A stretch of DNA of 63,688 bases, filler included, from Pseudomonadota bacterium (GTDB taxonomy: Bacteria > Bdellovibrionota_F > JAHFAK01 > JBDREC01), in NCBI GenBank assembly GCA_043820105.1. It is 6 parts of 6 records of this genome, joined end to end, with 100 filler letters (N's around TTAATTAATTAA, not from the genome) between each part and the next. Parts side by side here need not be neighbours in the genome. Positions count along the whole stretch, not along the records: positions 56,902 to 63,688 come from JBDREC010000100.1; 5 more parts are not named here. One strand, given 5' to 3'. Made by a program: the position numbers and the translations under genes. The number at the start of each line of letters is the position of its first letter. Position 1 is the first letter of the stretch. Below, piece after piece: positions 1 to 63,688 of the stretch. The notes beneath the pieces were generated by a model. The model was not told the origin of the DNA. It worked only from the letters and a program-made list of their open reading frames with translations, and made no database searches.

Positions 1-232
1 GAGAGGTGCATAAAGCCTCTCCCTTTGTTTTAAATTAAAAATATCGCTTCCTCCAATGCCTTAAAAAACCTTTACTACTGTCCACTTCCCTTATCGTTTA
101 GTTTAAGTTGTAAATAATTTTATTGGTTCAATAAAATGTAATATCTATTGTTCAGAATAATGTGTAAGGGGACAATAAAAAATTATCACTTTATTAAGGG
201 GAGTTCTTTAACTCTTAGGCAATTAAAGTGAC

Positions 233-441
233 TGCCTGATTTTGATCAGAAAAGGATGGGGCTTCCATTTCAAAAACAGTGTATCGGATCAAGGCTCGAT
301 CCAGGGAGTAAGAAATTAATTTTGAATTTTGAATTTTAAATTTTATATATGGCTTGGTGAGATCAAGGGTAAAAACCACACTGGGGCTTTTGGGCCGTCT
401 GTTTTTGAAATGGAAGCCCCCTTCTTTTCCAAAATCAGGCA
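233..441. repeat. Long palindromic (MITE/REP-like) element, copy 1
   Basis: Terminal inverted repeats TGCCTGATTTTG..AGAAAAGGATGGGGCTTCCATTTCAAAAACAG / CTGTTTTTGAAATGGAAGCCCCCTTCTTTTCCAAAATCAGGCA; related to the element at 6162-6407 in the opposite orientation. Confidence 0.75.
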
Positions 442-500
442 AAGTAAACTATTTTTATTGCTTTTTTCTTATTATTCCTGCAAATGATACCCTACTTAAA

Positions 501-556
501 ACGCCGTACGCCGTACGCCGTACGCCATACGCCGTACGCCATACGCTGTACGCAAT
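501..556. repeat. Heptamer tandem repeat (ACGCCGT)x8, degenerate
   Basis: ACGCCGT ACGCCGT ACGCCGT ACGCCAT ACGCCGT ACGCCAT ACGCTGT ACGCAAT, immediately upstream of the RBS of the PLP enzyme gene. Confidence 0.95.
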
Positions 557-571
557 TATAAGGAGATTTAT

Positions 572-2041
572 ATGATTCCAATTATAGATAAAGTTGTTAA
601 TCAAAAAATACTAGAAAGCGCAGTTCAAAGATACAAAGAAAAAGGCATTATTTTGCCAACTTTTGCTCAGCAAAAAAATCCTGATCTAATTCCTGATAAA
701 ATCAAAGATCAGCTTAAAAATATTGGCCTCTGGGACCTTCATCCTTTGAACCTTTTTAGGATCACATGGAAAAATGAACCTAAAGAAAAAGGTGGTCTTT
801 ATGGGGATGTTAATTATGTTGAACTTCCAAAGGAATTAACTGGAGTTGACGCAAGAATCGTTGCTTTAGTTGGCAAGTATTTTCCAACTGGAGCACATAA
901 AGTTGGAGCAGCTTATGGCTGCCTTGCTCCAAGAATTATTACAGGTGAATTTGATCCTGCTAATAACAAAGCAGTTTGGCCTTCAACTGGTAATTATTGC
1001 AGGGGGGGTGCTTTTGATTCTTATTTAATGGGTGTTACATCTGTTGCTATTTTACCTGAAGAAATGAGTCAGGAAAGATTTGATTGGCTAAATGAAATTG
1101 GAGCTGAAGTTATAGCTACCCCTGGTTGCGAATCAAATGTTAAAGAAATCTATGATAAGTGTTGGGATATTCGCAAAAACAGACCTGATTGTGTTATTTT
1201 CAATCAATTTGATGAATTTGGTAATGCAGCTTGGCACTACAATGTAACTGGCTCAGCTATTTTTGAAGTTTTCAATAAAATCAAAAGTAAAAATTCAAAC
1301 CTTGCTTCTTACATTTCAGCTACAGGTTCTGCCGGAACTATAGCAGCTGGTGATTTTTTAAGAACACAATCTCCACACATGAAAGTTGTAGCAACTGAAG
1401 CACTTCAGTGCCCTACACTACTGATGAACGGCTTTGGTGGTCATAGAATTGAAGGAATTGGTGACAAACATGTTCCCTGGATTCACAATGTTAAAAATAC
1501 AAATATGGTTTCAGCTATTGATGATGAACAATGCATGAGACTTCTTAGACTTTTTAATGAAAAAGATGGAACAGACTTTCTAAAATCAAAGTCAATTGAT
1601 CCTCTACTTGTTGATAAACTCTCACTTCTTGGCATTTCTTCAATTTGCAATGTTTTGGCAGCGATTAAGACAGCTAAATATTATGAAATGACATCAGATG
1701 ATATTATTTTTACAATAGCAACTGATTCAAGCGAAATGTATCAATCTCGTTTAGCAGAACTCAATAAAGATTATGGAACTTATTCAAACACACAAGCAGC
1801 TATTGATTATGAATCAAATCTAGCAAATGTTGCAACTGACAACCTTAAAGAATTGACTTTTGTTGATCAAAAAATGATTCACAATTTAAAATATTATACC
1901 TGGATCGAACAACAAGCAAAAGAGATTGAAGACCTTAACCAATTATGGTCAGACAGAGAGATTTGGCCAAAAGTTTTTAACCAAGTTCATAAATGGGATG
2001 AACTCATTAATCAATTTAATGAGATGACAGGTTTGTTATAA
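572..2041 (+). CDS. PLP-dependent enzyme, fold type II (cysteine synthase/PALP superfamily)
   Basis: TGAHKVGAA (PLP lysine), PSTGNY and TGSAGT motifs; AGGAG RBS. Confidence 0.85.
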   Translation: MIPIIDKVVNQKILESAVQRYKEKGIILPTFAQQKNPDLIPDKIKDQLKNIGLWDLHPLNLFRITWKNEPKEKGGLYGDVNYVELPKELTGVDARIVALVGKYFPTGAHKVGAAYGCLAPRIITGEFDPANNKAVWPSTGNYCRGGAFDSYLMGVTSVAILPEEMSQERFDWLNEIGAEVIATPGCESNVKEIYDKCWDIRKNRPDCVIFNQFDEFGNAAWHYNVTGSAIFEVFNKIKSKNSNLASYISATGSAGTIAAGDFLRTQSPHMKVVATEALQCPTLLMNGFGGHRIEGIGDKHVPWIHNVKNTNMVSAIDDEQCMRLLRLFNEKDGTDFLKSKSIDPLLVDKLSLLGISSICNVLAAIKTAKYYEMTSDDIIFTIATDSSEMYQSRLAELNKDYGTYSNTQAAIDYESNLANVATDNLKELTFVDQKMIHNLKYYTWIEQQAKEIEDLNQLWSDREIWPKVFNQVHKWDELINQFNEMTGLL

Positions 2042-2045
2042 AAAT

Positions 2046-2555
2046 TTAATCTTCCATTGGGGTCATAATATTTCCTTCTTTATAGGCATCTCCACCACCA
2101 TCTTTGTCTCTTCTTGCAACCATAACAAAAGCTCCAACATTGCCGTCTTCATCTAAATCCTGTGCAACAACCATTTTCATAACTTCTGTTGCCGAAGCTC
2201 CATCAAGGGCTTCAATCCAAAAAGCACTATATATATCGTCATCAGGAACATAGCCAATTATCTTACAGTCTGAATTATTGGCAATTGCTGATTGGCTGCC
2301 AGCAGTTTTATTGCCATTTAAATCAGCCCATCCTGTTGGTAATGGGCTTGCCTGTGATGCAACAAAATGAAATTTTGCATTGTCAATATTGTAATCTGAC
2401 TCTGCTGCAAATAATCCATTTAATATTGTATTTACTTCACTTTGTTTTGATTTCTTAATATAAGCCATAAAGCTTGGGATGGCGATTGCAGCCAAAATTC
2501 CAATAATTGCTACAACAATCATGAGTTCAACAAGTGTAAAACCTTTTTTCTTCAT
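2046..2555 (-). CDS. Type IV pilin (prepilin N-terminal cleavage/methylation domain)
   Basis: [29 protein letters not shown] class III signal; GGAGG RBS. Confidence 0.93.
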
Positions 2556-2589
2556 AGTGTCCTCCTTTGTATAATTTTTAATCCTCTTT

Positions 2590-2668
2590 GATACTAGATG
2601 CTAGATACTAGATGCTCGATAAAAACTTCTAGCATCGAAAATCGACCATCGAGAATCGAGAATCTAGA
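2590..2668. repeat. Inverted pair of heptamer arrays in the pilin 5' region
   Basis: GATACTA GATGCTA GATACTA GATGCTC ... TAGCATC GAAAATC GACCATC GAGAATC GAGAATC. Confidence 0.85.
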
Positions 2669-2804
2669 TTTATTATTAATGATAAGTCTTTCTATTATAA
2701 CAAAAAGAAAGAAAGAAAGAAAACAACAAATAATTTAAACCTTGAAATATATCCTGTTTTTGATAATAATTTGTTTGTTTATTGATATTATATAAAGAGA
2801 ACCT

Positions 2805-3098
2805 ATGAAGCTCGATGATATACTTAAGATTCTTAAAGATAACTTAAATGAGATTAACAATTATGGTGTTATTAAACTTGGTGTTTTTGGCTCTTTTGTA
2901 AAAAACACATTTTCGCACGATAGTGATATTGATATTGTTGTGCAATTTAAAAAAGGCTCAAAAACATTTGATAACTTCATGGATTTGAAGTTCTATTTAG
3001 AAAAAATATTGAATAAAAAAGTAGATCTTGTGATTTTGGAAGCAATTAAGCCTGATCTTAAAGATGAGATCTTAAAGGATGTAGAATATGCCGCGTAA
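2805..3098 (+). CDS. Minimal nucleotidyltransferase (MNT) antitoxin
   Basis: 97 aa with FGS...DSDIDIVV motif and KKVDLV; overlaps the downstream HEPN gene. Confidence 0.9.
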   Translation: MKLDDILKILKDNLNEINNYGVIKLGVFGSFVKNTFSHDSDIDIVVQFKKGSKTFDNFMDLKFYLEKILNKKVDLVILEAIKPDLKDEILKDVEYAA

Positions 3099-3429
3099 CT
3101 ATAAAGTTTATTTGACTGATATATTAGAAGCAATTACTAAAATAGAATCTTATGCTAAAGATTTAAGTTATGAAGAATTTTTAACAAATGACCTTGTTCA
3201 AGACGCAATCATAAGAAACCTTGAAGTAATCGGAGAGGCTGTAAAAGGTGTTCCAAATGACATAAAGAATTCTAATCAAAATATAGAGTGGAGAAAAATA
3301 GCTGGCTTAAGGGATATATTAATTCACGAATACTTTGGAATAGATCATGAAATTATTTGGGATGTTATTTCAAATAAATTAGAAACTTTAAAAATTAAGA
3401 TAAGTGAAATAAAAAATAAAATGAAATGA
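3088..3429 (+). CDS. HEPN/DUF86 RNase toxin (HepT-like)
   Basis: DAIIRNLEVIGEA and RDILIHEY (RxxxxH) motifs; paired with MNT. Confidence 0.9.
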   Translation: MPRNYKVYLTDILEAITKIESYAKDLSYEEFLTNDLVQDAIIRNLEVIGEAVKGVPNDIKNSNQNIEWRKIAGLRDILIHEYFGIDHEIIWDVISNKLETLKIKISEIKNKMK

Positions 3430-3472
3430 GCTAATTAATCAATTTAATGAGATGACAGGTTTGTTAAAATAG
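3426..3472 (+). repeat. Second copy of the 3' end of the PLP enzyme gene
   Basis: 3434-3466 is identical to 2006-2038 (33 bp, ATTAATCAATTTAATGAGATGACAGGTTTGTTA). Confidence 0.92.
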
Positions 3473-3479
3473 TATTATA

Positions 3480-3590
3480 TCAATCTTCTACTTCAGTCAT
3501 GATTTCATTGGTTGCTTTATAAGCATCTCCCGTTCCAGCTTTATCTCTATATGCAACAATAAAATACTGCCCAACAGTGTCATCATCTAT
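3480..3590 (-). pseudogene. Start-less 3' fragment of a variant pilin gene
   Basis: Translates IDDDTVGQYFIVAYRDKAGTGDAYKATNEIMTEVED*, aligning with the pilin C-terminus [35 protein letters not shown]; in-frame stop just upstream and no ATG. Confidence 0.85.
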
Positions 3591-3689
3591 AACAGAAAGA
3601 AAGATAAATTTGTTTTAAAAATTTTCCTTTTACATTTTAAGAATCAAAATATATATTAATCATGATTTATTATATTAGGATAAAAACAA

Positions 3690-4445
3690 ATGAACTATGA
3701 AAATAAAATACCTCAAGTAGAAAACTTGAATAAAGAGATTGATAGTTTAAGGCCACTTAGCAATGATATTCTCAGACAAATTAAGGAATATTATAAGATA
3801 AGTTATACATTTTCCTCAAATGCTATTGAAGGAAATACGCTTAGTGAATCTGAAACAAAAATTGTTATTGAAGATGGTCTTACTGTTGCTGGCAAACCAT
3901 TAAGGGATCATAATGAAGCTTTAGGACATTCAGAAGCCTATAACCATCTTTGGACCTTAAAAGAAAATAAGAAAATCACATATAATGATATTTTAGACTT
4001 ACATAAATTATTTTTTTACAGAATATCTTCTGATGAAGCAGGAAAACTAAGAAATAATAAAGTAATTATTACAGGAACAGAATACATTCCTCCAGAACCT
4101 ATTAAGTTAGAAAAATTATTGAAAAATGCTTTTGAAAACCTGGAATTAAAAAGAGGCAATATTCATCCAATTGCACTTGCTTCCAAGGCACACATGGAAA
4201 TAGTAAATATTCATCCTTTTATTGATGGAAACGGAAGATGTGCCCGCCTTTTTATGAATCTTATTTTATTACAAGAAGGATATATTATAGGTTTAATTCC
4301 CCCTATTCTCAGATCCGACTATATCTCAATTGTCAAAGATGTGCAGCTTGCAAAAAAAGATGAACGTTTTTTTATAAATTTTATCTCAAATTGTCTTTAT
4401 GAAACGACAAAGGATTACTTAAGACTATTAAAAAGCCTTATTTAA
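3690..4445 (+). CDS. Fic family protein (class II, N-terminal inhibitory motif)
   Basis: HPFIDGNGRCAR Fic motif; SNAIEGN inhibitory motif. Confidence 0.93.
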   Translation: MNYENKIPQVENLNKEIDSLRPLSNDILRQIKEYYKISYTFSSNAIEGNTLSESETKIVIEDGLTVAGKPLRDHNEALGHSEAYNHLWTLKENKKITYNDILDLHKLFFYRISSDEAGKLRNNKVIITGTEYIPPEPIKLEKLLKNAFENLELKRGNIHPIALASKAHMEIVNIHPFIDGNGRCARLFMNLILLQEGYIIGLIPPILRSDYISIVKDVQLAKKDERFFINFISNCLYETTKDYLRLLKSLI

Positions 4446-4450
4446 CTAAA

Positions 4451-4650
4451 ACTTAAGAGTAATTACTTACTTTGACCAAAAAATGATTTATAACCTTAAA
4501 TACTATGCTTGAATTGAACAACAAGCAAAAGAAATAGAATATCTAAATCAACTCTGGTCTGACAGAGAGATTTGCCCAAAAGTTTTTAAACAAGTTCATA
4601 AATGAGATGAGATGATCAATCAGTTTAATGAGATAATAGGATTATTATAA
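4451..4650 (+). pseudogene. Third, decayed copy of the last ~200 bp of the PLP enzyme gene
   Basis: Aligns with about 1845-2041 (DQKMI.NLKYY..IEQQAKEIE.LNQLWSDREI.PKVF.QVHK...); two TGG codons have become TGA. Confidence 0.9.
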
Positions 4651-4745
4651 TTACTTATCCTTTTCTAAGCAATTAATTTATCCATAAATCATTTTAGAAT
4701 TATCTATAATTCTAGCAAAAGATCATTTTTCATATTTTTCCACAC

Positions 4746-4761
4746 AGTGATTTCAATCACA
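4746..4761. promoter_or_regulatory. CRP/FNR-like palindromic site
   Basis: AGTGA-TTTCAA-TCACA resembles TGTGA-N6-TCACA, about 65 bp upstream of the 4827 ORF. Confidence 0.45.
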
Positions 4762-4826
4762 GACTAAAAGAGCAATTATGACTATATTCTTTTTTGAATT
4801 GATTATTACTAAAAGGAGATAAAGAA

Positions 4827-5255
4827 ATGATTCTCATACAAGATAATAAAATAGATAATATGTATGTTTTAAAGTTCATAAGCTTTGATGAAGCAAAAAA
4901 TACATTATCTCGTCTTCATGTTTTTTTAAACAAAAAGAAAAAAGGTAAAATCTATTCTGATAAAGAAATTAGAATTTTACTTGATGGAAAATATGATTCT
5001 TTGGGTAATTTTGAAAGCTTTACATCAGCAGCTATGGCTGAATTTTTTAATGAAATTTTAGAACTAAATTATTGGACCTTACTAAGCTTAGAGGAAAAAA
5101 TCTTTTTAAGCGAAATATTAAAACAGCATTTGGTATATTGGAAAAATGGTAAATTTGCATCAACAAATACATTCATTATCTCAGCTGTTGAAGATATAAA
5201 AGATCTTGGTCAAATCCAATATAAAAAAGAACAAGAAATTGTTTTTGAATATTAG
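4827..5255 (+). CDS. Hypothetical protein
   Basis: 142-aa ORF with AAGGAG RBS; no recognisable motif. Confidence 0.7.
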   Translation: MILIQDNKIDNMYVLKFISFDEAKNTLSRLHVFLNKKKKGKIYSDKEIRILLDGKYDSLGNFESFTSAAMAEFFNEILELNYWTLLSLEEKIFLSEILKQHLVYWKNGKFASTNTFIISAVEDIKDLGQIQYKKEQEIVFEY

Positions 5256-5334
5256 TTTTTATATCATTAATTCTTAGATGCTTGTTTTCAAAAGAAGAAA
5301 ATGGGTAAACAAGACTCTAGATTTGTTCTGTATT

Positions 5335-5943
5335 TTACTTAATATCTTTTTCATAATTAAAATTATCTAAAACACATGGATCATTCACATTAATAAATTC
5401 TGTTTTGCCAATGTATTTTTCTAAAATCAACCTTAGATTACTTGAAGCACTTGCATTTGACATGGCTTTAATTATCGATTTGTGAATTATTATTGGATGT
5501 CCTAATTCACCCTTATGCCTTGGAATAATAACCTTGGGTTTTGGCTTGGTATCTAATTTATCAAGAAGTTTTTTGATGGTACCTGTCTTAACAAAAGGAT
5601 GATCAATAAGAGATATTAAACAATAATCAAATTCTCTATAAAGCAGATGATTTGCAACTTTTTGTAGGCTTGAAAACTGACCTAGTTCAAAATTTTCATT
5701 AACAACAATATAAGCCTTCCAATCTTTTTGAACAATATCACTTAAATGATTAATTACATCAATTGACCTGTAACCAACTACAACAAAAAACTTAGTGATA
5801 TTAGCTTTAGCCAGATTTTGCATAGTATGATCCAAAAAGGATGCAGAATTAATCATTTTTAGAGGTTTTAAAGAAGACATTCTGGTTGATTTGCCAGCTG
5901 CCAAAATTATAGAACAAATATTTTCCATTTTCTTTTCTTGCAT
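5335..5943 (-). CDS. MobA/MocA-like NTP transferase (molybdenum cofactor cytidylyltransferase-like)
   Basis: IILAAGKSTRM, GQFSSL, DHPFV and GHPIII motifs. Confidence 0.85.
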   Translation of the reverse strand: MQEKKMENICSIILAAGKSTRMSSLKPLKMINSASFLDHTMQNLAKANITKFFVVVGYRSIDVINHLSDIVQKDWKAYIVVNENFELGQFSSLQKVANHLLYREFDYCLISLIDHPFVKTGTIKKLLDKLDTKPKPKVIIPRHKGELGHPIIIHKSIIKAMSNASASSNLRLILEKYIGKTEFINVNDPCVLDNFNYEKDIK

Positions 5944-6038
5944 TTGATAATTAACTTACTAAAAAGTGGCGCTGAGAATAATAATTCACAGCTTTAATTA
6001 TTTCTTTAATTTTATATATTAATGAAATGGAGTTTGAA

Positions 6039-6146
6039 ATGCAAATCAATTATATTAGTACTCAATTTCAAATTGAGACAATCACATCAGAGTCTTCATT
6101 AAACGAAATTTATAAACTACGATATGCAATCTATGTAATTGAATAA
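6039..6146 (+). pseudogene. Truncated 35-aa remnant resembling a GNAT/acyltransferase N-terminus
   Basis: GGAG RBS, then MQINYISTQFQIETITSESSLNEIYKLRYAIYVIE*; ends just before the palindromic element. Confidence 0.45.
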
Positions 6147-6161
6147 AAAGAAAAGCACACT

Positions 6162-6407
6162 TGCCTGATTTTAGAAAAGGAAATCGTGTCTTCATTTCAA
6201 AAAAAGACGGCTCAAAATTCCCGGCGGAATTTTGGCCATGATCTCACCGCGCTATTTTCCAAGTATAAGTAAAATGAAATTTCCAAGTTAAAAACATTTA
6301 AAGGCTGAGATTTCATTTAACTTCTACTAGGAAAAACCGGCTAGCGCGGCTCCGATACACTTTTTTTGAAATGAAGACACGATTTCCTTTTCTTATAAAA
6401 TCAGGCC
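6162..6407. repeat. Long palindromic (MITE/REP-like) element, copy 2
   Basis: About 44-bp terminal inverted repeats (6163-6206 and 6360-6406) plus internal complementary segments. Confidence 0.85.
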
Positions 6408-6491
6408 AATATTTAAATAAGAATAAGGTTTAATAACTAAATCTTTAATAATATATCCCAGTGGGTATTTTTTATATAAGAAAAATAAATA

Positions 6492-7307
6492 TTATGATAT
6501 TGCGGGGATTACTTTTGTGATTAGTTTGATGAATTTTTCGTTTACTTTTTTGCTGACTTCTATGACTTCTTCGTGGCTTGTTTTGCTTGGGTGCACATTG
6601 GTTATGCATGATATGCCTAGTATTTTAAGGCCGCAATGATTAGCGACAATTGTTTCTGGGATTGTTGACATTCCAGCAGCGTCAATTCCAACTGTTTTAA
6701 AAAAATGTATTTCAGCTGGGGTTTCATATGTTGGTCCTGTAAAAGCTGAGTAGACGCCCTCTTTTATATCAAAGCCAAGCTTGCTTGCAACACCTTTTGC
6801 TATATCTCTTAGATCTTTACTATAAACATTTGATTGATCAGGAAAACGAGGTCCAAATCTTTCGTCATTATCCCCAATTAAGGGATTTGTTCCAAATAAA
6901 TTTATATGATCTTTTATTATCATTAAATCTCCAGGTACAAAGCTTGGATTAACACCCCCTGCTGCATTTGTTACAACTAATTTTTCAAGCCCCATTAACT
7001 TAAAAAGCCTGGCAGGAAAAACCACTTTGTCCATATCAGCTGCTTCATAAAAATGAATTCTTCCTTGCATTGCAACTATCGGAAGCTCGTCATTTTGGCA
7101 CACTTTCCCAATTACTAAATTCCCTTTATGGCCAGCTACCTTTGATTTTTGGGGGAAATTTGGAATTTCAGAATAGTCAATAACAACTGAATCATAAAGC
7201 ATATCAGCAAAATTTCCTAAGCCTGAACCAAGAATTATACCAAGTTTAGGTTGTTTATCTAGTTTAGACAAAACATAATCAGCTGCTTCTTTAATTTGAT
7301 CGTACAT
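6492..7307 (-). CDS. punA: Purine nucleoside phosphorylase (trimeric type)
   Basis: GIILGSGLG, QGRIHFYE, TNAAGG, GPTYETPAE and GMSTIPE motifs. Confidence 0.95.
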   Translation of the reverse strand: MYDQIKEAADYVLSKLDKQPKLGIILGSGLGNFADMLYDSVVIDYSEIPNFPQKSKVAGHKGNLVIGKVCQNDELPIVAMQGRIHFYEAADMDKVVFPARLFKLMGLEKLVVTNAAGGVNPSFVPGDLMIIKDHINLFGTNPLIGDNDERFGPRFPDQSNVYSKDLRDIAKGVASKLGFDIKEGVYSAFTGPTYETPAEIHFFKTVGIDAAGMSTIPETIVANHCGLKILGISCITNVHPSKTSHEEVIEVSKKVNEKFIKLITKVIPAIS

Positions 7308-7342
7308 ATTTACTCCTTCCTATGCTTAAATTTAGTCTTTTC

Positions 7343-8635
7343 TTAGTCCTTGCTATTAAGTAAAAAACCTTGGTCTTGAAAGTTTTTTATCATGCTAAGA
7401 GCCTGAACTTTTGGAGCTTTAAATTTTATCACAAGATGTTTATCATCATAAATTTCTTCTATAATTGTTGTAATGGACCTAACCTTATTGGAAATCCATG
7501 CATTCTTAAGATCTATTTTAATTTTATATGAATCAAGAGTTCCTAAGTATTGATTAAAAATCATATCTTTTAACTCATCTATTCCTCTTGCTTTTAAAGC
7601 TGATATTTCACAAGCAGGATGATGCTTTTTTTTGAGACTTTCTATAAAGTGTTTTTGGGAAAGCAAATCACTTTTATTTAGTACATAAATTATAGGTTTT
7701 GAAGCAGAATTAATTTCTTTTAAAACTTTTAATGTTTCTTTAAATTGGTTCTCATAATCTTCATCATTAACATCAATTACATGCAATAATAAGTCTGAGT
7801 CTGAAACCTCTTCTAAGGTAGTATGGAAAGATTCAATAAGTGAATGAGGAAGATTTCTAATGAAGCCAACAGTATCGGAAACTAAGACTCGTGGTCTTTC
7901 TTTGACTTTTAATGATCTGATTTTTGAATCAAGAGTTGCAAAGAGTCTATCTTCTATTAAAGTATCGCAGCCTGTTAAAGCCTTTAAAAGTGTAGATTTC
8001 CCGGCGTTTGTATAACCAACAATAGAAACTCTAAAAACATCCTTCCTTGATGAAGCTCTTGTTTGTTGACCCATTCTAATAATTTTTAACTGGTCATTAA
8101 GGTTCTTTAAGCGTTTTCGAATCATACGTCTATCAAGTTCAAGTTGCTGTTCACCAATACCTCTTAGACCAATACCACCCCTTTGCCTTTCCAAATGAGT
8201 CCAGGCTCTTGTTAGGCGAGGCAAAGCATATAATAGCCTTGCTATCTCAACTTGAGTTTTCGCGGCTTTTGTTTTTGCTCTACCTGCAAAAATATCTAAA
8301 ATTATTTCACTCCACTCCATAACCTTTCTATCAATATACTTTTCAAGATTTTTATGTTGGGAAGGTGAAATGTCATGATTCAAAAGAATAACATCAATAT
8401 CATTTTCTAAAACTATGTTTTTTATTTGCTCTATTTTTCCTTTTCCAATGAATGTTGCAGAATTCACCTTTCCAAGTTTAATAAATAATGCCGCTTTTTT
8501 ATTAAATCCCAGCGTATAGGCAAGACCTTCCATTTCAGCAGCTATTCTTTCATAGGAATAGCTTTTGTTTCCTTCCATGTTTAATTGGATTGTCAATAAT
8601 AAGGCATTTAATTTTTCAGGAGATGTTTTATGCAA
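7343..8635 (-). CDS. hflX: Ribosome-splitting GTPase HflX
   Basis: HLERQRGGIG, GYTNAGKST, LFATLD, DTVGFI and NKSD motifs. Confidence 0.96.
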   Translation of the reverse strand: MHKTSPEKLNALLLTIQLNMEGNKSYSYERIAAEMEGLAYTLGFNKKAALFIKLGKVNSATFIGKGKIEQIKNIVLENDIDVILLNHDISPSQHKNLEKYIDRKVMEWSEIILDIFAGRAKTKAAKTQVEIARLLYALPRLTRAWTHLERQRGGIGLRGIGEQQLELDRRMIRKRLKNLNDQLKIIRMGQQTRASSRKDVFRVSIVGYTNAGKSTLLKALTGCDTLIEDRLFATLDSKIRSLKVKERPRVLVSDTVGFIRNLPHSLIESFHTTLEEVSDSDLLLHVIDVNDEDYENQFKETLKVLKEINSASKPIIYVLNKSDLLSQKHFIESLKKKHHPACEISALKARGIDELKDMIFNQYLGTLDSYKIKIDLKNAWISNKVRSITTIIEEIYDDKHLVIKFKAPKVQALSMIKNFQDQGFLLNSKD

Positions 8636-8638
8636 AGA

Positions 8639-9055
8639 TTATTTTTCAACCTTTTTCTTTGTTGAGGTAGTTTTTTTAGCACTAGCTTTTTTTGTTGTAG
8701 TTTTCTTTTTTGCTGCTGGTGCTTTTTTTTCTGTTGTCTTCTTTGCCTCAGGAGCTTTGGTGCTTCCTTGAACTTTTTGTTTTACATCTTTAGATTTAGC
8801 GATAACCATTTTTTTCACATCATTAATTTCATTAACAACTTTTTTAACCGTATCTATTTCTTTTTCATATTTGGTTTTTAATGTTTTTAATTCTTTGTCA
8901 TATTTATTCGCAACATTCTTTACAAGTCTTTCAAGCTCAGCAACTGAAGGCAGGTTTAGCTTTTTAATTTTTTTATCAATATTTTTTTCAAAGAATTCAG
9001 TTACAAATCCTTTTAATTTTTTAATATCAATATTTTTATGTTTTAAATCAACCAT
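8639..9055 (-). CDS. Phasin/PhaF-like coiled-coil protein with Lys/Ala/Thr-rich tail
   Basis: LNLPSVAELERL motif; histone-H1-like C-terminus (KKAPAAKKKTTTKKASAKK); GGAGG RBS. Confidence 0.55.
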   Translation of the reverse strand: MVDLKHKNIDIKKLKGFVTEFFEKNIDKKIKKLNLPSVAELERLVKNVANKYDKELKTLKTKYEKEIDTVKKVVNEINDVKKMVIAKSKDVKQKVQGSTKAPEAKKTTEKKAPAAKKKTTTKKASAKKTTSTKKKVEK

Positions 9056-9302
9056 TTAAGCCCTCCAAAAAAAAGTAGGTTTTTAATTTTTATTGAAAAG
9101 ACAATATTAATAAATTATCATTTTTGCAAGAAAATAAGAGTCCTTAATATTTCGAAAGTAAAGCAATAAGAGTAATAAAATAAAAGTCCCAGTACTATGC
9201 ACAGGTTTTTATAGGTAATTTTACTTTATTTTTATCGCATGATTTCAAAAACTTATGGATTTATGTTTGACAAAGGCATTATTATTGAGTTATAAGTTCA
9301 AA

Positions 9303-9432
9303 CATCATAATAAAGGAAATAAAAGTTTTTTTAATAGCACTCCCAAGTTAGTCGGTTTTACTGGCTAACGAAGATGCTCCCCAACTCTACCCTTTTATCC
9401 TGCAACATGGTTTTGTTGCAGGATTTTTTTTT
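9303..9432 (+). ncRNA. Candidate orphan small RNA
   Basis: TTGACA (9267-9272) N18 TATAAG promoter, internal hairpin GTTAGTCGG/CTGGCTAAC, intrinsic terminator, no credible ORF. Confidence 0.4.
9397..9432 (+). terminator. Intrinsic terminator
   Basis: 11-bp stem ATCCTGCAACA/TGTTGCAGGAT followed by a T run. Confidence 0.85.
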
Positions 9433-9557
9433 GAGATTATTCCCAAATTGATGTCTAGCTGCGTTGGCCGATTAAAATTTAATTTCGCCGTACAGCAGTA
9501 CGCCTCAAATAAATTTTAATCGACCGCCTTGCTATACAGCAATTTGGAAATAATCTC
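9433..9557. repeat. 125-bp palindromic repeat element
   Basis: GAGATTATTCCCAAATTG...CAATTTGGAAATAATCTC ends, nested arms CGATTAAAATTTA/TAAATTTTAATCG, central CGTAC..GTACG. Confidence 0.85.
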
Positions 9558-9592
9558 GAAAATGTTTTCAAAATAGTTTCATTAAGAATTAC

Positions 9593-9735
9593 TAATTAGT
9601 TTCCATCCCGAAATAGCGATTTCCCCGATTGTCATCCTGAATTTATTTCAAGTTCCCTTTGGTATAACTGCATCTGGGGGATGCTGAAACAAGTTCAGCA
9701 TGACGAAAAGTGAATTTTGAGATGAGAACTAATTA
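9593..9735. repeat. REP-like palindromic element (GTCATCCTGAA...TTCAGCATGAC type)
   Basis: Inner GTCATCCTGAATTTATTTCA / TGAAACAAGTTCAGCATGAC and outer TAATTAGTT.CATC / GATG.AACTAATTA; a related half-site lies at 43161-43184. Confidence 0.8.
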
Positions 9736-9758
9736 ATTTTAATCAGCAAGGAAACTGT

Positions 9759-10151
9759 TTATCCGATGAACTCTTCCATGATTGTAGTCTCAGTGATAAG
9801 ACCAACGAGTTTGCCTTTTTCAACAACAGGAAGACCTGAGATTTTATGAGAACTCATTATTTCCGCAGCTTCTTTAAATGTTGTATTTGGAGAGATTGTT
9901 TTCACATCAGTGGTCATAACCTCTTTTACTTTAATCTTTTTTAAAAGCTCAATTTTACTGAAACTCTCATCCAGGCTTAGCATAAGGTATTTTAGAATAT
10001 CCTTGTTAGCAATTATTCCCACCAGAACATCTTTATCAACAACTGGCAATAACTTCAAATCACCTTTTGAAAGAAAATCAAAGGCTACAGAAATAGATTT
10101 TTTAGGAGTTATTGTTGTGATTTTTTTTATCATCCTGTCTTTAACTTTCAT
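9759..10151 (-). CDS. CBS domain pair protein (AcuB-like)
   Basis: Two CBS repeats (LPVVD..LVGII; ISGLPVVEKGKLVGLITE); start placed at MKVKDRM behind a GGGGA RBS. Confidence 0.88.
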   Translation of the reverse strand: MKVKDRMIKKITTITPKKSISVAFDFLSKGDLKLLPVVDKDVLVGIIANKDILKYLMLSLDESFSKIELLKKIKVKEVMTTDVKTISPNTTFKEAAEIMSSHKISGLPVVEKGKLVGLITETTIMEEFIG

Positions 10152-10227
10152 GGTATTTCCCCATTTTATTTTTTCTTTAATAATTTCTACCTTGCTCAAT
10201 TGATACAATCAAGAGAAAAAACAATAA

Positions 10228-10803
10228 TTAATTGCGTTTTGATCTTTTTATTTTTTTATTTTGTTTTATTGCTTTACTCTTTTTAGGCTTGGCTTTATTT
10301 GCTTTGTTGTCAATTTGGTCTTTCATCTTTTGTCTAAATTTAATTCTTTCTTTTAATGGAAGGTTTTGCATTTTTCTATAGTTCTGAATAATATTTTGCT
10401 TTTGCTCAGGAGTCATATTTTTAAAAACTTCCAGATTTCCTTTAATTCTTTCTTTTTCTTTAGGTGAAAGATTTTGCCAAATCTCGTTTCTTTTAATTAA
10501 AATCTTTTTTGTATTTAAGGGCAAAGATGCGAAATGTTGATAATTATCCCTGAACATTCTCTGCTTATATGCTGGCAAATTATTAAACTTATTTAAATTA
10601 GCTTTTAATAAATTTTTTTCAGCTGTTGTAAGCTTTGCAAAAACTTTATACTTTTCTTTTAATTCATTTTTTGCTTCAGCACTTAAATTATTGTACCTTT
10701 CAACATCTTCACCAAGTCCTTTATTTGTAGCATCTTCCTGTGAAGATAAGTTTGCAAAGGAAAGAAAAATTAAAATTATTATGATTTTTATACCTTTACT
10801 CAT
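10228..10803 (-). CDS. DUF3106-like secreted helical-repeat protein
   Basis: Signal peptide and ~18-aa repeats (F/W..L.P..K); last gene of the ECF sigma cluster. Confidence 0.75.
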   Translation of the reverse strand: MSKGIKIIIILIFLSFANLSSQEDATNKGLGEDVERYNNLSAEAKNELKEKYKVFAKLTTAEKNLLKANLNKFNNLPAYKQRMFRDNYQHFASLPLNTKKILIKRNEIWQNLSPKEKERIKGNLEVFKNMTPEQKQNIIQNYRKMQNLPLKERIKFRQKMKDQIDNKANKAKPKKSKAIKQNKKIKRSKRN

Positions 10804-11032
10804 TAAAATCTCCCAAATTCTCATCGTTTTCTTCTATTAAGTCTAAAAATATTAAATCAAAATTTTCTGCCATTAAATATTCTTTTAACAAATCATAGTT
10901 AAGTAATATATCTAAATTTTGGACAATCAGAAGTTCTTCATTTGTTAAACTTTCTTTGCCATCTTCATCTGCCCATAAATTTGCAAAAAATAAAATTAAA
11001 ATTATATAGCAAGTGGCAAATATCTTCTTCAT
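10796..11032 (-). CDS. Small secreted protein of the ECF cluster
   Basis: Signal peptide followed by an acidic NLDILLNYDLL motif; abuts both neighbouring genes. Confidence 0.7.
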   Translation of the reverse strand: MKKIFATCYIILILFFANLWADEDGKESLTNEELLIVQNLDILLNYDLLKEYLMAENFDLIFLDLIEENDENLGDFNE

Positions 11033-11524
11033 TTATTCAATTTCCTCAGCAAAAGAAGGATCAGCTAAAACTTCTAAATTCGCGAGCAAATCTAAATTAA
11101 GCACTAATTCATAATCTTCAAACATTTCAAGATTAGCTGCTAACTGAAACTCTTGCACATCATGTGTTTCATTTACTTTATATATATTAAATGCAAAAAT
11201 AAAAATCAGAATCATTGCGACTGCAAATGAAGGAATCTTCCATCGGCTAAGAATGGGTTTTAAAATTGAAGCAAAGTCAGGATTTTCATTCGCATCTCCC
11301 ATTTTAGTTTCTTGAAGTTTTTTAAAAAAAGCTGAGTCAAAATAATCAGAAGGTTCTACAATAGGCATTTTAGATAAAAGATCTATTTGCATTTTCTTAA
11401 GATTATATTCATGCAAACAAGCTTCACATAAAGATAAATGGTCTGAAATATCTATCTTCATTTTTTTATCAGTAGCACCATCAATATAGCTTGTAAGGTT
11501 TTGGCTTACATATCTACATTTCAT
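11033..11524 (-). CDS. Zinc-binding anti-sigma factor (zf-HC2) with a TM helix
   Basis: MKC...HLSLCEAC (HxxxCxxC), single TM helix; overlaps the sigma gene. Confidence 0.88.
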   Translation of the reverse strand: MKCRYVSQNLTSYIDGATDKKMKIDISDHLSLCEACLHEYNLKKMQIDLLSKMPIVEPSDYFDSAFFKKLQETKMGDANENPDFASILKPILSRWKIPSFAVAMILIFIFAFNIYKVNETHDVQEFQLAANLEMFEDYELVLNLDLLANLEVLADPSFAEEIE

Positions 11525-12153
11525 ATCTTCTCCTCTTTTAATGAATGTTGCTTAACAACTTCAAAATGTTCATTAACAAGCTTTTTTGATCTATTTAATA
11601 AGGACTTTACAGCCTTTTCACTGCATTTCAAAACTTCTGAGATTTCTGCATATGAAAAACTTTCAAAGCGTCTTAAGATAAAGGCAATCCTTTGCCTTTC
11701 TGGTAATTTCTGCAAAAGCTTTGTGACTTCTTTTAAAAGTTCCTTATATTCAACCTGCAAATCTTGCTTAACAAAGTTTTCATCTTTTATTTGAACGGTA
11801 ACTGACTCAGGGTCATTTGGATGCACCTCCCAAATTTTAAAATGAATTACCTTGTTTTCATATTTTTTTAGCTCATTTATAAAAGTATTAATTGCAATCC
11901 TGTAAATCCATGTTATAAATTTTGCTTTTGGTTTATAAGTTATTTTAGCCTTATAAACCTTTAAAAAAACTTCTTGTGTAAGTTCTTCCGCAATATTTTT
12001 ATTACCTACATATTTGATCGCCAAATTTATCAGTAAATTCTTATATTTATAAAACAATTTCCTAAATGCAAGCTCATCTCCATTTTGAAATTCAAGCATG
12101 AGCTTTGTATCAGGATCTTGAGTATATTTGTTTATTGCCATTATATTTAACAT
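11521..12153 (-). CDS. ECF sigma-70 factor
   Basis: AEELTQEVFLKV, FITWIYRIAIN and region 4 (LPERQRIAFILRRFESFSYAEISEVL) motifs. Confidence 0.93.
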   Translation of the reverse strand: MLNIMAINKYTQDPDTKLMLEFQNGDELAFRKLFYKYKNLLINLAIKYVGNKNIAEELTQEVFLKVYKAKITYKPKAKFITWIYRIAINTFINELKKYENKVIHFKIWEVHPNDPESVTVQIKDENFVKQDLQVEYKELLKEVTKLLQKLPERQRIAFILRRFESFSYAEISEVLKCSEKAVKSLLNRSKKLVNEHFEVVKQHSLKEEKI

Positions 12154-12215
12154 AAATAATTTTAATTAGTTCCGAAATTTATAAATAAAATCAAAGATAT
12201 TTCAATCTATTTCTT

Positions 12216-13013
12216 TTAAACGACATATTTTACCAATACACCATTACCAGCAATATTATCATTAACAACTTCAGCATTTACATTAAAAATATCTTTAATT
12301 GAATTTTTATTAATTATATTTCTTGGTGATCCAATGTTATTAATTGAACCATTTTTAAGTAAAATGATTCTTGTGGACAAAAGACTTGCCAAGTTAATAT
12401 CATGCATAATCGTAATCACAGTGCATTTTTTATTTAAAGCAAGATCCTTTAAAATTCTTATCATGTCAACTTGATGTTTCAAGTCCAAATTATTTGCAGG
12501 TTCATCTAAAAAAAGAATTTCCGGATCTTTCACTAGTGCTTGAGCAATACATACTCTTTGAAGCTCACCACCTGAAAGTTCAGTAAGCGGTTTGTGAGAA
12601 AGGTCTTTTAATTCAAACAGCTCAAGAATTCTTTCAACTTTATTATAGTCTTTATTGTCAGGCAACATATATGATTTTAAGAAAGGATATCTGCCTAATA
12701 AAACGAATTCTTTAATAGATATTGGAAAAATATTAGGCCTGCTTTGCGAAACATATGCAATTTTTTTTGAATAGGATTCGATAGATATCTTTTTTAAGTT
12801 CTCCCCATTAACTTCTATTGATCCTTTATAATTTATTAAAAATTTATTTAATATTTTAAATAAAGTGGTTTTGCCTGAACCATTTGGACCAATAATTGAA
12901 ATAATTTCAGCTTTATTGACATTAAAAGAAAGCTTGCATAAAACTTCTTTGCTATGTTTATAGCAAAAAGATAAATCCTTAATTTTTATTATTTCATTAT
13001 TATTATTTTCCAA
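12216..13013 (-). CDS. Cobalamin/Fe-siderophore ABC transporter ATPase
   Basis: GPNGSGKT, LSGGELQR, LDEP and HDINLA motifs. Confidence 0.92.
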   Translation of the reverse strand: MENNNNEIIKIKDLSFCYKHSKEVLCKLSFNVNKAEIISIIGPNGSGKTTLFKILNKFLINYKGSIEVNGENLKKISIESYSKKIAYVSQSRPNIFPISIKEFVLLGRYPFLKSYMLPDNKDYNKVERILELFELKDLSHKPLTELSGGELQRVCIAQALVKDPEILFLDEPANNLDLKHQVDMIRILKDLALNKKCTVITIMHDINLASLLSTRIILLKNGSINNIGSPRNIINKNSIKDIFNVNAEVVNDNIAGNGVLVKYVV

Positions 13014-14019
13014 TTCTCGACCATTTCAAAAGAATGAATAAAAATATTGGCGCCCCAAAAAAAGCAGTAACCACACCAATTGGAAGTTGAGTTGGAGCAA
13101 GTACTGTTCTTGCAATAGTATCAGATATCAATAAAAACAAGCTTCCAATTAAAAAAGAAGTTGGTAGTATATAAAAATGATTATATCCAAATAAAAATCG
13201 AGCTGCATGTGGGATTATCAAACCAACAAATCCAATTGGACCACAAAATGCAACAGATAAGGCAATCAAGCCAGTAGTTAGTAAAAGCAATAATAGTTTT
13301 AACTTAAAAGGGTTAACTCCCATGGAAATTGCAGTTTCATCTCCAAGGTGAATGATATTTAATTTTTTGGCTAAAAACAAAATTAATATATTCAAGATAA
13401 TAAAAGGGATTAATAGCATTAAGCTTTCATTTAAGGTAACATTACCAAGGCTTCCTAACATCCAAAAAAATACTTTTTGGAGTTCTTGAGAATTTGAAAA
13501 GGTTAAAAGGAAAATGATTATGCTGTTAAAAAAGGAGCCTACGATTACTCCTGATAGTATCATATTTTTATCACTTAGATAATTCCTATTATATGAGCAC
13601 AAAAAAACTATGCAAACAGAAACAAAAACACCTAAAAAGGCAAATAATGGAACAAGATAAAATTGAGGAAAGTATATGCTGGCAATAGCACTACCAAGAG
13701 CTGCTCCACTTGATAAACCTAAAATATAAGGTTCAGCTAAGGGATTTTTCAATATTGTTTGATAGACAGAACCAGTTAAAGCACAAGATCCACCAACTAA
13801 AATGGCCATTAAAATCCTTGGAAGCCTTATTTTATATAAAATAAGATATTCTGTATTTACACTTCCGAAGTTAAAAAGTTTATTAAAATTAATATTTATT
13901 TCACCAGTAAAAAGGGTGAATAAACTTAAACAAGCGAGCATAATTATACCTGCAATTATAATTATGAAAAACTTAAGATATGCATTTTTGCTAGAAATAT
14001 TAAACATTTTTTCAGCCAA
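13003..14019 (-). CDS. FecCD/BtuC-family ABC permease
   Basis: IRLPRI, KNPLAEPYILG, GPIGFVGLIIPH and LPIGVVTA motifs. Confidence 0.92.
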   Translation of the reverse strand: MAEKMFNISSKNAYLKFFIIIIAGIIMLACLSLFTLFTGEININFNKLFNFGSVNTEYLILYKIRLPRILMAILVGGSCALTGSVYQTILKNPLAEPYILGLSSGAALGSAIASIYFPQFYLVPLFAFLGVFVSVCIVFLCSYNRNYLSDKNMILSGVIVGSFFNSIIIFLLTFSNSQELQKVFFWMLGSLGNVTLNESLMLLIPFIILNILILFLAKKLNIIHLGDETAISMGVNPFKLKLLLLLLTTGLIALSVAFCGPIGFVGLIIPHAARFLFGYNHFYILPTSFLIGSLFLLISDTIARTVLAPTQLPIGVVTAFFGAPIFLFILLKWSRIGK

Positions 14020-14020
14020 A

Positions 14021-14908
14021 TTACAGTTTGTTAAGCTGTAAATTTCTAATCTGTTTATTAATAATTTTCAAGCCCTGAATAATTCGAGGGCAAGGCCTAT
14101 AAATAAGATCAGGATCAATATTAGAAAGCATTAAGACCTCTTTTTTAAGAACTGAATTTAATTTTTCTATAAATCTTTTTATTGCAGCATCTTCATTGCC
14201 CATAGTTGGATAAATTATTAGGTCTGGTTCAAATTTAACAACAGCCTCAAAGGATAATTTTGGGTACCTGTTATTAAGTTTATTACAAACATTTTCCCCT
14301 CCAGCTAATGTAATTATCTCATCAAGGAAAGTTTTTGGACCAACAGAAATGATGGGATCAACTGAAGTGAGAAATAAAACACTGGGTTTTTGCCTTCCAA
14401 GCATTGCTGCTTTAAATATTAAGGATTCACTTTGCATAGTATCAGATAAAAGCTTGCCTTTTTCACTACAAGCTAAAGCATTTGCAATCATTTTAATGCT
14501 AAGTGAAATATCTGAAAAGCTGCTTGTATTAATTACAAATATTTTAATATTATTTTCAGATAGCTTTGAGGCCAAAGACTTGCTATTTCCATCAACTGTC
14601 AAAAAAACAAGATCAGGCTTTAAAGAAACTATTTTTTCAAGGCTCGGATTAGAAAAACCACCAATTTTATCAATTTTTTTAGTAGCTTCTGGAAAATTAC
14701 AGAAATCTGTAATGCCAACGAGTTTTGAACCAAGACCAAGCTCGAAAATTATTTCTGTAATATTAGGGGCCATTGAAATCAAACGATTGGGTGGATTTTG
14801 AAATTCAACTTCTTGCGAAAACGCATCCATAACCTTATAAGCATAGGCATTTATACTAATCAATAATAATATTAATAAAGTATATTTAATTATTCTATTA
14901 ATTAGCAT
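14021..14908 (-). CDS. Cobalamin-binding periplasmic protein (BtuF-like)
   Basis: RLISMAPNITEIIFELG, CNFP, EKIVSLKPDLV and RPCPRI motifs. Confidence 0.85.
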   Translation of the reverse strand: MLINRIIKYTLLILLLISINAYAYKVMDAFSQEVEFQNPPNRLISMAPNITEIIFELGLGSKLVGITDFCNFPEATKKIDKIGGFSNPSLEKIVSLKPDLVFLTVDGNSKSLASKLSENNIKIFVINTSSFSDISLSIKMIANALACSEKGKLLSDTMQSESLIFKAAMLGRQKPSVLFLTSVDPIISVGPKTFLDEIITLAGGENVCNKLNNRYPKLSFEAVVKFEPDLIIYPTMGNEDAAIKRFIEKLNSVLKKEVLMLSNIDPDLIYRPCPRIIQGLKIINKQIRNLQLNKL

Positions 14909-15073
14909 AATATTAGATACCTATGTACTATTTGAAAAATGTGTAATAGAATGTAAAATTGAATAAGGCAACAATATAATTACAATTTATTATTTCTATT
15001 GTTTTTTACATGCTAATTTACTATAATTTATGCGCTATTTTGGATAACAGTTTCAAGGAAAGGGAATTAATAA

Positions 15074-17617
15074 ATGCTTAAAAAAACTCTTCCAAATGGT
15101 CTCAGATTAATCTCTAAAGAAATGAAAAACTCTCCTGTTACTTCAATACAAATTTGGGTTGAAACAGGTGCTCTTTATGAAAACGCAAAAACCAGTGGAA
15201 TAAGTCACTTTATTGAACATATGTTTTTCAAAGGCACAAAAAAAAATGCTCCTGGTGCTATGGCCCAATATATAGAAACTCTAGGTGGAAATATAAATGC
15301 TTTTACTTCATATGACTATACAGTTTATACCTTATCTATCCCATCAAGACACACTGAAAAGGGTTATCAAATTCTCGCTGATGCTTTTTTAAACTCCACA
15401 TTTGCCACAAACGAACTTGAAAAAGAAAAGAAAGTGGTAATTGAAGAAATATCAATGGGTAATGATGAACCTGATAGCATCGTAAAAAAAGAACTTTTCA
15501 AACAGGCTTTTGCAACTCATCCTTATGCAAGACAAATTATAGGTACAAAAGAAAACATTATTAGTTTTAAAAGAAAAGATTTAATAAATTATATTGCTAA
15601 CAACTATGTGCCATCTAACTGTATTATAGTTACAGTTGGGAATCTTCCACATGAAGATGCTGAAAAGCTAGCTAAAAAATATTTTTCAAAATTAGAAGCT
15701 AAACCATCTAAAAACAAACTTTATTACTTAGATAAACAAACAAAAACAAAAAAGATATCTTGCCTTACAAGAAATATAAATGAAGCCATTTTTACAATCG
15801 GTTTTCAGATACCTGGGATTTTACATGAAGATCTTTTTGCTCTTGATGTGCTGGCTCTTATTTTAGGTCAGGGAAATACATCCAGGTTATATAAAAAATT
15901 AAAAACTGAAGATGGCCTGGTTAACAACATCGCAGCTCATTCATTAACCTTAAAAGAAAATGGACTTTTCCTTATTGATGCAAAACTTGTATCAAAAGAT
16001 CTAAAAAAGGTCATTGCAGAAGTCTTTAAAATCTGTCAGGAGTTAAAGGAAAAGCCTTTAGGAAGTGATGAGATCCAAAGGTCCTTAATTGTTACTGAAA
16101 GAAATATTATTTTCCAATCAGAAACAGCTCAAGGTATTGCCAGGCAAATAGGTTCATTTGAGGCTTTGCTAAAAAATCCTGAATTCAATAATGTATATAT
16201 TGAAAAGTTAAGACAAATTACGAGTGATGATATTTATAAAGTAGCTAATAAATATTTGAATTATGAAAATATGAATATAGCGCTTATTGCAAAAAAGGAT
16301 AAATTTTATCCAACAGAAAGTTTCATTAAATCAAAAGCCCAAATACTAGCAAAGAAACAACAAATTTCACTTAATACTGGAAATGGACAACTTATTAGAA
16401 CAAGTTCTCCAAATGGCATAAGATATATTTTTAATTACAACCCAAGTCATCCAATTGTTTCATGCAAAAGCTTCTTTACTGGTGGATTAAGATATGAAGA
16501 TGAGAACAATAATGGAATTTCACACCTCATGAGCGCTCTGATGCTTAAGGGAACTAAAAAAAGAAGTGTAAATGATTTAGCAGAAGAAATAGTTGCTGCC
16601 GGAGCTTTTTTAAAATCTGAAGCAGGAAGAAATTCAACAAGTGTTGGCATAGATATTTTATCCAGAAATTTTGAAAAGGGTATTGAAATCCTTTCTGATG
16701 TTATCAGAAACTCAATATTTCCTGAAAAAGAACTAATAAATGAGGCAAAGCAAGCCCTTTATGCAATTCGCTCAATAGATGACCACCCTACACAAGCTGC
16801 TTTTAAGTTTTTCTTAAGAAAAATGTATGGAAATCACCCCTATTCCATGGACATTTTGGGAAGTGAAAATTCTTTGCCTATGCTTAATCAAAATGCAATA
16901 AAGGACTACCATAAATCTTTAATTACGCCTGATAATATGGTGCTTGCAATATCTGGTGATATCCATCCTGATAAGGCTTTTGAAATTTGTCAAAAGTACT
17001 TTTCTGGATGGAAACTGATAAAAACCTTACACCCAACCCTTAGGGAAATTCCTAAAAAATCGAATGCTGAAGTGTATGAAAAAATATTAGATAAAGAACA
17101 AGCTCACGTTATTCTTGGTTTTGATGGTGTTTCTTTTAATGATAAAAGAAGATTTTCACTTGATATCTTAAACTCAATCCTAACTGGTCAGGGAGGACGT
17201 CTTTTTCAAAGGCTTAGAGATGAGTTAAGTCTAGCATACTCAGTTGGCTCAATGAATGTTGAAGGAATTGAACCGGGATATTTGGCCATTTACATAGCTT
17301 GTGCTCCAGAAAACATAGACTTATCTATTAAGGAAATTAAGAACATCTTGAATTCAATAGCCACAAAAGGTGTAAGTGATAAAGAAATCGAAAGAGCCAA
17401 AATGTATATTATTGGAAACTATGAAAATGAATTACAACTAAATTCTGTGAAAGCTATTCACTTAGGCTTCAATGAATTATATAATATGGGATATAAAAAC
17501 TTAAATGATTATTCAGAAAGAATACTAAACCTTTCAAATGCAAATATAAGATCAACTATTGGAAACTTTTTAAAGGGTGATTATATAATTTCAATTTTGA
17601 AGCCACTGGTTAAATAA
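15074..17617 (+). CDS. M16 family zinc protease (pitrilysin/PqqL-like)
   Basis: HFIEH (HxxEH) and NAFTS motifs; the second half is an inactive repeat with RLFQRLRDELSLAY. Confidence 0.92.
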   Translation: MLKKTLPNGLRLISKEMKNSPVTSIQIWVETGALYENAKTSGISHFIEHMFFKGTKKNAPGAMAQYIETLGGNINAFTSYDYTVYTLSIPSRHTEKGYQILADAFLNSTFATNELEKEKKVVIEEISMGNDEPDSIVKKELFKQAFATHPYARQIIGTKENIISFKRKDLINYIANNYVPSNCIIVTVGNLPHEDAEKLAKKYFSKLEAKPSKNKLYYLDKQTKTKKISCLTRNINEAIFTIGFQIPGILHEDLFALDVLALILGQGNTSRLYKKLKTEDGLVNNIAAHSLTLKENGLFLIDAKLVSKDLKKVIAEVFKICQELKEKPLGSDEIQRSLIVTERNIIFQSETAQGIARQIGSFEALLKNPEFNNVYIEKLRQITSDDIYKVANKYLNYENMNIALIAKKDKFYPTESFIKSKAQILAKKQQISLNTGNGQLIRTSSPNGIRYIFNYNPSHPIVSCKSFFTGGLRYEDENNNGISHLMSALMLKGTKKRSVNDLAEEIVAAGAFLKSEAGRNSTSVGIDILSRNFEKGIEILSDVIRNSIFPEKELINEAKQALYAIRSIDDHPTQAAFKFFLRKMYGNHPYSMDILGSENSLPMLNQNAIKDYHKSLITPDNMVLAISGDIHPDKAFEICQKYFSGWKLIKTLHPTLREIPKKSNAEVYEKILDKEQAHVILGFDGVSFNDKRRFSLDILNSILTGQGGRLFQRLRDELSLAYSVGSMNVEGIEPGYLAIYIACAPENIDLSIKEIKNILNSIATKGVSDKEIERAKMYIIGNYENELQLNSVKAIHLGFNELYNMGYKNLNDYSERILNLSNANIRSTIGNFLKGDYIISILKPLVK

Positions 17618-17666
17618 ATTTTGGATTTTGAATTTTGAATTTAAGACATTCTGAATTCTGCTTAAG

Positions 17667-19745
17667 CTAATTCATCAACTCATTTACAAAGGTTTCGTAT
17701 TGCGCTCGCTTATTTGTATCAGTTTCCAAATCAATGTATTTTCTTAAAGAATAAACAGCTTGATCAACTTCCCCTATTTCTGCGTAAATTACACCCATTT
17801 CTTGAAGAGCTTCTTTATTATTACCATCCATATCTTTTACTCTATTATAAAAAGATAATGCATTTGCATAATCATAAAGCTTACCATAGGATCTTCCAAC
17901 CTTAAGATAGATCAACTTTTCAGATGGTTTTTCTTCCATTGCTTTTAAATATTTTTTAATAGCATCTTTATATTTAGCTTTCTTATAAAACTCATCACCT
18001 TGAGCAATGTAAGTTTGTGCAGTTATTTTCTCTGTCTTAATTATATTACTTTTTACTGGTTCTATCTTAGAATCTTTTGAAACAAGGGCTGAGTTTTGAC
18101 CTTCAACAGATTCAATATATTTTTCAACAATCGTTGCAGCAGGATCATTAGGAGCTAGAACTATAAATTTCTTATAATTTGTAATTGCTTCTTCAGTATT
18201 TCCCTGTTCCTTAAGAATGTCTCCTTTTTCCTTAAAAATATTAGCAGTATCTACAACATAATCATCAAAACGAGAAAGTTCATTTAAAGCTCCTTCATCA
18301 TTCTTTGTTGATCTTTCAAGTTTTCCAAGTTTTAAAATTAAATCAGGAGTTCTGAATAAATTAGATCTTACTTTGGAAAGCTCAAAAAATGCTTTATCCA
18401 AATCACCACTATTAAATGCTGAGTTTCCCCTGGTTAAATGAACAACATCAGCGATCATTGTAAGGGCACCTGCATTTTCTAAATTTTTTGTTACTTTATT
18501 CATTACATTTACGCCAATCATAAGTAATATAACCATCATAAGAATAACTCGTCTTGGATTTAAAAATTTTCTTTTAGAAGCAATATTTCCAATAATTGTT
18601 CTTTCAGGAGAATCTTCATCTTCTTGTTCAAAATCAGACAACTTACCAACGATAGTGGCAGCATTAGCAGGGTTAAATCCCTGAGCTTGCGGTGCGTGTT
18701 GATTATTCTGCATATATTTAGCACGGATCCTAGGATCTGAAGGCTGAGTACAAACTTTAGATATTTGTGTTGCCTTGTTTGTTTGTGTAAACTGAGAAAT
18801 AATTTGAGTTACAAACTTTGCAAGATCCATTGCAACAATGGACTTATAGTTTTCAGGATTAACAAATTCAATTAGATCAAGCTGAAATTCTCTTGCTGAC
18901 TGATATCTTTTATTAGGATCCCTATCTATCGCCTTCATTATTATTTTCTCAAGCTCTTTTGGAAGTGCAGGATCAATTTTTCTTGGAGATTTGGCCTTAA
19001 ACTTCCTGAAATCATCTCTAAATGAAGAAGTTAAATCCAGATTCATCATTTTTTGACCAGTTATTATTTCATATAACATAACTCCAACTGAATACAAATC
19101 AACTCTTTCATCAATATTTTTTCCAAAAACCTGTTCTGGAGCTATATATCCAAGTTTTCCTTTTAACATTCCAGTTTTTGTAAAACCAGATTTGCTTGTT
19201 TCTTTTGCTATTCCAAAATCAATAATTTTAATATGACCATCAAGTGAAACAATTACATTATCAGGAGTAACATCTCTGTGAATTATTCTTGATTCTTCTT
19301 TATCATCAGCAACTACATTATGCAGATAATCAAGACCCTTTAGAACCTTAACAACAATATGTATTGCAAGTGGAACTGGAAAACGGATTTTCAAATCTTC
19401 AGCTTTGTCTAAAATCACTCTCATGTTTTTGCCAGCAATATATTCAAGGGCTATAAAATAAGTATTATCAACTTTTCCAAAATCCAGAATCTTAATGATA
19501 TTTTCATGATTAAGCTGTGTCAAAATCTTTGCTTCTTCCAAAAACATTCTTTTGAAATTATGGTCTTCTGCCTGATCAGGCAAAATCTTTTTAATAATTA
19601 TCTTATTCATTGTCCTTTTGCAAACAGCTGTATAGATCTCAGCCATACCGCCAACGGCAATAAGATTTGATAATTCATATTTTTGAGAGAATTCTGATGC
19701 TGTATTCGTTTCATGCTCATATAAAAGTATTTCCTGATGTGGCAT
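17667..19745 (-). CDS. Ser/Thr protein kinase with TM helix and extracytoplasmic TPR repeats
   Basis: GGMAEIY, HRDVTPDN, DFGIAK and GYIAPEQ motifs; TM helix near aa 400; C-terminal TPRs. Confidence 0.92.
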   Translation of the reverse strand: MPHQEILLYEHETNTASEFSQKYELSNLIAVGGMAEIYTAVCKRTMNKIIIKKILPDQAEDHNFKRMFLEEAKILTQLNHENIIKILDFGKVDNTYFIALEYIAGKNMRVILDKAEDLKIRFPVPLAIHIVVKVLKGLDYLHNVVADDKEESRIIHRDVTPDNVIVSLDGHIKIIDFGIAKETSKSGFTKTGMLKGKLGYIAPEQVFGKNIDERVDLYSVGVMLYEIITGQKMMNLDLTSSFRDDFRKFKAKSPRKIDPALPKELEKIIMKAIDRDPNKRYQSAREFQLDLIEFVNPENYKSIVAMDLAKFVTQIISQFTQTNKATQISKVCTQPSDPRIRAKYMQNNQHAPQAQGFNPANAATIVGKLSDFEQEDEDSPERTIIGNIASKRKFLNPRRVILMMVILLMIGVNVMNKVTKNLENAGALTMIADVVHLTRGNSAFNSGDLDKAFFELSKVRSNLFRTPDLILKLGKLERSTKNDEGALNELSRFDDYVVDTANIFKEKGDILKEQGNTEEAITNYKKFIVLAPNDPAATIVEKYIESVEGQNSALVSKDSKIEPVKSNIIKTEKITAQTYIAQGDEFYKKAKYKDAIKKYLKAMEEKPSEKLIYLKVGRSYGKLYDYANALSFYNRVKDMDGNNKEALQEMGVIYAEIGEVDQAVYSLRKYIDLETDTNKRAQYETFVNELMN

Positions 19746-19832
19746 ATTCCTCTTCCTTGTTTTTTGTTATTTAAAAAAAATTAAACAAATTATGCTCAAT
19801 TCTATGCTTTTTCTTCCTCTGCTGAATATATT

Positions 19833-19850
19833 TAGCAATTTCTGTACCAA
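19833..19850 (-). promoter_or_regulatory. Sigma54 -24/-12 promoter of the kinase gene
   Basis: Minus strand TTGGTACAGAAATTGCTA (GG-N10-GC), about 90 bp upstream of the start. Confidence 0.65.
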
Positions 19851-19969
19851 AATGAGAATCCATGAATTTACTTTGATTTTAAGAACTTATATTTTTAAGA
19901 GGATTTAGAGTAGTGTAATTTTTTTCCAAAATAAGCTTTGGAAGATTTTTTTTGCTGTAATTTGGCCAC

Positions 19970-20470
19970 TTAAATCAAACTGTTTTCATTTTCAAGACTT
20001 ATCAAAAATTTCTTATTTTTTAAACCTGTTGCATAGCCACCTAGCTTTCCATTTGAACCTATAACCCTATGGCAGGGAATTATTATGGCTATTTTGTTTT
20101 TATTACAGGCAGTTCCGACTGCCCTGCATGCCTTGGAATGATTTATTTTTAAGGCAATATCTTTATAAGACAATTGCTTGCCATAAGGTATTTTCAGCAT
20201 TGCCTTCCATACCTTTTTTTGAAATTCTGTGCCCTGGATTGTCAGTAAAAAATCAAATTTTTTTAATTTGCCCTTGAAATAAAGATCCAGCTGTTTTTTG
20301 ACTTCATTGAGTATCAAAAAATCTTTTTGTACTTCTTTTTGATCTCTATTTTCGCATTTTGCATTTTGCCTTTCGAATTTCGACCTAGCAAACTCAAGAG
20401 CAATAAGCCTTGATTTTTCCACAGAAATAATCAGCAAACCCATTGGCGATTTATAACAACATTGAATCAT
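19970..20470 (-). CDS. ogt: Methylated-DNA-protein cysteine methyltransferase
   Basis: GTEFQKKVW, RAVGTA and IPCHRV motifs; start reassigned to MIQCCYKSPMG behind GGAGG. Confidence 0.92.
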   Translation of the reverse strand: MIQCCYKSPMGLLIISVEKSRLIALEFARSKFERQNAKCENRDQKEVQKDFLILNEVKKQLDLYFKGKLKKFDFLLTIQGTEFQKKVWKAMLKIPYGKQLSYKDIALKINHSKACRAVGTACNKNKIAIIIPCHRVIGSNGKLGGYATGLKNKKFLISLENENSLI

Positions 20471-20760
20471 AGGTTTTTTAACCTCCGTCTTGCTATTTCT
20501 TTGGGAACAAGAGCCCATGGGAACAAGGAGGATATCATCCTGCCATTGATAATTATTAATGATAAGATAACCATTTGACAAGACAAAAAAATAGGAAAAA
20601 TATAATTCCTTTTTTTTAAGCATTATGATAATATATATGGGTATTGGGTAGTTTTGAGGGGAAGTTTTCATGTTAAGCCATTTCACTATCATTTCAAAAA
20701 CATATAGATATTCCACCAAAACTGATTTAATTAATTTTCTAAAATTGGGGAGCTTTTAGT

Positions 20761-23001
20761 ATGAAAACTGCAAATATTAGGGTATTATTAATATTTTTAT
20801 TAATGTTTTTATGCACTTTTCTGATATCAGCCTGCTTTGACAGCTCTAATTCAGGAACTGGCTCAAATCAAAAAAATCCCGGAAGTGATATAGCTGATAG
20901 CAATACTGCTGATGATACAGATGGAAACCAGGAGCAGGCAGATGAAGATGCAGATGCTGCCAATAGCAATGAAACTTCTGATGAAAATGGAACAAACAAT
21001 CAAACACCTGCTGCTTCCACAGAAGAAGATGATGATGATGAGCCACTCATACCTTCCTGGAACAAGCGTCAGCAAATTGAAATTTCCAACAATACCGATT
21101 CTGAGCTGCTTGATTATCAGGTCATGCTAGATGTTGGATATGTTTCCAGTATGCAAGCTGATTTTGATGATCTTCGTTTCACTGCATCTGATGATTCTAC
21201 CCTTATTCCATACTGGATAGAAAGCAAAACTGATTCTTCTTCAGCCCGGATTTGGTTGAAAGTTCCTTTGATACCGGCAAGTGGAAGCACCACGGTTAAC
21301 ATGTATTATGGGCATACTTTGGCTACATCTGTTTCAAACATTGGAGAAACCTTTTTGTTTGGGGATGATTTTTCACAGGAAACGATTAACGAGGAGTGGA
21401 CTGAAATTACTTCTGGTGGCGCGTCAGCCGGAACTTTGGCAAACGGTAAGTGGACCAAGGCCTGTGATGGAGACTGCGACTGGTGGACCGGAGCTGATTT
21501 TAAAGCCGGTATATACGTGGACGATTTAGGTGGAAAATGGGAAGCAGTCACCTTGCTCACCACAGGCAGTCAATTAAATCTCCAGCATTATGGCCTCATG
21601 AACTTTGAAGGACTTCAAGACGGGTACATGTGGGGACCTTATAGTACAAGTGCATTTTACCTGGAAGTTACCGGCACGGGGGGTCTATGTTCACTCGTTT
21701 TCACAGACTTTCCGGTATATCTTAAAATAAGCAACATAACTGGCAATAGCCCAGAGGAAGATAATACCTACAATTATTATATGTCAGAAGATGGCCTGAC
21801 CTGGACTCATTGCGAAGAATACACGGCGATTGATACCATGGGAAGTATTGGTCTATTTGTGAAAGACTGGGGGGAAGACCCTGTTTCAGCAAGCTTTGAT
21901 TTCTTTTATCTTAAGCAATACGCAGCAAGCGAACCCACTGTTTCCTGGGGTGAAGAAGCAAGTTCTGTAACGGAGCTGGGACTAAAGAAAAAAAGGTATG
22001 CTGTTAACAACAATACGGCAACAGCACTTACCAATCATCAGGCAGAATTTATAATAGATTATGATACTGACATGCAGCCGGATTTTGATGACCTGCGCTT
22101 CACAGCAGCTGATGGAACCACCATCCTTGATTACTGGCTTGAATCTAAAGCTGATTCTGCTTCAGCTAACATTTGGGTAAAAATCCCTCAAATACCTGCT
22201 TCAGGTAATACAACTGTTTTTATGTACTATGGCAATTCAAGCTCTGCTTCTGCGTCCAGTTTTGATGACACCATGACAAATGATTATTCGGCTGATGAGA
22301 AGCTATTGTTACAATGGCTAATGGATGCTGGAAGCGGTACAAGTATTGCAGATACCTCTGGCAACAATAATAATGGAACCCTGACTGTTGATGGAGATGG
22401 CGGATGGTACGGCTCTGACAATTACTTTACAACAGGTGATGCACTTAACTTTGATGGCAGCGATGGGGATCAGGTTTCTTCTGATGTACAAATCGATACA
22501 AATTTAAACGGGGATTTCACCTTGGAAACCTGGATAATGATAGATGAAATATCAAGTCATTGGGGACCTGTATTTAATCAATTGAATGGCAACGATTTTA
22601 ACGTAACTGTTCAAACCGGGGGTTGTGAAATTGTGCTTGGATTTAGTGGCATGGGTTCAGAATACGGGATCGGATGTTTGGAAGTAGATACCTGGTCCCA
22701 TCTTGTAGTCACTCATGATAAAACTGAGGCTAATGCTTTTAAAGTATATATTGATAGTGTCTTGGAAAGAACAGCTGATTTTCAAGGACTTTCACCGAAT
22801 TCCACGAGCACATTTGCACTTGGGAATGACCAGTGGGGTCAGGTTTTAAATGGAAGACTAGACGAAGTAAGAGTATATACGCGCTACATGACTGCAAATG
22901 AAGTTTTGGCACATTATGAACACAGAAAATATGCAGAAACTGAACTTTCTGTACAGGAAATTGCTCTTGAAGAAAGTGTAAGTGCTGTTGACTTTGAATA
23001 A
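20761..23001 (+). CDS. Lipoprotein with two DUF2341 domains and LamG/ConA-like domains
   Basis: Lipobox ISA|C, acidic linker, two copies of MQ.DFDDLRFT...YW.ES......IW.K.P.IP.....MYYG, C-terminal W.HLVVT...G.LDEVRVY. Confidence 0.85.
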   Translation: MKTANIRVLLIFLLMFLCTFLISACFDSSNSGTGSNQKNPGSDIADSNTADDTDGNQEQADEDADAANSNETSDENGTNNQTPAASTEEDDDDEPLIPSWNKRQQIEISNNTDSELLDYQVMLDVGYVSSMQADFDDLRFTASDDSTLIPYWIESKTDSSSARIWLKVPLIPASGSTTVNMYYGHTLATSVSNIGETFLFGDDFSQETINEEWTEITSGGASAGTLANGKWTKACDGDCDWWTGADFKAGIYVDDLGGKWEAVTLLTTGSQLNLQHYGLMNFEGLQDGYMWGPYSTSAFYLEVTGTGGLCSLVFTDFPVYLKISNITGNSPEEDNTYNYYMSEDGLTWTHCEEYTAIDTMGSIGLFVKDWGEDPVSASFDFFYLKQYAASEPTVSWGEEASSVTELGLKKKRYAVNNNTATALTNHQAEFIIDYDTDMQPDFDDLRFTAADGTTILDYWLESKADSASANIWVKIPQIPASGNTTVFMYYGNSSSASASSFDDTMTNDYSADEKLLLQWLMDAGSGTSIADTSGNNNNGTLTVDGDGGWYGSDNYFTTGDALNFDGSDGDQVSSDVQIDTNLNGDFTLETWIMIDEISSHWGPVFNQLNGNDFNVTVQTGGCEIVLGFSGMGSEYGIGCLEVDTWSHLVVTHDKTEANAFKVYIDSVLERTADFQGLSPNSTSTFALGNDQWGQVLNGRLDEVRVYTRYMTANEVLAHYEHRKYAETELSVQEIALEESVSAVDFE

Positions 23002-23117
23002 TTCAAAAATGTAAATTCTGATTTAGCCTTCTTTTTTTTAATATCCAAATCTAAATTCTTCCAATAAAAACATCCCAAAAGCCTCCAAGGCTCAATAGTT
23101 TAAAGCATTTCAGCCAA

Positions 23118-23307
23118 GTGACAAAATTTGCCACCTCCCCAAAAGCAATTTCACCTATCATTACAGCATGTTAAAAACTGGGTGACAATTTTTGTCAGGC
23201 CGGCTGACAATTTTTGTCACTTTTTGAGTTTTGCAGGTTTTTTGCATTTTCAGATTTCAATGAAATCAAGGACTTAGGAAATTGCTGGTTTTGGCATGGA
23301 AATTGCT
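23118..23307 (+). promoter_or_regulatory. Sigma54 promoter with enhancer palindromes and IHF site
   Basis: TTGGCATGGAAATTGCT (23291-23307); two TGACAATTTTTGTCA palindromes in 23183-23219 and GTGACAAAATTTGCCAC at 23118; AATCAAGGACTTA IHF consensus at 23264-23276. Confidence 0.8.
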
Positions 23308-23393
23308 TATAAAAAGAGAACAGGAGCGCAAGGGAACAAGAGAACAAGGCGAGTTCAGGATCTCTTGGGCTGAAATTGGTATTCAGTATTCGG

Positions 23394-23493
23394 NNNNNNN
23401 NNNNNNNNNNNNNNNNNNNNNNNNNNNNNNNNNNNNNTTAATTAATTAANNNNNNNNNNNNNNNNNNNNNNNNNNNNNNNNNNNNNNNNNNNN
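23394..23493. other. Contig linker (N44-TTAATTAATTAA-N44)
   Basis: Artificial all-frame stop spacer; identical linkers at 43016-43115, 45848-45947, 48132-48231 and 56802-56901. Confidence 0.99.
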
Positions 23494-23683
23494 GGATATT
23501 AGTTAAGCAAACAGGCTAATTACTTAGATTACATATAACACTCTAGATAACCAGATAAGCTCAAAAGAGGATCTAGGATAGAAGGCATATCCAAAAGGTA
23601 TGCTGGCGGATTTTAGATAGATAAGATTTGGAAAAGATCTAGGAAGAAGAGAGACTACAAAAGTTATTTCAACCTGTCTTTAT

Positions 23684-23724
23684 AAAAAAAGGCCGTCAGG
23701 TGCAAACCTGGTGGCTTTTTTTTT
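23684..23724 (+). terminator. Intrinsic terminator, possibly bidirectional
   Basis: A7-GGCCGTCAGGT GCAA ACCTGGTGGC-T9. Confidence 0.8.
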
Positions 23725-23894
23725 GACCTCAGAATATAATTCAAATTTACTTCAATATACTTTCAAAAAATATTTTATCGTCTTGCCTTTTTATTTTTAA
23801 TTTTATAATTTCTCAAAAAGTATAATAATTGAATAAGATATAAAAAAAGCTTTAAAATAAACTACTTGCTAAAAAACATACGGCAGGATGAAAT

Positions 23895-25040
23895 ATGAAA
23901 AAAAGTATTCAAACACTTATTAGAAATGAATTTCCTCTTAAGAAAAATATAATTTATCTTGCAAATGCTGAAGTTGCACCCCTTCCACTATCAAGTGCTA
24001 ATGCAATAGCTGAATATGCAAAAGACTATAGTAACTTTGGACATAAGGCATATTATAATAAATATGAAAAATTAATAGATGACACTCGAGTTGAGGCTGC
24101 AAAACTGCTTGATTGCAGTGAAGATGAAATTGCTTTTGGAAAAAATACGACCTGGGGCATAATTCTTGCGTCAATGTTACTTCCATTAAAAAAAGATGAT
24201 GAAATAATTATTCCTCATAAAGAATTTCCAGCAAATTACTATCCTTGGCTTCCTTTAAGAAATAAAGGTATTAAAATAAAGTTCATTCGAAGCAGAGATT
24301 TTGGTATAGCACCTGAAGATATTATTGACAATATTACAAAGAAAACAAAATTAATAACACAGAGCTTAGTTGATTATTTTACAGGATACAGACAAGATTT
24401 TAAAAAATTAAGTAAAGTTTGCAAAGAAAAAGATATCCATTTAGTGCTTGATGCGATACAGGGAATTGGCGCAATTCCTTTTTCATGCAAAAAAAATCAT
24501 ATTAGTTTTTTATCAGCAGATGCTCACAAATGGATGATGGGACCTGAAGGTATAAGTCTACTTTATATTAATAAAAAGGTAATTCCAAAATTAAACCAAG
24601 ATTATTATGGTTGGCTAAATCTTGAAGATCCCTTTGATTTTTTGAAGAGAAATAAAGAACTTGTTAAGACTGCTTCAAGAGTAGAAGAGGGATCTCATAA
24701 TATGCTTGGAATTGCTGGTTTAAATAAGTCTTTAAAACTTATCAATGAAGTAGGTATTGATGAAATTTGGGAATCAATTTTTAAACTAACTGAAATTTTA
24801 ATTATTGAACTTAAAAAACTTGGTTACTATGTTGTAACAAGAAAGCAAAAAAATAGTAGAGCTGGTATTATTAGTTTTAAACCAACTAAAAACGCCACTT
24901 TGATTCAAAAGCATTTTGAAACAAAGAAGATTTATATAAATCAAAGAAATGGATATCTTAGAATTAGCCCACATTTTTATAATGACAAAGATGAAATAAA
25001 AAATTTTATAGATGAATTAACTTATATTGAGGACAATTAA
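23895..25040 (+). CDS. Class V PLP aminotransferase / cysteine desulfurase-like enzyme
   Basis: LDAIQGIG, ADAHKWMMGPEG and LRISPHFYN motifs. Confidence 0.88.
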   Translation: MKKSIQTLIRNEFPLKKNIIYLANAEVAPLPLSSANAIAEYAKDYSNFGHKAYYNKYEKLIDDTRVEAAKLLDCSEDEIAFGKNTTWGIILASMLLPLKKDDEIIIPHKEFPANYYPWLPLRNKGIKIKFIRSRDFGIAPEDIIDNITKKTKLITQSLVDYFTGYRQDFKKLSKVCKEKDIHLVLDAIQGIGAIPFSCKKNHISFLSADAHKWMMGPEGISLLYINKKVIPKLNQDYYGWLNLEDPFDFLKRNKELVKTASRVEEGSHNMLGIAGLNKSLKLINEVGIDEIWESIFKLTEILIIELKKLGYYVVTRKQKNSRAGIISFKPTKNATLIQKHFETKKIYINQRNGYLRISPHFYNDKDEIKNFIDELTYIEDN

Positions 25041-25656
25041 GCTGGTGGATATAAAAGTTAAAGTTTGTGGAATTACTTCAGTTGATGATGCAAAAAAAGC
25101 AATTGATTGTGGTGCTTCAGCAATAGGTTTAAATTTCAATCAAGATTCAAAACACCTTATATCTTTATACAAAGCAAAGCAGATTATTAAACTAAGTGAT
25201 AAGATTAAATGGGTTGGAATGTTTGATGAAAGCAACATGGATTTCATACAAAAAATAATTGATGAAACACAATTAGATATAATTCAAATTGAACAAAAGG
25301 CTTATCCTGAATTTTGCAGTCCTTATTTTGGTGTTGTTGTAAAGTCTATAATTGGTGATAAACGTGACAGCATGAAAGTTATGCTTGATTTCCATGTTGG
25401 TTACTTAATGATGGATAACGTATCTGGTTATAGATTTCTTTCTAATTTTTCATCTTTATGGGAATTCTCAAAAGAGGTTTCAAAGTATGGAATGGTAATA
25501 CTTTCAAGTGGAATTAATCATTTAAATGTAAGTGAAGCCATAAATAGGGTTAAACCGTATTGTGTGGATGTTTGTGATTGTCTAGAAGATGAAGTCGGTA
25601 AGATGAATATTACTAAAATGCAAAGATTCTTTAAAAGTATGGAAGATCTAAAATGA
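25027..25656 (+). CDS. Divergent phosphoribosylanthranilate isomerase (TrpF-like)
   Basis: VKVCGIT, AIGLNF and NVSEAI..VKPYCVDV motifs; several phosphate-binding motifs are degenerate. Confidence 0.7.
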   Translation: MRTIKLVDIKVKVCGITSVDDAKKAIDCGASAIGLNFNQDSKHLISLYKAKQIIKLSDKIKWVGMFDESNMDFIQKIIDETQLDIIQIEQKAYPEFCSPYFGVVVKSIIGDKRDSMKVMLDFHVGYLMMDNVSGYRFLSNFSSLWEFSKEVSKYGMVILSSGINHLNVSEAINRVKPYCVDVCDCLEDEVGKMNITKMQRFFKSMEDLK

Positions 25657-25668
25657 TAAAAAAAAACA

Positions 25669-27315
25669 ATGCTATTTATGATTCTCTCGTCACTTCTTTT
25701 TATTAATTTTTTAGGGGCCTTAAATTCAGATTTATTGCCATTAAGTGAAGTGAAAAAGGGGATGAAGGGTTACGGCTTAACAGTTTTCTCAGGGCAAACA
25801 CCGGAAAAATTTGAGGTAGAAGTTATTGATGTTGTTCGCAACATGAGTGAACCGGATGTTGATATGATTATTGTTCAATGTACCGGAAAAAACATTGAAC
25901 GTTCAGGGATAGCTTCAGGCATGAGTGGTTCACCCATATATTTAAATGGGAAGATAGCTGGGGCTTTGGCAATTGCCATTATTTTTTCAAAAGAAAACAT
26001 TGGGATGGTTACACCTATTGAATACATGTTAAGAGACGCAAAGGAAGACTTTCCAAGATACGCCCTGGGAAAATATAAGGGAAAAGAGATGAAGCACATT
26101 TCAATTCCTGTTTCTATCTCTGGATTTTCACCTAATTCAAAAGGGCTTTTAGCCAATGAGCTTAAAAAATATGGTTTTGAAGTTGCTGATTCAATAAGTG
26201 GGAAAGTGGATATCAAAAAAGAAAAATTAGTTCCAGGTTCAGCTGTTGGCCTTGTGATGATTGAGGGAGATTTGTCCTCTACTGCTTATGGAACCGTTAC
26301 TTACGTTGATGGTGACAAGGTTTATGCTTTAGGGCATCCAGCGCATAATCTGGGCTTAATAGAATATCCTATGACTAATGCTCTTATTCATACGATAATT
26401 CCAAGATATGATGTTTCCTTAAAAGTAGCCTCCTCAGGACCTGTTATTGGTACTTTTATTAGTGATAGATACCCGGGAACTTTTGGGCTTATGAATAAAA
26501 AAGCTGATCTTGTCCCGGTTACAATAAAAATAAAATGCAAGGCCAGAAAGATAGATAAAGAATATAATATTCGTATTATTCGTAGTAAGTTCTTAACCCC
26601 TGCAATGTTTATGTCAGCTGTAAGCCATGTTTTTGATAAGTATTCACGAGAATCAAATGAGAATACTGTAAATCTTAAAGCCTGTATAAAACTCAAAGGT
26701 CAAGATCCAATCAATATTGAAGAAACCTTTTACAACCCCTCAAGCACCCTTGATTTATCAATAGTAAAATTTATTAATGATATTTATACAAATCCTTTTG
26801 AAAAAATAAGAATTGAAAAAATAGATGTTTCAGCTGAAGTTTGGCATGAAAAGAGAACGGCAATTATTAATTCTATTTGGACTGATAAGAAGGAATTAAG
26901 TCCATCTGAAGAGTTTAAGCTTTTTGTAAAACTTGATATTTATAATTCTTCCCCACAAATCTTCAGTTTTGATATGCAGGCTCCTGCTAATAAATTGTTA
27001 AATGCATTTTCGATTAAGGTTTTAGGCGGGAATTCATATGTTCCGATGATTTTACCTCCTAAGTCTGTTGCAGATATTATTAAGAATATACCTTTATTTA
27101 AAAGTTCAACAAATCTTATTGTAAATACATCACATGTTCAAAGAGGCTTAGTTCATGGCGGTTATATTCTAGATAATTTACCAGAATCTTATCTGCACCA
27201 GTTTGCTTCAAGCAATAAACAAGAAACAGCACCTTTTATTTCAAGCAAAAAACTTTTCAAAGATACAGATTATATAATTCAAGGTGAAAGAGAATTACAA
27301 TTAATTATTAAATAA
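25669..27315 (+). CDS. SpoIVB-like peptidase S55 domain protein
   Basis: GMKGYGLTVFSG, GIASGMSGSPIY and ALGHP motifs; signal peptide. Confidence 0.85.
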   Translation: MLFMILSSLLFINFLGALNSDLLPLSEVKKGMKGYGLTVFSGQTPEKFEVEVIDVVRNMSEPDVDMIIVQCTGKNIERSGIASGMSGSPIYLNGKIAGALAIAIIFSKENIGMVTPIEYMLRDAKEDFPRYALGKYKGKEMKHISIPVSISGFSPNSKGLLANELKKYGFEVADSISGKVDIKKEKLVPGSAVGLVMIEGDLSSTAYGTVTYVDGDKVYALGHPAHNLGLIEYPMTNALIHTIIPRYDVSLKVASSGPVIGTFISDRYPGTFGLMNKKADLVPVTIKIKCKARKIDKEYNIRIIRSKFLTPAMFMSAVSHVFDKYSRESNENTVNLKACIKLKGQDPINIEETFYNPSSTLDLSIVKFINDIYTNPFEKIRIEKIDVSAEVWHEKRTAIINSIWTDKKELSPSEEFKLFVKLDIYNSSPQIFSFDMQAPANKLLNAFSIKVLGGNSYVPMILPPKSVADIIKNIPLFKSSTNLIVNTSHVQRGLVHGGYILDNLPESYLHQFASSNKQETAPFISSKKLFKDTDYIIQGERELQLIIK

Positions 27316-27329
27316 CTGAGGCTAGAAAA

Positions 27330-29393
27330 ATGCTTAAAAAAATTATACTAATATTACTTATCTCATACCCATTATTTTCGACACAATCATTGAAATGGAG
27401 GAATAGAAATTTTAATGATTTTTATGGTGGAGAATTAAAAAACACTGAAATATCATCATCAGGATTTTTGCAAACTACAAAATCAATTTCTGAGTTTTCT
27501 TTAAAAGAATATGATTCAATAACAGCAATAGCAAAGTATAAAAACAAGTATTATTTAGGGACATCTTCAAAAGCGGCTATTTTTGAGTTTGAAAATGGGC
27601 ACTACAAGAAACTTTCTGATATTGATGGGGTAGGTGTATCATCTCTATTGAATATTGGACAGTATATCTATGCCTCAACTTTTCCAACAGGGAAAATATA
27701 TAAAATAGATACCAAGAACAATAAAGTCAGTCAGCTTTGCCAGTTAGAAGAATCTTATGTCTGGAAACTAGCAAAGTATAAAAAGAATTATATATTAGCA
27801 GCCACAGGTCCAAATGGTAAGCTTTTTAAAATCAATATTGAAAATGGCAATATTGGACCAGTTTTTAATGTTGATGATACACATATTACAGCCTTATATT
27901 ATGATTCAGATAAGGATGAGGTCTATATTGGAACTTCTGAAAAAGGTTTATTAATAAAGCTTGATAAAAATTATAATCCCTTTACTGTCTATGATTTTGC
28001 TGATAGAGAAGTAAAAGTTATAAAAGCATTTAATGGTAATATTTATGTTGGAACTAATGAGTATTTCTTATTCCCAGCACCCAATAATAATGCCTCACAA
28101 GCAGGTGGTCAAGGTCAGGACCAAGTTCAACAGGATATAGGACAAGCGCCACAAACTCAATTTAGATTTGCATTGACTTTAATTAACACTATGGGAAGAG
28201 AGGAAAAAATCTTTTTTTCAGTAAATGAGTATGTTAATGATATTTTAGTTGAAAATGAGGGAACTATTTATCTAGCGACATCTCCAAATGGTAGGATTTA
28301 TAAAATAGATCCTGAAAAAAGAATATTCTACACTTACAGGGATTTGGAAAATACTAATATTGTAAAATTATTTTCCTCTGATCAAGGATCTTTCTTAGAA
28401 GCATTTAGTTCAATGGGACCGGCTGCTTTATTTACTGTTAATGATAATTTTAAAGCTGAAGCATCATATAAGTCAAAAGTGCTTGATACTCGTTGTAAAT
28501 CAATGTGGGGAAAGTTTTATTTTACAGCAAGCCATGGAGTTAAATTTTCATTGAGATCCGGCAATACACAGTTTCCTGACCAGACATGGTCTAAGTGGGT
28601 TGCTAACACTGTTAGTGGTCAGAAATCAGATCTTAAAGAAGCACGTTATTTTCAATGGATGGCTGTATGGAATAAAGAAAATGCTAAGATTTATAATGCT
28701 AAAATATATTATAAAAACGTTAATCAAAGACCAATTATTAAAAAATTAAGAATTGATGGTGTTGGTAATGATTTTGGTGGAGGTGTTTTTGATCCTGGAT
28801 TAAAGGCAATTGATGACAATACCGTTGAAGCTTCTGCTTTATTATATGAATTAAAGGAAAATACTTTCATTAAAGAAATCGTTTGGGAATATGAAGATTT
28901 TAACAAAGATAGAATTTTTTCTAAATTATCGCTTGCTTCAAAAGAATATCCAAATGATTTTGTTGAAATTAAAAGCAATATGTTACTTCAAAAGCATACC
29001 TGGGAGACAAAAGATATTCCAGATGGAGAATATAGAATCAAACTAGAAATTAGTGATGCACCAGATAATATGCAAGCTGAAAGCTTAAGTAATTGGCTCA
29101 TTTCTGATTTTTTTACTATTGATAATTCAAAGCCCACTTTTGAAGCCGTTAAAATAAAAGATGGAAGCATTTGGTTTAAAGCTGTTGATAATTTTAGTAA
29201 TATACTTAGAGCAGAATATAAGATTAAGAAAAATAAATGGGGTTATATAGAACCAATTGATGGCATTTTTGATTCACAAACAGAAGAATTTGAATTAAAA
29301 ATTCCAGATCAACTCAAAGAAAGTGATTTTATCCTCTTAAGAATTATTGATGAAGAGGGTAATTACATAACAAAATCATTAAAGGTAAAATAA
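27330..29393 (+). CDS. Secreted beta-propeller protein (partner of the S55 peptidase)
   Basis: Signal peptide; repeated .Y.GT...G.I.K blades; RSGNT..PD.TWS.W motif; C-terminal Ig-like region. Confidence 0.75.
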   Translation: MLKKIILILLISYPLFSTQSLKWRNRNFNDFYGGELKNTEISSSGFLQTTKSISEFSLKEYDSITAIAKYKNKYYLGTSSKAAIFEFENGHYKKLSDIDGVGVSSLLNIGQYIYASTFPTGKIYKIDTKNNKVSQLCQLEESYVWKLAKYKKNYILAATGPNGKLFKINIENGNIGPVFNVDDTHITALYYDSDKDEVYIGTSEKGLLIKLDKNYNPFTVYDFADREVKVIKAFNGNIYVGTNEYFLFPAPNNNASQAGGQGQDQVQQDIGQAPQTQFRFALTLINTMGREEKIFFSVNEYVNDILVENEGTIYLATSPNGRIYKIDPEKRIFYTYRDLENTNIVKLFSSDQGSFLEAFSSMGPAALFTVNDNFKAEASYKSKVLDTRCKSMWGKFYFTASHGVKFSLRSGNTQFPDQTWSKWVANTVSGQKSDLKEARYFQWMAVWNKENAKIYNAKIYYKNVNQRPIIKKLRIDGVGNDFGGGVFDPGLKAIDDNTVEASALLYELKENTFIKEIVWEYEDFNKDRIFSKLSLASKEYPNDFVEIKSNMLLQKHTWETKDIPDGEYRIKLEISDAPDNMQAESLSNWLISDFFTIDNSKPTFEAVKIKDGSIWFKAVDNFSNILRAEYKIKKNKWGYIEPIDGIFDSQTEEFELKIPDQLKESDFILLRIIDEEGNYITKSLKVK

Positions 29394-29749
29394 TGATATA
29401 TTGTATTTTAGCTTTTGCCATAGTATGCAATGCCACAGCCAATATATTAATTAAACTAGGTATGATGAAGCTAGATGCCATAAAGCTAGCTCCCTTTGAT
29501 TTCTTAAGATATTTATCATATATAAATCTCACAATTGTTGCAGGAATTGCAATGTTTGCTTTAGCTTTAGTATCTTATGCCTATGTTTTATCTAAAATGA
29601 ACCTTTCAATAGCTTACCCAGTAATGACCAGCCTGGGTTTTGTCATTGTAATAGCCTTTTCAGCCACTTTCCTAAAAGAAACAATCACTTTTATACAATT
29701 AATTGGCTTTGCCTCAATCATTCTAGGAGTTTGGCTCGTGGCCAGATAA
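29393..29749 (+). CDS. EamA/SMR-family small membrane transporter
   Basis: 118 aa, 4 TM helices, LSKMNLSIAYP motif. Confidence 0.85.
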   Translation: MIYCILAFAIVCNATANILIKLGMMKLDAIKLAPFDFLRYLSYINLTIVAGIAMFALALVSYAYVLSKMNLSIAYPVMTSLGFVIVIAFSATFLKETITFIQLIGFASIILGVWLVAR

Positions 29750-29850
29750 CACCTCAACAAACTTTACACAGATCTTTCTTCTACCACATTAATTATTAAT
29801 TATTATTTATTAATTATTGATTATTTTCTATTAATCTCCATCCCACCCAA

Positions 29851-30903
29851 CTACAACTCAAGCATCCTATCAAGCGCAATCTTAGCATATTTTTTCACTT
29901 CTTCATCAACTACAATTACATTAACTTCCCCGAGGTTTTCAAGAGAATAAAGCAGATTCTGCAGATTAATTCTGTACATATTAGGACATAGTGAGCGTGC
30001 AAGTGGAATGACTTTTTTATCTTTATGTAAAGCAGCTAATCTTGAAACCAGGTTAATTTCAGTTCCAATCGCTACTTCTGCGCGCACAGGTAATTTTTGC
30101 ACATAATTTATTATATGGCTTGTTGATCCATTTGAATCAGCTTTTAATACAATATCTTTTGGGCACTCAGGATGTACAACTATTTTGGCTTTTGGATAAT
30201 TAACTCTAATATTTTGTATATGTTCAGCAGTAAACCAAGTATGTACGTGGCAAAATCCTTTCCAGGTTATTATTTGAGATTTATTCAGATGCTCAATATC
30301 TATTTCACTTTCGCTTATTTTAGGATCCCAAACAAAAATATATTCATCATCAATACCAAGTGATAAAGCTGTATTTGTGCCTAAATGTTCATCCGGAAAA
30401 AAGAATATTTTTTTATTTTGATTTAAGGCAAATCTAAAAGCCTTTTCAGCATTTGAAGAAGTACATACAAGGCCATTATGCTTTCCACAAAATGCTTTTA
30501 TAGCAGCTGTTGAGTTCATATAAGTAATTGGAATAAATGAATCCATATTAAATATTTTGCCAAGATAATTCCAGGCATAAAGGACATCAGGCTCGTTAGC
30601 CATTTCAGCCATAGGACAACCAGCTGATAAATTTGGAAGGATTACTTTTTGTTTGCTTGAAGATAGAATATCAGCTGCTTCAGCCATAAAATGAACTCCA
30701 CAAAATACAATATATTCAACTTCTGCAAGAAGGGCTGCTTTTTTTGCAAGCTCAAAACTATCTCCTAATATATCAGATAAATCTATTATGTCTTGTCTTT
30801 GATAATGGTGTCCAAGAATTACAAGTCTGTTTTCCAGGCGTTTTTTTATTTCATTTATTTTCAACTTTAGTTGTTCATCTGTAAAACCAGAATATAAATC
30901 CAT
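29851..30903 (-). CDS. nadA: Quinolinate synthase
   Basis: GHHYQ, FCGVHFMAE, AGCPMA, CHVH, VHPEC and CPNM motifs. Confidence 0.96.
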   Translation of the reverse strand: MDLYSGFTDEQLKLKINEIKKRLENRLVILGHHYQRQDIIDLSDILGDSFELAKKAALLAEVEYIVFCGVHFMAEAADILSSSKQKVILPNLSAGCPMAEMANEPDVLYAWNYLGKIFNMDSFIPITYMNSTAAIKAFCGKHNGLVCTSSNAEKAFRFALNQNKKIFFFPDEHLGTNTALSLGIDDEYIFVWDPKISESEIDIEHLNKSQIITWKGFCHVHTWFTAEHIQNIRVNYPKAKIVVHPECPKDIVLKADSNGSTSHIINYVQKLPVRAEVAIGTEINLVSRLAALHKDKKVIPLARSLCPNMYRINLQNLLYSLENLGEVNVIVVDEEVKKYAKIALDRMLEL

Positions 30904-30904
30904 T

Positions 30905-31774
30905 TCACTTCCCTTTAATTTTTTCTAAATGTTCCGAGGCAACTTGTCTTGTTTTGTTATATAGATCATTATTAGATATTTTGAGAACATGTTCCAGGCA
31001 AGCCTGAGCATTGCTTATAAAGGATTGTTGCTGCATGCTTTGGCTAATATAATAAAGTCTTACCCCTAATATTGTGAAAAACTCAATCTGATCTACTGAT
31101 CCTGAAATTGAATTTAAAGAATTTTTGCTAATATTAAAAGAGGGAATGATTTTAGTTAATAAACTTGCAAAACTAATTTCAATATCCTTTTTTTCAAAAC
31201 CCATGAATTCTTTTTCAAGCGGCAAAATACCTTTTTTCATTTGGTTTATCATGTAAGCTATATCAAGGTCTGAAAGATTAAAGGAAATAGTGATCTCAAG
31301 GTTTTGGTTTGCTGTAATAAAGGAGTTTCTTAAAAGTGAGGTGCTTGCATTATATAATCTGTTTTGAAGAGCACTGAGTTTGTTTTTATAATAATTAATT
31401 TTATCCTCAACTAATTTTAAATCATTTTTTGTATCTTTTTCTTTTAAATAGGCTTTGAGTTTTTTAATTTCATTAAGCCGTTTTAGCATTTTGATATAAG
31501 AACTTTCTTGTGCCAGGAAAATAGATGTATTTAAAATTAGTGACTTTGTCGCAAATTCTGAAGTCGCAAAATTCTTAATTGTAATATCAAACCATTTAAT
31601 AGATTCATTAAAATCTAGTTTTGTAAGGGCTTCAGAGGCATTTAAGTAGGGTCTTAATGCTATATTATTGTCAATCTGTGCTAGTAATGAGCTAGTCAAT
31701 AAAAGAAAGCCCAAAAAAACAATTGAATACTTCCGCATCTGCAATTTATTTACTCCAATTAAATTTATGAACAA
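30905..31774 (-). CDS. Hypothetical secreted helical protein
   Basis: Long ORF between nadE and nadA, signal-peptide-like segment; true start probably a few codons downstream. Confidence 0.65.
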   Translation of the reverse strand: MFINLIGVNKLQMRKYSIVFLGFLLLTSSLLAQIDNNIALRPYLNASEALTKLDFNESIKWFDITIKNFATSEFATKSLILNTSIFLAQESSYIKMLKRLNEIKKLKAYLKEKDTKNDLKLVEDKINYYKNKLSALQNRLYNASTSLLRNSFITANQNLEITISFNLSDLDIAYMINQMKKGILPLEKEFMGFEKKDIEISFASLLTKIIPSFNISKNSLNSISGSVDQIEFFTILGVRLYYISQSMQQQSFISNAQACLEHVLKISNNDLYNKTRQVASEHLEKIKGK

Positions 31775-33422
31775 TAGGCATTCTCCAGCCAGTACTAAAA
31801 GACTTCGCTGTTATTTTTAAAACAAGGGGTGCTTGATTTCTTTTAAATTCAGCTGATGACATTAAATTAAGGATTTTTGAAGTGTATTCTTCATTGTTAT
31901 TTTCCTTAATAATTTGGGCTTTAGTAAGTCCTTTTAAAACAATTGAATCTAAAATTTTATCTAATTCATCATATGATCCAAGACTATCTTCATCTTTTTG
32001 TTCTGGTCTTAATTCAGCAGAAGGTGCTTTTGTGAGGATGTTTTTTGGAATAATTTCATTTTTTTCATTAATAAAATTCGCAAGTCTATAAATATCTGTT
32101 TTTTTGATATCACCAATTGGAGCCAAGGCACCAGCAAGATCACCATAAAGGGTTGAATAACCAACAGCGAACTCGGACTTATTTCCAGTTGCTAGCACAA
32201 GGTTTCCAAATTTATTTGAATAAGCCATAAGAATATTTCCACGTATACGGGCTTGAATATTTTCTTCTGTAGTGTCCGTACTGCATCCTGAAAAGACTTT
32301 TTCAAGGCTTTCTATATATGTATCAAATAATTTTTGAATATTAATAATTGTATATTCAATTCCTAAGTTTTTAGCAAGTTCTATAGAATCATCGATACTG
32401 CTTTCTGAACTATATTTAGATGGCATTAAAATACCAAAAACATTATCATTACCTAAGGCTCTTTGAGCAAGATAAGCAGTGATGGCCGAATCAATTCCAC
32501 CTGATAAACCAATGACAACTTTTGAAAAACCTTGTTTTTGAATGAAATCCTTAATTCCTAGTATTAGTGCATCATGCATTCTATATAGATAAGTATAATT
32601 AGAACTGCTTTTTTGTTTATCAAGTATTTTTTTTTCATTAATTTGCTCTAAATTAAAGGTCATTAAATCACTTTCAAATTCTTTTGCCTTTGCAACAATT
32701 TCACCATTTTTATTTGCAACAAAAGAACCACCATCAAAAACCAGGTCATCATTAGCGCCAACTGAGTTTACATGACATATTGGAATTCGATATTTTTGAG
32801 CAATCAATGAAATCATCTTTATTTTAAAATCTGCTTTTCCGAGTGAAAATGGGGAAGATGAAATGTTAATAATCAAATCAGGATCCATTTTAGCGAGTTC
32901 ACAAACTGGATCTTTATGATAAAGTCTTTTTGTTAAAAAATCACTATCATTCCAAATGTCTTCACATATGCTTAAACCTATTTTTGCTTTTTTATAATTG
33001 ATAATTATACTTTGATCAGATGCTTCAAAATATCGTTCTTCATCAAACACATCGTAATTAGGAAGAAGAAATTTGTTTTGGATTACTTGTATCTTTTTGT
33101 TTTCTATAAAAATAGCGCTATTATACAAAGCCTTCGCATCATTTTTATTGGTTTTTGTAAAAGCTCCAATAACAATAGCTATATCATTTGCTAATATTAT
33201 TACTTTTTCTAAGTATTTTTCAGCTTCTAAAATAAATTCAGAGTTAAAGAGTAAGTCTTTAGGAGGATATCCAGAAATGGCGAGTTCAGGAAAAATAATG
33301 AGATCACAATTGTCATTCTTAGCTTTTAGTATATTTTTTTGAATTAAGCTAAAGTTATTTTCAAAATCACCAATTGTAGTATTTATTTGGGCTAGGGCAA
33401 TTTTTATATTTAATTTGGACAT
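31746..33422 (-). CDS. nadE: Glutamine-dependent NAD+ synthetase
   Basis: Nitrilase domain (FPEL, ICEDIW) plus GLSGGIDS, ENIQARIRG, TGNKSE and PSAELRP motifs. Confidence 0.96.
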   Translation of the reverse strand: MSKLNIKIALAQINTTIGDFENNFSLIQKNILKAKNDNCDLIIFPELAISGYPPKDLLFNSEFILEAEKYLEKVIILANDIAIVIGAFTKTNKNDAKALYNSAIFIENKKIQVIQNKFLLPNYDVFDEERYFEASDQSIIINYKKAKIGLSICEDIWNDSDFLTKRLYHKDPVCELAKMDPDLIINISSSPFSLGKADFKIKMISLIAQKYRIPICHVNSVGANDDLVFDGGSFVANKNGEIVAKAKEFESDLMTFNLEQINEKKILDKQKSSSNYTYLYRMHDALILGIKDFIQKQGFSKVVIGLSGGIDSAITAYLAQRALGNDNVFGILMPSKYSSESSIDDSIELAKNLGIEYTIINIQKLFDTYIESLEKVFSGCSTDTTEENIQARIRGNILMAYSNKFGNLVLATGNKSEFAVGYSTLYGDLAGALAPIGDIKKTDIYRLANFINEKNEIIPKNILTKAPSAELRPEQKDEDSLGSYDELDKILDSIVLKGLTKAQIIKENNNEEYTSKILNLMSSAEFKRNQAPLVLKITAKSFSTGWRMPIVHKFNWSK

Positions 33423-33426
33423 GGTT

Positions 33427-35142
33427 TTATCTTCTTATGAAAATTTCATCTATATTATAAAGAGAATTATATTTTGGAGAAGGTTTCGGAATATAGTTGC
33501 CAACATGATTTCTAGAAGCTGACATAAAAGAAGGAATAACAGTAAAAATCATTGGAAGCTCATCTGAGGCGATGTACTGCCATTTATCATAGATTTCTTT
33601 TCTTTCCTTAAAATCACTAGTAGCAGAGCCCTTTCTAAGAAGCTTATCAATTTCAGCTTCCCAAATAGTAGATGGTTCAATTTGATTAGGAAACCAAATG
33701 TTTGAATTGGAGTTTGAATACCAGTAATGATTAACAAGATCAGGCTCAACTTCCCCTGTTAATCCTAAAATTATTGAATCCCACTTGTAAGATGTCCATA
33801 ATTTATGAACTATGTCACTTGTGGCTGTTGGAGTAAAATCAACAGTTATCCCAAGTTTTCTAAGATTTTTAACAAGCTGAGCAGAAATCTTATGCCTTTG
33901 AAATCTTGAAATATCAGTAAATAAATTAAAAGCTACCTTATTTCCAAGGGAATCAACCAGTACATTGCTATTGGCTCTATATGAAAAGCCACCTTTTTTA
34001 AGATATTCAGAAGCTTTTTCAAGATTAAATGGATATTGAATAACATGCGGATTAAAATATTTTTTAGCTGATGGTGAAAGAGGGGAGGTGCCGTGATAGC
34101 CGAAGTTTTTCATGGTATTAAGGATAATTTCACCTTGATCAGTTGCGTGAGCTATTGCTTTTCTAAAAAATTTATTCCTAAACCATGTTAGCTTCACAGG
34201 ATCTACATAGTTTTTACCAGTCTTTGGGTCAGTTTTAGTATTCTGATTAAAAACTAAAAACTGAGAAGCAAAATCCGCGCCCGAGTTTACAACTTTAAAT
34301 GCATCTAGCTCTTCTCTTGGTTTTAGTACAGAATAGTCTTCGCCTCTAAAATCCCCACCTCTAAGGCCATATATGTCGGCTTCACCACTTAAAAATTTTA
34401 AGAGACAAAGATCAGGGGAATCCAGGAAATGTATAATAACACCATCTAAATATGGCAACTTATCTCCAAAAATATTTACTCTATAATATTTGGGATTTCT
34501 TTTTAATATGGCTTTTTCCTTTGTGATTTTCTCAAGTATAAACGGTCCATTAACTACCATCTTTTCAGGGTCATCATCAAGTGAAAGAGCGTTTTCAAAT
34601 TTCCCATTTTGAACAATTTTTTCATAAATATGTTTAGGTATAATAGGTGTTGTAGCGATAATATAAGGAAAGGGTGAATAGGAATAGGGCAATTTAAATA
34701 TTATTTTATTGTCTTTAGCGCTTATTTCAATTCTTTTATTTTTTATTGTATATTGGACTTTAAAAGGTGAAGCAATATTTGGATTATAGATCACATCTTT
34801 AAAAGTGAATAAAACATCTTCAACTGTAAGCGCTTTGCCATCAGACCAAAAAAGGTCATCTCTTAAATAGAAAGTCCAAATATCTTTAGTATCATTTGTC
34901 TTCCAAAAATAAGCGAAATTAGGTTCAAAGTCATAACTGTCCATTTTGATTTTTAATAGTCCCTGAAACATCATGTTGGTTATGTCTGTAGTATCAATGA
35001 CATCAGAGGTAATAGGATTTAGAGACTTTGGTATCTTAGTAGAAGTTACATTAATAATGCCGCCATATTTTCCTTGTTCAAAGGAATGTAAATAAAACGG
35101 ACTTAATAATGCTAAAATTAAAAGAAAAATAATTTTTTTCAA
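33427..35142 (-). CDS. Family 5 ABC transporter substrate-binding protein
   Basis: GKYGG, WSDGKALTVEDVLFT, NGPF and LPYLD motifs. Confidence 0.9.
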   Translation of the reverse strand: MKKIIFLLILALLSPFYLHSFEQGKYGGIINVTSTKIPKSLNPITSDVIDTTDITNMMFQGLLKIKMDSYDFEPNFAYFWKTNDTKDIWTFYLRDDLFWSDGKALTVEDVLFTFKDVIYNPNIASPFKVQYTIKNKRIEISAKDNKIIFKLPYSYSPFPYIIATTPIIPKHIYEKIVQNGKFENALSLDDDPEKMVVNGPFILEKITKEKAILKRNPKYYRVNIFGDKLPYLDGVIIHFLDSPDLCLLKFLSGEADIYGLRGGDFRGEDYSVLKPREELDAFKVVNSGADFASQFLVFNQNTKTDPKTGKNYVDPVKLTWFRNKFFRKAIAHATDQGEIILNTMKNFGYHGTSPLSPSAKKYFNPHVIQYPFNLEKASEYLKKGGFSYRANSNVLVDSLGNKVAFNLFTDISRFQRHKISAQLVKNLRKLGITVDFTPTATSDIVHKLWTSYKWDSIILGLTGEVEPDLVNHYWYSNSNSNIWFPNQIEPSTIWEAEIDKLLRKGSATSDFKERKEIYDKWQYIASDELPMIFTVIPSFMSASRNHVGNYIPKPSPKYNSLYNIDEIFIRR

Positions 35143-35292
35143 TCTTCAAACCTTGTTATTATTATGTTTGAATAGTTATAGGGTTTCAAAAAATTATTAT
35201 CAAGCACAAAGATAGAAAAGAATAATCTTGATTGGTAAACTTAATTTGTTAATATTAGCCTTAAATATTAACTTACTAGAATTGGTAAATCA

Positions 35293-37803
35293 TTGAGAAT
35301 TGGAATTGCAATATTAGGAAGCTTATTTTTTTCATGCTTATTCGCTGTCCTGGTTTTTATAAATATATTTTTATATTTTTCCTTTCATCTGCCATCAGTT
35401 TCAGAGCTAGAAAAATATACACCCCCTGGGGTTACTGAGATCTTATCATCTGATTATGAGACAGTAGGTAAATTTTATGTTGAGGAAAGATATACATTAC
35501 CATTGTCAAAAATTCCTTTTAAGTTAATTGAAGCTTTTGTTGCAGCTGAAGATGCGAATTTTTTCATTCATAAAGGCATTGATCCTACTGGTATTTTAAG
35601 AGCTTTGATTAAGAATGTTCTTAACAAAGGTGGCTTGCAGGGTGGGAGTACAATTACTCAACAGGTAGCAAAAACGTTCTTACTTACTTCTGAAAGAACT
35701 ATTACCAGAAAAATTAAAGATATGATTCTTGCTTATAGGATTGAAAAGCATTTTTCAAAAGATCATATAATATACTTATATTTAAATCAGATTTACTTGG
35801 GGCATGGTTATTATGGAGTTCAAGCAGCTGCAAGGGGATATTTTAATAAAGATGTTAGCGAGCTTTCTTTAGCTGAAATGGCAATATTGGCTGGTTTACC
35901 ACAAGCACCCACAAAATTATCACCTGCGATAAATCTTGATAGGTCAAAACTTCGACAAAAATATGTGCTAAAAAGAATGGTTGAAGATAGATATATTAGT
36001 TATGAAGAAGCTATTGAGGCATTTGAATATCCAATAATGGTTTCACCAAAAAAGCCAATGGCCTATGATATTGCACCTTATTTTATTGAACATATTAGAC
36101 AATATATAGTTAGAAATTATGGACAGGAGACTTTATTAAAAGGTGGATTAACTATTATTACTACTCTGGATATTGATTATCAACTTAAAGCTTCAGCTAG
36201 TGTTAAAGAAGGTCTTGAACAACTAGATAAAACCACTGGATTTTTTGGACCTATCAAGAACATTCCTATTCATGAAATTGAAGCTCAAATTGCAAGTTCT
36301 ACTCAGAGTTCTGAATGTAGCCTTCAAGATGCAAGTACGCTTAAGGGTATTGTTACTCAAGTCAATGATCAAGAGGGATTTGTAATTGTAAATGTTTGTG
36401 GTAATTCTGGAAAGATTTTACTTGAAGATATGAGATGGGCTAGAAAGCCTGATACTAGTGTTTTCTGGAAGGAAGCACTAATAAAAAATCCATCTGAAGC
36501 TTTAAGTGTTGGAGATTTAATACTTGTAAAAAGAGTAATGAAAGAAGATAGAAACAATCTATATTTTGCATTGGACCAGGAAGTTTCGGTTCAAGGAGGA
36601 TTAATTGTAATTGAACCAGACACAGGTTATGTTAAGTCCTTAGTTGGAGGTTATGATTTCAATAAATCAAAATTCAATCGTGTTTTACAGGCCAAAAGGC
36701 AACCTGGCTCTGCCTTTAAACCAATAATCTATGCTGCAGCACTTGATAAAGGATTTACTCCTTCAACATTGATTATTGATTCACCGATTGTCTATAATGA
36801 TGCTGAAACAAATAATACCTGGAAACCTGATAATTATTCTGAAAAATTTTATGGTGAAACTACTTTTAGAAGATCTATTGTTAAGTCACTTAATATACCA
36901 ACAATCAAAATATTAACTGATATTGGAATTGATTATGTTGCTGAATATGCTAAGAAGCTAGGTATTATTTCTCCAATAACTAAAGATTTATCAATGGCTC
37001 TGGGTTCATCTTCTGTTACTCTTGAAGAGCTTACTGCAGCTTATGCAGTGTTTGCTTCTGAAGGACGAAAAATCAAACCTATTTATATTAAGAGAATTAT
37101 TGGACCAGATGGTGAGGTGCTTGAAACAAACGCTATTATGGAATTTGAGACAGATATTGATGAAAAGATCAAATTTTTAGAAGATAATTATTTATTAGAA
37201 AATGAAGCTGAAAATGCCGTGAAGCTTGCCATATCTAAGAATGATGAACGTGTTGATAAGAATCAAAAGCTATCTGAAAACATAATTCACAAAATGGAGC
37301 CTCTTGATATTGAATTGCCAGAAGGTTATGTTGTATCAAAAGAAACTGCATACTTAATGACTAATCTTATGCAAGCAGTTATTGCTGATGGAACAGGGTG
37401 GAGAGCTAAAGCTATAGGCAGACCAGCGGCTGGTAAGACTGGAACAACAAATGATTATTATGATGCATGGTTTTTAGGATATACTCCAGAAATCGTATGT
37501 GGTGTATGGACAGGATTTGATGATTATAAATCCCTGGGAAAAAGTATGACTGGATCTGGCGCTGCTGCTCCAATTTGGGTTGATTTTATGCAACAAGCAA
37601 CAAAAGGCAAAAAAATAACTTCCTTTAGGGTTCCTTATGAAACCATTGATTTTGTTAGGATTGATAAAAACACTGGACAAAAAGCAGTTAAAGATACAAA
37701 GGATACCGTAATGCAAGCTTTCCTCAAAGGGACAACTCCAACAAATACAAATAAAAGTTCAGCTTCAGGTTCTTATGAGGAGTTCAATATCGAAGATTAT
37801 TAG
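35293..37803 (+). CDS. mrcA: Penicillin-binding protein 1A
   Basis: AAEDANF and GGSTITQQ transglycosylase motifs; RQPGSAFKP, SLN and KTGTT transpeptidase motifs. Confidence 0.93.
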   Translation: MRIGIAILGSLFFSCLFAVLVFINIFLYFSFHLPSVSELEKYTPPGVTEILSSDYETVGKFYVEERYTLPLSKIPFKLIEAFVAAEDANFFIHKGIDPTGILRALIKNVLNKGGLQGGSTITQQVAKTFLLTSERTITRKIKDMILAYRIEKHFSKDHIIYLYLNQIYLGHGYYGVQAAARGYFNKDVSELSLAEMAILAGLPQAPTKLSPAINLDRSKLRQKYVLKRMVEDRYISYEEAIEAFEYPIMVSPKKPMAYDIAPYFIEHIRQYIVRNYGQETLLKGGLTIITTLDIDYQLKASASVKEGLEQLDKTTGFFGPIKNIPIHEIEAQIASSTQSSECSLQDASTLKGIVTQVNDQEGFVIVNVCGNSGKILLEDMRWARKPDTSVFWKEALIKNPSEALSVGDLILVKRVMKEDRNNLYFALDQEVSVQGGLIVIEPDTGYVKSLVGGYDFNKSKFNRVLQAKRQPGSAFKPIIYAAALDKGFTPSTLIIDSPIVYNDAETNNTWKPDNYSEKFYGETTFRRSIVKSLNIPTIKILTDIGIDYVAEYAKKLGIISPITKDLSMALGSSSVTLEELTAAYAVFASEGRKIKPIYIKRIIGPDGEVLETNAIMEFETDIDEKIKFLEDNYLLENEAENAVKLAISKNDERVDKNQKLSENIIHKMEPLDIELPEGYVVSKETAYLMTNLMQAVIADGTGWRAKAIGRPAAGKTGTTNDYYDAWFLGYTPEIVCGVWTGFDDYKSLGKSMTGSGAAAPIWVDFMQQATKGKKITSFRVPYETIDFVRIDKNTGQKAVKDTKDTVMQAFLKGTTPTNTNKSSASGSYEEFNIEDY

Positions 37804-37852
37804 GCACAATCATTAATTATTAATTATTGATTATTAATTATTTTAAGAAATT

Positions 37853-38956
37853 ATGATAAATAAATTACTAAAATTCGTACTATTATTATTACTTTTTTCA
37901 TCTACCCTTGTCTCCAAACCAAGTTATTATTTAAACAAGCGCCATTGGTCATCTGATAATTATTTGAGAATCGTGTTTTATCTTACAGAGTCTTCAAAAT
38001 ATGAGACACAGAAAATTAGTGCAAATAAGATTCAGCTTAAGATTATAAATAGTGATGCACCTAAGTTTTTATTAGAAAAAGAAAATTATAAAGATATAAT
38101 TCTTGATCAAATAGAAGCAAAACTCAATAATGGTAATCTCATTATTGATGTGGGCCTAAAAAAGAATATTGAAACTTATAAAGTAATGGTTTTTTATGAA
38201 CCATTAAGGTTAGTTTTAGATATACATACTGATAAATCAAAAGCATATGCAAAAGAAAAAGATAAAATTAAAGCACTTTTGCTTTCAAAAGAAAAAGATA
38301 AGCCAATCATTGTTTTAGATGCTGGGCACGGCGGTAAGGACCCTGGGACTGTTGGTAATACTGGTTTAGAAGAAAAATATGTTACACTCGAAGTTGTTAA
38401 AAAACTCAAAGAGTTATTGGATAGAAAAGGACTATACAGGACTTATTTAACCAGAGAAAGTGATATATATATTGATCTTGAAGAGCGAACAGCTATTGCA
38501 AACTCAAAAAATGCTGATCTTTTTATTTCTGTTCATGTAAATGCAAGTTCCAATATTAAAACCCTTGGCCTGCAAACCTTTTATCTAAATCTGGCAACAG
38601 ATAAGGCTTCAAAAAAATTAGCTAAACGTGAAAACCTTATAACAAGTTCAACTTCATACGTTGATTTGATAAAACTAGACCTTGAAACTACTATGTATGG
38701 AAATAAATCTGTTGATTTAGCTAAAATTGTGCATAATGCTACACTTATGAAAATGAATAATAAGTATAGTGATATTGGTGACTTAGGCATAAGGCCAGCT
38801 CTTTTTTACGTCCTCTGGGGTGCAAAAATGCCTTCAATTTTAATTGAAGTTGGCTTTATGTCTAACAGGACTGAAGAAAGAAGATTAACTTCATCTGAAT
38901 ATAGAGACTTTGTAGCAGACTGTATTGCAACAGGTATTCATGATTATTTTAAATGA
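37853..38956 (+). CDS. N-acetylmuramoyl-L-alanine amidase (AMIN + Amidase_3)
   Basis: LDAGHGGKDPG, FISVHVN and MPSILIEVGF motifs. Confidence 0.93.
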   Translation: MINKLLKFVLLLLLFSSTLVSKPSYYLNKRHWSSDNYLRIVFYLTESSKYETQKISANKIQLKIINSDAPKFLLEKENYKDIILDQIEAKLNNGNLIIDVGLKKNIETYKVMVFYEPLRLVLDIHTDKSKAYAKEKDKIKALLLSKEKDKPIIVLDAGHGGKDPGTVGNTGLEEKYVTLEVVKKLKELLDRKGLYRTYLTRESDIYIDLEERTAIANSKNADLFISVHVNASSNIKTLGLQTFYLNLATDKASKKLAKRENLITSSTSYVDLIKLDLETTMYGNKSVDLAKIVHNATLMKMNNKYSDIGDLGIRPALFYVLWGAKMPSILIEVGFMSNRTEERRLTSSEYRDFVADCIATGIHDYFK

Positions 38957-39062
38957 CTTATTTAATAAAAGTTGGGTTTTTTTTCTTGCCTTTTGTATAT
39001 TAAATCTGATAGATAGCGTGGCACTTAAAAATAGAAATATTTAATATTTAGAGGAACTAGCG

Positions 39063-39707
39063 ATGATTAACGGATTAATTGGAAAAAAGATAGGAATGAC
39101 CCAGATTTTTACTGAAGATGGAGTAAAGATTCCTGTTACTGTTGTACAACTTAACCCTAATGATATTGTACAAGTTAAAAATCAAAAGAATGATGGATAC
39201 TGGGCTGTACAATTGGCTTACGGCGATTGTAGAGAAAAAGTTTTAAATAAACCAAACCTTGGCCATCTGAAAAAAGCATCAGTTGAACCTAAAAAATACC
39301 TTCGTGAATTTGTCGTTGATGAAAAAGATGCTGTAAATTTTGAACCTGGTAAAAACATTAAATTAACTGAAATATTTTCTGAAGGTGATTTTGTTGACGC
39401 AATAGGCACTTCAAAGGGAAGAGGCTTTGCAGGCGTTATTAAAAGACATAATTTTCATGGTGCAAAAAGTAGTCACGGTGTTCATGAATTTTATAGACAC
39501 GGTGGTTCAATTGGACAGCACACATATCCTGGTAGAGTTTTCAAAAACAAGAAAATGCCTGGACATTACGGAAATGCTAGAATTACAACGCAAACATTGA
39601 AACTTGTTAAAATATTAGAAGAAGATAATTTAGTATTTATTAAAGGCTCTGTACCTGGACATAACAATAATTATGTTATAATTCAGAAAGCAGTTAAAAA
39701 GAACTAA
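39063..39707 (+). CDS. rplC: 50S ribosomal protein L3
   Basis: GKKIGMTQIF, GTSKGRGFAG, KKMPGHYG and KGSVPG motifs. Confidence 0.97.
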   Translation: MINGLIGKKIGMTQIFTEDGVKIPVTVVQLNPNDIVQVKNQKNDGYWAVQLAYGDCREKVLNKPNLGHLKKASVEPKKYLREFVVDEKDAVNFEPGKNIKLTEIFSEGDFVDAIGTSKGRGFAGVIKRHNFHGAKSSHGVHEFYRHGGSIGQHTYPGRVFKNKKMPGHYGNARITTQTLKLVKILEEDNLVFIKGSVPGHNNNYVIIQKAVKKN

Positions 39708-39725
39708 TGATATTGGAGGTTTACA

Positions 39726-40034
39726 TTGGCTAATCATAAGCAAGCAAAAAAAAGATATACACAAAGTATTAAAAGAAATCTTAGAAACAAACATTTTTCA
39801 TCAACACTTAAAAATACTGTTAAGAGCTTTAAATTAACTTTAGAAACAGAGAATGTTGAAGATATCAAAACTGCTTTAAAAGAAGTTGTTGCAACTATTG
39901 ATAAAACTGAATCTAAAGGTATTATTACTAGCAATAGAGCATCTAGATTGGTTTCAAGACTTTCAAAACACACTCATAATAGAACAAGTGAACTTTTAGA
40001 AAATAGCATACCTTCTACAGAAGCTGAAGTTTAA
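39726..40034 (+). CDS. rpsT: 30S ribosomal protein S20
   Basis: MANHKQAKKR...RN, KGII..NRASR motifs; TTG start behind GGAGG. Confidence 0.93.
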   Translation: MANHKQAKKRYTQSIKRNLRNKHFSSTLKNTVKSFKLTLETENVEDIKTALKEVVATIDKTESKGIITSNRASRLVSRLSKHTHNRTSELLENSIPSTEAEV

Positions 40035-40054
40035 AAAAGATCAAACTTTAGTTT

Positions 40055-40837
40055 TTATTGATTAATTCTTTTAATTGAAATTGCCTTGCCAGACTTATTA
40101 TCTATTTCTACTATAACAGCATTTAGCATACATTGTGTTTTAGCAGGAATGCATTTAAACTTACCTTTTTGAGTGAATTTTTTTAATGATAATTCTGTAT
40201 CGCAACCTATTATCGAATCCATAGGTCCAGTCATTCCGACATCAGTTATATAGGCTGTTCCACCTTGTAAGATTCGCTCATCAGCCGTTTGGACATGTGT
40301 ATGAGTACCAATGAGGGCTGAAATTTTACCATCAAGATAATATGCAACGGCTGTTTTTTCGGAGGTTGCTTCAGCATGAAAATCAACGATAATTATTTTA
40401 TTTTTTTTGTTAAGTAAATGAATAATTTTATCAAACTCTTTAAAAGGGGATGTTGTATCTTTCATGAATAGTGCACCACACATGTTTATTATGGCGAGTT
40501 GATTTCCAATATCATCAGTTAGCTCTATAAAGCCTTTTCCTGGTAACTTACCTTGTTTGAAATTAAATGGTCTTAGAAGCTTTGAATCCTGCTTATTTAA
40601 TATTTCATAGATTTCTTTTTTATTGTCTATGTGGTTTCCTGAAGTAACAAGATTAACACCAGAGTCTAGTATCTGTTTGTAGACTTTTGGAGTTATACCA
40701 AAGCCGCCTGCTGCATTTTCACCATTGGCAATAACAAAATTTACATTCAAATCGGAAATCAATTTGGGAAGCGTTGAAGTTAAGTAATCTCTTCCAGGTT
40801 TTCCATATATATCACCAATGAAAAGTAATTTGAACAA
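40055..40837 (-). CDS. ymdB: YmdB-family metallophosphoesterase
   Basis: GDIYGKPGR, NGENAAGG, DFHAEATSEK, GTHTHVQTAD and DVGMTG motifs; follows rny. Confidence 0.93.
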   Translation of the reverse strand: MFKLLFIGDIYGKPGRDYLTSTLPKLISDLNVNFVIANGENAAGGFGITPKVYKQILDSGVNLVTSGNHIDNKKEIYEILNKQDSKLLRPFNFKQGKLPGKGFIELTDDIGNQLAIINMCGALFMKDTTSPFKEFDKIIHLLNKKNKIIIVDFHAEATSEKTAVAYYLDGKISALIGTHTHVQTADERILQGGTAYITDVGMTGPMDSIIGCDTELSLKKFTQKGKFKCIPAKTQCMLNAVIVEIDNKSGKAISIKRINQ

Positions 40838-40863
40838 ATTGAACTCACATATAAATGTTGTTA

Positions 40864-42441
40864 TTATTTAGCGTAATCAACGGCTCTTACTTCTCGAATA
40901 ACTGTGATTTTAATTTGACCAGGATAGGAAAGCTCTTTTTCGATTTTTTTTGCAATATCTCTTGCTAAGACTGTAGATTTTTCATCTGAAATTTCTTTGC
41001 TGTTAACTGTAATTCTAACTTCTCTTCCAGCTTGAATTGCAAATGTTTTTTCAACGCCTTCAAACTCATTTGCGATTTTTTCAATATCTTCAATTCTTTT
41101 AATATAGCTTTCAAGCATTTCTTTTCTAGCGCCAGGACGAGCTCCTGAGAGACTGTCAGCTGCTTGGATAATAACATCATAAATTGACTCTGGCTTAATA
41201 TCCTCATGGTGGGCCCTTATTGCTTGTACTATCTGAAAATTTTCACCATGCTTTTTAGCGAAATCAGCACCAATAACTGCATGTGTTCCTTCAACTTCAT
41301 GGTCAATTGCCTTACCAATGTCATGCAATAAACCAGCACGTTTAGCAATTTTTGGATTAACACCCAGTTCAGATGCAATAGCTCCTGCGATAAAAGCTAC
41401 TTCCATAGAGTGCTGGTATTGATTCTGTGAATAGCTGTACCTATATTTTAAACTACCTAATAGTTTTATTATTTCTGGATGAATACCGTGCAAACCAAGG
41501 TCAAAGGTAGCTTGTTCACCAGCTTCTTTAATTCCCATTTGTACTTCTTTTTCAGCTTTTTTAACAACCTCTTCAATTCTGGCAGGGTGTATTCTGCCAT
41601 CATTTATAAGTTTTTCAAGGGATATTTTTGCTACTTCACGTCTAACTGGGCTGTAGCCAGATAAAATAACTGCTTCAGGAGTATCATCAATTATTAAATC
41701 AACACCAGTTGCTGCTTCCAAAGATTTAATATTTCTACCTTCACGACCAATAATCCTACCTTTCATCTCATCTGATGGAAGGTTAACAACAGTAACTGTT
41801 CTTTCTGTAATGTAGTCTCCAGAATATCTCTGAACAGCTGTTGCAATAATTTTTTTAGCTTCTTTTTCAGCATTGTTCTTTGCTTCTTCTTCAATCTCTC
41901 TTACTTTTTTAGCTGAATCATGTTTTGCTTCATCAATAATCATATCCATCAGTTTCTGTTTTGCTTCTTCTGGTGTGAGGCCTGCGACTTTTTCAAGTTG
42001 TTTTTTGCTTTCGAATATTAACTTGTTATATTCCTCTTTTTTCGTTTCAATTTGTTGGGCTTCATTGCTTATTTGTTGATCTTTTCTTTTTAATTCAGCC
42101 TCTTTTGAATCTATTAGATTCATCTTTTTTTCTAAATTTTCTTCTTTATGATTGAGTCTTTTTTCAAGATGATGCAGTTCTTTTTTTTGCTCTCTAGTGT
42201 CTTTTTCAAAATTAGTTTTCATTGTAAAATGCAGATCTTTTGATTTTAGAGAAGCTTCTTTAAGTATTGTTTGAGCTTCCCTTTGGGCGGAATCAATGAT
42301 TTCTTTACTTTTTAAATTAGCTTTTCCAGTTTTTGATTCTGTTATTTTCTTTAAAATTACATATCCTAGAAAAAATCCTATTAGTAAAATAGAAGCTGCA
42401 ATAATAATTAAATAAACTGGATTGTTAAGTATCTCATTCAA
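40864..42441 (-). CDS. rny: Ribonuclease Y
   Basis: N-terminal TM helix, coiled coil, KH domain ([12 protein letters not shown]), HD domain (LLHDIGK). Confidence 0.97.
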
Positions 42442-42584
42442 TGGGACACCTCCTATAATAAAAGTTCTTTTAATAAAAAGAACGAATTAAAACTGGTAAC
42501 ATTTATCTTCTAACATAATTAAATAAGAGTTTGGAAATGATTTTATTAGGCTTTAACTATTATAAAAAAGGTTGGAAATTTATT

Positions 42585-42929
42585 CTAAAACAAATTTAAA
42601 ATTTTATCATCCTCTGCGTTTTTTTTCTCATTTTTTGTATTGTTTTGTTGTTCAATATTTGTATCTATTATATTAATAATATTTTCAGCTTTTGAAAAAA
42701 TTTCCTTTTTTAACTTTTTATTAGTTTTGTTCTCCTGAATAAAATCACTTGCAATATTTAGTGCTGCCAGAAATAAAATATTAGTTTGTGGTAAATTATG
42801 AACTTTTGAATAAACCTCTTCAGTTTTTTTCTTTAAATATGAGATAACTTCTAAAACTTCTTCCTCTGAAGCATCGCTTAATAAATTATACTCATTACCA
42901 AGTAATTCTACCTTATAGGTCTTTTTCAA
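42585..42929 (-). CDS. zapA: Cell division protein ZapA
   Basis: VELLGNEY and LAALNIA motifs; upstream of rny. Confidence 0.85.
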   Translation of the reverse strand: MKKTYKVELLGNEYNLLSDASEEEVLEVISYLKKKTEEVYSKVHNLPQTNILFLAALNIASDFIQENKTNKKLKKEIFSKAENIINIIDTNIEQQNNTKNEKKNAEDDKILNLF

Positions 42930-43160
42930 ATGAAATTCCCCACGAATATTTCAAAACGGTTTACACCAGTTAAGCAATAATTTAAAGTAATGCTATAATG
43001 AAGTCAAGAAATAAGNNNNNNNNNNNNNNNNNNNNNNNNNNNNNNNNNNNNNNNNNNNNTTAATTAATTAANNNNNNNNNNNNNNNNNNNNNNNNNNNNN
43101 NNNNNNNNNNNNNNNAACTATTTGTAACAAATACTTTATCAGTCTGATAATAACACTTTA

Positions 43161-43184
43161 TCCTGAAACAAGTTCAGGATGACA
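43161..43184. repeat. REP-like half element
   Basis: TCCTGAAACAAGTTCAGGATGACA, similar to 9682-9704; further GGAATGACA motifs nearby. Confidence 0.65.
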
Positions 43185-43379
43185 GGATGGGACATTTGGA
43201 ATGACAAGAAAAATAAAAACTGTAAACGAATTAGTTAACATCTACAGGAATGACAAGACACGAAACGCGAAAGTCCTATAATTATTAAATTAAAATACTT
43301 CAGGGCGCGTCCCTGGTTTTTTGTTGATTTTATATTTGATAAATGATAAGATTTAGGTAATAATTTTTATTATTATTTT

Positions 43380-45847
43380 ATGTCAATATTATCTAAATTT
43401 TTTGGTGATGCCAATAAAAAAACAATAAAAGTTCTTCAGGCTCAGGTAAATGAGATTAACGCGCTTGAATCAAAATTTGAAAAGTTTTCTGATGCAAAAT
43501 TGAAAGAGCAGACAAAAAAATGGCGTGAAGAATTAGAAGATAAAAGTTTTGAAGAACAGCAGGAAATTTTAAATAAAATTTTACCTTCTGCTTTTTGCGT
43601 TGTGCGCGAAGCTGGTAAACGGACTTTGAAACAAAAGCATTATGATGTTCAATGTATTGCCGGAATTGTTTTACATCAGGGCAACATCGCTGAAATGAAA
43701 ACTGGTGAAGGAAAAACGCTTGCTTCAACTTTAAGCATATATTTAAATGCCTTAACTGGACATGGTGTTCATGTTATTACTGTTAATGATTATTTATCTC
43801 GTCGTGATATGGTTTGGATGGGACAGATTTATTCTTTTTTAGGGCTTTCAGTTAGCTGTTTAAACCATGAAACTTCTTATATTTACAACAAAGCCATAAA
43901 ATCAGATAAAGCTGATGAAGAAAGAGACAATGATGGAGGTTTTAAAGTTGTTGAAGATTTTTTGCAACCAGTAGCAAGAAAGGAAGCATATAAAGCAGAT
44001 ATAACTTATGGCACAAATAATGAATTTGGTTTTGACTATCTGCGTGACAATATGGCGCAGAATCTAGAGCAGAAAGTCCAGCGAGAATTACACTATGCAA
44101 TAGTTGATGAGGTTGACTCTATTTTAATTGATGAGGCTCGCACACCTTTAATAATTTCTTCTCCGGATACTTCACCAACCGGTAAGTATATGGAATTTTC
44201 TCGTTTAGTTGCTCGTTTAAAGGAAATAGAAGATTATAATATTGATGAAAAAATGCGTGCAACTACTTTAACCGAAGAGGGTATCAGAAAAATGGAAGAG
44301 TGGCTTGGTGTTGAGAATATCTATACAGACCGCGGTATGCGTGATGTTCATCATATTGAACAAGCCCTGAAGGCAAGAGTTTTATTTAAAAAAGATAAAG
44401 ATTATGTAATAAATAATGGGGAAATAGTTATCGTGGACGAGTTTACAGGTCGTTTGATGTTTGGCCGTCGTTATAGTGATGGATTACACCAGGCAATTGA
44501 AGCTAAAGAAAATGTTGAAATCAAACAAGAATCAATTACAATGGCAACTATTACTTTTCAGAATTATTTTAGGATGTATAAAAAATTAGCAGGCATGACA
44601 GGCACTGCGGCAACTGAAAGCGAGGAGTTTTCTAAAATATATAATTTAGATGTAGTTGTTATTCCAACCAATAAACCAACTATTCGTGAAGATAAAAATG
44701 ATGTAATCTATAAAACAGAAAAAGAAAAATATAACGCAATAGTTGAAGAGATAAAACTTCGTAATGAATTGGGCCAGCCAGTTTTAGTTGGCACTATTTC
44801 AATTTCACATAACGAAAACTTATCTGAATTATTAAAAAGAGAGGGAGTCACACATCAGATTTTAAACGCAAAATTTCACGAAACAGAGGGTGAGATTATT
44901 GCGCAAGCCGGCAGAAAAGGATCTGTTACAATAGCGACAAACATGGCAGGTCGCGGAGTAGATATTGTTTTGGGTGGCAACCCAAGCACACCAGCTGAAC
45001 AAGAAGAAGTTAAAAAATTAGGTGGTTTATTTGTATTGGGCACAGAGAGGCATGAGTCACGCAGAATAGACAATCAATTGCGCGGACGTTCTGGTCGACA
45101 GGGCGACCCAGGTAGCTCTCAATTTTTTGTTTCTATGGAAGACGATTTAATGCGTATTTTTGGTGGTGAGCGTATGAAAAATTTATTACAGACGCTTGGC
45201 TTGCCTGAAGGAATGCCAATTGAAAATAAAATGATTTCAAATCAAATTGAAAAAGCCCAGCAAAAAGTTGAAGGACATAATTTTGATATACGCAAACACC
45301 TGGTTGAGTATGATGATGTAATAAATAAACACAGAGAAACTATATACAGAAAAAGAAATGAAATTCTTAAAGAAAGTAAAAAAGAGCAAGAGGAAATTAA
45401 AGATAATAAACTTAAGAATATTATTTTAGAGTATATTAAACAGGAAATTCAAAGTGTTGTCAATTTTCATATACAATCAGAAGTAGAAAGTGAGTGGAAT
45501 TTAGATGAAATTTATGAGACAATGGATACGATTTTTCCAGTTCCAATTGATGTAAGAATAAATTTAGAAGAAATAAAAGATAAAGACGAGTCAATAAATA
45601 ACAGGCAACAGATAATAAATTATTTATATAGTTTAGCAGTTAAACAATATGAAAATTTAGAAGAAAAAATAGATTCTGATAAACGTATAAAAGAGCAAAT
45701 GCCTGATATAAAAAGGCCAATGACAATAATTGAAAGGTCAATGCTTTTGCGTTCAATTGATATGTTGTGGGTGGAGCACATAGATTCCATTGATCATATG
45801 CGCCAAGGTATTGGTTTAAGAGGTTATGGTCAAAAAGATCCGCTTGT
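43380..45847 (+). CDS. secA: Preprotein translocase SecA (3' end truncated by contig end)
   Basis: EMKTGEGKT, VDEVDSILIDEARTPLIIS, GRSGRQGDPG and GLRGYGQKDPL motifs. Confidence 0.97.
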
Positions 45848-45947
45848 NNNNNNNNNNNNNNNNNNNNNNNNNNNNNNNNNNNNNNNNNNNNTTAATTAAT
45901 TAANNNNNNNNNNNNNNNNNNNNNNNNNNNNNNNNNNNNNNNNNNNN

Positions 45948-46158
45948 AGAGAGGTTTGAGAAAGAGTTCCCAAATTTGAAGATTGCCCATGTATCCTTTT
46001 CAGTCCCGTTTCGCTACCTCTTAAGCGGCGGCCTCTCAATCAGAAGCCTTGTTCCTTCTTTTCTTTATGAAGTAGTAAAGGCAGTAGAGTTTATTCTTTC
46101 ACCACTTAATAGGTATTTGGGAATGTTTATGAGGATTGAGTTGATAAGATGCAGATAA
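45948..46158 (+). CDS. 3' end of a gene cut by the contig start (possibly a methyltransferase)
   Basis: Open frame ...PFRYLLSGGLSIRSLVP...GMFMRIELIRCR* overlapping the glycosyltransferase start. Confidence 0.5.
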
Positions 46159-47099
46159 AAAGGAGTTTGATAAAAGATATTAAAATATCAATTGTTATTC
46201 CTTCACACAACGAAGAAAAAAATGTTCAGATATTGGCAAATAAATTGGTGGATACCTTAAAAGATTGCTATGATTATGAAATAATCTTTGTTGATGATGG
46301 AAGCACAGATAACACCTTGAGTGAACTCAAAGAATTGAATAAAAGGAATAATAAGATTCATTATATATCATTTTCCAGAAACTTCGGGCATCAAAATGCT
46401 TTAAGGGCAGGATTGGATTGTATCACCGGAAGTTGTGCAATATCAATGGATGCTGATTTGCAACATCCAGTAGAATTGATTCCGCAGATGATTGACAAAT
46501 GGATTGAAGGATATGGCATTGTCTATACTATTAGAGAGGAGAATAAAAAAGATTCTTTTTTTAAGCGAAAGACTGCCAATACCTTTTACAGAATAATGAA
46601 CTATATGTCAGGTTTAAGATTAGAAAAGGGATCTGCAGATTTCAGGCTTATGGATAAATCCGTTGTGGAGGTTTTAAGAAATTTTAAGGAGATGAATATC
46701 TTTTATAGGGGAATTATATCCTGGCTTGGTTTTAAGCAATATGGGATCAGCTATTTTCCAAATGAACGCTTGCACGGAAAAACAAAATATACTGTAAGAA
46801 AAATGGCTCTGCTTGCCTTTAATGGTCTCACTTCATTTAGTATATTGCCACTTCAAATTTCTACTGTTTTAGGGGCTGCTATTTCATTTTTAGCGTTCAG
46901 TTATGGTATTTATGCAATTATCATAAAAATAGTTGCAAATAAAGCAATTTCAGGATGGGCATCTGTAATGGTAGGTGTTTTCTTTTTAGGGGGAATACAG
47001 TTATTGATGTTGGGAATTATTGGCAATTATATTGGTAAACTGTTTCTTGAGGCAAAAAGAAGACCAAACTACATTATTGAAGAGATGAGCTTATTATAA
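46149..47099 (+). CDS. GT2 polyprenol-phosphate glycosyltransferase (GtrB/YkoT-like)
   Basis: VDDGSTD, SRNFGHQ, MDADLQHP, DFRLMD motifs, two C-terminal TM helices, KRRPNY. Confidence 0.92.
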   Translation: MQIKRSLIKDIKISIVIPSHNEEKNVQILANKLVDTLKDCYDYEIIFVDDGSTDNTLSELKELNKRNNKIHYISFSRNFGHQNALRAGLDCITGSCAISMDADLQHPVELIPQMIDKWIEGYGIVYTIREENKKDSFFKRKTANTFYRIMNYMSGLRLEKGSADFRLMDKSVVEVLRNFKEMNIFYRGIISWLGFKQYGISYFPNERLHGKTKYTVRKMALLAFNGLTSFSILPLQISTVLGAAISFLAFSYGIYAIIIKIVANKAISGWASVMVGVFFLGGIQLLMLGIIGNYIGKLFLEAKRRPNYIIEEMSLL

Positions 47100-47127
47100 A
47101 AAGATTTCTTTTTAGCAGGAGGAAAAA

Positions 47128-47898
47128 GTGAACAAAATTGAAAAGCAAAAAGAGCATTTTAATAATATTGCACAAAAATATTTCAAAGAAAGACAAAGCA
47201 AAACACATTTACTTATTAAAAAATTAATGTGGCAACACTTTTTTAAGGATAAAGTATATCTAAAGATCGACGATCAAACGGTTTTAGAACCAATGTGCGG
47301 ATATTGTGAAGGCAAAAAAATTATAGAAGATCACTTGGGGATTAAAATCATCTATGAAGGGTTTGATTATAGCGATATAATGGTAGATTTAGCAAAATCA
47401 AATGATCCCTGTTTGAATGTTTATAAAATGGATGTTACAAAGTTTCAAACTGATAAAAAGTATGATATTGTTATTATTATTGGTGGATTGCATCATGTGT
47501 TCAAGCATTCAGAACAGGTAGTTGAGATGGTTGGCGATGTTTTAAAAAGGAGTGGTTATTTTATTTGTTTGGAACCTACTCATAACAATTTTCTTTTTAA
47601 GAAAATAAGGGAATTAATTTATAAGAAAAATATGCTTTTTGATGAGAATACAGAAAAGGCATTTGAATTAAAAAAACTTAACACGATATTTTTATCCAAT
47701 AATTTTGAAATTATAGACCAAATATATCCAGGACTTTCTTCCTATGTGTTGTTTTACAATCCAGATGCGTTTCCTTTTTTGAATTTTGGGGGAAAATTTT
47801 TGGTTAGGATATTATTTGATTTAGATAAATTATTTTTTAACAATTTTATTGGAAAATTCTTCTCTTTTGCAACATTAACCATATTAAAGAAAAAATGA
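47128..47898 (+). CDS. Class I SAM-dependent methyltransferase
   Basis: VLEPMCGYCEG motif I, GFDYS, GGLHH, LKRSGYF..LEP. Confidence 0.85.
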   Translation: MNKIEKQKEHFNNIAQKYFKERQSKTHLLIKKLMWQHFFKDKVYLKIDDQTVLEPMCGYCEGKKIIEDHLGIKIIYEGFDYSDIMVDLAKSNDPCLNVYKMDVTKFQTDKKYDIVIIIGGLHHVFKHSEQVVEMVGDVLKRSGYFICLEPTHNNFLFKKIRELIYKKNMLFDENTEKAFELKKLNTIFLSNNFEIIDQIYPGLSSYVLFYNPDAFPFLNFGGKFLVRILFDLDKLFFNNFIGKFFSFATLTILKKK

Positions 47899-48131
47899 CC
47901 AAACCTTTGCAAATTTTGCCATTACCAAACAATAATAAAAAACGAATAAGTAATGAGTGGATAGCTATGTTACTCATTTTTATTTGGCCACTTATTTATC
48001 TGTTTCCATATCTTATTCCCAATCAGTCATTTTCACTTTCAATCAGTAATGATTTCTATACAGTTTATTATGTTTATAAAGCTTATTTATTGGATGTACT
48101 CAGCAATTTCAGGATGCCCCTTTGGTCACCA
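47895..48131 (+). CDS. Membrane protein, possibly a YfhO-like GT-C glycosyltransferase (partial)
   Basis: TM helix then NDF...Y...PLWSP; truncated by the contig end. Confidence 0.55.
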
Positions 48132-48231
48132 NNNNNNNNNNNNNNNNNNNNNNNNNNNNNNNNNNNNNNNNNNNNTTAATTAATTAANNNNNNNNNNNNN
48201 NNNNNNNNNNNNNNNNNNNNNNNNNNNNNNN

Positions 48232-48709
48232 AAGCAACCTTAGCTGTCTCTCCAACCTCAAGTTCCTTTATTGAAATAACAGATGATGTAACTTGCTTTG
48301 CAAAAATCTTACAGCATTCGCCTTCTGGTATTGGTTTCCCATGAGGACATTCCCTGGGATGACCTAAAAGTGTACAAATCCCATCTAGAAGTTCAATATT
48401 CATGGTGTGCTCAAATTCATCAGCTCCCTTTTCATATTCAAGACCCAAAACATCTCGAATAAGCCTTTCGGCTAGCCTGTGTGCTCTAATTACCTGACGA
48501 GCCTGCCTTTCTCCGTATTCGGTTAAAGTTACCTGTGCTTCATCTTTTTCAACCTTTACAATACCTTCATTGATCAATTCCTGAAAAAAATCTTTATTGA
48601 ACTTTACATGTAATTTCTTTTTTAGCTCATCAATAGATTTTATTTTTTTTTCTTTCATAGACCAAAGCTGTTCCAGATATTCATCTCTTTCTCGTTTTTT
48701 ATTATTCAT
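48232..48709 (-). CDS. DtxR/MntR-family metal-dependent regulator with FeoA domain (partial)
   Basis: DEYLE, HRLAERL, ADEFEH and GHPRECPHGKPIP motifs. Confidence 0.88.
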
Positions 48710-48718
48710 TTGTATCCC

Positions 48719-50629
48719 TTAAAAGAATATGTGTAGTAATTTATTTAAAATTCCCGCGAAAATAAAAGCTGATGTATTAATAATAAACACCATAACAAGC
48801 CCTCTCTTAACACCCAATTCCTTACACATTGCTACAATATTAGCAAAGCATGGCACAAACATTGTTGTAATCACAACAGCAACAATACTTTGAATAAAAT
48901 CAATCGAACCTGAGTTTACCATTTTGAAAATTAATCCCGCTGCTGCTTCGTGCCTAGCCATTGTAAGGATTAGGGCGTCGACCATATCAATAGGCAGACC
49001 AAGCCAATTTGTAATAATCGGATCCAAAGCACGTTTTAATAAATCGAGAAGGCCAGACTTATCCAAGGTAAATAAAACTAAGGCAGCAATAATAAAAATT
49101 GGAACAGCCTCCTTTAAAAACCATAAAAGCCTATAGTATGTTTTAATAAAAATCGCCTTAAGATTTGGCACCCTAATTGGTGGAAGCTCTTGAATATAGT
49201 TAGAAGGAGCATCATCTTTTATTATTTTATTTAATACAAACCCTGCCATTACTTCAAGAAATAATAAGGCTCCAAAAGCAATTAAAAAAGCTAAAACTCC
49301 CACTTTTCCTAAAATAGCCATATTTAAACCAAATTGTGCTGAACAAGGAATGGCAAAGGCTATCAAGTAAATAGCAATATATTTTTCTTTCTTAGAGGTA
49401 AGGCCTCTTGTTGTTAATGTTGCCATTGTCTTACAACCAAAACCCAAAACCAGTGGCATAATAGACTTTCCAGAAATACCAATATATTTAAACAGTCTGC
49501 TTGTAAGAACTGTTAAATTTGGTAAATATCCAATATCCTCCAAGGCTCCAAACATAAGAAAAAAAACAGATAATATAGGCAAAACAGTAACAACTGCATT
49601 AAATAAACCCAGAGTTAAAATCCCATAATCCCCAAGTAAAAAGTCATTAACAAAGGCACTGCCAGTAATTGTAGAGATATAACTAAGCATTGGATCAACT
49701 ATAAATCCAGACAAGCTTCCTTCTATAAAACCAGCTACATTTACAACCAAAAAGTATGATAAAAAAATAAAGGCAAGTAGTATTGGAATTCCAAGAACAG
49801 GGTGTCTGCAGGCTCTGGCAAAAGCCTCTAGATATATAAAATTCTTTCTTTTATTTTTATTGCTAACTTTTTCATAAATTTCAGAAGACCACATTGTCTG
49901 TACTCTTCGAATAGCCCTTCCTAGACTCCCAATAAATAAGTTCCTAATAATATTTTCTTGCTCATAAAAAATTAAAACTTCTTCATTAGATAAGTCTTTT
50001 TCAAAAACACCATAGATAGTCTTATCGTTTTCAAGGGTTAGGATCGCTAATTTTCTTTTAAAACTAATATCTTCGGGAAGTTTTTCCTCCAGTGTTTTAA
50101 TATATTCCTCAATACGATCTGGGTATATGATCTTGTCATCAATAATTGTTGCATTTTCAATCGCCTTGAAAACCTTAGCTCGTTTGCTTTCCCCTATATC
50201 AAGAATTTCAACAACAGGTATTTTTAGTATTTTTGAAAGCCTTAGAGAGTTAACTCTGATTCCCTTTTGATAAGTTTCAGAAACAGCACTTAAAACAATT
50301 ATCATAGGAATCTTTAATTCAAGCAAATCAGCTGTTAAATCAAGGGATTGCTTAAGCTGATTAGCATCAATACATTGAATTAAAACCTCTGGCTTTTCAT
50401 CAAATATTAGGTTGCGAACAACAAGCTCTTCTTCAGAATGAATAAAAAAAGAATGCAAGCCAGGGGTGTCAAAAAAAAGATATTCTTTGCCTCCCAAATC
50501 AATCTTTTTTTTCTTAGGTTCAACAGTTGTTAAGGGATAATTTGCAACAATAGAGTAATCTCCTGTTAGCATATGATAAAGATGGCTTTTTCCTGTGTTT
50601 GGTAAGCCTACAATAGCTATCTTCTTCAT
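48719..50629 (-). CDS. feoB: Ferrous iron transporter FeoB
   Basis: GLPNTGKS, NYPLTT, DTPG, LEDIGY, LGFGC, PCSAQ and ELPP motifs. Confidence 0.9.
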   Translation of the reverse strand: MKKIAIVGLPNTGKSHLYHMLTGDYSIVANYPLTTVEPKKKKIDLGGKEYLFFDTPGLHSFFIHSEEELVVRNLIFDEKPEVLIQCIDANQLKQSLDLTADLLELKIPMIIVLSAVSETYQKGIRVNSLRLSKILKIPVVEILDIGESKRAKVFKAIENATIIDDKIIYPDRIEEYIKTLEEKLPEDISFKRKLAILTLENDKTIYGVFEKDLSNEEVLIFYEQENIIRNLFIGSLGRAIRRVQTMWSSEIYEKVSNKNKRKNFIYLEAFARACRHPVLGIPILLAFIFLSYFLVVNVAGFIEGSLSGFIVDPMLSYISTITGSAFVNDFLLGDYGILTLGLFNAVVTVLPILSVFFLMFGALEDIGYLPNLTVLTSRLFKYIGISGKSIMPLVLGFGCKTMATLTTRGLTSKKEKYIAIYLIAFAIPCSAQFGLNMAILGKVGVLAFLIAFGALLFLEVMAGFVLNKIIKDDAPSNYIQELPPIRVPNLKAIFIKTYYRLLWFLKEAVPIFIIAALVLFTLDKSGLLDLLKRALDPIITNWLGLPIDMVDALILTMARHEAAAGLIFKMVNSGSIDFIQSIVAVVITTMFVPCFANIVAMCKELGVKRGLVMVFIINTSAFIFAGILNKLLHIFF

Positions 50630-51081
50630 TTTTTGCTTTCCCTAACTTCAAAACAAGCATTACAATATCCTGAAATCTGCACAGTATGAGAAGTAATGTG
50701 AAATTTGCTTTTTTTGGCAACCTTTATTATTCGTTTTTCAAGTTTTTTATCTGTAAATTCGATTAGTTGGCTACATTCCATGCAGCACAAATGCTCATGA
50801 TGTTCATGACCATAGATATGTTCATACCTGGCACGACCATCTCCAATGTCAATCTTCCTAATAAGCTCACACTCGTCTAGATGAACCAAAGTCCTATAGA
50901 TAGTTGCCCTACTTACTTTTTTCCTAGAAGTCAGAAAAGCTTGAATAATTTCTTCTGCCTCAAAATGTTCATGATTTTTATAAATTTCATCTAAAATTAG
51001 TTTTCTTTGAAGCGTAAGAGTAAGACCTTTATGCTTCAAATACTCACGAAACTGGTTTTCAACTTCAATCCTATCAAACAC
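50626..51081 (-). CDS. fur: Fur-family transcriptional regulator
   Basis: TLQRKLIL, SRATIYRTL, HHEHLCCMEC and GYCNAC motifs. Confidence 0.88.
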   Translation of the reverse strand: MFDRIEVENQFREYLKHKGLTLTLQRKLILDEIYKNHEHFEAEEIIQAFLTSRKKVSRATIYRTLVHLDECELIRKIDIGDGRARYEHIYGHEHHEHLCCMECSQLIEFTDKKLEKRIIKVAKKSKFHITSHTVQISGYCNACFEVRESKK

Positions 51082-51111
51082 TGTTACCTCTTACAATATA
51101 TTAATTTTCGC

Positions 51112-51132
51112 GATTGAGACTCAGTCTCAATC
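51112..51132. promoter_or_regulatory. Perfect 10-1-10 palindromic operator (putative Fur/DtxR box)
   Basis: GATTGAGACT-C-AGTCTCAATC, 30 bp upstream of fur-feoB-dtxR. Confidence 0.75.
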
Positions 51133-51347
51133 ATTCACCTCCGTACTGATTTTTTCCATAAATAGCAAGTGGTTTCTTGTAATCAAAACAATCAATAATT
51201 AATAATTAATTTTCAATTCTTAATGGGAAGAGAACTAGTCCAAGTAAAGTTTGTAGCGAAATGCTTTTGAGGCAGGATCATCTGGTTTTATTTTTAACAT
51301 CTATTTCTTCAGGATTTTTGCGATAAACCTTCCCTCAAATATTCATT

Positions 51348-52361
51348 CTATAAAGCGATATATTTTGTATAAATCGATTTTGCGAGCTCTAAATCACTTG
51401 TCCCTTTAATAATTGCTCTTCCATCTGAAAAAATTGTAATATCATATTTTTCAGTTAAAAAGCGAAGCATATATTCATTGATCTGAGCCTTGTGGATCTG
51501 TGATAGTGATTTATTTATTTTAGCAAGATCAATAGATCCCCTTCCATTTATATGCACTGCATTTCTGCCGCACAGACAGATTCCATCAAGACTTCCATGA
51601 CCATTTAAATAGCGAAAATCTTGTTCTTTACAAGTCAGGCAGTTTGGATTTTTATCAAATATTATTTTATCAAAGGTATTATTCCAAAGATCCATTGTGA
51701 TAATCTCCTGCTGCCTATATTTTCCCAGGAGAATTTTCAGACCAATTAATGTACTAAAAGAAGCCAAAGCATTTACTGTAACACCTAATATTCCAGCAGT
51801 ATCACAAGTATCTAAAGAACCAGGATCAGGCAGATCTTCAATTAAACAAGAAAAACATGCTGTTTTTTGTGGAATAATTCCAAAGCATTGTCCGTGACTT
51901 CCCAAAACACCAGTGTGAATCCAGGGAATTTGGTTTTTAATAGAAAAATCATTTATTAAAAAACGAGTATAGAAATTATCAGTCCCATCAAAAATCAAAT
52001 CAACATCTTTGACCATTGAATCTATATTTTTATAGTTTAAATCTGAAACAAAGTTAACAATTTCCACACCTGAATTTATTTTTTTAAGCTTTTCAGTGGC
52101 TGCAATAGCCTTTGGAAGATTCTTTGCAATATCTTCTTCATCAAAAAGATTTTGGCGAGCCAAATTATCAAGCTCAACATAGTCTCTGTCTATTATAATT
52201 AGTTTTTTTATGCCGGCTCGCACAAGATTTGACGCAATTGAAGAACCCGTGGCTCCTATCCCAACAAGACAAACAGTAGAATTTGATATTTTTCTTTGCC
52301 CTTTGAGCCCAATTTCCTTAAACAACATTTGCTTAGTATATCTACCTAAATCCACCTTCAT
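51348..52361 (-). CDS. ThiF/MoeB-family adenylyltransferase
   Basis: GIGATG, DRDYVELDNLARQ, DGTDN, CFSC...TCDTAG, CLTC and LCGRNAV motifs. Confidence 0.92.
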   Translation of the reverse strand: MKVDLGRYTKQMLFKEIGLKGQRKISNSTVCLVGIGATGSSIASNLVRAGIKKLIIIDRDYVELDNLARQNLFDEEDIAKNLPKAIAATEKLKKINSGVEIVNFVSDLNYKNIDSMVKDVDLIFDGTDNFYTRFLINDFSIKNQIPWIHTGVLGSHGQCFGIIPQKTACFSCLIEDLPDPGSLDTCDTAGILGVTVNALASFSTLIGLKILLGKYRQQEIITMDLWNNTFDKIIFDKNPNCLTCKEQDFRYLNGHGSLDGICLCGRNAVHINGRGSIDLAKINKSLSQIHKAQINEYMLRFLTEKYDITIFSDGRAIIKGTSDLELAKSIYTKYIAL

Positions 52362-52370
52362 TCCCTTAAA

Positions 52371-52490
52371 ATTAATTATTAATTATTATTTATTACTTAT
52401 TGATTATTCTAAACACGCACAAACCTGAAAATAATCAATAATTAATAAATAATAATTAATAAATAATAATCAACAATCAATTCTCAATAA
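52371..52490. repeat. Inverted pair of AT-rich heptamer arrays
   Basis: (AATTATT)-like units, spacer, then (AATAATT)-like units; similar arrays near 29790-29830, 37810-37845 and 51190-51220. Confidence 0.75.
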
Positions 52491-52499
52491 AACAAACCA

Positions 52500-52742
52500 T
52501 CATCCCCCACCAGACGGCACTGTCAACTTAATCAAATCCCCATCACAAAGAACCCTAGAATGATGAATAATCTTACCATCAACAATAACCTGAATAAACT
52601 TAATTTGAGGTTTTTTAAAATGAAGGGTCTCTAAAAAACTTGCAACACTTGTATCTTCTTTAATCTCAAAAACAGAAATCCTATCATATGGTCCCTGATT
52701 AAGATTTCCTATAAATTCAACTGTTATTTGCAATAAAGCCAC
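52500..52742 (-). CDS. MoaD/ThiS-family ubiquitin-like sulfur carrier
   Basis: About 80 aa with a beta-grasp pattern, ending L.DGD.I.L..PSGGG. Confidence 0.85.
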   Translation of the reverse strand: MALLQITVEFIGNLNQGPYDRISVFEIKEDTSVASFLETLHFKKPQIKFIQVIVDGKIIHHSRVLCDGDLIKLTVPSGGG

Positions 52743-52762
52743 CTATTATTATCTTAACAAAT

Positions 52763-53002
52763 TCATGAACCCGAGATATCACCACCTGAGACACAACCAT
52801 CATGAATACCAGTACCAATTGCACAGTTATCATATGCCCCGGTCCCAGTATTGCACGACCTAGCTCCAGTTCCAGGCAAACAAGTAAGATCGCCAACACT
52901 GGCTCCACTTACACATTCAAAAGAAGCCTCAGCTGATAAGCCGCTAAAGCAGGAGTTATTTAACTTATTACGATTATTTAGTTTGGGTCTATTATATTTC
53001 AC
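52763..53002 (-). CDS. Cys-rich RiPP-like precursor peptide (six CxxG repeats)
   Basis: Leader MKYNRPKL (YxxPxL), then CFSG, CVSG, CLPG, CNTG, CAIG, CVSG. Confidence 0.65.
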   Translation of the reverse strand: MKYNRPKLNNRNKLNNSCFSGLSAEASFECVSGASVGDLTCLPGTGARSCNTGTGAYDNCAIGTGIHDGCVSGGDISGS

Positions 53003-53138
53003 GTTTTCATAATAATTTGTTTTAGTTTATATAAAATGAATAATAAATAATGAAAAAGCAAGAAAGACCTGCGACAATAAAAAAACTACTTATTTTGACT
53101 TTTTAGCCAAACTATATTTTAATATTTCCTTTTAATAA

Positions 53139-54216
53139 AAAAGGCCTGTCATTTTAAGCTCTTTACAACGATCCATTTTAGTCTTAATAATAATTCTGTG
53201 TTCTTTCAAATTTCTCTTTGCAAGTGGTCCATTTACTGAAAAAACCGGAGCAGACAATCCCTTTAATGGAGTTGATATAGGTGATTTTTCAAAATTGCAT
53301 TTTGTAGATATAGATAAAGATGGTGATTATGATTCTTTTATAGGTGAATATCTGGGAAACATAAATTATTATCAAAACACAGGGGATGCTGAAAACCGCA
53401 ATCTTTACTGTAGTCACTGGAGCCAACAATCCCTTCAATGGAGTTGACGTTGGCTTGAATGCAACTATTGCATTCACTGACTTAGATGGTGATGGGGATT
53501 ATGATGCCTTCATTGGCGAGTATGAGGGCGTCCTAAATTATTATGAAAATACAGGTGATAATGCTACTGCCCCTGCATTTACAGAACAAACAGGAGCAAA
53601 TAACCCATTTAATTCTGTAGACATTGGCTACTACAGTGATCCCATTTTTTTGGACATCGACTCAGACGGTGACATTGATACATTTATTGGAGAACTCACT
53701 GGAAATATTAATTATTATAAAAACACTGGCTCTTTATTTATAACATTAAATTATTTTACTGCAAATTCCTCTAAAGAAAATTTATCAATTCTCTTGGAAT
53801 GGCAAACTACGAGTGAAATTAATACAGCGGGATTTAACATCTACAGAACTCTTCTGATAGGTGGAAATTATAAAAAAATAAATAGCGATTTGATAGCAGC
53901 TTCTGGAAATGACCTGCAAGGGTCATACTATTCATTTGATGACACTGGCATTGAACCAGCCTTAGAATATTATTATAAACTAGAAGAAATCACAATTGAT
54001 GGAAGTTCAATATTTTATGGTCCAATCTTTGCTTCTAAATTATCATCAGACCTTAATGTTGAAGCTTCAGCTGGATGCGGCCTGGTGCATGAAACATCTG
54101 CTTATGGTTTTGAAATTATCTTGCTTCTGCTATTATTACTCTTTCGACCTCTCAAAAGAAAAAAGGGATCTATAATTTTTAATTCAAATCCAAAATCAAT
54201 AAAACCATGTTTATAA
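53139..54216 (+). pseudogene. Frameshifted FG-GAP/VCBS-repeat surface protein with a C-terminal sorting signal
   Basis: An upstream frame encodes a signal-like segment and a repeat (FTEKTGADNPFNGVDIG...D.DKDGDYDSFIGE) and shifts near 53395 into the 53386-54216 ORF; the C-terminus is AGC-spacer-hydrophobic-KRKK. Confidence 0.7.
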
Positions 54217-54409
54217 AGTTTTGAAAAACGCCTTGTACCAATATCCACTTACATACTTAAATCAAAAAAATCTTTTCAATGTTTTCTAAAAATGTGCATT
54301 CAGGTTAAACATTGTAAAAATAAAAAGTAACAGTTTTTCATATCCCATTTGTTTAAATAAGTAAATAGCCTAAAAAAAGGATTTAAAAATTTAAATAAAG
54401 GAGAAAACT

Positions 54410-55462
54410 ATGAAAAAAGAACGCTTTAATCTGTTGAAATTTTTACTAATACTTGCTGTAGTATTAGGCATCTTTGTGTTTTCATCATGTCTTCAAGGAA
54501 CAGATTCCGTCAATGATGATTCATCAGTTATACAAGACGAAGGTGTAACAGAAGCCCAGGAAGTTAATGAAGAAAGTGACGCAAATACAGATCTGGAAAA
54601 TGTTCTCAATGAATATGGAATCCCAAGTCTAGACACCTTGGAATTCAACGATCTTCTTGCACAAGAAACTGGAATTTTCAAATCATTTAAGCATGTTGCA
54701 AATCATTTCCAGGCAAGCCTTTCTTATTTGGGAATCACATTTCTAGCTGTTTCATCAATTGCCCTTCACAAAATTGTGCTTGATACAGCATGGCAGGCAC
54801 TATGGTCTGGAAGCGCTGAAGACATAGAAATAACAATTGGAGAAGGTTATTTTATTTTAAGCTATTCAATACACTTTATAAGTGAGGGACAAGATTACAA
54901 TGTTGATATTGAATTCACAGCTGAGGAACTTGATGAAGCTAACAACAAGATATCATTATACTTAAAGTGCCCGGAAGCTAGCGAAGAGGCACTATCTCAA
55001 GGGCAAGAGTTTATATATGTAGTCTATCCAGTTGGAATGCATGATGGTCAGGGAAATGTATTGGAAGCTGGCTCAGGATATTGGATGCTTTATAATTTTG
55101 ACACTGGCCAAGAATACGAAAAAATCACCTATACCTTAACAGAAGATCCATACTCAGAAGAAGACGAGCTTAATTACGTTGAAGAATTGACCTTTGAAAT
55201 GCTTGATACAACAAATGAATATTATCAAAGTAGTATTGAATACAAAAAATTCTATAATCAAACATGCGGCTATGTATATTTTGATAACACCAAAGATTCT
55301 GAAGACATAGACATCATCGGCGATCATCCTCAAGGCAAAGGCAAACTTATCAATAACTTTGATGAAGAGCTTTGTTGGGATGATGGGTTTGCTGATATTG
55401 CTTGTGAGGACTTGACAAGTGAATGTCTGACAATTGCAGAAGAATTAGGGTACATCCAATAA
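54410..55462 (+). CDS. Acidic hypothetical lipoprotein
   Basis: Lipobox FSS|C; AAGGAG RBS. Confidence 0.75.
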   Translation: MKKERFNLLKFLLILAVVLGIFVFSSCLQGTDSVNDDSSVIQDEGVTEAQEVNEESDANTDLENVLNEYGIPSLDTLEFNDLLAQETGIFKSFKHVANHFQASLSYLGITFLAVSSIALHKIVLDTAWQALWSGSAEDIEITIGEGYFILSYSIHFISEGQDYNVDIEFTAEELDEANNKISLYLKCPEASEEALSQGQEFIYVVYPVGMHDGQGNVLEAGSGYWMLYNFDTGQEYEKITYTLTEDPYSEEDELNYVEELTFEMLDTTNEYYQSSIEYKKFYNQTCGYVYFDNTKDSEDIDIIGDHPQGKGKLINNFDEELCWDDGFADIACEDLTSECLTIAEELGYIQ

Positions 55463-55482
55463 AGCAAAATCCTATTTCAACC

Positions 55483-55528
55483 TTGACAACCGTGTATTTT
55501 TGAAGTATCATTTCATATATGCACGGTT
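55483..55528 (+). promoter_or_regulatory. Sigma70 promoter predicting a leaderless mRNA
   Basis: TTGACA-N17-TATCAT-N7-ATG; inverted repeat AACCGTGTAT / ATGCACGGTT spans the promoter and start codon. Confidence 0.65.
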
Positions 55529-56661
55529 ACATAACAAGACACTTGGAAGAAAAAATTAAAAATCATCTACAGGACTATCCAGTTGTTGCTCTCCTGGGTC
55601 CAAGACAGGTAGGCAAATCCACAACAGCAAAAAAAATAATAAAAGATAACATTTATCTTGATCTAGAATTACCTAGTGACCTTAATAAATTAACAGACGC
55701 TGAAGCTTATTTTGAACAAAACAAAAACAAACTTATTTGCCTTGATGAAATTCAGCAAGCACCAAATATTTTTAAAATAATTAGAGCAATGGTTGATAAA
55801 ACAAATAATGCTGGTCAATTTTTGATATTAGGATCAGCTTCTAGAGATCTTATTAAACAAAGCTCTGAAACATTAGCTGGAAGAATTTCATATTTAGAAT
55901 TAACGCCTTTTAGCATATTAGAAATAAAAAAAGAAAACATTAGAAAGCATTGGAGTCGAGGTGGTTTGCCATTAAGTTTTTTAGCAAAATCCAAGGAATT
56001 AAGCTATAATTGGAGGATCAATTATATTAGATCGTTTTTAGAAAGAGACATCCCACAACTTGGATTCAATATACCAGCCAAAACCCTTCAAAGGTTTTGG
56101 ACAATGCTTGCCCATGTACATGCTCAAACATTAAATGCATCAAAACTAGCAGACTCAATGGGAGTAAGCTCACATACAATAAAATCATATATTGATATTC
56201 TAGAACAAACCTTTTTAGTGAGAACCCTTTTACCATATGAAAAAAACATAAAGAAAAGAATCATTAAATCTCCAAAAGTTTATTTAAGAGATAGTGGCTT
56301 ACTGCATGCTCTGCTTGGAATTGAAGATGAAAACGATTTATTTGGAAATCCTATCTATGGCGCTTCATGGGAAGGTTACTGCATAGAAAACATATTAACA
56401 AACTTAAATAAATATAATGCATACTTCTACAGAACATCACACGGAGCTGAAATTGATTTGATACTTGAAAAAGGTGAAAACAAAATCGCTATTGAATTCA
56501 AATCATCAAAATCACCAAAACTATCAAAAGGTTTTTATTCAAGCTCAAAAGAAATACAACCCACTGACTCTTATATTGTTGCTCCAGTGGATTCAAGTTA
56601 TCCGTATGGAAAAGGTATTACAGTTATAGGGCTTAAGGAATTGATACACAAATATCTTTAA
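55519..56661 (+). CDS. AAA_14/DUF4143 ATPase
   Basis: GPRQVGKST, LDEIQ, SETLAGR, KSPKVYLRDSG and EIDL...IAIEFK (C-terminal PD-(D/E)xK-like) motifs. Confidence 0.93.
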   Translation: MHGYITRHLEEKIKNHLQDYPVVALLGPRQVGKSTTAKKIIKDNIYLDLELPSDLNKLTDAEAYFEQNKNKLICLDEIQQAPNIFKIIRAMVDKTNNAGQFLILGSASRDLIKQSSETLAGRISYLELTPFSILEIKKENIRKHWSRGGLPLSFLAKSKELSYNWRINYIRSFLERDIPQLGFNIPAKTLQRFWTMLAHVHAQTLNASKLADSMGVSSHTIKSYIDILEQTFLVRTLLPYEKNIKKRIIKSPKVYLRDSGLLHALLGIEDENDLFGNPIYGASWEGYCIENILTNLNKYNAYFYRTSHGAEIDLILEKGENKIAIEFKSSKSPKLSKGFYSSSKEIQPTDSYIVAPVDSSYPYGKGITVIGLKELIHKYL

Positions 56662-56735
56662 TCCGTAGGAACTTTCTGGGATAATATTCAAGTATAAAGG
56701 TTCAATTGCCACAAAAAATATAAAAACTACAACAT

Positions 56736-56783
56736 AAAGCACATATTGAGGAGGATGTACTCATCATCCTCAATATGTGCTTT
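56736..56783. terminator. Long hairpin downstream of the ATPase gene
   Basis: AAAGCACATATTGAGGAGGATG-TACT-CATCATCCTCAATATGTGCTTT. Confidence 0.55.
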
Positions 56784-56981
56784 GCAAAAGTTATGTTCAT
56801 GNNNNNNNNNNNNNNNNNNNNNNNNNNNNNNNNNNNNNNNNNNNNTTAATTAATTAANNNNNNNNNNNNNNNNNNNNNNNNNNNNNNNNNNNNNNNNNNN
56901 NATGTTCATTAAGATAGTGCATGATTTAATATTTTACCATTAACATCAGAATATTTCTTTCAAAATCCACTTGCTGTTTAT

Positions 56982-58658
56982 TCACTCTATCAGCGCCTCC
57001 GCCATGCTAATCATCGATTTACTATAAATCGGCCAACGGCCATCCGAAAGTTCGGATGTAAAATGAGGGCGGTTTTTTGATGAAAGTCTTTTTGTTTGAA
57101 GACATTGTGACCTTTCTTGTTGTTCTAAAAATAAAAAATTAAAGGGGGCGAAAAAATCAAAAGAAAAAAGCGATTTGTTGGCGATTTTGATGTTTTTAAA
57201 AAGCAGTTGCAGCACTTGCTTCTTGGTCAAATTATCTATCGTTTTCGCTCTTGGATTATACCCTTCAATGAATTCAGCAACACGGTTTTTATAGTTCTTA
57301 GAGTTCTCTCTTTCAATTGCTCTAACTTCTTGCAGAGCAATGCGTTTCTTTAAATCGTCTTCTTCGGTTTTTAGCGTTTCGCTTTTCTCTCTGTAAACTT
57401 CTTCGCTTAATAAATTATCCAAATACGCATCAGTTAATTTCGATTGTTTTTGAAGCACTATTTTAAGCTTTTCCTGTAGTTTTTCCAACTCATTTTTTGA
57501 GATTTGCTCAATAGCCGGGGATTCCAGTTCAGTCACTGTTGTCCATCGGCTCGATTTTAGTTTATTATTTTTGAGCAAAGTCTCTAAAAGTTCAGCTACC
57601 TGAGATTCGATAATATCTGCTTTTACACATTTATTTTTACATTGGATAAAGCTTGTCTGCGGGCCTCCGCATCTATAATATCTCTGCTTAAATCCTGTTC
57701 TATGATTAGAGATTGAAGAAATTCCTAAATATTTATGATTGCACTTTGTGCAATAAAGAACCCCGGAAAGAGGATACTCACTTGCCCTTCTTTTCCAAAC
57801 AATCTTTTTCTCTTTCAACTTTTCCTGAACAATCGCAAAATCTTCATCACTTATCAAGGGTTGATGCCTGCCCTGTGCAACAATAATCTTCTCCTGTGGA
57901 TTTTTAATATATCTAAAACCTCTTTTTGTTTTTTTGGTTTTATCATACCTTGATTTATTCCAAACAAGCTTACCTGTATAAATTCTATTCTTTAAAATAT
58001 CACTGATAAATTTAGTTCCCAGAATATTATCGTTACGAGTCCTATGGCCTTTTTTAGTCAGATATTCCGTAATACTTCTAATACTTCTGCCGGAAATATA
58101 CATTTTATAAATAGTTTTTACTAATTCAGCTTCTTTTTCGTTTACTTCCAAAAGCTTCTTTTCTTTGTTATAGGCATAACCGCAAGGAGCAAATCTTGCG
58201 CCCTGCCAATTACCTGCTTTTATTCCTTTAACCATTCCGGGGAAAACTCGTTCCGCTAATCTATTTCTTTCAAACTCTGCGAAACTGCCTAACTGTTGAA
58301 GCATTAATTTTCCAGCAGAAGTTGTAGAGTCAAAAGGTTCCGTAGCTGATTTAAAACCAACCTCATAAGAATATAACTTATCCATAAGATTAAGCAAATC
58401 CCTTAAGTTTCTGCTGAACCTGTCAATTTTATAAACTAAAACAAGATCAAATCTTTTTTGTCTAGCATCTTCAAGAAGTTTCTTTAAGGCAGGTCGTTCA
58501 AGCGAATAGCCGCTTATTCCATCATCAGAATAAACTTTATAAATTTCATATCCCTCACGCTCAGCAAAAGATTCTAGATATTCTCTTTGTACTTCTAAGG
58601 AATATCCTTCTTTAACTTGGTCTTCAGTTGAAACTCTTATGTAAATTGAAACTCTCAT
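56982..58658 (-). CDS. Large serine recombinase (resolvase + recombinase + Zn ribbon + coiled coil)
   Basis: YIRVSTEDQ catalytic Ser, DDGISG, RPAL, DRFSRN, AEFER, CTKC..YYRC..C. Confidence 0.95.
   Translation of the reverse strand: MRVSIYIRVSTEDQVKEGYSLEVQREYLESFAEREGYEIYKVYSDDGISGYSLERPALKKLLEDARQKRFDLVLVYKIDRFSRNLRDLLNLMDKLYSYEVGFKSATEPFDSTTSAGKLMLQQLGSFAEFERNRLAERVFPGMVKGIKAGNWQGARFAPCGYAYNKEKKLLEVNEKEAELVKTIYKMYISGRSIRSITEYLTKKGHRTRNDNILGTKFISDILKNRIYTGKLVWNKSRYDKTKKTKRGFRYIKNPQEKIIVAQGRHQPLISDEDFAIVQEKLKEKKIVWKRRASEYPLSGVLYCTKCNHKYLGISSISNHRTGFKQRYYRCGGPQTSFIQCKNKCVKADIIESQVAELLETLLKNNKLKSSRWTTVTELESPAIEQISKNELEKLQEKLKIVLQKQSKLTDAYLDNLLSEEVYREKSETLKTEEDDLKKRIALQEVRAIERENSKNYKNRVAEFIEGYNPRAKTIDNLTKKQVLQLLFKNIKIANKSLFSFDFFAPFNFLFLEQQERSQCLQTKRLSSKNRPHFTSELSDGRWPIYSKSMISMAEALIE
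57041..57197 (-). repeat. Left arm of a 157-bp inverted repeat (inside the recombinase 3' end)
   Basis: Reverse complement of 63393-63549 with one mismatch; outer end is CATCCGAA-AG-TTCGGATG. Confidence 0.95.
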
Positions 58659-58670
58659 ATTTTAAATTCA

Positions 58671-59174
58671 TTAATTCTGGCAACTAGTTGTAATCATAGA
58701 AGTAACAATATCGTTTAATAATCTTCCCCTAAAATTCACAAGCACAATATTTCGATGTTTATTAATTTCTGCAATGCATTCTTTAGAAATAAATCCTTCC
58801 TCCTGAGGAGCATAGATTATTAGAGCGGTATCATCTTTTTTTATTAATAGGATCTCACCCAAACAAGAAGATATGGTTTTCCAATGAGCAAGAAATAGAG
58901 AAAAATTTTCTGCTTTTCTTAATTCTCTAGTAGTAATTTGAGTTATATTACTTTCACTAAACAGTTTAGAATCAATCAAAAGACTACTTAAAGAAGAATA
59001 CGCATCATTTTCTGCAAATATAGCAATCTTTCTAGAAGCCAATCCCTTCCCCAATCTAAGTAATGCTGGCGATATTCCTTTAACCCATCGACATATTTCA
59101 ACAATGACAGCAAAAATTACAATGACTGTCGACACGTAACCAAGAAAATTCAAAATTTTCAAAACAGTATCCAT
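58671..59174 (-). CDS. Putative CBASS effector: N-terminal TM helix plus small Rossmann-like domain (possibly NARF-like)
   Basis: Start at MDTVLK behind GGAGG (167 aa); TM helix, then alternating beta/alpha segments (KIAIFA, LFLAHW, ALIIYAP, VLVNFRGRLLND); directly follows the CD-NTase. Confidence 0.6.
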   Translation of the reverse strand: MDTVLKILNFLGYVSTVIVIFAVIVEICRWVKGISPALLRLGKGLASRKIAIFAENDAYSSLSSLLIDSKLFSESNITQITTRELRKAENFSLFLAHWKTISSCLGEILLIKKDDTALIIYAPQEEGFISKECIAEINKHRNIVLVNFRGRLLNDIVTSMITTSCQN

Positions 59175-59196
59175 AATAACCTCCCAGTCAATAAAA

Positions 59197-60072
59197 TTAA
59201 GAAGCGAATTTATTTCCAAATAATTTTCTCCATAATTTAACAGATTCATCTGTATCTTCAGATTTTAAAGCTTCACTAGCGATATCTAAACTATTTTTTA
59301 TTTCACTCATAAAGCTTTTGAATTCATAAAAACTCCACCGTTTTGCGACATTAACAGATGGATATCCCGGATCATTAATGACTGGCACTTTGCCTAATTC
59401 TAAATACGATTTGTAAGTACTATAAATATTATAGAAAATATCTCTTATCGCAACGCCGTACGATTCGGGTTCTGATAAAATACATTGAGACAATAAACTT
59501 TCAATTATGTAAGAATTTGGCTTAGAACTTTCGCTAGACAATCTATCACGCCAAAACTTAATTATTTTAATTAAATGGATATAATATCCTTCTGTATTTT
59601 TATTCCTATCAGTCGAAAACTCAATCTGATTTTTAGGATGCGTAGCTACCCAAGTCTTAGCTTCTCGATCAGGAATCCATAACGGTCCAGAACGATTCGA
59701 GATTGGAGTAGAAGGAACAACATCCAAACTAAATCCGTTTTTATGAATCACATTAACTGATCTTCCCTGAGGTTTTATTTTAGAGTATTGATTCTGGAGG
59801 GAAGCCTGCAACCAAGCTAAAACAACCTCAGGAGCTGTATTATTTCGATCTAAGTCAATTATAAGAATAATATCAACATCCTTAATGTCATTAATCGCTG
59901 TATCTCTAGCATAAGAACCAGACAAAAAAGTCTCTGGATTGGCTTTTGAAATCTCATCATCTTTAGCTAAAAAATCTCTGATTTCTTCATGTGATTTTTT
60001 AGCTAATTTTACATCTTTATAATCCGGCTCGATATTTTTTAGTAATCCTTTAAAATATGTTGTCATTTCCAT
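59197..60072 (-). CDS. cGAS/DncV-like nucleotidyltransferase (CD-NTase, SMODS)
   Basis: LSGSYARDTAI..IKDVDII, QGRSV, LDVVP, LWIPD...W..THP, IIKFWR, SYIIE and WRKLFG.KF motifs; start at MEMTT behind GGAGG (291 aa). Confidence 0.9.
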   Translation of the reverse strand: MEMTTYFKGLLKNIEPDYKDVKLAKKSHEEIRDFLAKDDEISKANPETFLSGSYARDTAINDIKDVDIILIIDLDRNNTAPEVVLAWLQASLQNQYSKIKPQGRSVNVIHKNGFSLDVVPSTPISNRSGPLWIPDREAKTWVATHPKNQIEFSTDRNKNTEGYYIHLIKIIKFWRDRLSSESSKPNSYIIESLLSQCILSEPESYGVAIRDIFYNIYSTYKSYLELGKVPVINDPGYPSVNVAKRWSFYEFKSFMSEIKNSLDIASEALKSEDTDESVKLWRKLFGNKFAS

Positions 60073-60076
60073 TGTT

Positions 60077-61372
60077 TTAATCCTCCTTAATTTGAATATC
60101 TGTCGGCAGCACTGAACTCTCTGGAAATGCATCTTCATTAGGTTCAAGACCGTACTGCTTTCTTAATGCACCTTCAAAGTTGCCACAAGCTGGACATTCT
60201 TCATCTTTACAGAAATCCACCCCATACCAACGTAAAACAGTCATGGCTGTTGCTTCATCACTTAATGGCGGCCATGATGCATATTGTGTATTTGGCTCAG
60301 GTCTATTTATCCAAAAATACCAATTTGCTGAAAGATCTTTATCCAATATATGCAATGTTGAATCTTTATTTTTTATTAACTCCTGCAAAGCTAACTTTGA
60401 AGTCATGGTTCCAATAGGCTCAACATCTATAGATAATCCTGGTTCTACAGGCACATTTCTATCAGAATATGCTATATCACTAGCATTGGTATTAGATGAA
60501 ACCTCTTGATCTGTCTCTACATCAGGCATACCTAATAAAAAACAATGATAACAGGCTGTTTCCGTTGGATACACTCGCAGAATCTGTCCACCATATGCTC
60601 TACGGAAAGCTCCGGGAAAAAACATTGTCTTTTTTTGCTCCAAACCAATTCTATTGATTAAAAGTTTACTTTCTCGATTATCGGTAGCACATATAATTAA
60701 ATCAACACTTTTCGCTATTTCTAACAACTTAGTTCTATTTTGTTCATCTGCTTTTATAGGATAGGTAGATACTTTAACCTTAGGATTCTTTTCTAATAAT
60801 AAATCTCTAGCAACTACTACTTTTTTTCTCCCAATGTGAGACAACCCAGCCTGATGTCGACAAATATTACCAACTTCAAGCCTATCAGGATCTACTAAAT
60901 GAAAATTGCCAACCCCACATTTAACTAAATCAATTGAAATATGAATACCACCAGTCCCTAAGCCAAATATTAAGACCGAAGTATCTTTTAATAAATTTGT
61001 CTCAATAAAGCCTCGCTGTCTAGCGGAAAGTTCATGTCCTATATCAACAATACAGGTTTTTATTTCCTCCTTTTCCTCTGGGCCTTTATTGATATACGAT
61101 ACTACTTTATATTTATCACCAGAAGGAGCTATATAATCGTATTTTTTGGTATCATCAACCTGTATTAATTGCACTACCAGAAAATACTCACTGCTATTTG
61201 TTTCTCCAATCACCACAGCGCCATATACTTCCTTTGGGTTTTGGAATATCCCTAACGAGTTTAATGAATAAGCATCTCCTTCATCCCATTCAGAAAAAAT
61301 ACATGGCAAAACCTTATTATCATTCAGTTTCTTCCAATTAACATTTAAATACTCAGACGGTATTGTGATCAT
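60077..61372 (-). CDS. E1-like ThiF adenylation enzyme with a ~110-aa N-terminal extension
   Basis: GLGTGG, DPDRLEVGNICRH, CATDN, and Zn ligands CYHC and CPAC. Confidence 0.9.
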   Translation of the reverse strand: MITIPSEYLNVNWKKLNDNKVLPCIFSEWDEGDAYSLNSLGIFQNPKEVYGAVVIGETNSSEYFLVVQLIQVDDTKKYDYIAPSGDKYKVVSYINKGPEEKEEIKTCIVDIGHELSARQRGFIETNLLKDTSVLIFGLGTGGIHISIDLVKCGVGNFHLVDPDRLEVGNICRHQAGLSHIGRKKVVVARDLLLEKNPKVKVSTYPIKADEQNRTKLLEIAKSVDLIICATDNRESKLLINRIGLEQKKTMFFPGAFRRAYGGQILRVYPTETACYHCFLLGMPDVETDQEVSSNTNASDIAYSDRNVPVEPGLSIDVEPIGTMTSKLALQELIKNKDSTLHILDKDLSANWYFWINRPEPNTQYASWPPLSDEATAMTVLRWYGVDFCKDEECPACGNFEGALRKQYGLEPNEDAFPESSVLPTDIQIKED

Positions 61373-61548
61373 TGTCCAAACATATCCGCTTCTTCTGCAG
61401 TAATATTCAAGCCTGGTGCAGCAGAATCTGCAGATGAAACTGCTACTATTGTTTTTTTAGTCTTATCATAAACCAACTTATTACGTCCTGGTCGACGTGC
61501 AGCAATTGCTTGCATTGCTTCACGAATTTTTTCTTTTTGAGAATCCAT
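61369..61548 (-). CDS. 59-aa protein missing from the ORF track; candidate ubiquitin/Pup-like modifier
   Basis: MDSQKEKIREAMQAIAARRPGRNKLVYDKTKKTIVAVSSADSAAPGLNITAEEADMFGQ*; GGAGG..AGGA RBS, starts 7 nt after the E2 stop, and its TGA overlaps the E1 ATG (ATGA). Confidence 0.8.
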   Translation of the reverse strand: MDSQKEKIREAMQAIAARRPGRNKLVYDKTKKTIVAVSSADSAAPGLNITAEEADMFGQ

Positions 61549-61555
61549 ATTAATC

Positions 61556-62008
61556 CTATTCCTCCCTCATAGTCGCTACAAAATCATTTATAGTTTGTCC
61601 CGTAGCCAAGTGTTGCTCAAAAGCTTCAAACCATAACATTATTTTTAACATAACTTTATTCAAAGTAATACCACTATGCCATCGACTTTGTCTCCAATGA
61701 CAGATTTGGACTTCCCTGCTACTGCTAGGTTCTAATGTATGCATCTTATGAGATACACCATAACTAACTATTGATGTCCCATTATAGCCAATGAGTGGAT
61801 TTGGCTTATGCACATAAACAGAAGGACATTGATAAGGATAATTAGTCGGCAATCGACACCAAACCGTATAGCTCCTTCCACCACTAGAATTATAATCACC
61901 AAAAATATAATAAAAATTTCCTTGGGGGTAATACTTTACAAAGTATTGTGACATCCCATCTCTTTTTAAAATCTGATTTTCTAGATTTAATCTATCCAAC
62001 AATGTCAT
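61556..62008 (-). CDS. Stand-alone prokaryotic E2 (UBC-fold) protein
   Basis: LPTNYPYQCPSVYV (PxxYPxxxP), H...QICHW...W..GITL..V..KI.LW with a putative catalytic Cys; start at MTLLDRL behind AAGGAAG (150 aa). Confidence 0.8.
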   Translation of the reverse strand: MTLLDRLNLENQILKRDGMSQYFVKYYPQGNFYYIFGDYNSSGGRSYTVWCRLPTNYPYQCPSVYVHKPNPLIGYNGTSIVSYGVSHKMHTLEPSSSREVQICHWRQSRWHSGITLNKVMLKIMLWFEAFEQHLATGQTINDFVATMREE

Positions 62009-63248
62009 TGTCTCTTCCTTTAAGCTTATGATAACAATCAACAATCTGGTCTAACTTTAAAAGTGATAAACTGTTATTCTTCACTTCAAGCTCCGTTGAT
62101 TTTCCTATAGCTCTATCCAGCCAATCAACTTGTAATATTTTATGTGGCCACTTATCATCTATAGCAAATGCAATATATTGCTCATTTTTAACCGGCACAA
62201 CAAAAATATGTCCAAATGAGGTGTGATACACTTCTATATCTTTCGACAATATTTGTCTAAGATCTTTTATTGCATTTAATATCGTCCTTTCTGATATTAT
62301 TTTTAGAGAATTTCCCTCATTAGCAATAACTCTACCAAGTGGCTCTACTGGAATTTTAATATTATCTAGATTAAATAGCGAATAGGAGTGCAAATTTTGT
62401 TCCGACATTAAATTACTTTCAACTAAAATTTCTCTAATAGGACTCACTCCTTTTAAAACTATTAGGCACGCATCAACAGGACTAGTATCAGGAAAATTCT
62501 GATAAGCAAAAGGATTAATGCGAACTATACGTTCTTTTTTAGAAACGTTAACAAAAGAAACAATAAACTCCGCCATTTCATTAAAATTATTCCTATTAGC
62601 TAACCGCTTTATTCTACTGATATCACCAGAGCTAGGAGACTCTAGCCCAAGATTATGATGTGAATGCCAGTCACCAAAGTATCTTAGCCCCCATTTATCG
62701 CTTAATTCTGTACTAATTTTAACCAGATAATCTACATCTAGTCTAAAATGTGCATTATCCCTAATAGCTTTTGGTCCAGCTTTTGTAGCTAGGTAAATAA
62801 TAGGAATGTCACCCCAAATTCCAAATAAATCACCGCCAGTTTCAACTTTCCAGGACGAACTTTCTAAAGCTATAGCCTGCAACTCAGATTCATAAATAGC
62901 TAAAACAGTCGATGGGGAACCCCTTTTTACTTTACCTATTTCAAGTTCTTCAACAACTTTAACTGGATCAGATTGAGTTAAAACAAATTTAAATATTTTT
63001 GAGAAAACAGGGTGCTTTTCAATCCAGGTTTTAACATTCTTTGGCATTTCTAAATTATCCTGATTTAAAATATCTTTTGAAATATTAAGCAATTCAGATA
63101 TTCGCTGAATAAGATCTTGACTTGGTAAACGACGTCCTTTCTCAATATCAACCAAATAAGCAGCTGAAATTTCTAATTTTCTAGCAAACTCCCTTAAAGA
63201 AATTTTATTTTTTATTCGTTCTTTTTTTATTTTTTCACCAATCTGCAT
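61992..63248 (-). CDS. XRE-HTH / JAB (MPN+) metallopeptidase fusion with an extra C-terminal domain
   Basis: N-terminal XRE HTH (SLREFARKLEISAAYLVDIEKGRRLPS); JAB motif ETGG...GDWHSHHNLGLESPSSGD. Confidence 0.88.
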   Translation of the reverse strand: MQIGEKIKKERIKNKISLREFARKLEISAAYLVDIEKGRRLPSQDLIQRISELLNISKDILNQDNLEMPKNVKTWIEKHPVFSKIFKFVLTQSDPVKVVEELEIGKVKRGSPSTVLAIYESELQAIALESSSWKVETGGDLFGIWGDIPIIYLATKAGPKAIRDNAHFRLDVDYLVKISTELSDKWGLRYFGDWHSHHNLGLESPSSGDISRIKRLANRNNFNEMAEFIVSFVNVSKKERIVRINPFAYQNFPDTSPVDACLIVLKGVSPIREILVESNLMSEQNLHSYSLFNLDNIKIPVEPLGRVIANEGNSLKIISERTILNAIKDLRQILSKDIEVYHTSFGHIFVVPVKNEQYIAFAIDDKWPHKILQVDWLDRAIGKSTELEVKNNSLSLLKLDQIVDCYHKLKGRDNDIVG

Positions 63249-63288
63249 GGGGAAATGTTATCACTGTTAGCTAACGATGTCAACATTT
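63249..63288 (-). promoter_or_regulatory. Leaderless sigma70 promoter overlapped by a 36-bp palindromic operator
   Basis: Minus strand TTGACA-N17-TAACAT (extended TG)-N6-ATG; palindrome AAATGTTatCActGTTAGCTAACgaTGtcAACATTT at 63253-63288. Confidence 0.8.
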
Positions 63289-63392
63289 TTATTTACTAGG
63301 GTGTTAAAAGCTCAGAATAAGTCTACGGGTGGGCGGGGAATATTTGCTTTTTCTGCGTCAAAGACGTGCGGACTGCCTATAAGGCTGGACGC

Positions 63393-63549
63393 AAAAACAT
63401 CAAAATCGCCAACAAATCGCTTTTTTCTTTTGATTTTTTCGCCCCATTTAATTTTTTATTTTTAGAACAACAAGAAAGGTCACAATGTCTTCAAACAAAA
63501 AGACTTTCATCAAAAAACCGCCCTCATTTTACATCCGAACTTTCGGATG
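63393..63549 (+). repeat. Right arm of the 157-bp inverted repeat (duplicate of the recombinase 3' segment)
   Basis: Encodes KNIKIANKSLFSFDFFAPFNFLFLEQQERSQCLQTKRLSSKNRPHFTSELSD, identical to the recombinase C-terminal segment. Confidence 0.95.
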
Positions 63550-63688
63550 ACCTCTTGCTGAGGCTCTACAATGTGCTTTTTTCTTACTTTTCTACCTTGA
63601 ATTGACTTAATGATGCACCGCCCCGCCGTCGCTCCCTGAACGGTCGCTTTGGCGGGGCTCCGTGAGTGATGTTGCACCGTTCGCCTCA

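Follow-up and report, generated by a model that had tools for sequence, protein, structure and literature searches.

Can a defence operon that lies between the arms of a long inverted repeat, one arm reaching into the gene of a large serine recombinase (LSR), be turned around by that recombinase, or does the second arm exist for another reason? The question arises from the window, a 63,688-nt stretch of a draft genome made of contigs joined by N44-TTAATTAATTAA-N44 linkers (the one before contig C100 occupies 56802-56901); the whole finding thus fills one stand-alone contig, C100. The region is very probably the recombinase-proximal segment of a larger defence island moved by an LSR, whose relatives insert in the first codons of miaB. 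The second arm is, on sequence comparison, a maintained, intact and inverted internal attP-like site (a candidate spare) rather than an integration relic, and a stable single orientation of the segment is favoured.

Recombinase, cargo and repeat on a single contig

The two 157-nt arms, designated Xa and Xb (table), are reverse complements with a single mismatch (G/T near 57146), and were found again exactly where the earlier note had placed them; looser repeat ends give 169 nt at 96% or 160 nt at 98.75%. Both arms terminate outwards in the palindrome that had been described, CATCCGAA-AG-TTCGGATG on the left and CATCCGAA-CT-TTCGGATG on the right, and the left arm does sit within the recombinase ORF. 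Read as codons, the perfect palindrome spells Y-I-R-T-F-G-C of the miaB target; relatives have an imperfect version of it. The earlier note had proposed looking for further copies in the genome: none is present in its 3.8 Mb at up to two mismatches, and neither outer flank of the repeat has another copy there. A chance repeat is excluded because the same repeat recurs in independent assemblies.

Features of the contig, with positions counted from the first letter of the window
Feature	Position	Strand	Evidence or remark
Whole contig C100 of the draft genome	56902..63688 (C100:1-6787)	.	6,787 nt, stand-alone
Outer flank M*, degenerate miaB-5'-like arm	56902..57040	-	recombinase frame encodes present tail GRWPIYSKSMISMAEALIE
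Large serine recombinase, 558 aa	56982..58658	-	Ser10 in RVSTEDQ
Predicted crossover dinucleotide TG (recombinase strand)	57041..57042	.	attL, internal site and attR compared in G329 and G381
Repeat arm Xa, P arm of attR-type junction	57041..57197	-	
CBASS-type 1-TM effector	58671..59249	-	PDLC00664 1.5e-60
CD-NTase / SMODS cyclase	59197..60147	-	PF18144 4.9e-28; PDLC00822 1.1e-84
E1-like ThiF-domain protein (E1 part of Cap2)	60077..61372	-	
Two small ORFs, 59 aa and 162 aa	61369..62044	-	no family matches
XRE-type HTH fused to JAB domain (Cap3-like)	61992..63248	-	PF01381 9.7e-13; PDLC00891 5.8e-10
Inner flank S of spare site	63249..63392	.	first ~30 nt conserved between elements
Repeat arm Xb, P arm of internal inverted attP-like site	63393..63549	+	
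Start of conserved N' arm	63550..63688	+	first 54 nt encode alternative tail DLLLRLYNVLFSYFSTLN (recombinase frame)

The enzyme is indeed a serine recombinase, an LSR with Resolvase, Recombinase and Zn-ribbon domains (PF00239, 6.7e-41, residues 5-151; PF07508, 7.3e-21; PF13408, 6.3e-9), and it matches the TP901-1 integrase catalytic domain (2.1e-28) and SPbeta YokA/SprA (2.6e-18, residues 41-491). No candidate recombination directionality factor is seen in the window; among relatives, G381 has a small MerR/HTH ORF (L095:6270-6485) immediately internal to its spare site, and an excisionase-like ORF was read by eye in L003. Compared with type II CBASS, the cargo contains both the CD-NTase cyclase and the effector, and the defence operon of the earlier note is borne out as CBASS-like by family matches. 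The ThiF protein is a separate polypeptide of 431 aa matching the E1 half only of E1-E2 models; the two small ORFs occupy the slots expected for a ubiquitin-like protein and an E2, a guess drawn from position only. In inner flank S, a palindrome (63253-63288) beside TTGACA..TAACAT is likely to be the promoter/operator of the operon, judging from its sequence.

Each X arm encodes the last ~50 codons of the LSR and is read in a second frame as well: Xa carries an RBS-like AAGAAAGG, an ATG (57105) and 21 codons, M..FYIRTFG, of a MiaB-like N-terminus, and Xb the same mini-ORF (63485-63550), ending ...YIRTFG before a stop. A strict consensus scan gave no sigma-70-like promoter in X; miaB may be transcribed by read-through from the recombinase gene rather than from a promoter in X. 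On the far side of Xb, the tail codons of N' are followed by a GC-rich structured element that is cut by the contig end.

The contig ends exactly 139 nt beyond the repeat on both sides, which would be expected if either flank were also present next to another arm: in an assembly graph of k=141 (our assumption for the assembler), contigs would break 139 nt outside the repeats. Flank M* is found in another context on a run-X1 contig (5,330 nt, depth 12.8; pieces of the element have depths of 2-4). One sequencing run (0.09 share of words) compared with the contig yields fragments and no orientation-informative joints, and its coverage and gaps are excluded as evidence.

Attachment sites and recombinase tails in relatives

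Three complete elements from Omnitrophota show how such a segment is embedded. They run from a native miaB start joined to an N' arm, through 10-22 kb of defence cargo, to an inverted N|X, then a further cargo segment with the LSR, and finally X|miaB. At 10, 21.6 and 17 kb leftward they have another copy of N, directly oriented (92-94% over 365-373 nt); ahead of it come short native miaB starts that end in ...IKTFG and a stop. Type I restriction-modification, PLD+SNF2 helicase, SIR2_2 and DUF1016 genes make up the cargo; conjugation and virion genes are absent from the 40 ORFs scanned. As these elements show a larger island, the cassette of the earlier note corresponds to its recombinase-proximal segment, and the idea of a self-contained invertible unit does not hold.

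Relatives insert in miaB at the motif T-F-G|C-Q-M-N. A TFG|CQMN junction is seen beyond the LSR in L001, L005, L007, L011, L015, L017, L019, L024, L027, L029 and L032, and is found also in L003, L004 and L026; in relatives, the X-encoded M...YIRTFG is joined in frame to the CQMN... of miaB. On this reading, X is the P arm of the attachment site with a double role, as the end of the recombinase and as a new 5' end for the target, supplying the interrupted gene, in the other frame, with a ribosome-binding site, a start codon and ~21 N-terminal codons. In the window, X is fused to a pseudo-site, reading TFGWPLADL before a stop, and the host genome's own miaB is intact elsewhere. The element would reside at the miaB-like pseudo-site M* and not in the host's miaB; M* is not miaB itself and may be a host pseudo-site or the arm of a stacked second element.

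Where exchange takes place can be read from the same comparison. In the three complete relatives, attL and attR share the 2-nt core TG, and when attL, internal site and attR are compared the crossover appears to fall at the outermost TG of the repeat; this displaces the palindrome-central AG, proposed earlier and rejected here as core. The placement fits the distance of the contig ends, since 139 = 141-2. Xa would then form an attR-type junction, X|TG|flank, and Xb, joined to N', an intact attP-like site, X|TG|N', inverted inside the element. Only these attR-type and internal sites are on the window's contig. Searches of the genome and of 40 relatives gave no attL, first cargo segment or true chromosomal neighbours for it, and the 40 relatives contained neither the element nor its flanks. 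Neither an excised circle nor, in the same strain, an unoccupied miaB site was observed; assembly or binning presumably missed the remainder of the island, with attL and the first cargo segment. The full layout for the window is transferred from relatives whose recombinases are 59-61% identical, since a 6.8-kb contig is all that represents its own element.

The claim that the repeat ends are recombination sites of this recombinase in inverted orientation is supported, and exchange within the ORF alters the C-terminal tail. With a crossover inside the LSR ORF, the enzyme's tail differs from one junction type to the next: 2-3 residues at miaB, ~18 (T_N) at N' and ~20 at M*. The two tails predicted earlier are both present, on the 558-aa ORF and on a 79-aa ORF (63366-63605). 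The alternative tail (DLLLRLYNVLFSYF...) is a conserved coding class: it is borne by 17 of 109 homologous recombinases (the others being 58 short, 16 GRW/DRW-type and 18 other or truncated), and its frame has a pN/pS of 0.53, compared with 1.09 and 0.87 in the other two frames. The idea that the second arm carries a small ORF of its own was considered and dropped, as the start codon is missing in 4 of 10 loci. The tail class now present in the window occurs also in L009 and G198, and in 16 of the 109 homologues. Viral contigs queried with the T_N-tailed enzyme returned distant recombinases only (27-36% identity).

The same repeat architecture is found in the window and in 15 of 51 related loci, the remainder being mostly fragments. 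Five of the first six genome loci carry the repeat at at least 99% identity, and so do three of 20 long Omnitrophota contigs (127, 146 and 449 kb), at 100% over 176-178 nt. Within elements the arms are 96.8-100% identical (10 elements) or 100% (three more); between elements they are 48-85% identical, and the inner boundary of the repeat falls at the same nucleotide across the family. The cargo between the arms is highly variable, at 1.9 to 8.2 kb, and the N and miaB flanks are constant. The LSR family is common: 64 of 401 genomes sampled from a single phylum contain homologues, and several further phyla contribute related loci. Among more distant relatives (42-52% identity), 16 of 20 have no repeat within 9 kb, so that the spare site belongs to a sub-clade.

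The P' arm is a conserved, structured element (N) of ~330 nt, for which the alifold consensus of 12 sequences contains 22 pairs only. Neither N nor the flanks match any Rfam family; tmRNA, RNase P, a group II intron and an omega/bridge-like RNA were dropped as identities of N for lack of Rfam support. A further idea, that the N flank is where the coding sequence of a host gene ends (its 3' part), was abandoned given stop codons in L027 and L003.

Orientation of the segment and origin of the second arm

The cassette might still flip in place, the recombinase inverting the 6.5-kb segment at its inverted sites, exchanging the tails GRWPIYSK... and DLLLRLYN... and changing the sequence upstream of the flanking genes. 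The inverted sites share identical X arms and the TG core, the alternative tail is under coding constraint and does not stem from a stand-alone ORF, and X at both ends would preserve the 5' end of the flanking gene either way round. The P1 C segment, with its long inverted repeats and cix sites at their outer ends, offers a precedent. In addition, L050 joins inner flank S via X to miaB, being 100% identical over 243 nt to L007 (LSR-X-miaB), and in L031 LSR-X runs on into 8 nt of N' type. However, in all 12 loci with both arms and flanks resolved, including the three long Omnitrophota contigs, the LSR lies beside miaB or M*, i.e., in one orientation. L050 is a low-coverage contig of 1,005 nt and L031 stops 8 nt past the repeat; either could be mis-threaded through a perfect repeat. 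N'-tailed recombinases could also come from junctions of excised circles or from tandem arrays, and L094 holds a relic LSR-X|N' in direct orientation. Moreover, serine integrases such as phiC31 and Bxb1 are known to recombine only attP with attB, or attL with attR together with a directionality factor, while the sites here are P|P' or P|B' combinations. The inverted sites and the conserved alternative tail of the earlier proposal stand, while the second orientation does not appear in the resolved loci, which leaves the flip doubtful.

A more speculative and unlikely version would have the module limit its own flipping: the recombinase with the ~18-residue N' tail would be active, the loss of that tail after exchange on the miaB side would lock the segment, and N, transcribed towards the crossover and antisense to the tail codons, would act as regulator. 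Such a lock would explain the single orientation seen in assemblies and, if true, would amount to an RNA-controlled serine-integrase switch.

It is very unlikely that the segment between the cores is mobile by itself, either as a transposon with X as terminal inverted repeats or as a cassette swapped by double site-specific recombination between landing pads with N on one side and miaB on the other. The variable cargo between constant flanks would fit, as would the different histories suggested by N' arms that are 92-94% alike in an element whose X arms are 100% identical. Yet simple site-specific recombination between inverted sites gives no circular or free cassette, the attL of complete elements is canonical and includes a native miaB start, as for integration of a whole island, and no exchange event was observed.

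That the second arm is a functionless leftover, from a second integration in opposite orientation or from a decaying tandem array, is highly improbable. Decayed or stacked cases do exist (the relic in L094, a relic X upstream of miaB in L045/L046, N deletion variants in L048 and L051), but a relic should diverge, and the relic reading of the earlier note is contradicted by near-identical arms, a fixed inner boundary and an N' tail frame that the window and most relatives have kept open. Misassembly, its other alternative, can be set aside: the repeat lies close to both ends of a short stand-alone contig and L012, L018, L020, L023 and L029 start and end inside it, but the same inner and outer boundaries recur in independent assemblies, several phyla and the three long contigs, and both outer flanks are conserved sequence classes.

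Relation to known systems and significance

Serine integrases are major tools of genome engineering, and, to our knowledge, a single attP per natural element is the accepted picture. The LSR described here has the same enzyme architecture as SPbeta SprA/YokA, TP901-1, A118, phiC31, Bxb1 and SCCmec CcrAB, and its elements resemble other LSR elements and prophages in having a protein-coding target, attL and attR around a 2-nt core, and an att site adjoining the recombinase gene. They differ in keeping a second intact, inverted attP-like copy inside the element, in a crossover within the recombinase ORF that makes the tail depend on the junction, in a P arm encoding a replacement 5' end, and in a conserved, structured P' arm of ~330 nt. 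A literature search with coverage outside subscription journals found no published description of such a layout.

Hin, Gin, Cin (P1 C segment) and PinQ are serine recombinases encoded beside a segment bounded by inverted repeats, with crossovers at the repeat ends. Switches of the Hin/Gin/Cin type are characterised by a small invertase of ~190 aa with a C-terminal HTH and by both orientations in populations or assemblies; here, the enzyme is a 558-aa LSR, the resolved loci share one orientation against two weak contrary contigs, and the repeat is made of arms that belong to the attachment site of an integrative element. In the yeast 2-micron plasmid, FLP/FRT operates within 599-bp perfect inverted repeats; the excised circle predicted here would likewise contain two inverted site copies and two unique segments, although it is a prediction only and the recombinase family is different.

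The dusA islands, as far as the consulted part of their description goes, are inserted by tyrosine DAI integrases at the 5' end of a tRNA-modification gene, which is replaced by island sequence (PMC4482086). The present family similarly gives the interrupted gene a new 5' end; its enzyme is a serine recombinase and not a DAI-family tyrosine integrase, its target is miaB instead of dusA, and an internal inverted att copy is not reported in that part of the source (PMC4482086). In the integration-dependent immunity of mycobacteriophage BPs and its relatives, according to the sections consulted, an att site lies inside a phage gene and recombination alters the C-terminus of the protein (PMC4557955); there, a repressor gene is affected by a tyrosine recombinase, whereas here the gene is the recombinase's own and the effect of the tail is putative.

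The family thus sets itself apart by a second, inverted and sequence-homogenised attP, a recombinase ORF running across its own crossover, the repair of the 5' end of the interrupted gene, and a long structured element flanking the site. Defence systems travel on its elements, CBASS, restriction-modification and SIR2 among them. What follows in practice for the window is that its contig captures just a portion of a larger island. If the spare site controls orientation, activity or stacking, it would represent a new form of serine-integrase regulation and a new way of building defence islands at one hot spot.

Repeat arms and the genes between them

The two arms of the repeat unit X are reverse complements over 157 nt with a single mismatch, as the earlier note had read them, and an 18-nt palindrome (8-nt arms) sits at the outward end of each copy. 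The left arm lies inside the gene of a 558-aa protein and the right arm inside a 79-aa ORF that copies the last ~50 residues of this protein and then diverges; the present and alternative tails predicted from the window thus part exactly where they were said to. The proposed genome search for extra copies of the palindrome returned none in the window's genome at up to two mismatches, nor was a further copy of either outer flank found in that genome. The window joins six contigs out of a 113-contig draft, and features that apparently span the linkers between contigs are therefore not contiguous in nature; the repeat and cassette occupy one complete contig, C100, which terminates exactly 139 nt beyond the repeat on both sides.

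All cassette genes are read from the minus strand. The 558-aa ORF encodes a large serine recombinase (LSR) with Resolvase, Recombinase and zinc-ribbon domains, whose best solved relatives are TP901-1 integrase and SPbeta YokA/SprA. Upstream of its gene lies a CBASS-like operon composed of a JAB protein bearing an N-terminal XRE HTH, two small ORFs (59 and 162 aa), an E1-like ThiF present as a stand-alone protein, a CD-NTase and a one-TM effector. Neither small ORF matches a family; the pair might occupy the positions expected of a ubiquitin-like protein and an E2. A palindrome with 22-nt arms lies immediately upstream of the HTH-JAB gene, where it overlaps a TTGACA...TAACAT pair; from its sequence, it is likely to be the operator/promoter that serves the defence operon. 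Outside the cassette, a hairpin downstream of an ATPase-like ORF (22-nt arms, 95% complementary, 4-nt loop) looks like a terminator.

Coordinates of the features in the window and in related loci (L, locus; G, genome; C, contig)
Feature	Location	Remark
Contigs in window		C84, C87, C93, C94, end of C95, C100
Linkers	window 23394-23493, 43016-43115, 45848-45947, 48132-48231, 56802-56901	N44-TTAATTAATTAA-N44
Contig C100	window 56902-63688	6,787 nt
X, left arm	window 57041-57197	
X, right arm	window 63393-63549	
LSR, 558-aa ORF	window 56982-58658 (-)	
79-aa ORF	window 63366-63605	
59-aa and 162-aa ORFs	window 61369-62044	
Palindrome before HTH-JAB gene	window 63253-63288	
Hairpin	window 56736-56783	end of contig C95
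N element	window 63550-63688; L015:705-1086, L019:1995-2374, L027:6950-7331, L042:652-1060, L022:8010-8394	abuts attachment site
Host miaB	G000:C95, about 17426-18739	outside window part of C95; start MKMKKVYIKTFGCQMN...; preceded by GAACAAG-type short repeats
Stacked array L094	G063:C19, oriented copy, about 2600-3058, 7139-7527, 8930-10600	
Relic X with LSR remnant	L045:2528-2696; L046:10001-10169	
Three ORFs beyond M*-type flank	L022:11659-13246	

Element order at miaB and the crossover site

Relatives of the LSR at 52-68% identity lie on contigs assigned to Omnitrophota, Planctomycetia, Elusimicrobia and unclassified bacteria, and the family occurs in 64 of 401 sampled genomes from the phylum of one related locus, L005. 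Among 20 LSR loci compared on long contigs, miaB directly follows the LSR in 17. The three closest (LSR 59-61% identical to the window's; contigs of 127, 146 and 449 kb) carry perfect repeats of 176-178 nt, while no repeat was found within 9 kb in 16 more distant long-contig loci (42-52% identity). The three perfect loci share a second copy of N, the conserved outer flank beyond the right arm, in opposite orientation 10, 21.6 and 17 kb leftward (92-94% over 365-373 nt); each copy follows a short native miaB start ending in ...IKTFG, and then comes a stop. This second N copy and the native miaB start on the left give a five-part order: attL (native miaB 5' end joined to N'); a first cargo of type I restriction-modification, PLD+SNF2 helicase, SIR2_2, DUF1016 and sensor kinases; an inverted N/X; a second segment of cargo plus the LSR; and attR (X joined to miaB). 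No conjugation or virion genes were found among 40 cargo ORFs scanned. As an intact attP-like site, X-TG-N', the inverted N/X is retained inside the integrated element. When attL, the internal site and attR are compared in genomes G329 and G381, the exchange is confined to TG, the last two nucleotides of the repeat, away from the palindrome centre that the earlier note implied. In these elements, the N' arms are mosaics with an identity of just 92-94%.

X is read in two frames. In that of the LSR it codes for the last ~50 residues; in the other it offers an RBS-like sequence, an ATG and ~21 codons ending K-V-Y-I-R-T-F-G, a start that in most relatives is fused in frame to miaB C-Q-M-N-x-x-D-S-E (miaA and hflX lie downstream of miaB in L001 and L003). 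The perfect palindrome of the window is the codon string Y-I-R-T-F-G-C, and at the equivalent position in relatives only 4-7 of 8 are matched. As a strict scan found no sigma-70 promoter within X, a promoter there is only putative, the alternative being read-through from the LSR gene. Relic X plus an LSR C-terminus remnant lies directly upstream of miaB in L045 and L046, where the LSR gene is absent; here, the miaB 5' end from a lost element has been kept.

One of the 20 long loci, L094, is a stacked, decaying array beside miaB that reads relic LSR end-X/N' (direct), 4 kb of cargo, inverted N/X, a split LSR gene and X/miaB; this cargo includes an MBL-fold protein that in L027 lies inside the repeat. 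Further conserved LSR tail classes beyond the core (DEW...FLKxLFQxEASRST; DKWFFYGQRLF...; GRCLPYRHSMADLAEAL...) occur in L006/L059, L110 (G148:C6), L104 (G175:C4) and L097 (G194:C1), on long contigs where miaB is not adjacent; on G194:C1, two recombinases of the family lie on one strand with 17 kb between them.

Orientation of the cassette and likeness of the arms

The cassette had been proposed to invert in place between its repeats and so to swap the LSR tail. The sites are indeed inverted with a common core, and X at each end would keep the neighbour's 5' end in both orientations, but the LSR adjoins miaB, or the miaB-5'-like flank M*, in every one of the 12 loci whose two arms and two flanks are all resolved (the window, L001, L002/L022, L003, L005, L015, L019, L026, L027, L092, L093 and L095), and we regard such inversion as unlikely. 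A conserved N' tail is carried by 17 of 109 homologous recombinases (58 others have the short miaB-type tail, 16 a GRW/DRW-type and 18 are other or truncated), and four full-length N'-tailed recombinases were first retrieved with the 79-aa ORF as query; such a tail would, however, also be formed where an excised circle closes, and in tandem arrays, and L094 has its relic LSR-X/N' in direct orientation. Locus L050, which runs from the inner flank of the right arm through X to miaB and matches L007, itself LSR-X-miaB, at 100% over 243 nt, would represent the other orientation but is a 1-kb low-coverage contig; L031, where LSR-X is followed by 8 nt of N' type, likewise ends 8 nt past its perfect repeat. 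For serine integrases such as phiC31 and Bxb1, the partners are attP and attB or, given a directionality factor, attL and attR; they are not known to recombine attP with attR, which counts against inversion here.

In five of the first six loci, the last 136-176 nt of the LSR gene are repeated, inverted, across from the gene at 99-100% identity, the sixth keeping only a 51-nt, 80% remnant. The inner boundary falls at the identical nucleotide in different elements, and the distance from arm to arm ranges from 1.9 kb (LSR plus one small ORF) to 8.2 kb. X arms are 96.8-100% identical inside each of 10 elements and 48-85% between elements, so that the two copies evolve in concert, which rules out a decaying relic. 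Misassembly falls to the same concerted arms and to the recurrence of the repeat, found in the window and 15 of 51 loci (most of the repeat-negative ones being fragments that lack one side; five contigs start and stop within the repeat, typical assembler behaviour at repeats). Exchange at TG is unable to maintain this identity; the one mechanism proposed for keeping the arms alike is gene conversion from one inverted copy to the other.

The window's own copy, the N element and known systems

The host's own miaB is intact, with its native start, on another contig, and the LSR-side flank in the window is instead M*, a miaB-5'-like pseudo-site that gives the present tail, GRWPIYSKSMISMAEALIE, a class also seen in L009, G198 and 16 of the 109 homologues. 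In L022, an M*-type flank is followed by three ORFs, another miaB-5' mimic and an intact miaB, an arrangement suggesting that M* may be an arm contributed by a further element in a tandem stack. The three ORFs, by eye a secreted protein, a membrane hydrolase-like protein and a GIY-YIG-like protein, may form a small recombinase-less element at the same site. In one public sequencing run, the M* flank is part of a contig of 5,330 nt whose sequence departs from that of the window 12 nt into the palindrome. The 139-nt ends of C100 would be those of a k=141 de Bruijn unitig, stopping k-2 nt past a branch, if each flank were also joined to a different arm elsewhere; the alternative junction would be the element's own attL for the N flank and an empty or attL-type junction for M*. 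The two N' copies of genome G180 are identical over their first ~250 nt, which makes this account plausible. The presumed remainder of the island is absent from the assembled genome bin of the window.

The N flank, conserved between elements over about 330-370 nt, is GC-rich, forms hairpins with compensatory changes and matches no Rfam family; the variants in L048 and L051 have lost an internal stretch between two TTCGGCTTT repeats. Counted across 12 sequences at the 22 consensus pairs, G.U pairs number 19 on the strand co-directional with the LSR versus 3 on the opposite strand, a bias that points to a putative RNA or single strand of LSR polarity, heading towards the crossover site. Read across the core in the LSR frame, the first 54 nt of N' encode a tail of 17-19 residues, which in the window is DLLLRLYNVLFSYFSTLN and has similar counterparts in eight relatives, and pN/pS of this tail is 0.53 in that frame versus 1.09 and 0.87 in the other two. 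A stand-alone ORF was rejected as the source of this coding constraint, as there is no start codon there in 4 of 10 loci.

Searches of the literature outside subscription journals found no description of natural serine-integrase elements that carry an inverted attP internally or that target miaB. The enzyme and the attL/attR logic of this family are the same as in serine-integrase elements. According to passages of PMC4482086, dusA islands replace the 5' end of their target gene, a parallel to the X/miaB fusion; in integration-dependent immunity, as outlined in parts of PMC4557955, a crossover inside a gene alters the tail of the protein, as the LSR tail is changed here.

Follow-up and report, generated by a model that had tools for sequence, protein, structure and literature searches.

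A type II-like CBASS operon with separate E2 and E1 genes, among which the functions of Cap2 are probably divided

Introduction

Type II CBASS serves as the model system of ubiquitin-like conjugation in the immunity of bacteria and is described, in the excerpts of the literature available, either with an E2-E1 fusion (Cap2) together with Cap3 or with an E2 alone. The locus presented here raises the question of how an operon is to be classified in which a JAB protein, an E2, an E1, a CD-NTase and a membrane effector are all encoded separately, with a 59-aa ORF between the E2 and E1 genes. The first-pass annotation had taken it for a merger of the Bil and CBASS designs, with the 59-aa ORF as the candidate small modifier. 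The comparisons described below indicate that the operon is probably a type II-like CBASS, the Cap2 functions being divided among the E2, the E1 and, in the clade of this locus, the 59-aa module. Literature searches turned up no paper describing a split-E1/E2 CBASS arrangement, in agreement with the earlier proposal that it is undescribed.

The locus and its genes

The window is the whole stretch of DNA that was analyzed (63,688 nucleotides); it consists of parts of six records chained by N44-TTAATTAATTAA-N44 linkers, and its source is a draft assembly of 113 contigs. The operon sits on a 6.8-kb contig (56902-63688) joined to the others by these linkers, and therefore the genes to the left of position 56802 are not its neighbors. 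Six minus-strand genes in one orientation are found within 58671..63288 by ORF listing and sequence reading, where the first-pass annotation had placed them (Table 1). For the CD-NTase and the TM gene it had given longer ORFs, which start at upstream TTG/ATG codons outside the family-profile coverage. The genes are tightly packed: the ATG of the E2 gene lies inside the JAB gene, 17 nt before its end, and the TGA of the 59-aa ORF, which is preceded by a GGGAGG ribosome site, overlaps the ATG of the E1 gene as ATGA.

Table 1. Features of the operon and its surroundings (positions count along the window).
Feature	Position	Strand	Size and basis
Predicted promoter and imperfect palindrome	63253..63288	-	TTGACA-17-TAACAT with TG
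HTH-JAB protein	61992..63248	-	418 aa; HTH_3, PADLOC JAB, capH, family alignment
Stand-alone E2	61556..62008	-	150 aa; UBC-fold model, invariant Cys103-His104 in QICHWR
59-aa protein, detached E1 N-terminal module (by homology)	61369..61548	-	homology to E1 N-terminus in relatives
Stand-alone E1	60077..61372	-	431 aa; ThiF 1.6e-33
CD-NTase	59197..60072, most likely start	-	291 aa; SMODS, PADLOC cyclase
1TM CBASS effector	58671..59174, most likely start	-	167 aa; PADLOC '1TM'
Large serine recombinase	56982..58658	-	558 aa; Resolvase, Recombinase, Zn_ribbon_recom
169-nt inverted repeat, left arm	57029..57197	.	covers recombinase codons 487-543
169-nt inverted repeat, right arm	63393..63561	.	upstream of operon promoter

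Conservation of the gene order

That the operon is of the CBASS type, as first annotated, is supported by domain and family profiles and by modelling, which identify the CD-NTase, the 1TM effector, the E1, the E2 fold and the JAB domain. When compared with syntenic homologous loci (49 loci from GTDB species genomes of Omnitrophota, Alphaproteobacteria, Acidobacteriota, Planctomycetota and others), the order JAB>E2>E1>CD-NTase is present in 46, from many phyla. The JAB gene is found in all 49 loci and the CD-NTase gene in 46, and separate genes encode the E2 and the E1, both in this operon, as reported before, and in every one of the 49. The effector is a Cap4-like nuclease-SAVED protein in 39 loci, a 1TM protein in three (L006, L039 and L041), a TIR-SAVED protein in two and NucC in one, and none is found in four. 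The recurrence of the gene order with swappable CBASS effectors argues for a conserved type II-like CBASS lineage with separate ubiquitin-like enzymes, to which the locus, judged from its sequence, belongs, and not for a Bil/CBASS hybrid. The idea of a merged design is also at odds with the proteins themselves, as there is no β-grasp Ubl and the E1 is a single ThiF domain, not a tandem IAD-AAD-CYS protein.

The lineage is present in at least 46 species genomes of several phyla, and among the Omnitrophota genomes sampled it is carried by 3 of 401. Members are linked to recombinases and plasmids, and this linkage, together with the sparse distribution, fits a mobile defense system. The current annotation (PGAP names, NCBIfam) puts no CBASS label on the control genes, and the profiles of PADLOC and NCBIfam match the E1 and the JAB protein weakly. 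It could be argued that the E1, E2 and JAB proteins have a housekeeping sulfur-carrier or regulatory role, next to an unrelated nucleotidyltransferase, as the E1 matches best with ThiF and MoeB and the genes have generic names in RefSeq. This is extremely improbable, because the three genes are tied to a CD-NTase in 46/49 loci and a nucleotide-sensing CBASS effector (SAVED nuclease, TIR-SAVED, NucC or 1TM) is found in 45/49, no ThiS/MoaD gene is present, and the distribution is sparse and patchy.

The HTH-JAB protein and the promoter

The first protein consists of an XRE-type HTH (residues 1-60), a JAB/JAMM metallopeptidase domain (about 116-250) and a C-terminal domain (about 250-418) that is also conserved in the family alignment. 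The fusion of a JAB to a DNA-binding domain, noted at first pass, is seen in one chain, with matches to HTH_3 (9.7e-13, Pfam) and to the PADLOC models JAB (5.8e-10) and capH (1.2e-7), the match to the Pfam family Prok-JAB being below the cutoff (0.0054, 17 bits versus 25). The JAMM motif (E...HSHH...SxGD) is intact, and ETGGDLFG...HSHH...SxGD is kept across the family alignment, such that the protein can be assigned, from its motifs, as the JAB/JAMM (Cap3) component of a type II system. The HTH is joined to the JAB in 29 of the 49 loci, the JAB protein of 15 loci lacks it, and therefore autoregulation is not universal in the lineage.

The sequence TTGACA-17-TAACAT (with TG) is the best sigma-70-like site of the contig (10/12 matches), and an imperfect palindrome overlaps this predicted promoter of the operon. 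Related palindromes occur just upstream of the HTH-JAB gene in five of the seven related loci examined; of the other two, L005 has no upstream palindrome and that of L013 is of a different kind. The palindrome is likely the operator of the HTH domain.

The E2 and E1 proteins

The E2 has no match in Pfam, PADLOC or NCBIfam. Its AF2 model (pLDDT 92) has the UBC fold, and all 50 of the matches listed in a Foldseek search are E2-family chains. In a VIA comparison the top match, tied with canonical E2s, is 8yjy_B, the E2 of the Serratia CdnG-E2 complex (Z 10.6, rmsd 4.3, 131 residues aligned). Cys103 is invariant in 30/30 sequences and is the putative counterpart of the catalytic E2 cysteine of type II CBASS. 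The E2 homologues form 122 clusters of 85-160 aa, all but six being 147-160 aa; none was found among proteins of 264-2000 aa, which is weak evidence by the tool's own note.

The E1 is built from a β-rich N-terminal domain and a single ThiF adenylation domain with four zinc cysteines, an architecture also obtained from the predicted structure and a fold search. The PDB profile matches are ThiF, MoeB, UBA5, MccB and Cap2; the match to Cap2 is not better than those to ThiF, MoeB or UBA5 (profile E 1.5e-7 versus 8e-17), and the PADLOC E1-E2 models score the E1 at only 82-100 bits. Cap2 requires a crossover-loop cysteine, C548 in E. cloacae, as stated in the available excerpts of the preprint (10.1101/2022.03.31.486616). 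The equivalent loop of the E1, as we infer from the ThiF-family architecture, is bounded by the first CxxC zinc motif and by EPGLS, and a cysteine is found within it in 0/39 sequences. The E1 thus appears to lack the catalytic cysteine of the type II CBASS E1s. Tyr302 and Asp304 of the [IVL]AY[SA]D motif, which reads AYSD in the window, are invariant in 39/39 E1s.

The CD-NTase and the effector

The CD-NTase can be assigned as the cyclase of a type II-like system from its matches to SMODS (4.9e-28), the PADLOC cyclase PDLC00822 (1.1e-84) and CBASS_cyclase_b (4e-34); the CBASS cyclase models of NCBIfam reach 118 and 108 bits, short of the 200 bits set as their cutoffs. It ends in ...LFGNKFAS, in line with the ...FGNKFAS first reported. 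The argument built on this ending, that a long Gly-ending tail is missing, is not supported by the comparison with relatives, which end in ...LFGSTFG plus 0-1 residue where the window has ...KFA-S, and with the proven Cap2 substrate CdnD, which ends in ...GRFA. In the 46 loci with a CD-NTase, the tail is FG plus one residue in 38 and FG as the end in two (hence 40/46 with FG terminal or followed by a single residue), F-x plus 2-4 residues in four loci of the window's clade, and unreadable in two. The family tail resembles the known type II substrate tail, as judged from its sequence. According to excerpts of the Ledvina preprint (10.1101/2022.03.31.486616), type II CD-NTases carry a conserved C-terminus, the ...GRFA tail of CdnD occupies the E1 site of Cap2 in adenylated form, and Cap3 cuts exactly past the last CD-NTase residue. 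In the window's clade the residue after the tail Phe varies (A, S, V, S, E, S) and the tail extends only about seven residues beyond the last helix, and therefore conjugation of the CD-NTase is less secure for this clade than for the rest of the family.

The effector has an N-terminal TM helix and a small soluble domain and matches the PADLOC models '1TM' (PDLC00664, 1.5e-60) and C3a59 (7.4e-49). At the same position relatives carry Cap4-SAVED, TIR-SAVED or NucC, which points to an adjacent nucleotide-activated effector, as in type II CBASS.

The 59-aa module

The suggestion that the 59-aa ORF encodes a small modifier is not supported, given its homology to the N terminus of the E1: in 40/49 loci the module is fused in frame to the E1 as its first 62 residues, the junction reading ...DADMF[G/A]|[V/A]xTLSS. 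On this homology the ORF is a detached N-terminal piece of the E1 and not a ubiquitin-like tag, and none of the genes of the operon matches a β-grasp Ubl family in Pfam, PADLOC or NCBIfam. Only in the window's clade is the module cleanly separated from the E1, in seven loci and always at this junction (the window, L005, L006, L012, L013, L054 and L076), with an ATGA overlap, a TAA-G-ATG or a 20-nt overlap. The shared split point with these different stop/start arrangements indicates that the split is inherited and is not an error. Frameshift, sequencing error or decay of a fused gene in a pseudogenised operon is for this reason very improbable, even though the contig is short and belongs to a draft assembly, and E1 genes are broken in some related long-read MAG loci (L015, L044 and L053); the other reading frames are intact, the small ORF has its own ribosome site, and stand-alone homologues are numerous.

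The module is built from a helix, a β-hairpin and a conserved acidic tail, which in the window reads ...NITAEEADMF-GQ; it is modelled with low confidence (pLDDT 32-63) as one helix, a hairpin and a disordered tail. A profile search with the module gives 141 matches, 47 of these at E<=1e-10, many being stand-alone proteins of 50-75 aa, and phage-like contigs encode homologues with 57% identity over 46 aa. A role in peptide conjugation is a minority reading. In this reading the cascade would have the 59-aa protein as a substrate or pseudosubstrate, a part played in the fused forms by the corresponding segment once the JAB has released it from the E1. The module would be a minimal unit of helix, hairpin and tail, its acidic ...DADMF(G/A) tail entering the sites of the E1 and JAB in the manner of the CD-NTase ...TFG tail. 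It would be conjugated as a tag or compete with the CD-NTase as a brake, and the tail-less phage copies would be decoys. This reading is consistent with the tail ranking with the best-conserved stretches of the module (I49, A54, D55, M56 and F57 are invariant in 39/39) while being predicted to be disordered (in the fused E1, residues 45-62 have a pLDDT below 50), with the split or junction falling just after F-G/A, which mirrors the ...F-G-x end of the CD-NTase, and with many stand-alone homologues ending exactly in ...DADM[F/I]. The clade that has lost the CD-NTase Gly also varies at the peptide position (G, I, M, Y, L, Y), and the phage homologues fit as well. There is precedent, in excerpts of published work, in the JAB enzymes of Bub, which cleave a Ubl-E2 fusion, in those that pre-process BilA, and in the E2-binding C-terminal motif of CdnG of E2-CBASS, a helix and small β-sheet ending in Gly.

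However, the module has no β-grasp, and the C-terminal residue of the stand-alone forms varies (F, I, D, E or extra residues, some forms having no tail), which sets them apart from every known E1 substrate. Only one evolutionary event lies behind the covariation, the strongly conserved CD-NTase tail already supplies a substrate, and a disordered linker is a place where a gene split is tolerated anyway. A substrate or pseudosubstrate role is therefore considered unlikely, though worth weighing. Quite unlikely is the specific form in which the 60-aa module is a new minimal conjugation element, with a helix-hairpin handle and a ...DADMF(G/A) tail, JAB-released or separately encoded, competing with the CD-NTase ...TFG tail at the E1 and JAB or replacing it there, with tail-less phage decoys disarming this CBASS lineage, and in which the cascade proceeds by an E1 tyrosine oxyester and then an E2 thioester. 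In the preferred reading, the module would be an arm of the E1 that serves in docking or regulation.

Comparison with known systems

When compared with type II CBASS (E1E2/JAB; Cap2 and Cap3; V. cholerae DncV, E. cloacae CdnD), the operon is alike in the CD-NTase, the effector, the E1 domain, the E2 cysteine and the JAB, resembles it in the sequence of the CD-NTase tail, with an ...F-G/A conserved in most of the family and recalling ...GRFA of CdnD, and is alike in having neither a β-grasp Ubl nor an E3. Unlike in type II CBASS, the E2 and E1 are not fused as in Cap2 but are separate genes in every member found, the E1 has an invariant Tyr and no crossover-loop Cys and carries, or is accompanied by, the 60-aa N-terminal module, and the JAB proteins, of 340-440 aa, have a C-terminal domain and in most cases an HTH. 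Most CD-NTases bear one residue after the Gly, and therefore trimming would be needed. In the eukaryotic Atg7 system, with Atg3 and Atg10, the E1 and E2 are also separate proteins.

E2-CBASS (Serratia marcescens CdnG-E2) likewise pairs a CD-NTase with a stand-alone E2, about 150-160 aa long, that would act on it here too, and its SmE2 is the top match of the E2 model, albeit tied. The known system has no E1 and no JAB, whereas both are present here, and the CD-NTase is short. Bil (BilABCD) and Bub share with the operon separately encoded E1, E2 and peptidase, and the JAB may pre-process a C terminus, as the available excerpts describe; these excerpts also report that Bub E1s lack the crossover-loop Cys, using an invariant Tyr instead. 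In contrast to these systems, the operon has a CD-NTase and a nucleotide-activated effector but no Ubl gene, and a single-domain E1 instead of the tandem E1 with a mobile Cys domain. The E2 keeps its Cys, as opposed to the Ser reported for Bub E2s, and a Pfam search of the operon finds no DUF6527 protease; among these traits only the Cys-less, Tyr-bearing E1 loop is Bub-like. With CapH/CapP the operon shares an XRE-type HTH that heads the operon with a metallopeptidase, and a palindromic putative operator overlapping the promoter, but the HTH is fused to the JAB and not paired with an M78 (CapP) peptidase, and there is no CapP gene in the operon.

Proposed mechanism

It is proposed that the HTH domain would bind the palindrome over the promoter, holding expression low. 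The JAB domain would trim the CD-NTase tail back to its conserved ...F-G/A, removing one to four residues, and would probably also reverse conjugates. The E1 would adenylate the exposed C terminus of the CD-NTase and, as it has no crossover-loop Cys, the acyl group may pass via Tyr302, the invariant residue of the loop, in the manner of Bub E1s, or directly to the invariant Cys103 of the E2. By attaching the CD-NTase to a target, the E2 would prime the synthesis of cyclic nucleotide upon infection, and the nucleotide would activate the 1TM membrane effector, halting the infected cell.

With its separate E1 and E2, an E1 that appears to lack the usual catalytic cysteine, CD-NTase tails most of which would need trimming and a peptidase probably wired to its own promoter, the lineage offers Cap2 in naturally dissected form. 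It can serve to test whether the JAB activates rather than only brakes, and the small module with its phage homologues is a possible new point of phage counter-defense.

The recombinase and the inverted repeats

A co-oriented serine recombinase gene starts 13 nt downstream of the effector gene. The protein matches Resolvase (6.7e-41), Recombinase (7.3e-21) and Zn_ribbon_recom (6.3e-9) and is CcrB-like (9.5e-72), the homology stopping at residue 487. The operon and the recombinase gene are flanked by inverted-repeat arms of 169 nt each, which are 96% complementary and occur within the assembly only on this contig. It is proposed that the operon travels with the recombinase in a 6.5-kb segment bounded by these repeats. 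In L006, a copy of this recombinase tail (40% identity over 62 aa) lies in inverted orientation upstream of the operon.

The operon and its genomic setting

Five linkers, each of the form N44-TTAATTAATTAA-N44, show that the window is a pseudomolecule in which contigs have been joined end to end. Gene synteny across the linker sites is therefore not real, and whatever lies left of 56802 is no neighbour of the operon. The operon is on the last contig of the window; in the assembly (113 contigs, 3.8 Mb, 93% complete) this is C100. On it, seven co-oriented genes are found by ORF listing and sequence reading (see the table). The 3' end of the JAB gene overlaps the start of the E2 gene by 17 nt, the small ORF is preceded by a ribosome site (GGGAGG), and its TGA stop codon overlaps the ATG of the E1 gene as ATGA. 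Family matches are obtained for HTH_3 (9.7e-13), ThiF (1.6e-33) and SMODS (4.9e-28), and the PADLOC matches are to the cyclase (1.1e-84), the "1TM" effector (1.5e-60), the JAB (5.8e-10) and E1-E2 models (up to 1.2e-23), whereas Pfam, PADLOC and NCBIfam return no match for the E2-like protein or the small ORF. The six co-oriented genes with JAB, E2, E1/ThiF and CD-NTase motifs that were described in the first-pass annotation are confirmed. An Rfam scan of 56000-63688 (E<=0.1) finds no RNA family, and a look-up of sequencing runs lists no RNA run and a single DNA run, in which 0.09 of the words sampled are present. On the preceding contig there is an AAA_14/DUF4143 ATPase gene with a weak nSTAND3 match, which, with a contig linker in between, is not linked to the operon.

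Features of the operon-bearing contig and of the joined stretch (window coordinates)
Feature	Coordinates	Strand	Size
Linker 1	23394-23493		
Linker 2	43016-43115		
Linker 3	45848-45947		
Linker 4	48132-48231		
Linker 5	56802-56901		
AAA_14/DUF4143 ATPase gene (preceding contig)	55519-56661	+	
Contig C100	56902-63688		6787 nt
Inverted repeat, first arm	57029-57197		169 nt
Inverted repeat, second arm	63393-63561		169 nt
Promoter-like site	63283-63255		
HTH-JAB	63248-61992	-	418 aa
E2-like	62008-61556	-	150 aa
Small ORF	61548-61369	-	59 aa
E1	61372-60077	-	431 aa
CD-NTase	60072-59197	-	291 aa
TM protein (1TM effector)	59174-58671	-	167 aa
Large serine recombinase	58658-56982	-	558 aa

A conserved lineage of related loci

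When the E2 alignment is scanned against one genome per GTDB species, 49 loci are obtained, from Omnitrophota, Bradyrhizobium, Mesorhizobium, Acidobacteriota, Planctomycetota and other taxa. The earlier suggestion that the arrangement is conserved is borne out by these loci, as a JAB-family gene adjoins the E2 gene in all 49 and a CD-NTase is present in 46; of the three others, L038 and L051 stop at a contig end and L052 has another gene order. The effectors are a Cap4-like nuclease-SAVED protein (39 loci), a 1TM protein as in the window (3), TIR-SAVED (2) and NucC (1), with none found in 4 loci. The swapping of effectors around a constant core of sensor and regulators is the CBASS pattern. 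Locus L052 is the sole one with the order E1, JAB and then a distant E2 (36% identity), without a CD-NTase, and it may represent a relative of the E1/E2/JAB set outside CBASS.

The E2s closest to that of the window are from Omnitrophota (76-77% identity), where the gene is sparse (3 of 401 sampled genomes). In the host phylum, with 4 species genomes in the searchable set, the E2 is found in the window's genome only. That the closest operons are in Omnitrophota MAGs, and that the other searchable genomes of the host phylum have no such E2, suggests that the operon was transferred horizontally or that the 6.8-kb contig was mis-binned.

RefSeq labels the operon of a Bradyrhizobium barranii plasmid as "Mov34/MPN/PAD-1 family protein", "hypothetical protein", "ThiF family adenylyltransferase", "hypothetical protein" and "dsDNA nuclease domain-containing protein". 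At locus L068 (B. barranii plasmid pBb323S2b, 9315-10328), an extra TIR-domain gene follows the Cap4-type effector, and an IS630 element and a recombinase gene are present upstream. The Acaryochloris marina plasmid pREB3 (L069, 4057-5438) encodes a distant homologue of the E2 (33% identity) behind a 307-aa hypothetical protein, and an IS630-like transposase comes directly after it; the operon may have a truncated relative here.

The stand-alone E2

Homologues of the E2-like protein form 122 protein clusters of 85-160 aa, with 147-160 aa in all but six, and none is found among proteins of 264-2000 aa, a result that the search tool itself rates as weak evidence. Cys103-His104-Trp105, in the motif QICHWR, is invariant across 30 aligned members. 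The AF2 model has a pLDDT of 92.2, and all 50 Foldseek matches listed for it are E2-family chains (probability 1.00, TM about 0.5), none of them reaching E<=0.001. In the VIA fold comparison, the E2 from the CdnG-E2 complex of Serratia ranks first (8yjy_B; Z 10.6, rmsd 4.3, 131 residues aligned), and canonical E2s tie with it (Z 10.6-9.1, about 110 residues aligned). The E2 domain of Cap2 is absent among the 50 matches listed in both of these comparisons, which has no bearing on how far the two differ. Taken together, the conserved motif and the predicted fold indicate that this gene is a genuine stand-alone E2.

The small ORF and the N-terminus of E1

The counterpart of the 59-aa protein in 40 of the 49 loci is the N-terminal stretch (~62 residues) of an E1 of ~485 aa, with the fusion junction reading ...ALNITADDADMF-[G/A]-[V/A]xTLSSxWL. 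The gene is cut exactly at this junction in the window and in L005, L006, L012 and L013, where 1-8 residues follow the ...ADMF of the peptide and MI[TI]I... opens the E1. Two further clean splits are seen, in a metagenome locus (L054, ending exactly at ...DADMF) and in another Omnitrophota genome (L076); three loci flagged as split by the script (L015, L044 and L053), whose E1 genes are in several pieces, were left out of the count. The arrangement of stop and start codons varies among the clean splits (ATGA overlap, TAA-G-ATG, 20-nt overlap), which argues that the split is inherited and tolerated, and not a sequencing error. Programmed frameshifting at the junction was also rejected, since the seven split loci share no common slippery sequence and their stop/start arrangements differ.

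In the AF2 model of a fused E1 (mean pLDDT 70.4), residues 5-21 of the module form a helix and residues 27-42 a hairpin, the tail (45-62) is modelled at low confidence (pLDDT below 50), and a beta-rich domain (64-170) precedes the adenylation domain; as modelled, the module is not a β-grasp. Judged by this homology, the small ORF is a detached part of E1. The earlier proposal of a candidate modifier is probably wrong, and the Bil-like design that went with it is wrong. A complex prediction for the 59-aa protein with the window E1 (39-row alignment each) gives a median score of 0.26 against a mark of 0.32, in a run without controls, which speaks neither for nor against a complex, and the ESM Atlas look-up of the 59-aa protein gives no usable matches.

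The profile of fused E1s matches ThiF and MoeB at E about 1e-16, also UBA5 and MccB, and Cap2 at 1.5e-7. Four invariant cysteines (C274, C277, C393 and C396) align with the ThiF zinc site. The crossover loop after the first CxxC has a cysteine in none of 39 sequences, and all 39 have [IVL]AY[SA]D, with Tyr302 and Asp304 invariant; in this respect, a loop without cysteine and with an invariant tyrosine, the E1 would differ in chemistry from Cap2. According to the available text on Bub (PMC11601596), the Bub E1s also have no crossover-loop cysteine, and their sole invariant loop residue is a tyrosine that forms a Ubl~Tyr oxyester. By analogy, it is possible that the E1 uses Tyr302, or that the E2 cysteine attacks the adenylate directly; the comparison with Cap2 C548 and BubC Y370 is made at the level of the loop. 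Full-length Foldseek comparisons of the E1 model with Cap2 (462 columns) and Atg7 (473-485 columns) have rmsd values of 12-23 Å and are not taken as support for an Atg7-like N-terminal domain.

The C-terminal tail of the CD-NTase

Among the 46 loci with a CD-NTase, the tail reads ...[FL]G-x(1-3)-[FL]-G plus exactly one residue in 38, ends at the glycine in 2, and has the form F-[S/V/S/E] plus 2-4 residues in 4, all of the window's clade (the loci with the clean E1 split); in the remaining 2 it is not readable. In the window it is ...LFGNKFA-S and in L076 it is ...KFS-LPI. According to the Ledvina preprint (10.1101/2022.03.31.486616), the C-terminus of type II CD-NTases is conserved, the E1 site of Cap2 holds the very end of E. 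cloacae CdnD (...KTGRFA) in adenylated form, and Cap3 cleaves a CD-NTase-GFP fusion directly after the last CD-NTase residue. By sequence, the tail of these CD-NTases looks like such a type II substrate tail. The FGNKFAS ending had been taken to argue against CD-NTase conjugation, an argument that these tails and the adenylated ...KTGRFA of CdnD do not bear out.

Most CD-NTases extend one residue past the glycine, from which we infer that the JAB protein would trim the tail before adenylation. If so, the JAB would be an activator as well as a possible deconjugase. The case for such a step is weaker in the window's clade, because the position after the phenylalanine is not conserved there.

The JAB protein and its promoter

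The JAMM motif (ETGGDLFG...HSHH...SxGD) and a C-terminal domain of ~170 aa are conserved across the family of these loci; for this domain the best ESM Atlas score is 0.83, below the useful range. The HTH is fused to the JAB in 29 of the 49 loci, is a separate ORF in 5, and is absent in 15 (mostly alphaproteobacterial). The best promoter-like site of the contig, TTGACA-17-TAACAT, lies directly upstream of HTH-JAB, and an imperfect palindrome overlaps it. Palindromes related to this one (TGACA...GTTAGC|GCTAAC...TGTCA or ...GTATGC|GCATAC...) are present at the same place in L006, L012, L009, L021 and L039; in L013 the palindrome is a different one, and in L005 there is none. We read this as a probable autoregulation by HTH-JAB of its own promoter, which would be functionally like CapH, as far as the available descriptions go, with the JAB in place of the CapP partner.

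Relation to known systems

In the accessible text of a 2026 paper (PMC12948482), the two main classes of type II CBASS are E1E2/JAB, with an E1-E2 fusion and a JAB, and E2-only. Likewise, in the available parts of the Cap2 preprint (Ledvina, 10.1101/2022.03.31.486616) and of the Bil and Bub preprints (Bub: PMC11601596), Cap2 is a fusion and separate enzymes belong to Bil and Bub. The gene calls, the domain matches and the stand-alone E2 uphold the first-pass reading of E1 and E2 as separate genes next to an HTH-JAB. It was also right to call the arrangement undescribed, as far as the texts searched go: none reports a CBASS whose E1 and E2 are separate, or one that has an HTH-JAB. The text or supplementary tables of Burroughs et al. 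2015 (NAR) and of Millman et al. 2020 (Nat Microbiol) may list members of the lineage; their data sets may well include some, because the Bradyrhizobium effector scores 851 bits against PDLC00744, a CBASS effector model of PADLOC. The locus would work like type II CBASS of the E1E2/JAB class, without fully qualifying for it.

Mobile context

The recombinase and the operon are bracketed by two inverted repeats (96% complementary), the sequence of which is not found elsewhere in the assembly. The homology of the recombinase to CcrB-type enzymes stops at residue 487, exactly at the repeat start, and its reading frame therefore runs into the repeat. Locus L006 has 73% DNA identity across the operon and the same recombinase downstream, with an inverted copy of the recombinase tail upstream (40% identity over 62 aa). 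From these sequence features, we take the 6.5-kb segment to be a putative mobile or invertible cassette. The repeats may partly be an assembly effect, because each arm is exactly 127 nt from a contig end.

Homologues of the module outside the operon

The module profile, searched against 1.84 billion representatives, gives 141 matches at E<=0.001 (47 at E<=1e-10), including some truncated E1 genes and a few spurious long repetitive proteins (e.g. P0149). Many matches are stand-alone proteins of 50-75 aa with the core AM..IA.RRPG..RLVYDK...TIV.V, and the C-terminal end of the stand-alone homologues is often exactly ...DADM[F/I]. For 28 stand-alone homologues, Pfam (E<=1) gives chance-level matches only, and no family covers them; PHROGs gives no match for the peptide homologues.

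A metagenome scan with the module finds 10 loci, of which L054 and L055 are of the same operon type and L060 (1.5 kb) has no scored ORFs. In the remaining seven (L056-L059 and L061-L063), E1, E2 and JAB are all absent nearby. Replication genes of phage type (DnaB-like helicase, DNA polymerase, exonuclease, methyltransferases, thymidylate synthase and polynucleotide kinase) surround the homologue in five of these loci (L058, L059 and L061-L063), and L056 and L057 have PHROG matches of unknown function only. Four viral contigs of IMG/VR (L064-L067) also carry module homologues, and a tblastn search of a phage-type homologue against 50,697 GenBank phage records gives no match. The homologues of these seven metagenome loci and four viral contigs have 40-62 aa and the core RRPGxSRLVYDKxxRTIV but no acidic tail; those of L061-L063 continue after the hairpin with a segment that is hydrophobic or rich in Trp. 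The window peptide and the 50-aa protein of L057 have 57% identity over 46 residues, and the latter is matched at 6.4e-11 in the whole-library profile search. This likeness raises the possibility, as a lead only, that phages mimic the module.

Follow-up and report, generated by a model that had tools for sequence, protein, structure and literature searches.

A small conserved protein encoded between the separate E2 and E1 genes of a type II-like CBASS operon is a candidate substrate of its conjugation enzymes

The window analyzed here is the whole stretch of 63,688 nucleotides, and its last part, the 6.8-kb contig JBDREC010000100.1, carries the operon of a split-Cap2, type II-like CBASS. The genes lie on the minus strand in the order HTH-JAB, E2, small protein, E1, CD-NTase and effector. 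The HTH-JAB fusion (61992–63248, 418 residues) has an HTH_3 domain at residues 7–60 and a JAB domain at residues ~116–250 with the motif E...HSH...PSSGD. It matches the PADLOC JAB model at 5.8e-10, and the ~170 residues following the JAB domain have no family match. At the other end, a one-transmembrane CBASS effector (58671–59249; PADLOC PDLC00664, 1.5e-60) is followed by a large serine recombinase on the same strand (56982–58658), the 3′ end of which carries one inverted-repeat arm.

The E2-like protein (61556–62008) has 150 residues if translation begins with the ATG at 62008; the ORF as listed has its start at TTG 62044. Pfam and PADLOC gave no match for it and a weak E2 motif match was seen at E 0.54, with PF26395 (E2-CBASS) present on 15–35% of the members of its Atlas neighbor clusters. 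Its Cys103, located in QICHW, is invariant in 42 sequences. The E1 (60077–61372, 431 residues) consists of a beta-rich N-terminal domain (residues ~1–115) and a ThiF adenylation domain, and its match to the PADLOC E1-E2 models is confined to the E1 part. Alignment of 33 sequences showed invariant nucleotide-binding and Mg motifs; the invariant elements are GLGTGG, D161, R164, D231 and two CxxC pairs, apart from which no Cys is invariant. Foldseek aligned the E1 model with Atg7 chains over 482–604 columns, a likeness to the Atg7/Atg3-Atg10/Atg8-Atg12 system, and with Cap2 over 430 columns. A second structure check covered the adenylation domain, so the fold of the N-terminal domain is assigned from the long Foldseek alignments. 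The catalytic motifs of E1, E2 and JAB are intact, and the cascade is apparently active.

The CD-NTase (SMODS; 59197–60072, minus strand, ATG at 60072) has 291 residues and the C-terminus ...LWRKLFGNKFAS. It matches SMODS in Pfam at 4.9e-28 and the PADLOC cyclase model at 1.1e-84, and ends two residues past the core motif LFGNKF (general form LFGxxF). The core motif is recognizable in 119 of the best 120 homologues, which have tails of 1–8 residues; the last residue of these 119 is E in 37, S in 29, K in 15, D in 12, G in 3 and A in 1. In comparison, the solved type II CdnD structures (9sa4, 7ljl and 7to3_C) continue for 30–38 residues beyond the core motif, and the type III cyclases without Cap2 (6p80 and 6p8u) stop 2–3 residues past it. 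The nearest solved cyclase is the B. cereus CdnD, assigned to type II from its description in the literature. In type II CBASS as described in the Ledvina 2022 preprint and Jenson 2023, Cap2 is an E2-E1 fusion, Cap3 is a JAB protein and the CD-NTase is the conjugated protein, its long C-terminal tail being disordered and closing with Gly or Ala. Jenson 2023 reports that 1,583 type II cyclases end in Gly/Ala and that replacement of the terminal Gly by Ser, Val, Arg or Trp abolishes conjugation. The locus resembles type II CBASS in its SMODS CD-NTase, its effector, its JAB protein, its E2-like protein with a putative catalytic Cys, and its ThiF-type E1, which likewise has an N-terminal domain. 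However, the E2 and E1 are split by a conserved small gene, and the JAB protein is extended by an HTH at its N-terminus and by further residues at its C-terminus. Moreover, the CD-NTase, as judged from its sequence, is without the 30–38-residue tail that Cap2 adenylates and the Gly/Ala end that defines the Cap2 substrate, leaving the usual substrate of the enzymes missing.

The small gene (61369–61548, minus strand) was characterized by ORF reading, homologues, alignment, codon use and AlphaFold2. It begins with the ATG at 61548–61546, 7 nt downstream of the stop codon of the E2-like gene (61558–61556), and ends with the TGA at 61371–61369, encoding 59 residues with the C-terminus ...AEEADMFGQ. 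Two Shine-Dalgarno-like purine strings, GGGAGG (61566–61561) and AGGA (61557–61554), precede the ATG on the minus strand (61554–61566 together), lying within and directly past the 3′ end of the E2 gene, and the stop codon shares an ATGA with the E1 start (61369–61372, minus strand). These coordinates bear out the sequence-only reading, which had placed in the E2-E1 gap an ORF with a ribosome-binding site and an ATGA overlap. The predicted layout comprises a helix (residues 2–17), a beta-hairpin (23–38), a variable linker (39–45) and the invariant stretch GLNITAEEADMF (46–57), followed by an unconstrained tail, GQ. Searches gave 45 homologues at 69–100% identity, the copy in the window included, and a profile search matched 117 cluster representatives at E <= 0.001. 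The invariant residues are encoded by 2–6 synonymous codons among 67 distinct nucleotide versions (six each for L25 and L47, four for A54), indicating that purifying selection acts on the small protein. A nucleotide-level conservation of the end motif driven by a ribosome-binding site was considered and dropped, since E52, D53, A54, D55 and F57 use 2–4 synonymous codons each. By this coding evidence the ORF is a real gene, far beyond a chance ORF, and its proposed standing as an operon gene agrees with the homologues, synteny, codon pattern and tight coupling to E1. No description of the 59-residue protein was found in the literature searched.

Comparisons of loci retrieved via the small protein itself showed that, where flanks exist, the E2 lies upstream in 76/76 and the E1 downstream in 75/75, as separate genes with the small gene in between, accompanied by the JAB gene in 60/61 and the CD-NTase gene in 45/45. 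Searches seeded with E1 gave one locus and, among 401 genomes of the phylum of that locus, three full-length orthologues; the small ORF is present with all three, one of which belongs to the genome of the E1-seeded locus. The small protein is the best-conserved gene product of the operon in 61/61 loci, with a median identity of 70% vs. 53–57% for E1, E2 and CD-NTase. In its hairpin, K24 and K29 are nearly invariant. Part of the invariance of AE[ED]ADM in the loci L002–L081 reflects how they were retrieved, the motif having been included in one search pattern, although its conservation is independently supported by the 45 homologues and their alignment.

The constant end of the small protein is ...GLNI[TS]AE[ED]ADMF, after which either 0–8 unconstrained residues or E1 in frame follow. 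The tails past ADMF are I, K, VQ, YLR, MNYDYNSY or none, because the overlapping start region of E1 is read there in another frame. The sequence-only reading had proposed that the JAB peptidase removes a capping Gln to expose Gly58, which E1 would adenylate, a scheme resembling that of Atg8 or Pup. The copy in the window does end in FGQ, and 13 of the 15 distinct proteins in the main fused clade carry G or A at residue 58. However, among the 54 distinct unfused proteins, only 4 have Gly at position 58 and 1 has it as the last residue. The penultimate Gly with its Gln cap is therefore true of this copy and not a general feature of the family; across the syntenic loci the ORF is conserved and the terminal Gly is not, the conserved end being ADMF. 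The Pup analogy also fails: the 45 homologues have no GGQ/GGE end, and the Pfam scan of 8 proteins of the contig turned up neither a Pup ligase nor a Dop family. Maturation at Gly58 is largely refuted by the family sequences and is very improbable. In distant relatives, position 57 is D, C or I (DADMD, DADMC, DADMI), and many members of the wider family stop short of the ADMF motif.

AlphaFold2 modeled the small protein as a long helix, a hairpin and a second, short helix at low confidence (pLDDT 69), with residues 51–58 drawn helical rather than extended (pLDDT 55–58). This predicted secondary structure is in line with the earlier view that the protein does not look like a standard beta-grasp fold. 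Foldseek found nothing in the PDB at E <= 0.001 for this model; Pfam, PADLOC and PHROGs assigned the protein to no family, and the ESM Atlas gave no usable match. A sequence profile search of the PDB returned chance-level armadillo-repeat matches and no CD-NTase chain, showing no detectable similarity of the small protein to the solved cyclase tails. Profile-profile comparison with E1 and E2 matched nothing except the E1 portion of a fused row. Complex predictions of E1, E2, small protein and ATP, scored for the small protein as partner, gave 0.64, 0.65 and 0.69; the partner-replaced controls gave 0.00 and 0.00, and the E1-replaced control gave 0.78, above the real runs, scores that argue for binding no more than against it.

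In 20 of 81 loci the small protein is fused in frame to the N-terminus of E1 through linkers of 1–8 residues, with at least five junction types. On a Bradyrhizobium barranii plasmid the fused form is annotated as a single 'ThiF family adenylyltransferase' CDS. These fusions, like the stand-alone homologues in phage contigs described below, were absent from the sequence-only reading. E1 is the sole recurrent fusion partner among the 117 representatives and also four longer forms; the same set holds no E2-small or E2-small-E1 fusion, and an origin of the small protein as a split-off piece of the Cap2 linker was dropped.

A small protein joined to the N-terminus of E1 is as easily read as a permanent accessory domain as it is as a precursor. 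It could serve the Atg7/Cap2-like E1 as an N-terminal domain that can detach and is never adenylated, acting non-covalently, with its hairpin and acidic ADMF end recruiting or positioning the E2 or the tail-less CD-NTase. The short linkers, the several junction types, the single-CDS annotation and the exclusive recurrence of E1 as partner all point this way, as do the absence of a conserved Gly/Ala end and the predicted helical end motif. According to Ledvina, the E2 domain of Cap2 joins the N-terminus of a linker domain that has the fold of the Atg7 N-terminal domain, a recruiter of separate E2s, and the small protein takes this attachment position both in gene order and in fusion. However, such a role leaves an apparently active E1/E2/JAB cascade beside a tail-less CD-NTase without an identified substrate, and explains neither the top conservation of the small gene nor the stop of conservation exactly at F57. 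In addition, AlphaFold2 did not confidently dock residues 1–59 on E1 in a natural fusion (pLDDT 31–62). An accessory role is the main rival to the substrate reading, though rather unlikely.

The loss of the cyclase tail suggests that the ubiquitin-like enzymes may have the small protein as their target instead. The best explanation of the locus is that a split-Cap2 CBASS variant has the small protein as its fourth, obligate component. In the favored reading, to which we assign a probability of about 0.45, it supplies the missing tail as a non-beta-grasp substrate of E1 and E2 that is matured by the JAB peptidase at ...ADMF. We infer its processing, adenylation, conjugation and target as follows. 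The N-terminal module of helix and hairpin would dock on the enzymes, and the JAB peptidase would remove everything past ...AE[ED]ADMF, i.e. 0–8 junk residues or, in the fused forms, the entire E1. The exposed carboxylate would be adenylated by E1, and the small protein would be handed to Cys103 of the E2 and finally attached to a lysine of the CD-NTase, of a phage protein or of a host protein, from which the JAB peptidase could release it again. The apparently live cascade without its usual substrate, the strongest conservation in the operon and the precursor-like end argue for this reading. An invariant end followed by a free tail or an in-frame E1 is what a peptidase reading the upstream side only would tolerate. 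Related precedents have been described: Cap3 cleaves cGAS-GFP exactly behind the last cGAS residue (Ledvina preprint), a JAB domain frees BubA from the E2 BubB, with which it is encoded as one fusion (Ye et al. 2024 preprint), and E1-like proteins that begin with Ub-like domains have been noted (Iyer 2006). However, a C-terminal Phe would be unusual for an E1 substrate, given by analogy that bulky replacements of the Gly abolish conjugation in the Cap2 system. The variation at position 57 and the ADMF-less members of the wider family also appear to speak against the substrate reading, as does the end motif if it is helical as modeled.

Comparison with known systems showed partial likenesses. 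Beta-grasp Ubls (Ub, ThiS, MoaD, BilA and BubA) are likewise encoded beside or fused to E1, E2 and JAB, whereas the small protein has no conserved C-terminal Gly or Gly-Gly and ends invariantly in ADMF. Trimming of Atg8 precursors leaves an aromatic residue and Gly at the end. Unlike Atg8 and Atg12, the small protein is predicted to lack the beta-grasp fold and has no conserved Gly, and its conserved end is acidic followed by Met-Phe. A ThiF-family enzyme acting on a small non-beta-grasp peptide, as proposed here, is seen in MccB/MccA and PaaA, and MccB and PaaA were among the sequence and fold matches. MccB and PaaA are enzymes of RiPP biosynthesis that have a peptide-clamp N-domain and are not known to work with E2 or JAB; in contrast, the alignments of the full E1 model here are longer with Cap2 and Atg7. 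In the Bub pathway as described in the preprint of Ye et al. 2024, the modifier is encoded fused to a pathway enzyme, and this BubAB Ubl-E2 precursor is cut by the JAB domain of BubCD from the operon; here the fusion is seen and the cleavage is proposed. The E1 of the Bub pathway is described there without a catalytic Cys, similar to the E1 here with no invariant Cys beyond the CxxC pairs. However, BubA is a beta-grasp Ubl with a conserved terminal Gly, whereas the small protein is predicted not to have this fold and has no such Gly; Bub uses oxyesters, whereas the E2 here keeps an invariant Cys; and the CD-NTase present here is absent from the Bub operons of that description.

Type II CBASS serves as the reference case for how bacterial immunity uses ubiquitin-like conjugation, with the rule that the cyclase's own Gly/Ala tail is conjugated. 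The present operon family keeps a complete E1/E2/JAB set beside a tail-less cyclase and an extremely conserved extra small protein. Should the small protein prove to be the substrate, E1/E2 chemistry would extend to proteins that have no beta-grasp fold and do not end in glycine, and the operon would offer a compact, tractable system for asking how conjugation affects CD-NTase signaling. Were it an adaptor, it would reveal what keeps the parts of a split Cap2 together, in parallel to the recruitment of Atg3 and Atg10 by Atg7. Under either reading, the phage-borne homologues are candidate anti-CBASS factors.

These stand-alone homologues lie in phage contigs that have no tblastn match to E1, E2, JAB or CD-NTase, and one of them ends in ...EADFI, suggesting that the fold, and even the end motif, may work without E1, which counts against the substrate reading. 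The wider family of 117 representatives shares the core RRPGxxKLVYDKxxRTIV with diverse C-termini. The phage copies could be decoys or ancestors. Their existence, their altered forms, the shared core and the nearly invariant K24 and K29 would fit an operon copy that mimics a phage small protein and serves as a lysine acceptor, sensor or inhibitory subunit, with which phages interfere by carrying copies of their own. Against such a role, the neighbors of the phage copies, PHROGs and Pfam point to no function, tblastn of the small protein against 50,697 named phage genomes gave no match, and a pure acceptor would still leave the donor missing; this explanation is improbable. Returning to the substrate reading, a more far-reaching version is that one CBASS lineage moved the conjugation 'tail' off the cyclase to a separate 57-residue non-beta-grasp protein ending in acidic-Met-Phe, which the HTH-JAB protein would free of junk tails or of E1 and the Atg7-like E1 and stand-alone E2 would activate. 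In this version, which in its entirety is tentative and doubtful, phages would carry decoys altered by M56R or reduced to the N-terminal module. Of the phage copies, L082 is 68% identical over the full length and reads DADRF, so that R replaces the otherwise invariant M56. The copy L083 shows 72% identity across residues 4–39, continues into an unrelated Cys-rich C-terminus and adjoins a DNA polymerase.

The product of the small ORF (61369-61548, minus strand) is 59 residues long and ends AEEADMFGQ. In the gene list scanned against Pfam and PADLOC, the genes on this strand run in the order HTH-JAB fusion (61992-63248, 418 aa; HTH_3 at 9.7e-13, PADLOC JAB at 5.8e-10), E2-like protein (61556-62008, with its ATG at 62008; 150 aa), small ORF, ThiF-family E1 (60077-61372, 431 aa; 1.6e-33), SMODS CD-NTase (59197-60072, with its ATG at 60072; 291 aa; PADLOC cyclase at 1.1e-84), one-transmembrane CBASS effector (58671-59249; 1.5e-60) and, as the last gene, a large serine recombinase. 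The small ORF starts 7 nt past the stop of the E2-like gene upstream. The ribosome-binding strings and the ATGA overlap reported in the sequence-only reading are present: GGGAGG and AGGA precede the start, and the TGA of the small ORF overlaps the ATG of E1 downstream. The run of Ns with TTAATTAATTAA linkers on both sides (56802-56901) shows that the window consists of separate contigs joined together, and the CBASS operon lies on its own contig of 6,787 bases. The DUF4143/AAA_14 ATPase (55519-56661) and the other genes left of 56802 have no physical linkage to the operon. A 169-nt inverted repeat (57029-57197 and 63393-63561, 96% complementary) encloses the entire operon together with the bulk of the recombinase gene. 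One of its arms falls within the recombinase 3' end, and both arms stop 127 nt short of a contig end. The repeat could mark an invertible segment, the ends of an element or an assembly effect.

A word-seeded search for the small protein returned 45 proteins (69-100% identity, 47-102 residues), and a profile search over every protein returned 117 cluster representatives at E <= 0.001, 41 of them at <= 1e-10. The locus set comprised 81 loci, 80 kept from 95 relatives in a metagenome scan and one (L001) from an E1-seeded genome scan. Where the flanks suffice, the small ORF is preceded by E2 in 76/76 loci and by JAB in 60/61, and followed by E1 in 75/75 and by the CD-NTase in 45/45; the ORF is conserved in syntenic loci. 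Because 80 of the loci had been retrieved through the small protein itself, an independent search with E1 only was run over 401 genomes of the phylum of L001. A full-length orthologue was found in three genomes, one of them the genome of L001 already in the locus set, and in all three a small ORF lies between E2 and E1. In each of the 61 loci with at least three measurable genes, the small protein is the operon gene most identical to the window copy (median identities: small protein 70%, CD-NTase 57%, E2 55%, E1 53%, JAB 48%). Among 67 distinct nucleotide versions, the invariant residues use the full range of synonymous codons (six for L25 and L47, four for A36 and A54), indicating selection on the protein rather than on an RNA signal or the ribosome-binding site of E1. 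Thus, judged by its homologues, synteny and protein-level selection, the small ORF is a true gene of the operon, as originally proposed.

Alignment of the 45 sequences showed that M12, Q13, A16, R18, L25, Y27, D28, T33, I34, A36, L47, I49, E52, A54, D55, M56 and F57 are invariant, and that residues 39-45 are free to vary in sequence with a fixed length. AlphaFold2 predicts a helix (2-17), a hairpin (23-28/33-38) and a short helix (51-58), with a mean pLDDT of 69 for the small protein alone and 31-62 for the same part within a natural 488-residue fusion. The earlier impression of a non-beta-grasp fold agrees with these low-confidence models. No match to the small protein was found in Pfam, PADLOC, PHROGs, PDB sequences or PDB folds. 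None of the 45 homologues has the Pup end GGQ/GGE, no Pup ligase or Dop family member is among the eight proteins scanned with Pfam, and the analogy drawn with Pup is not upheld. The conserved terminal Gly of Ubl modifiers is likewise absent. Across the 54 distinct unfused proteins, position 58 holds I in 11, V in 7, S in 5, A in 5, M in 4, G in 4 and others in the rest, and Gly is the last residue in only one. The tails past F57 in 61 unfused loci have 0 (1 locus), 1 (11), 2 (14), 3 (19), 4 (1), 6 (1), 7 (2) or 8 (12) residues, and their letters are the E1 start region in another reading frame; MNYDYNSY, for example, overlies ATGATTACAATTCC, the E1 start. Since the variable tails are set by the E1 start, the conserved end is ...ADMF rather than FG. 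One of the two metagenome-scan patterns contained I[TS]AE[ED]ADM, so the invariance of the end motif in L002-L081 is partly built in; the word-seeded set of 45 proteins and its alignment support it independently. Outliers of the profile search carry DADMD, DADMC or DADMI instead.

In 20 of the 81 loci no stop codon is present and the small-protein frame continues into E1. In several of these loci the codon at the position of the E1 Met cannot serve as a start (L061, GTC; L070, GTT; L025, ATA). The junctions are of differing types (DMF-[GA]-V..., DMF-LCE-I..., DMF-SEG-L..., DMF-IASHGVGG-M..., DMF-GLF-V...), which suggests that the fusion had more than one origin. Among the 117 representatives and four longer forms, no partner other than E1 recurs in fusions. 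A cultured organism, Bradyrhizobium barranii, carries the fused form on a plasmid (L126; NZ_CP088281.1, 249799-256169), annotated as one 483-residue 'ThiF family adenylyltransferase'. The order there is Mov34/MPN (JAB), E2-like protein, the 483-aa small-E1 fusion, a CD-NTase with a frameshift and the end ...LFGSTFGA, a protein with a dsDNA-nuclease domain and then a TIR protein, with an adjoining IS630 transposase. In loci of the fused clade (L061, L065, L070, L073, L079) the cyclase tail starts with Gly (FG, FGG, FGQ, FGSG, FGR) and the small part has G or A at residue 58; the unfused clade varies at both positions.

The result that changes the reading most is the absence of the type II tail from the cyclase. 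The window CD-NTase ends ...LWRKLFGNKFAS and shares the motif LWRxLFGxxF with solved relatives. The type II cyclases that are Cap2 substrates run on past this motif: B. cereus CdnD (9sa4, assigned to its system from the 2026 BcCdnD paper) does so by 38 residues and E. cloacae CdnD (7ljl, 7to3_C) by 30, whereas type III enzymes without Cap2 end 2-3 residues past it (6p80, 6p8u), like the window CD-NTase. Among its best 120 homologues (53-100% identity, 290-317 residues), the motif is recognisable in 119, with tails of 1-8 residues ending in E (37), S (29), K (15), D (12), N (6), Q (5), G (3), A (1) or others. In the sections consulted, Ledvina 2022 describes an extended disordered cyclase tail whose conserved end sits in the Cap2 adenylation site, and Jenson 2023 reports that 1,583 cyclases of Cap2/Cap3 operons terminate in Gly or Ala and that conjugation is lost when this residue is changed to Ser, Val, Arg or Trp. 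The E1, E2 and JAB all look active: GLGTGG, D161, R164, D231 and two CxxC pairs of E1 are invariant in 33 sequences, Cys103 of E2 is invariant in 42, and the JAB metal motif is found in the window HTH-JAB. Outside the two CxxC pairs (C274/C277, C393/C396), no E1 Cys is invariant and C228 is nearly so; the crossover-loop region of the window E1 (residues 278-388) contains no Cys and an invariant Ser293, recalling the Bub pathway, whose E1 is Cys-less in the text consulted.

Seemingly active conjugation enzymes without their usual substrate, next to an extremely conserved small protein in which a folded head and a free linker lead to an invariant end with unconstrained residues after it, favour the small protein as the substrate of the cascade, a tentative reading to which we give a probability of about 0.45. 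The anatomy and the comparative pattern are observed; in the chemistry that we infer, JAB would cut after ADMF and so remove either the junk tail or E1, the freed end would be adenylated by E1, and E2 would carry the activated protein to a lysine, whether of the cyclase or of some other protein. Precedents are the cleavage of cGAS-GFP by Cap3 exactly at the cGAS end (Ledvina 2022), BubA, which is produced joined to its E2 and which a JAB domain then releases (Ye 2024), and Ub-like domains at the N-termini of E1s (Iyer 2006). However, the Phe end is bulky, and position 57 and the entire motif vary in distant relatives. The chief rival, less probable but still plausible, has the small protein act non-covalently, as an accessory domain at the N-terminus of an E1 resembling Atg7. 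In gene order and in the fusions the small protein occupies the position where the E2 and linker domains of Cap2 join, the Cap2 linker is folded like the Atg7 domain by which separate E2s are recruited (Ledvina 2022), and Foldseek aligned the E1 model over 430 columns to Cap2 and 482-604 columns to Atg7 chains, but an accessory role would leave the cascade without a known substrate.

The substrate role is also weighed against by phage copies, as stand-alone homologues occur in viral contigs in which tblastn found no match to E1, E2, JAB or the cyclase. The operon copy might be a relative of a phage protein and serve as a bait, acceptor or inhibitor, which we consider improbable; the phage copies could alternatively be decoys. 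One homologue (L082, 5860-6180) is 68% identical over its full length and has DADRF for DADMF, with R for the invariant M56. Another (L083, 5980-6378) is 72% identical over residues 4-39, the N-terminal module only, and has an unrelated, Cys-rich C-terminus and an adjoining DNA polymerase. The others (L084, L085, L087 and L088, near 5000) are 42-54% identical and lie amid structural or replication genes; one ends ...EADFI.

The operon appears to share the Cap2-like chemistry of type II CBASS but is without two defining features, a Cap2 made as one polypeptide and a cyclase tail ending in Gly/Ala. Literature searches, together with parts of Ledvina 2022, Jenson 2023, Ye 2024, the companion preprint on Ubl structures (PMC11601603), Iyer 2006, the 2026 BcCdnD paper, and Hobbs and Kranzusch 2026, yielded no account of a CBASS operon in which a small gene separates stand-alone E2 and E1 genes, although supplementary operon tables may hold such cases; none of the five E1/JAB operon types in the consulted part of Iyer 2006 has the present layout. 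There is a real chance that this CBASS variant has a new type of modifier. Operons that are otherwise syntenic differ in their effector: L001 has a soluble protein of 245 aa (8203-8940) where the window has the one-transmembrane protein, which was matched at >70% coverage in only 11 of the 81 loci. The HTH-JAB N-terminus has a capH-like PADLOC match (1.2e-07) besides HTH_3, its ~170 C-terminal residues have no family match in Pfam or PADLOC, and its layout is kept across related loci. A further locus in the phylum of L001 (L099, 874-2135) pairs a different E1-like gene (28% identity) with an adjoining JAB-like one (34%) in what seems to be another conjugation system.
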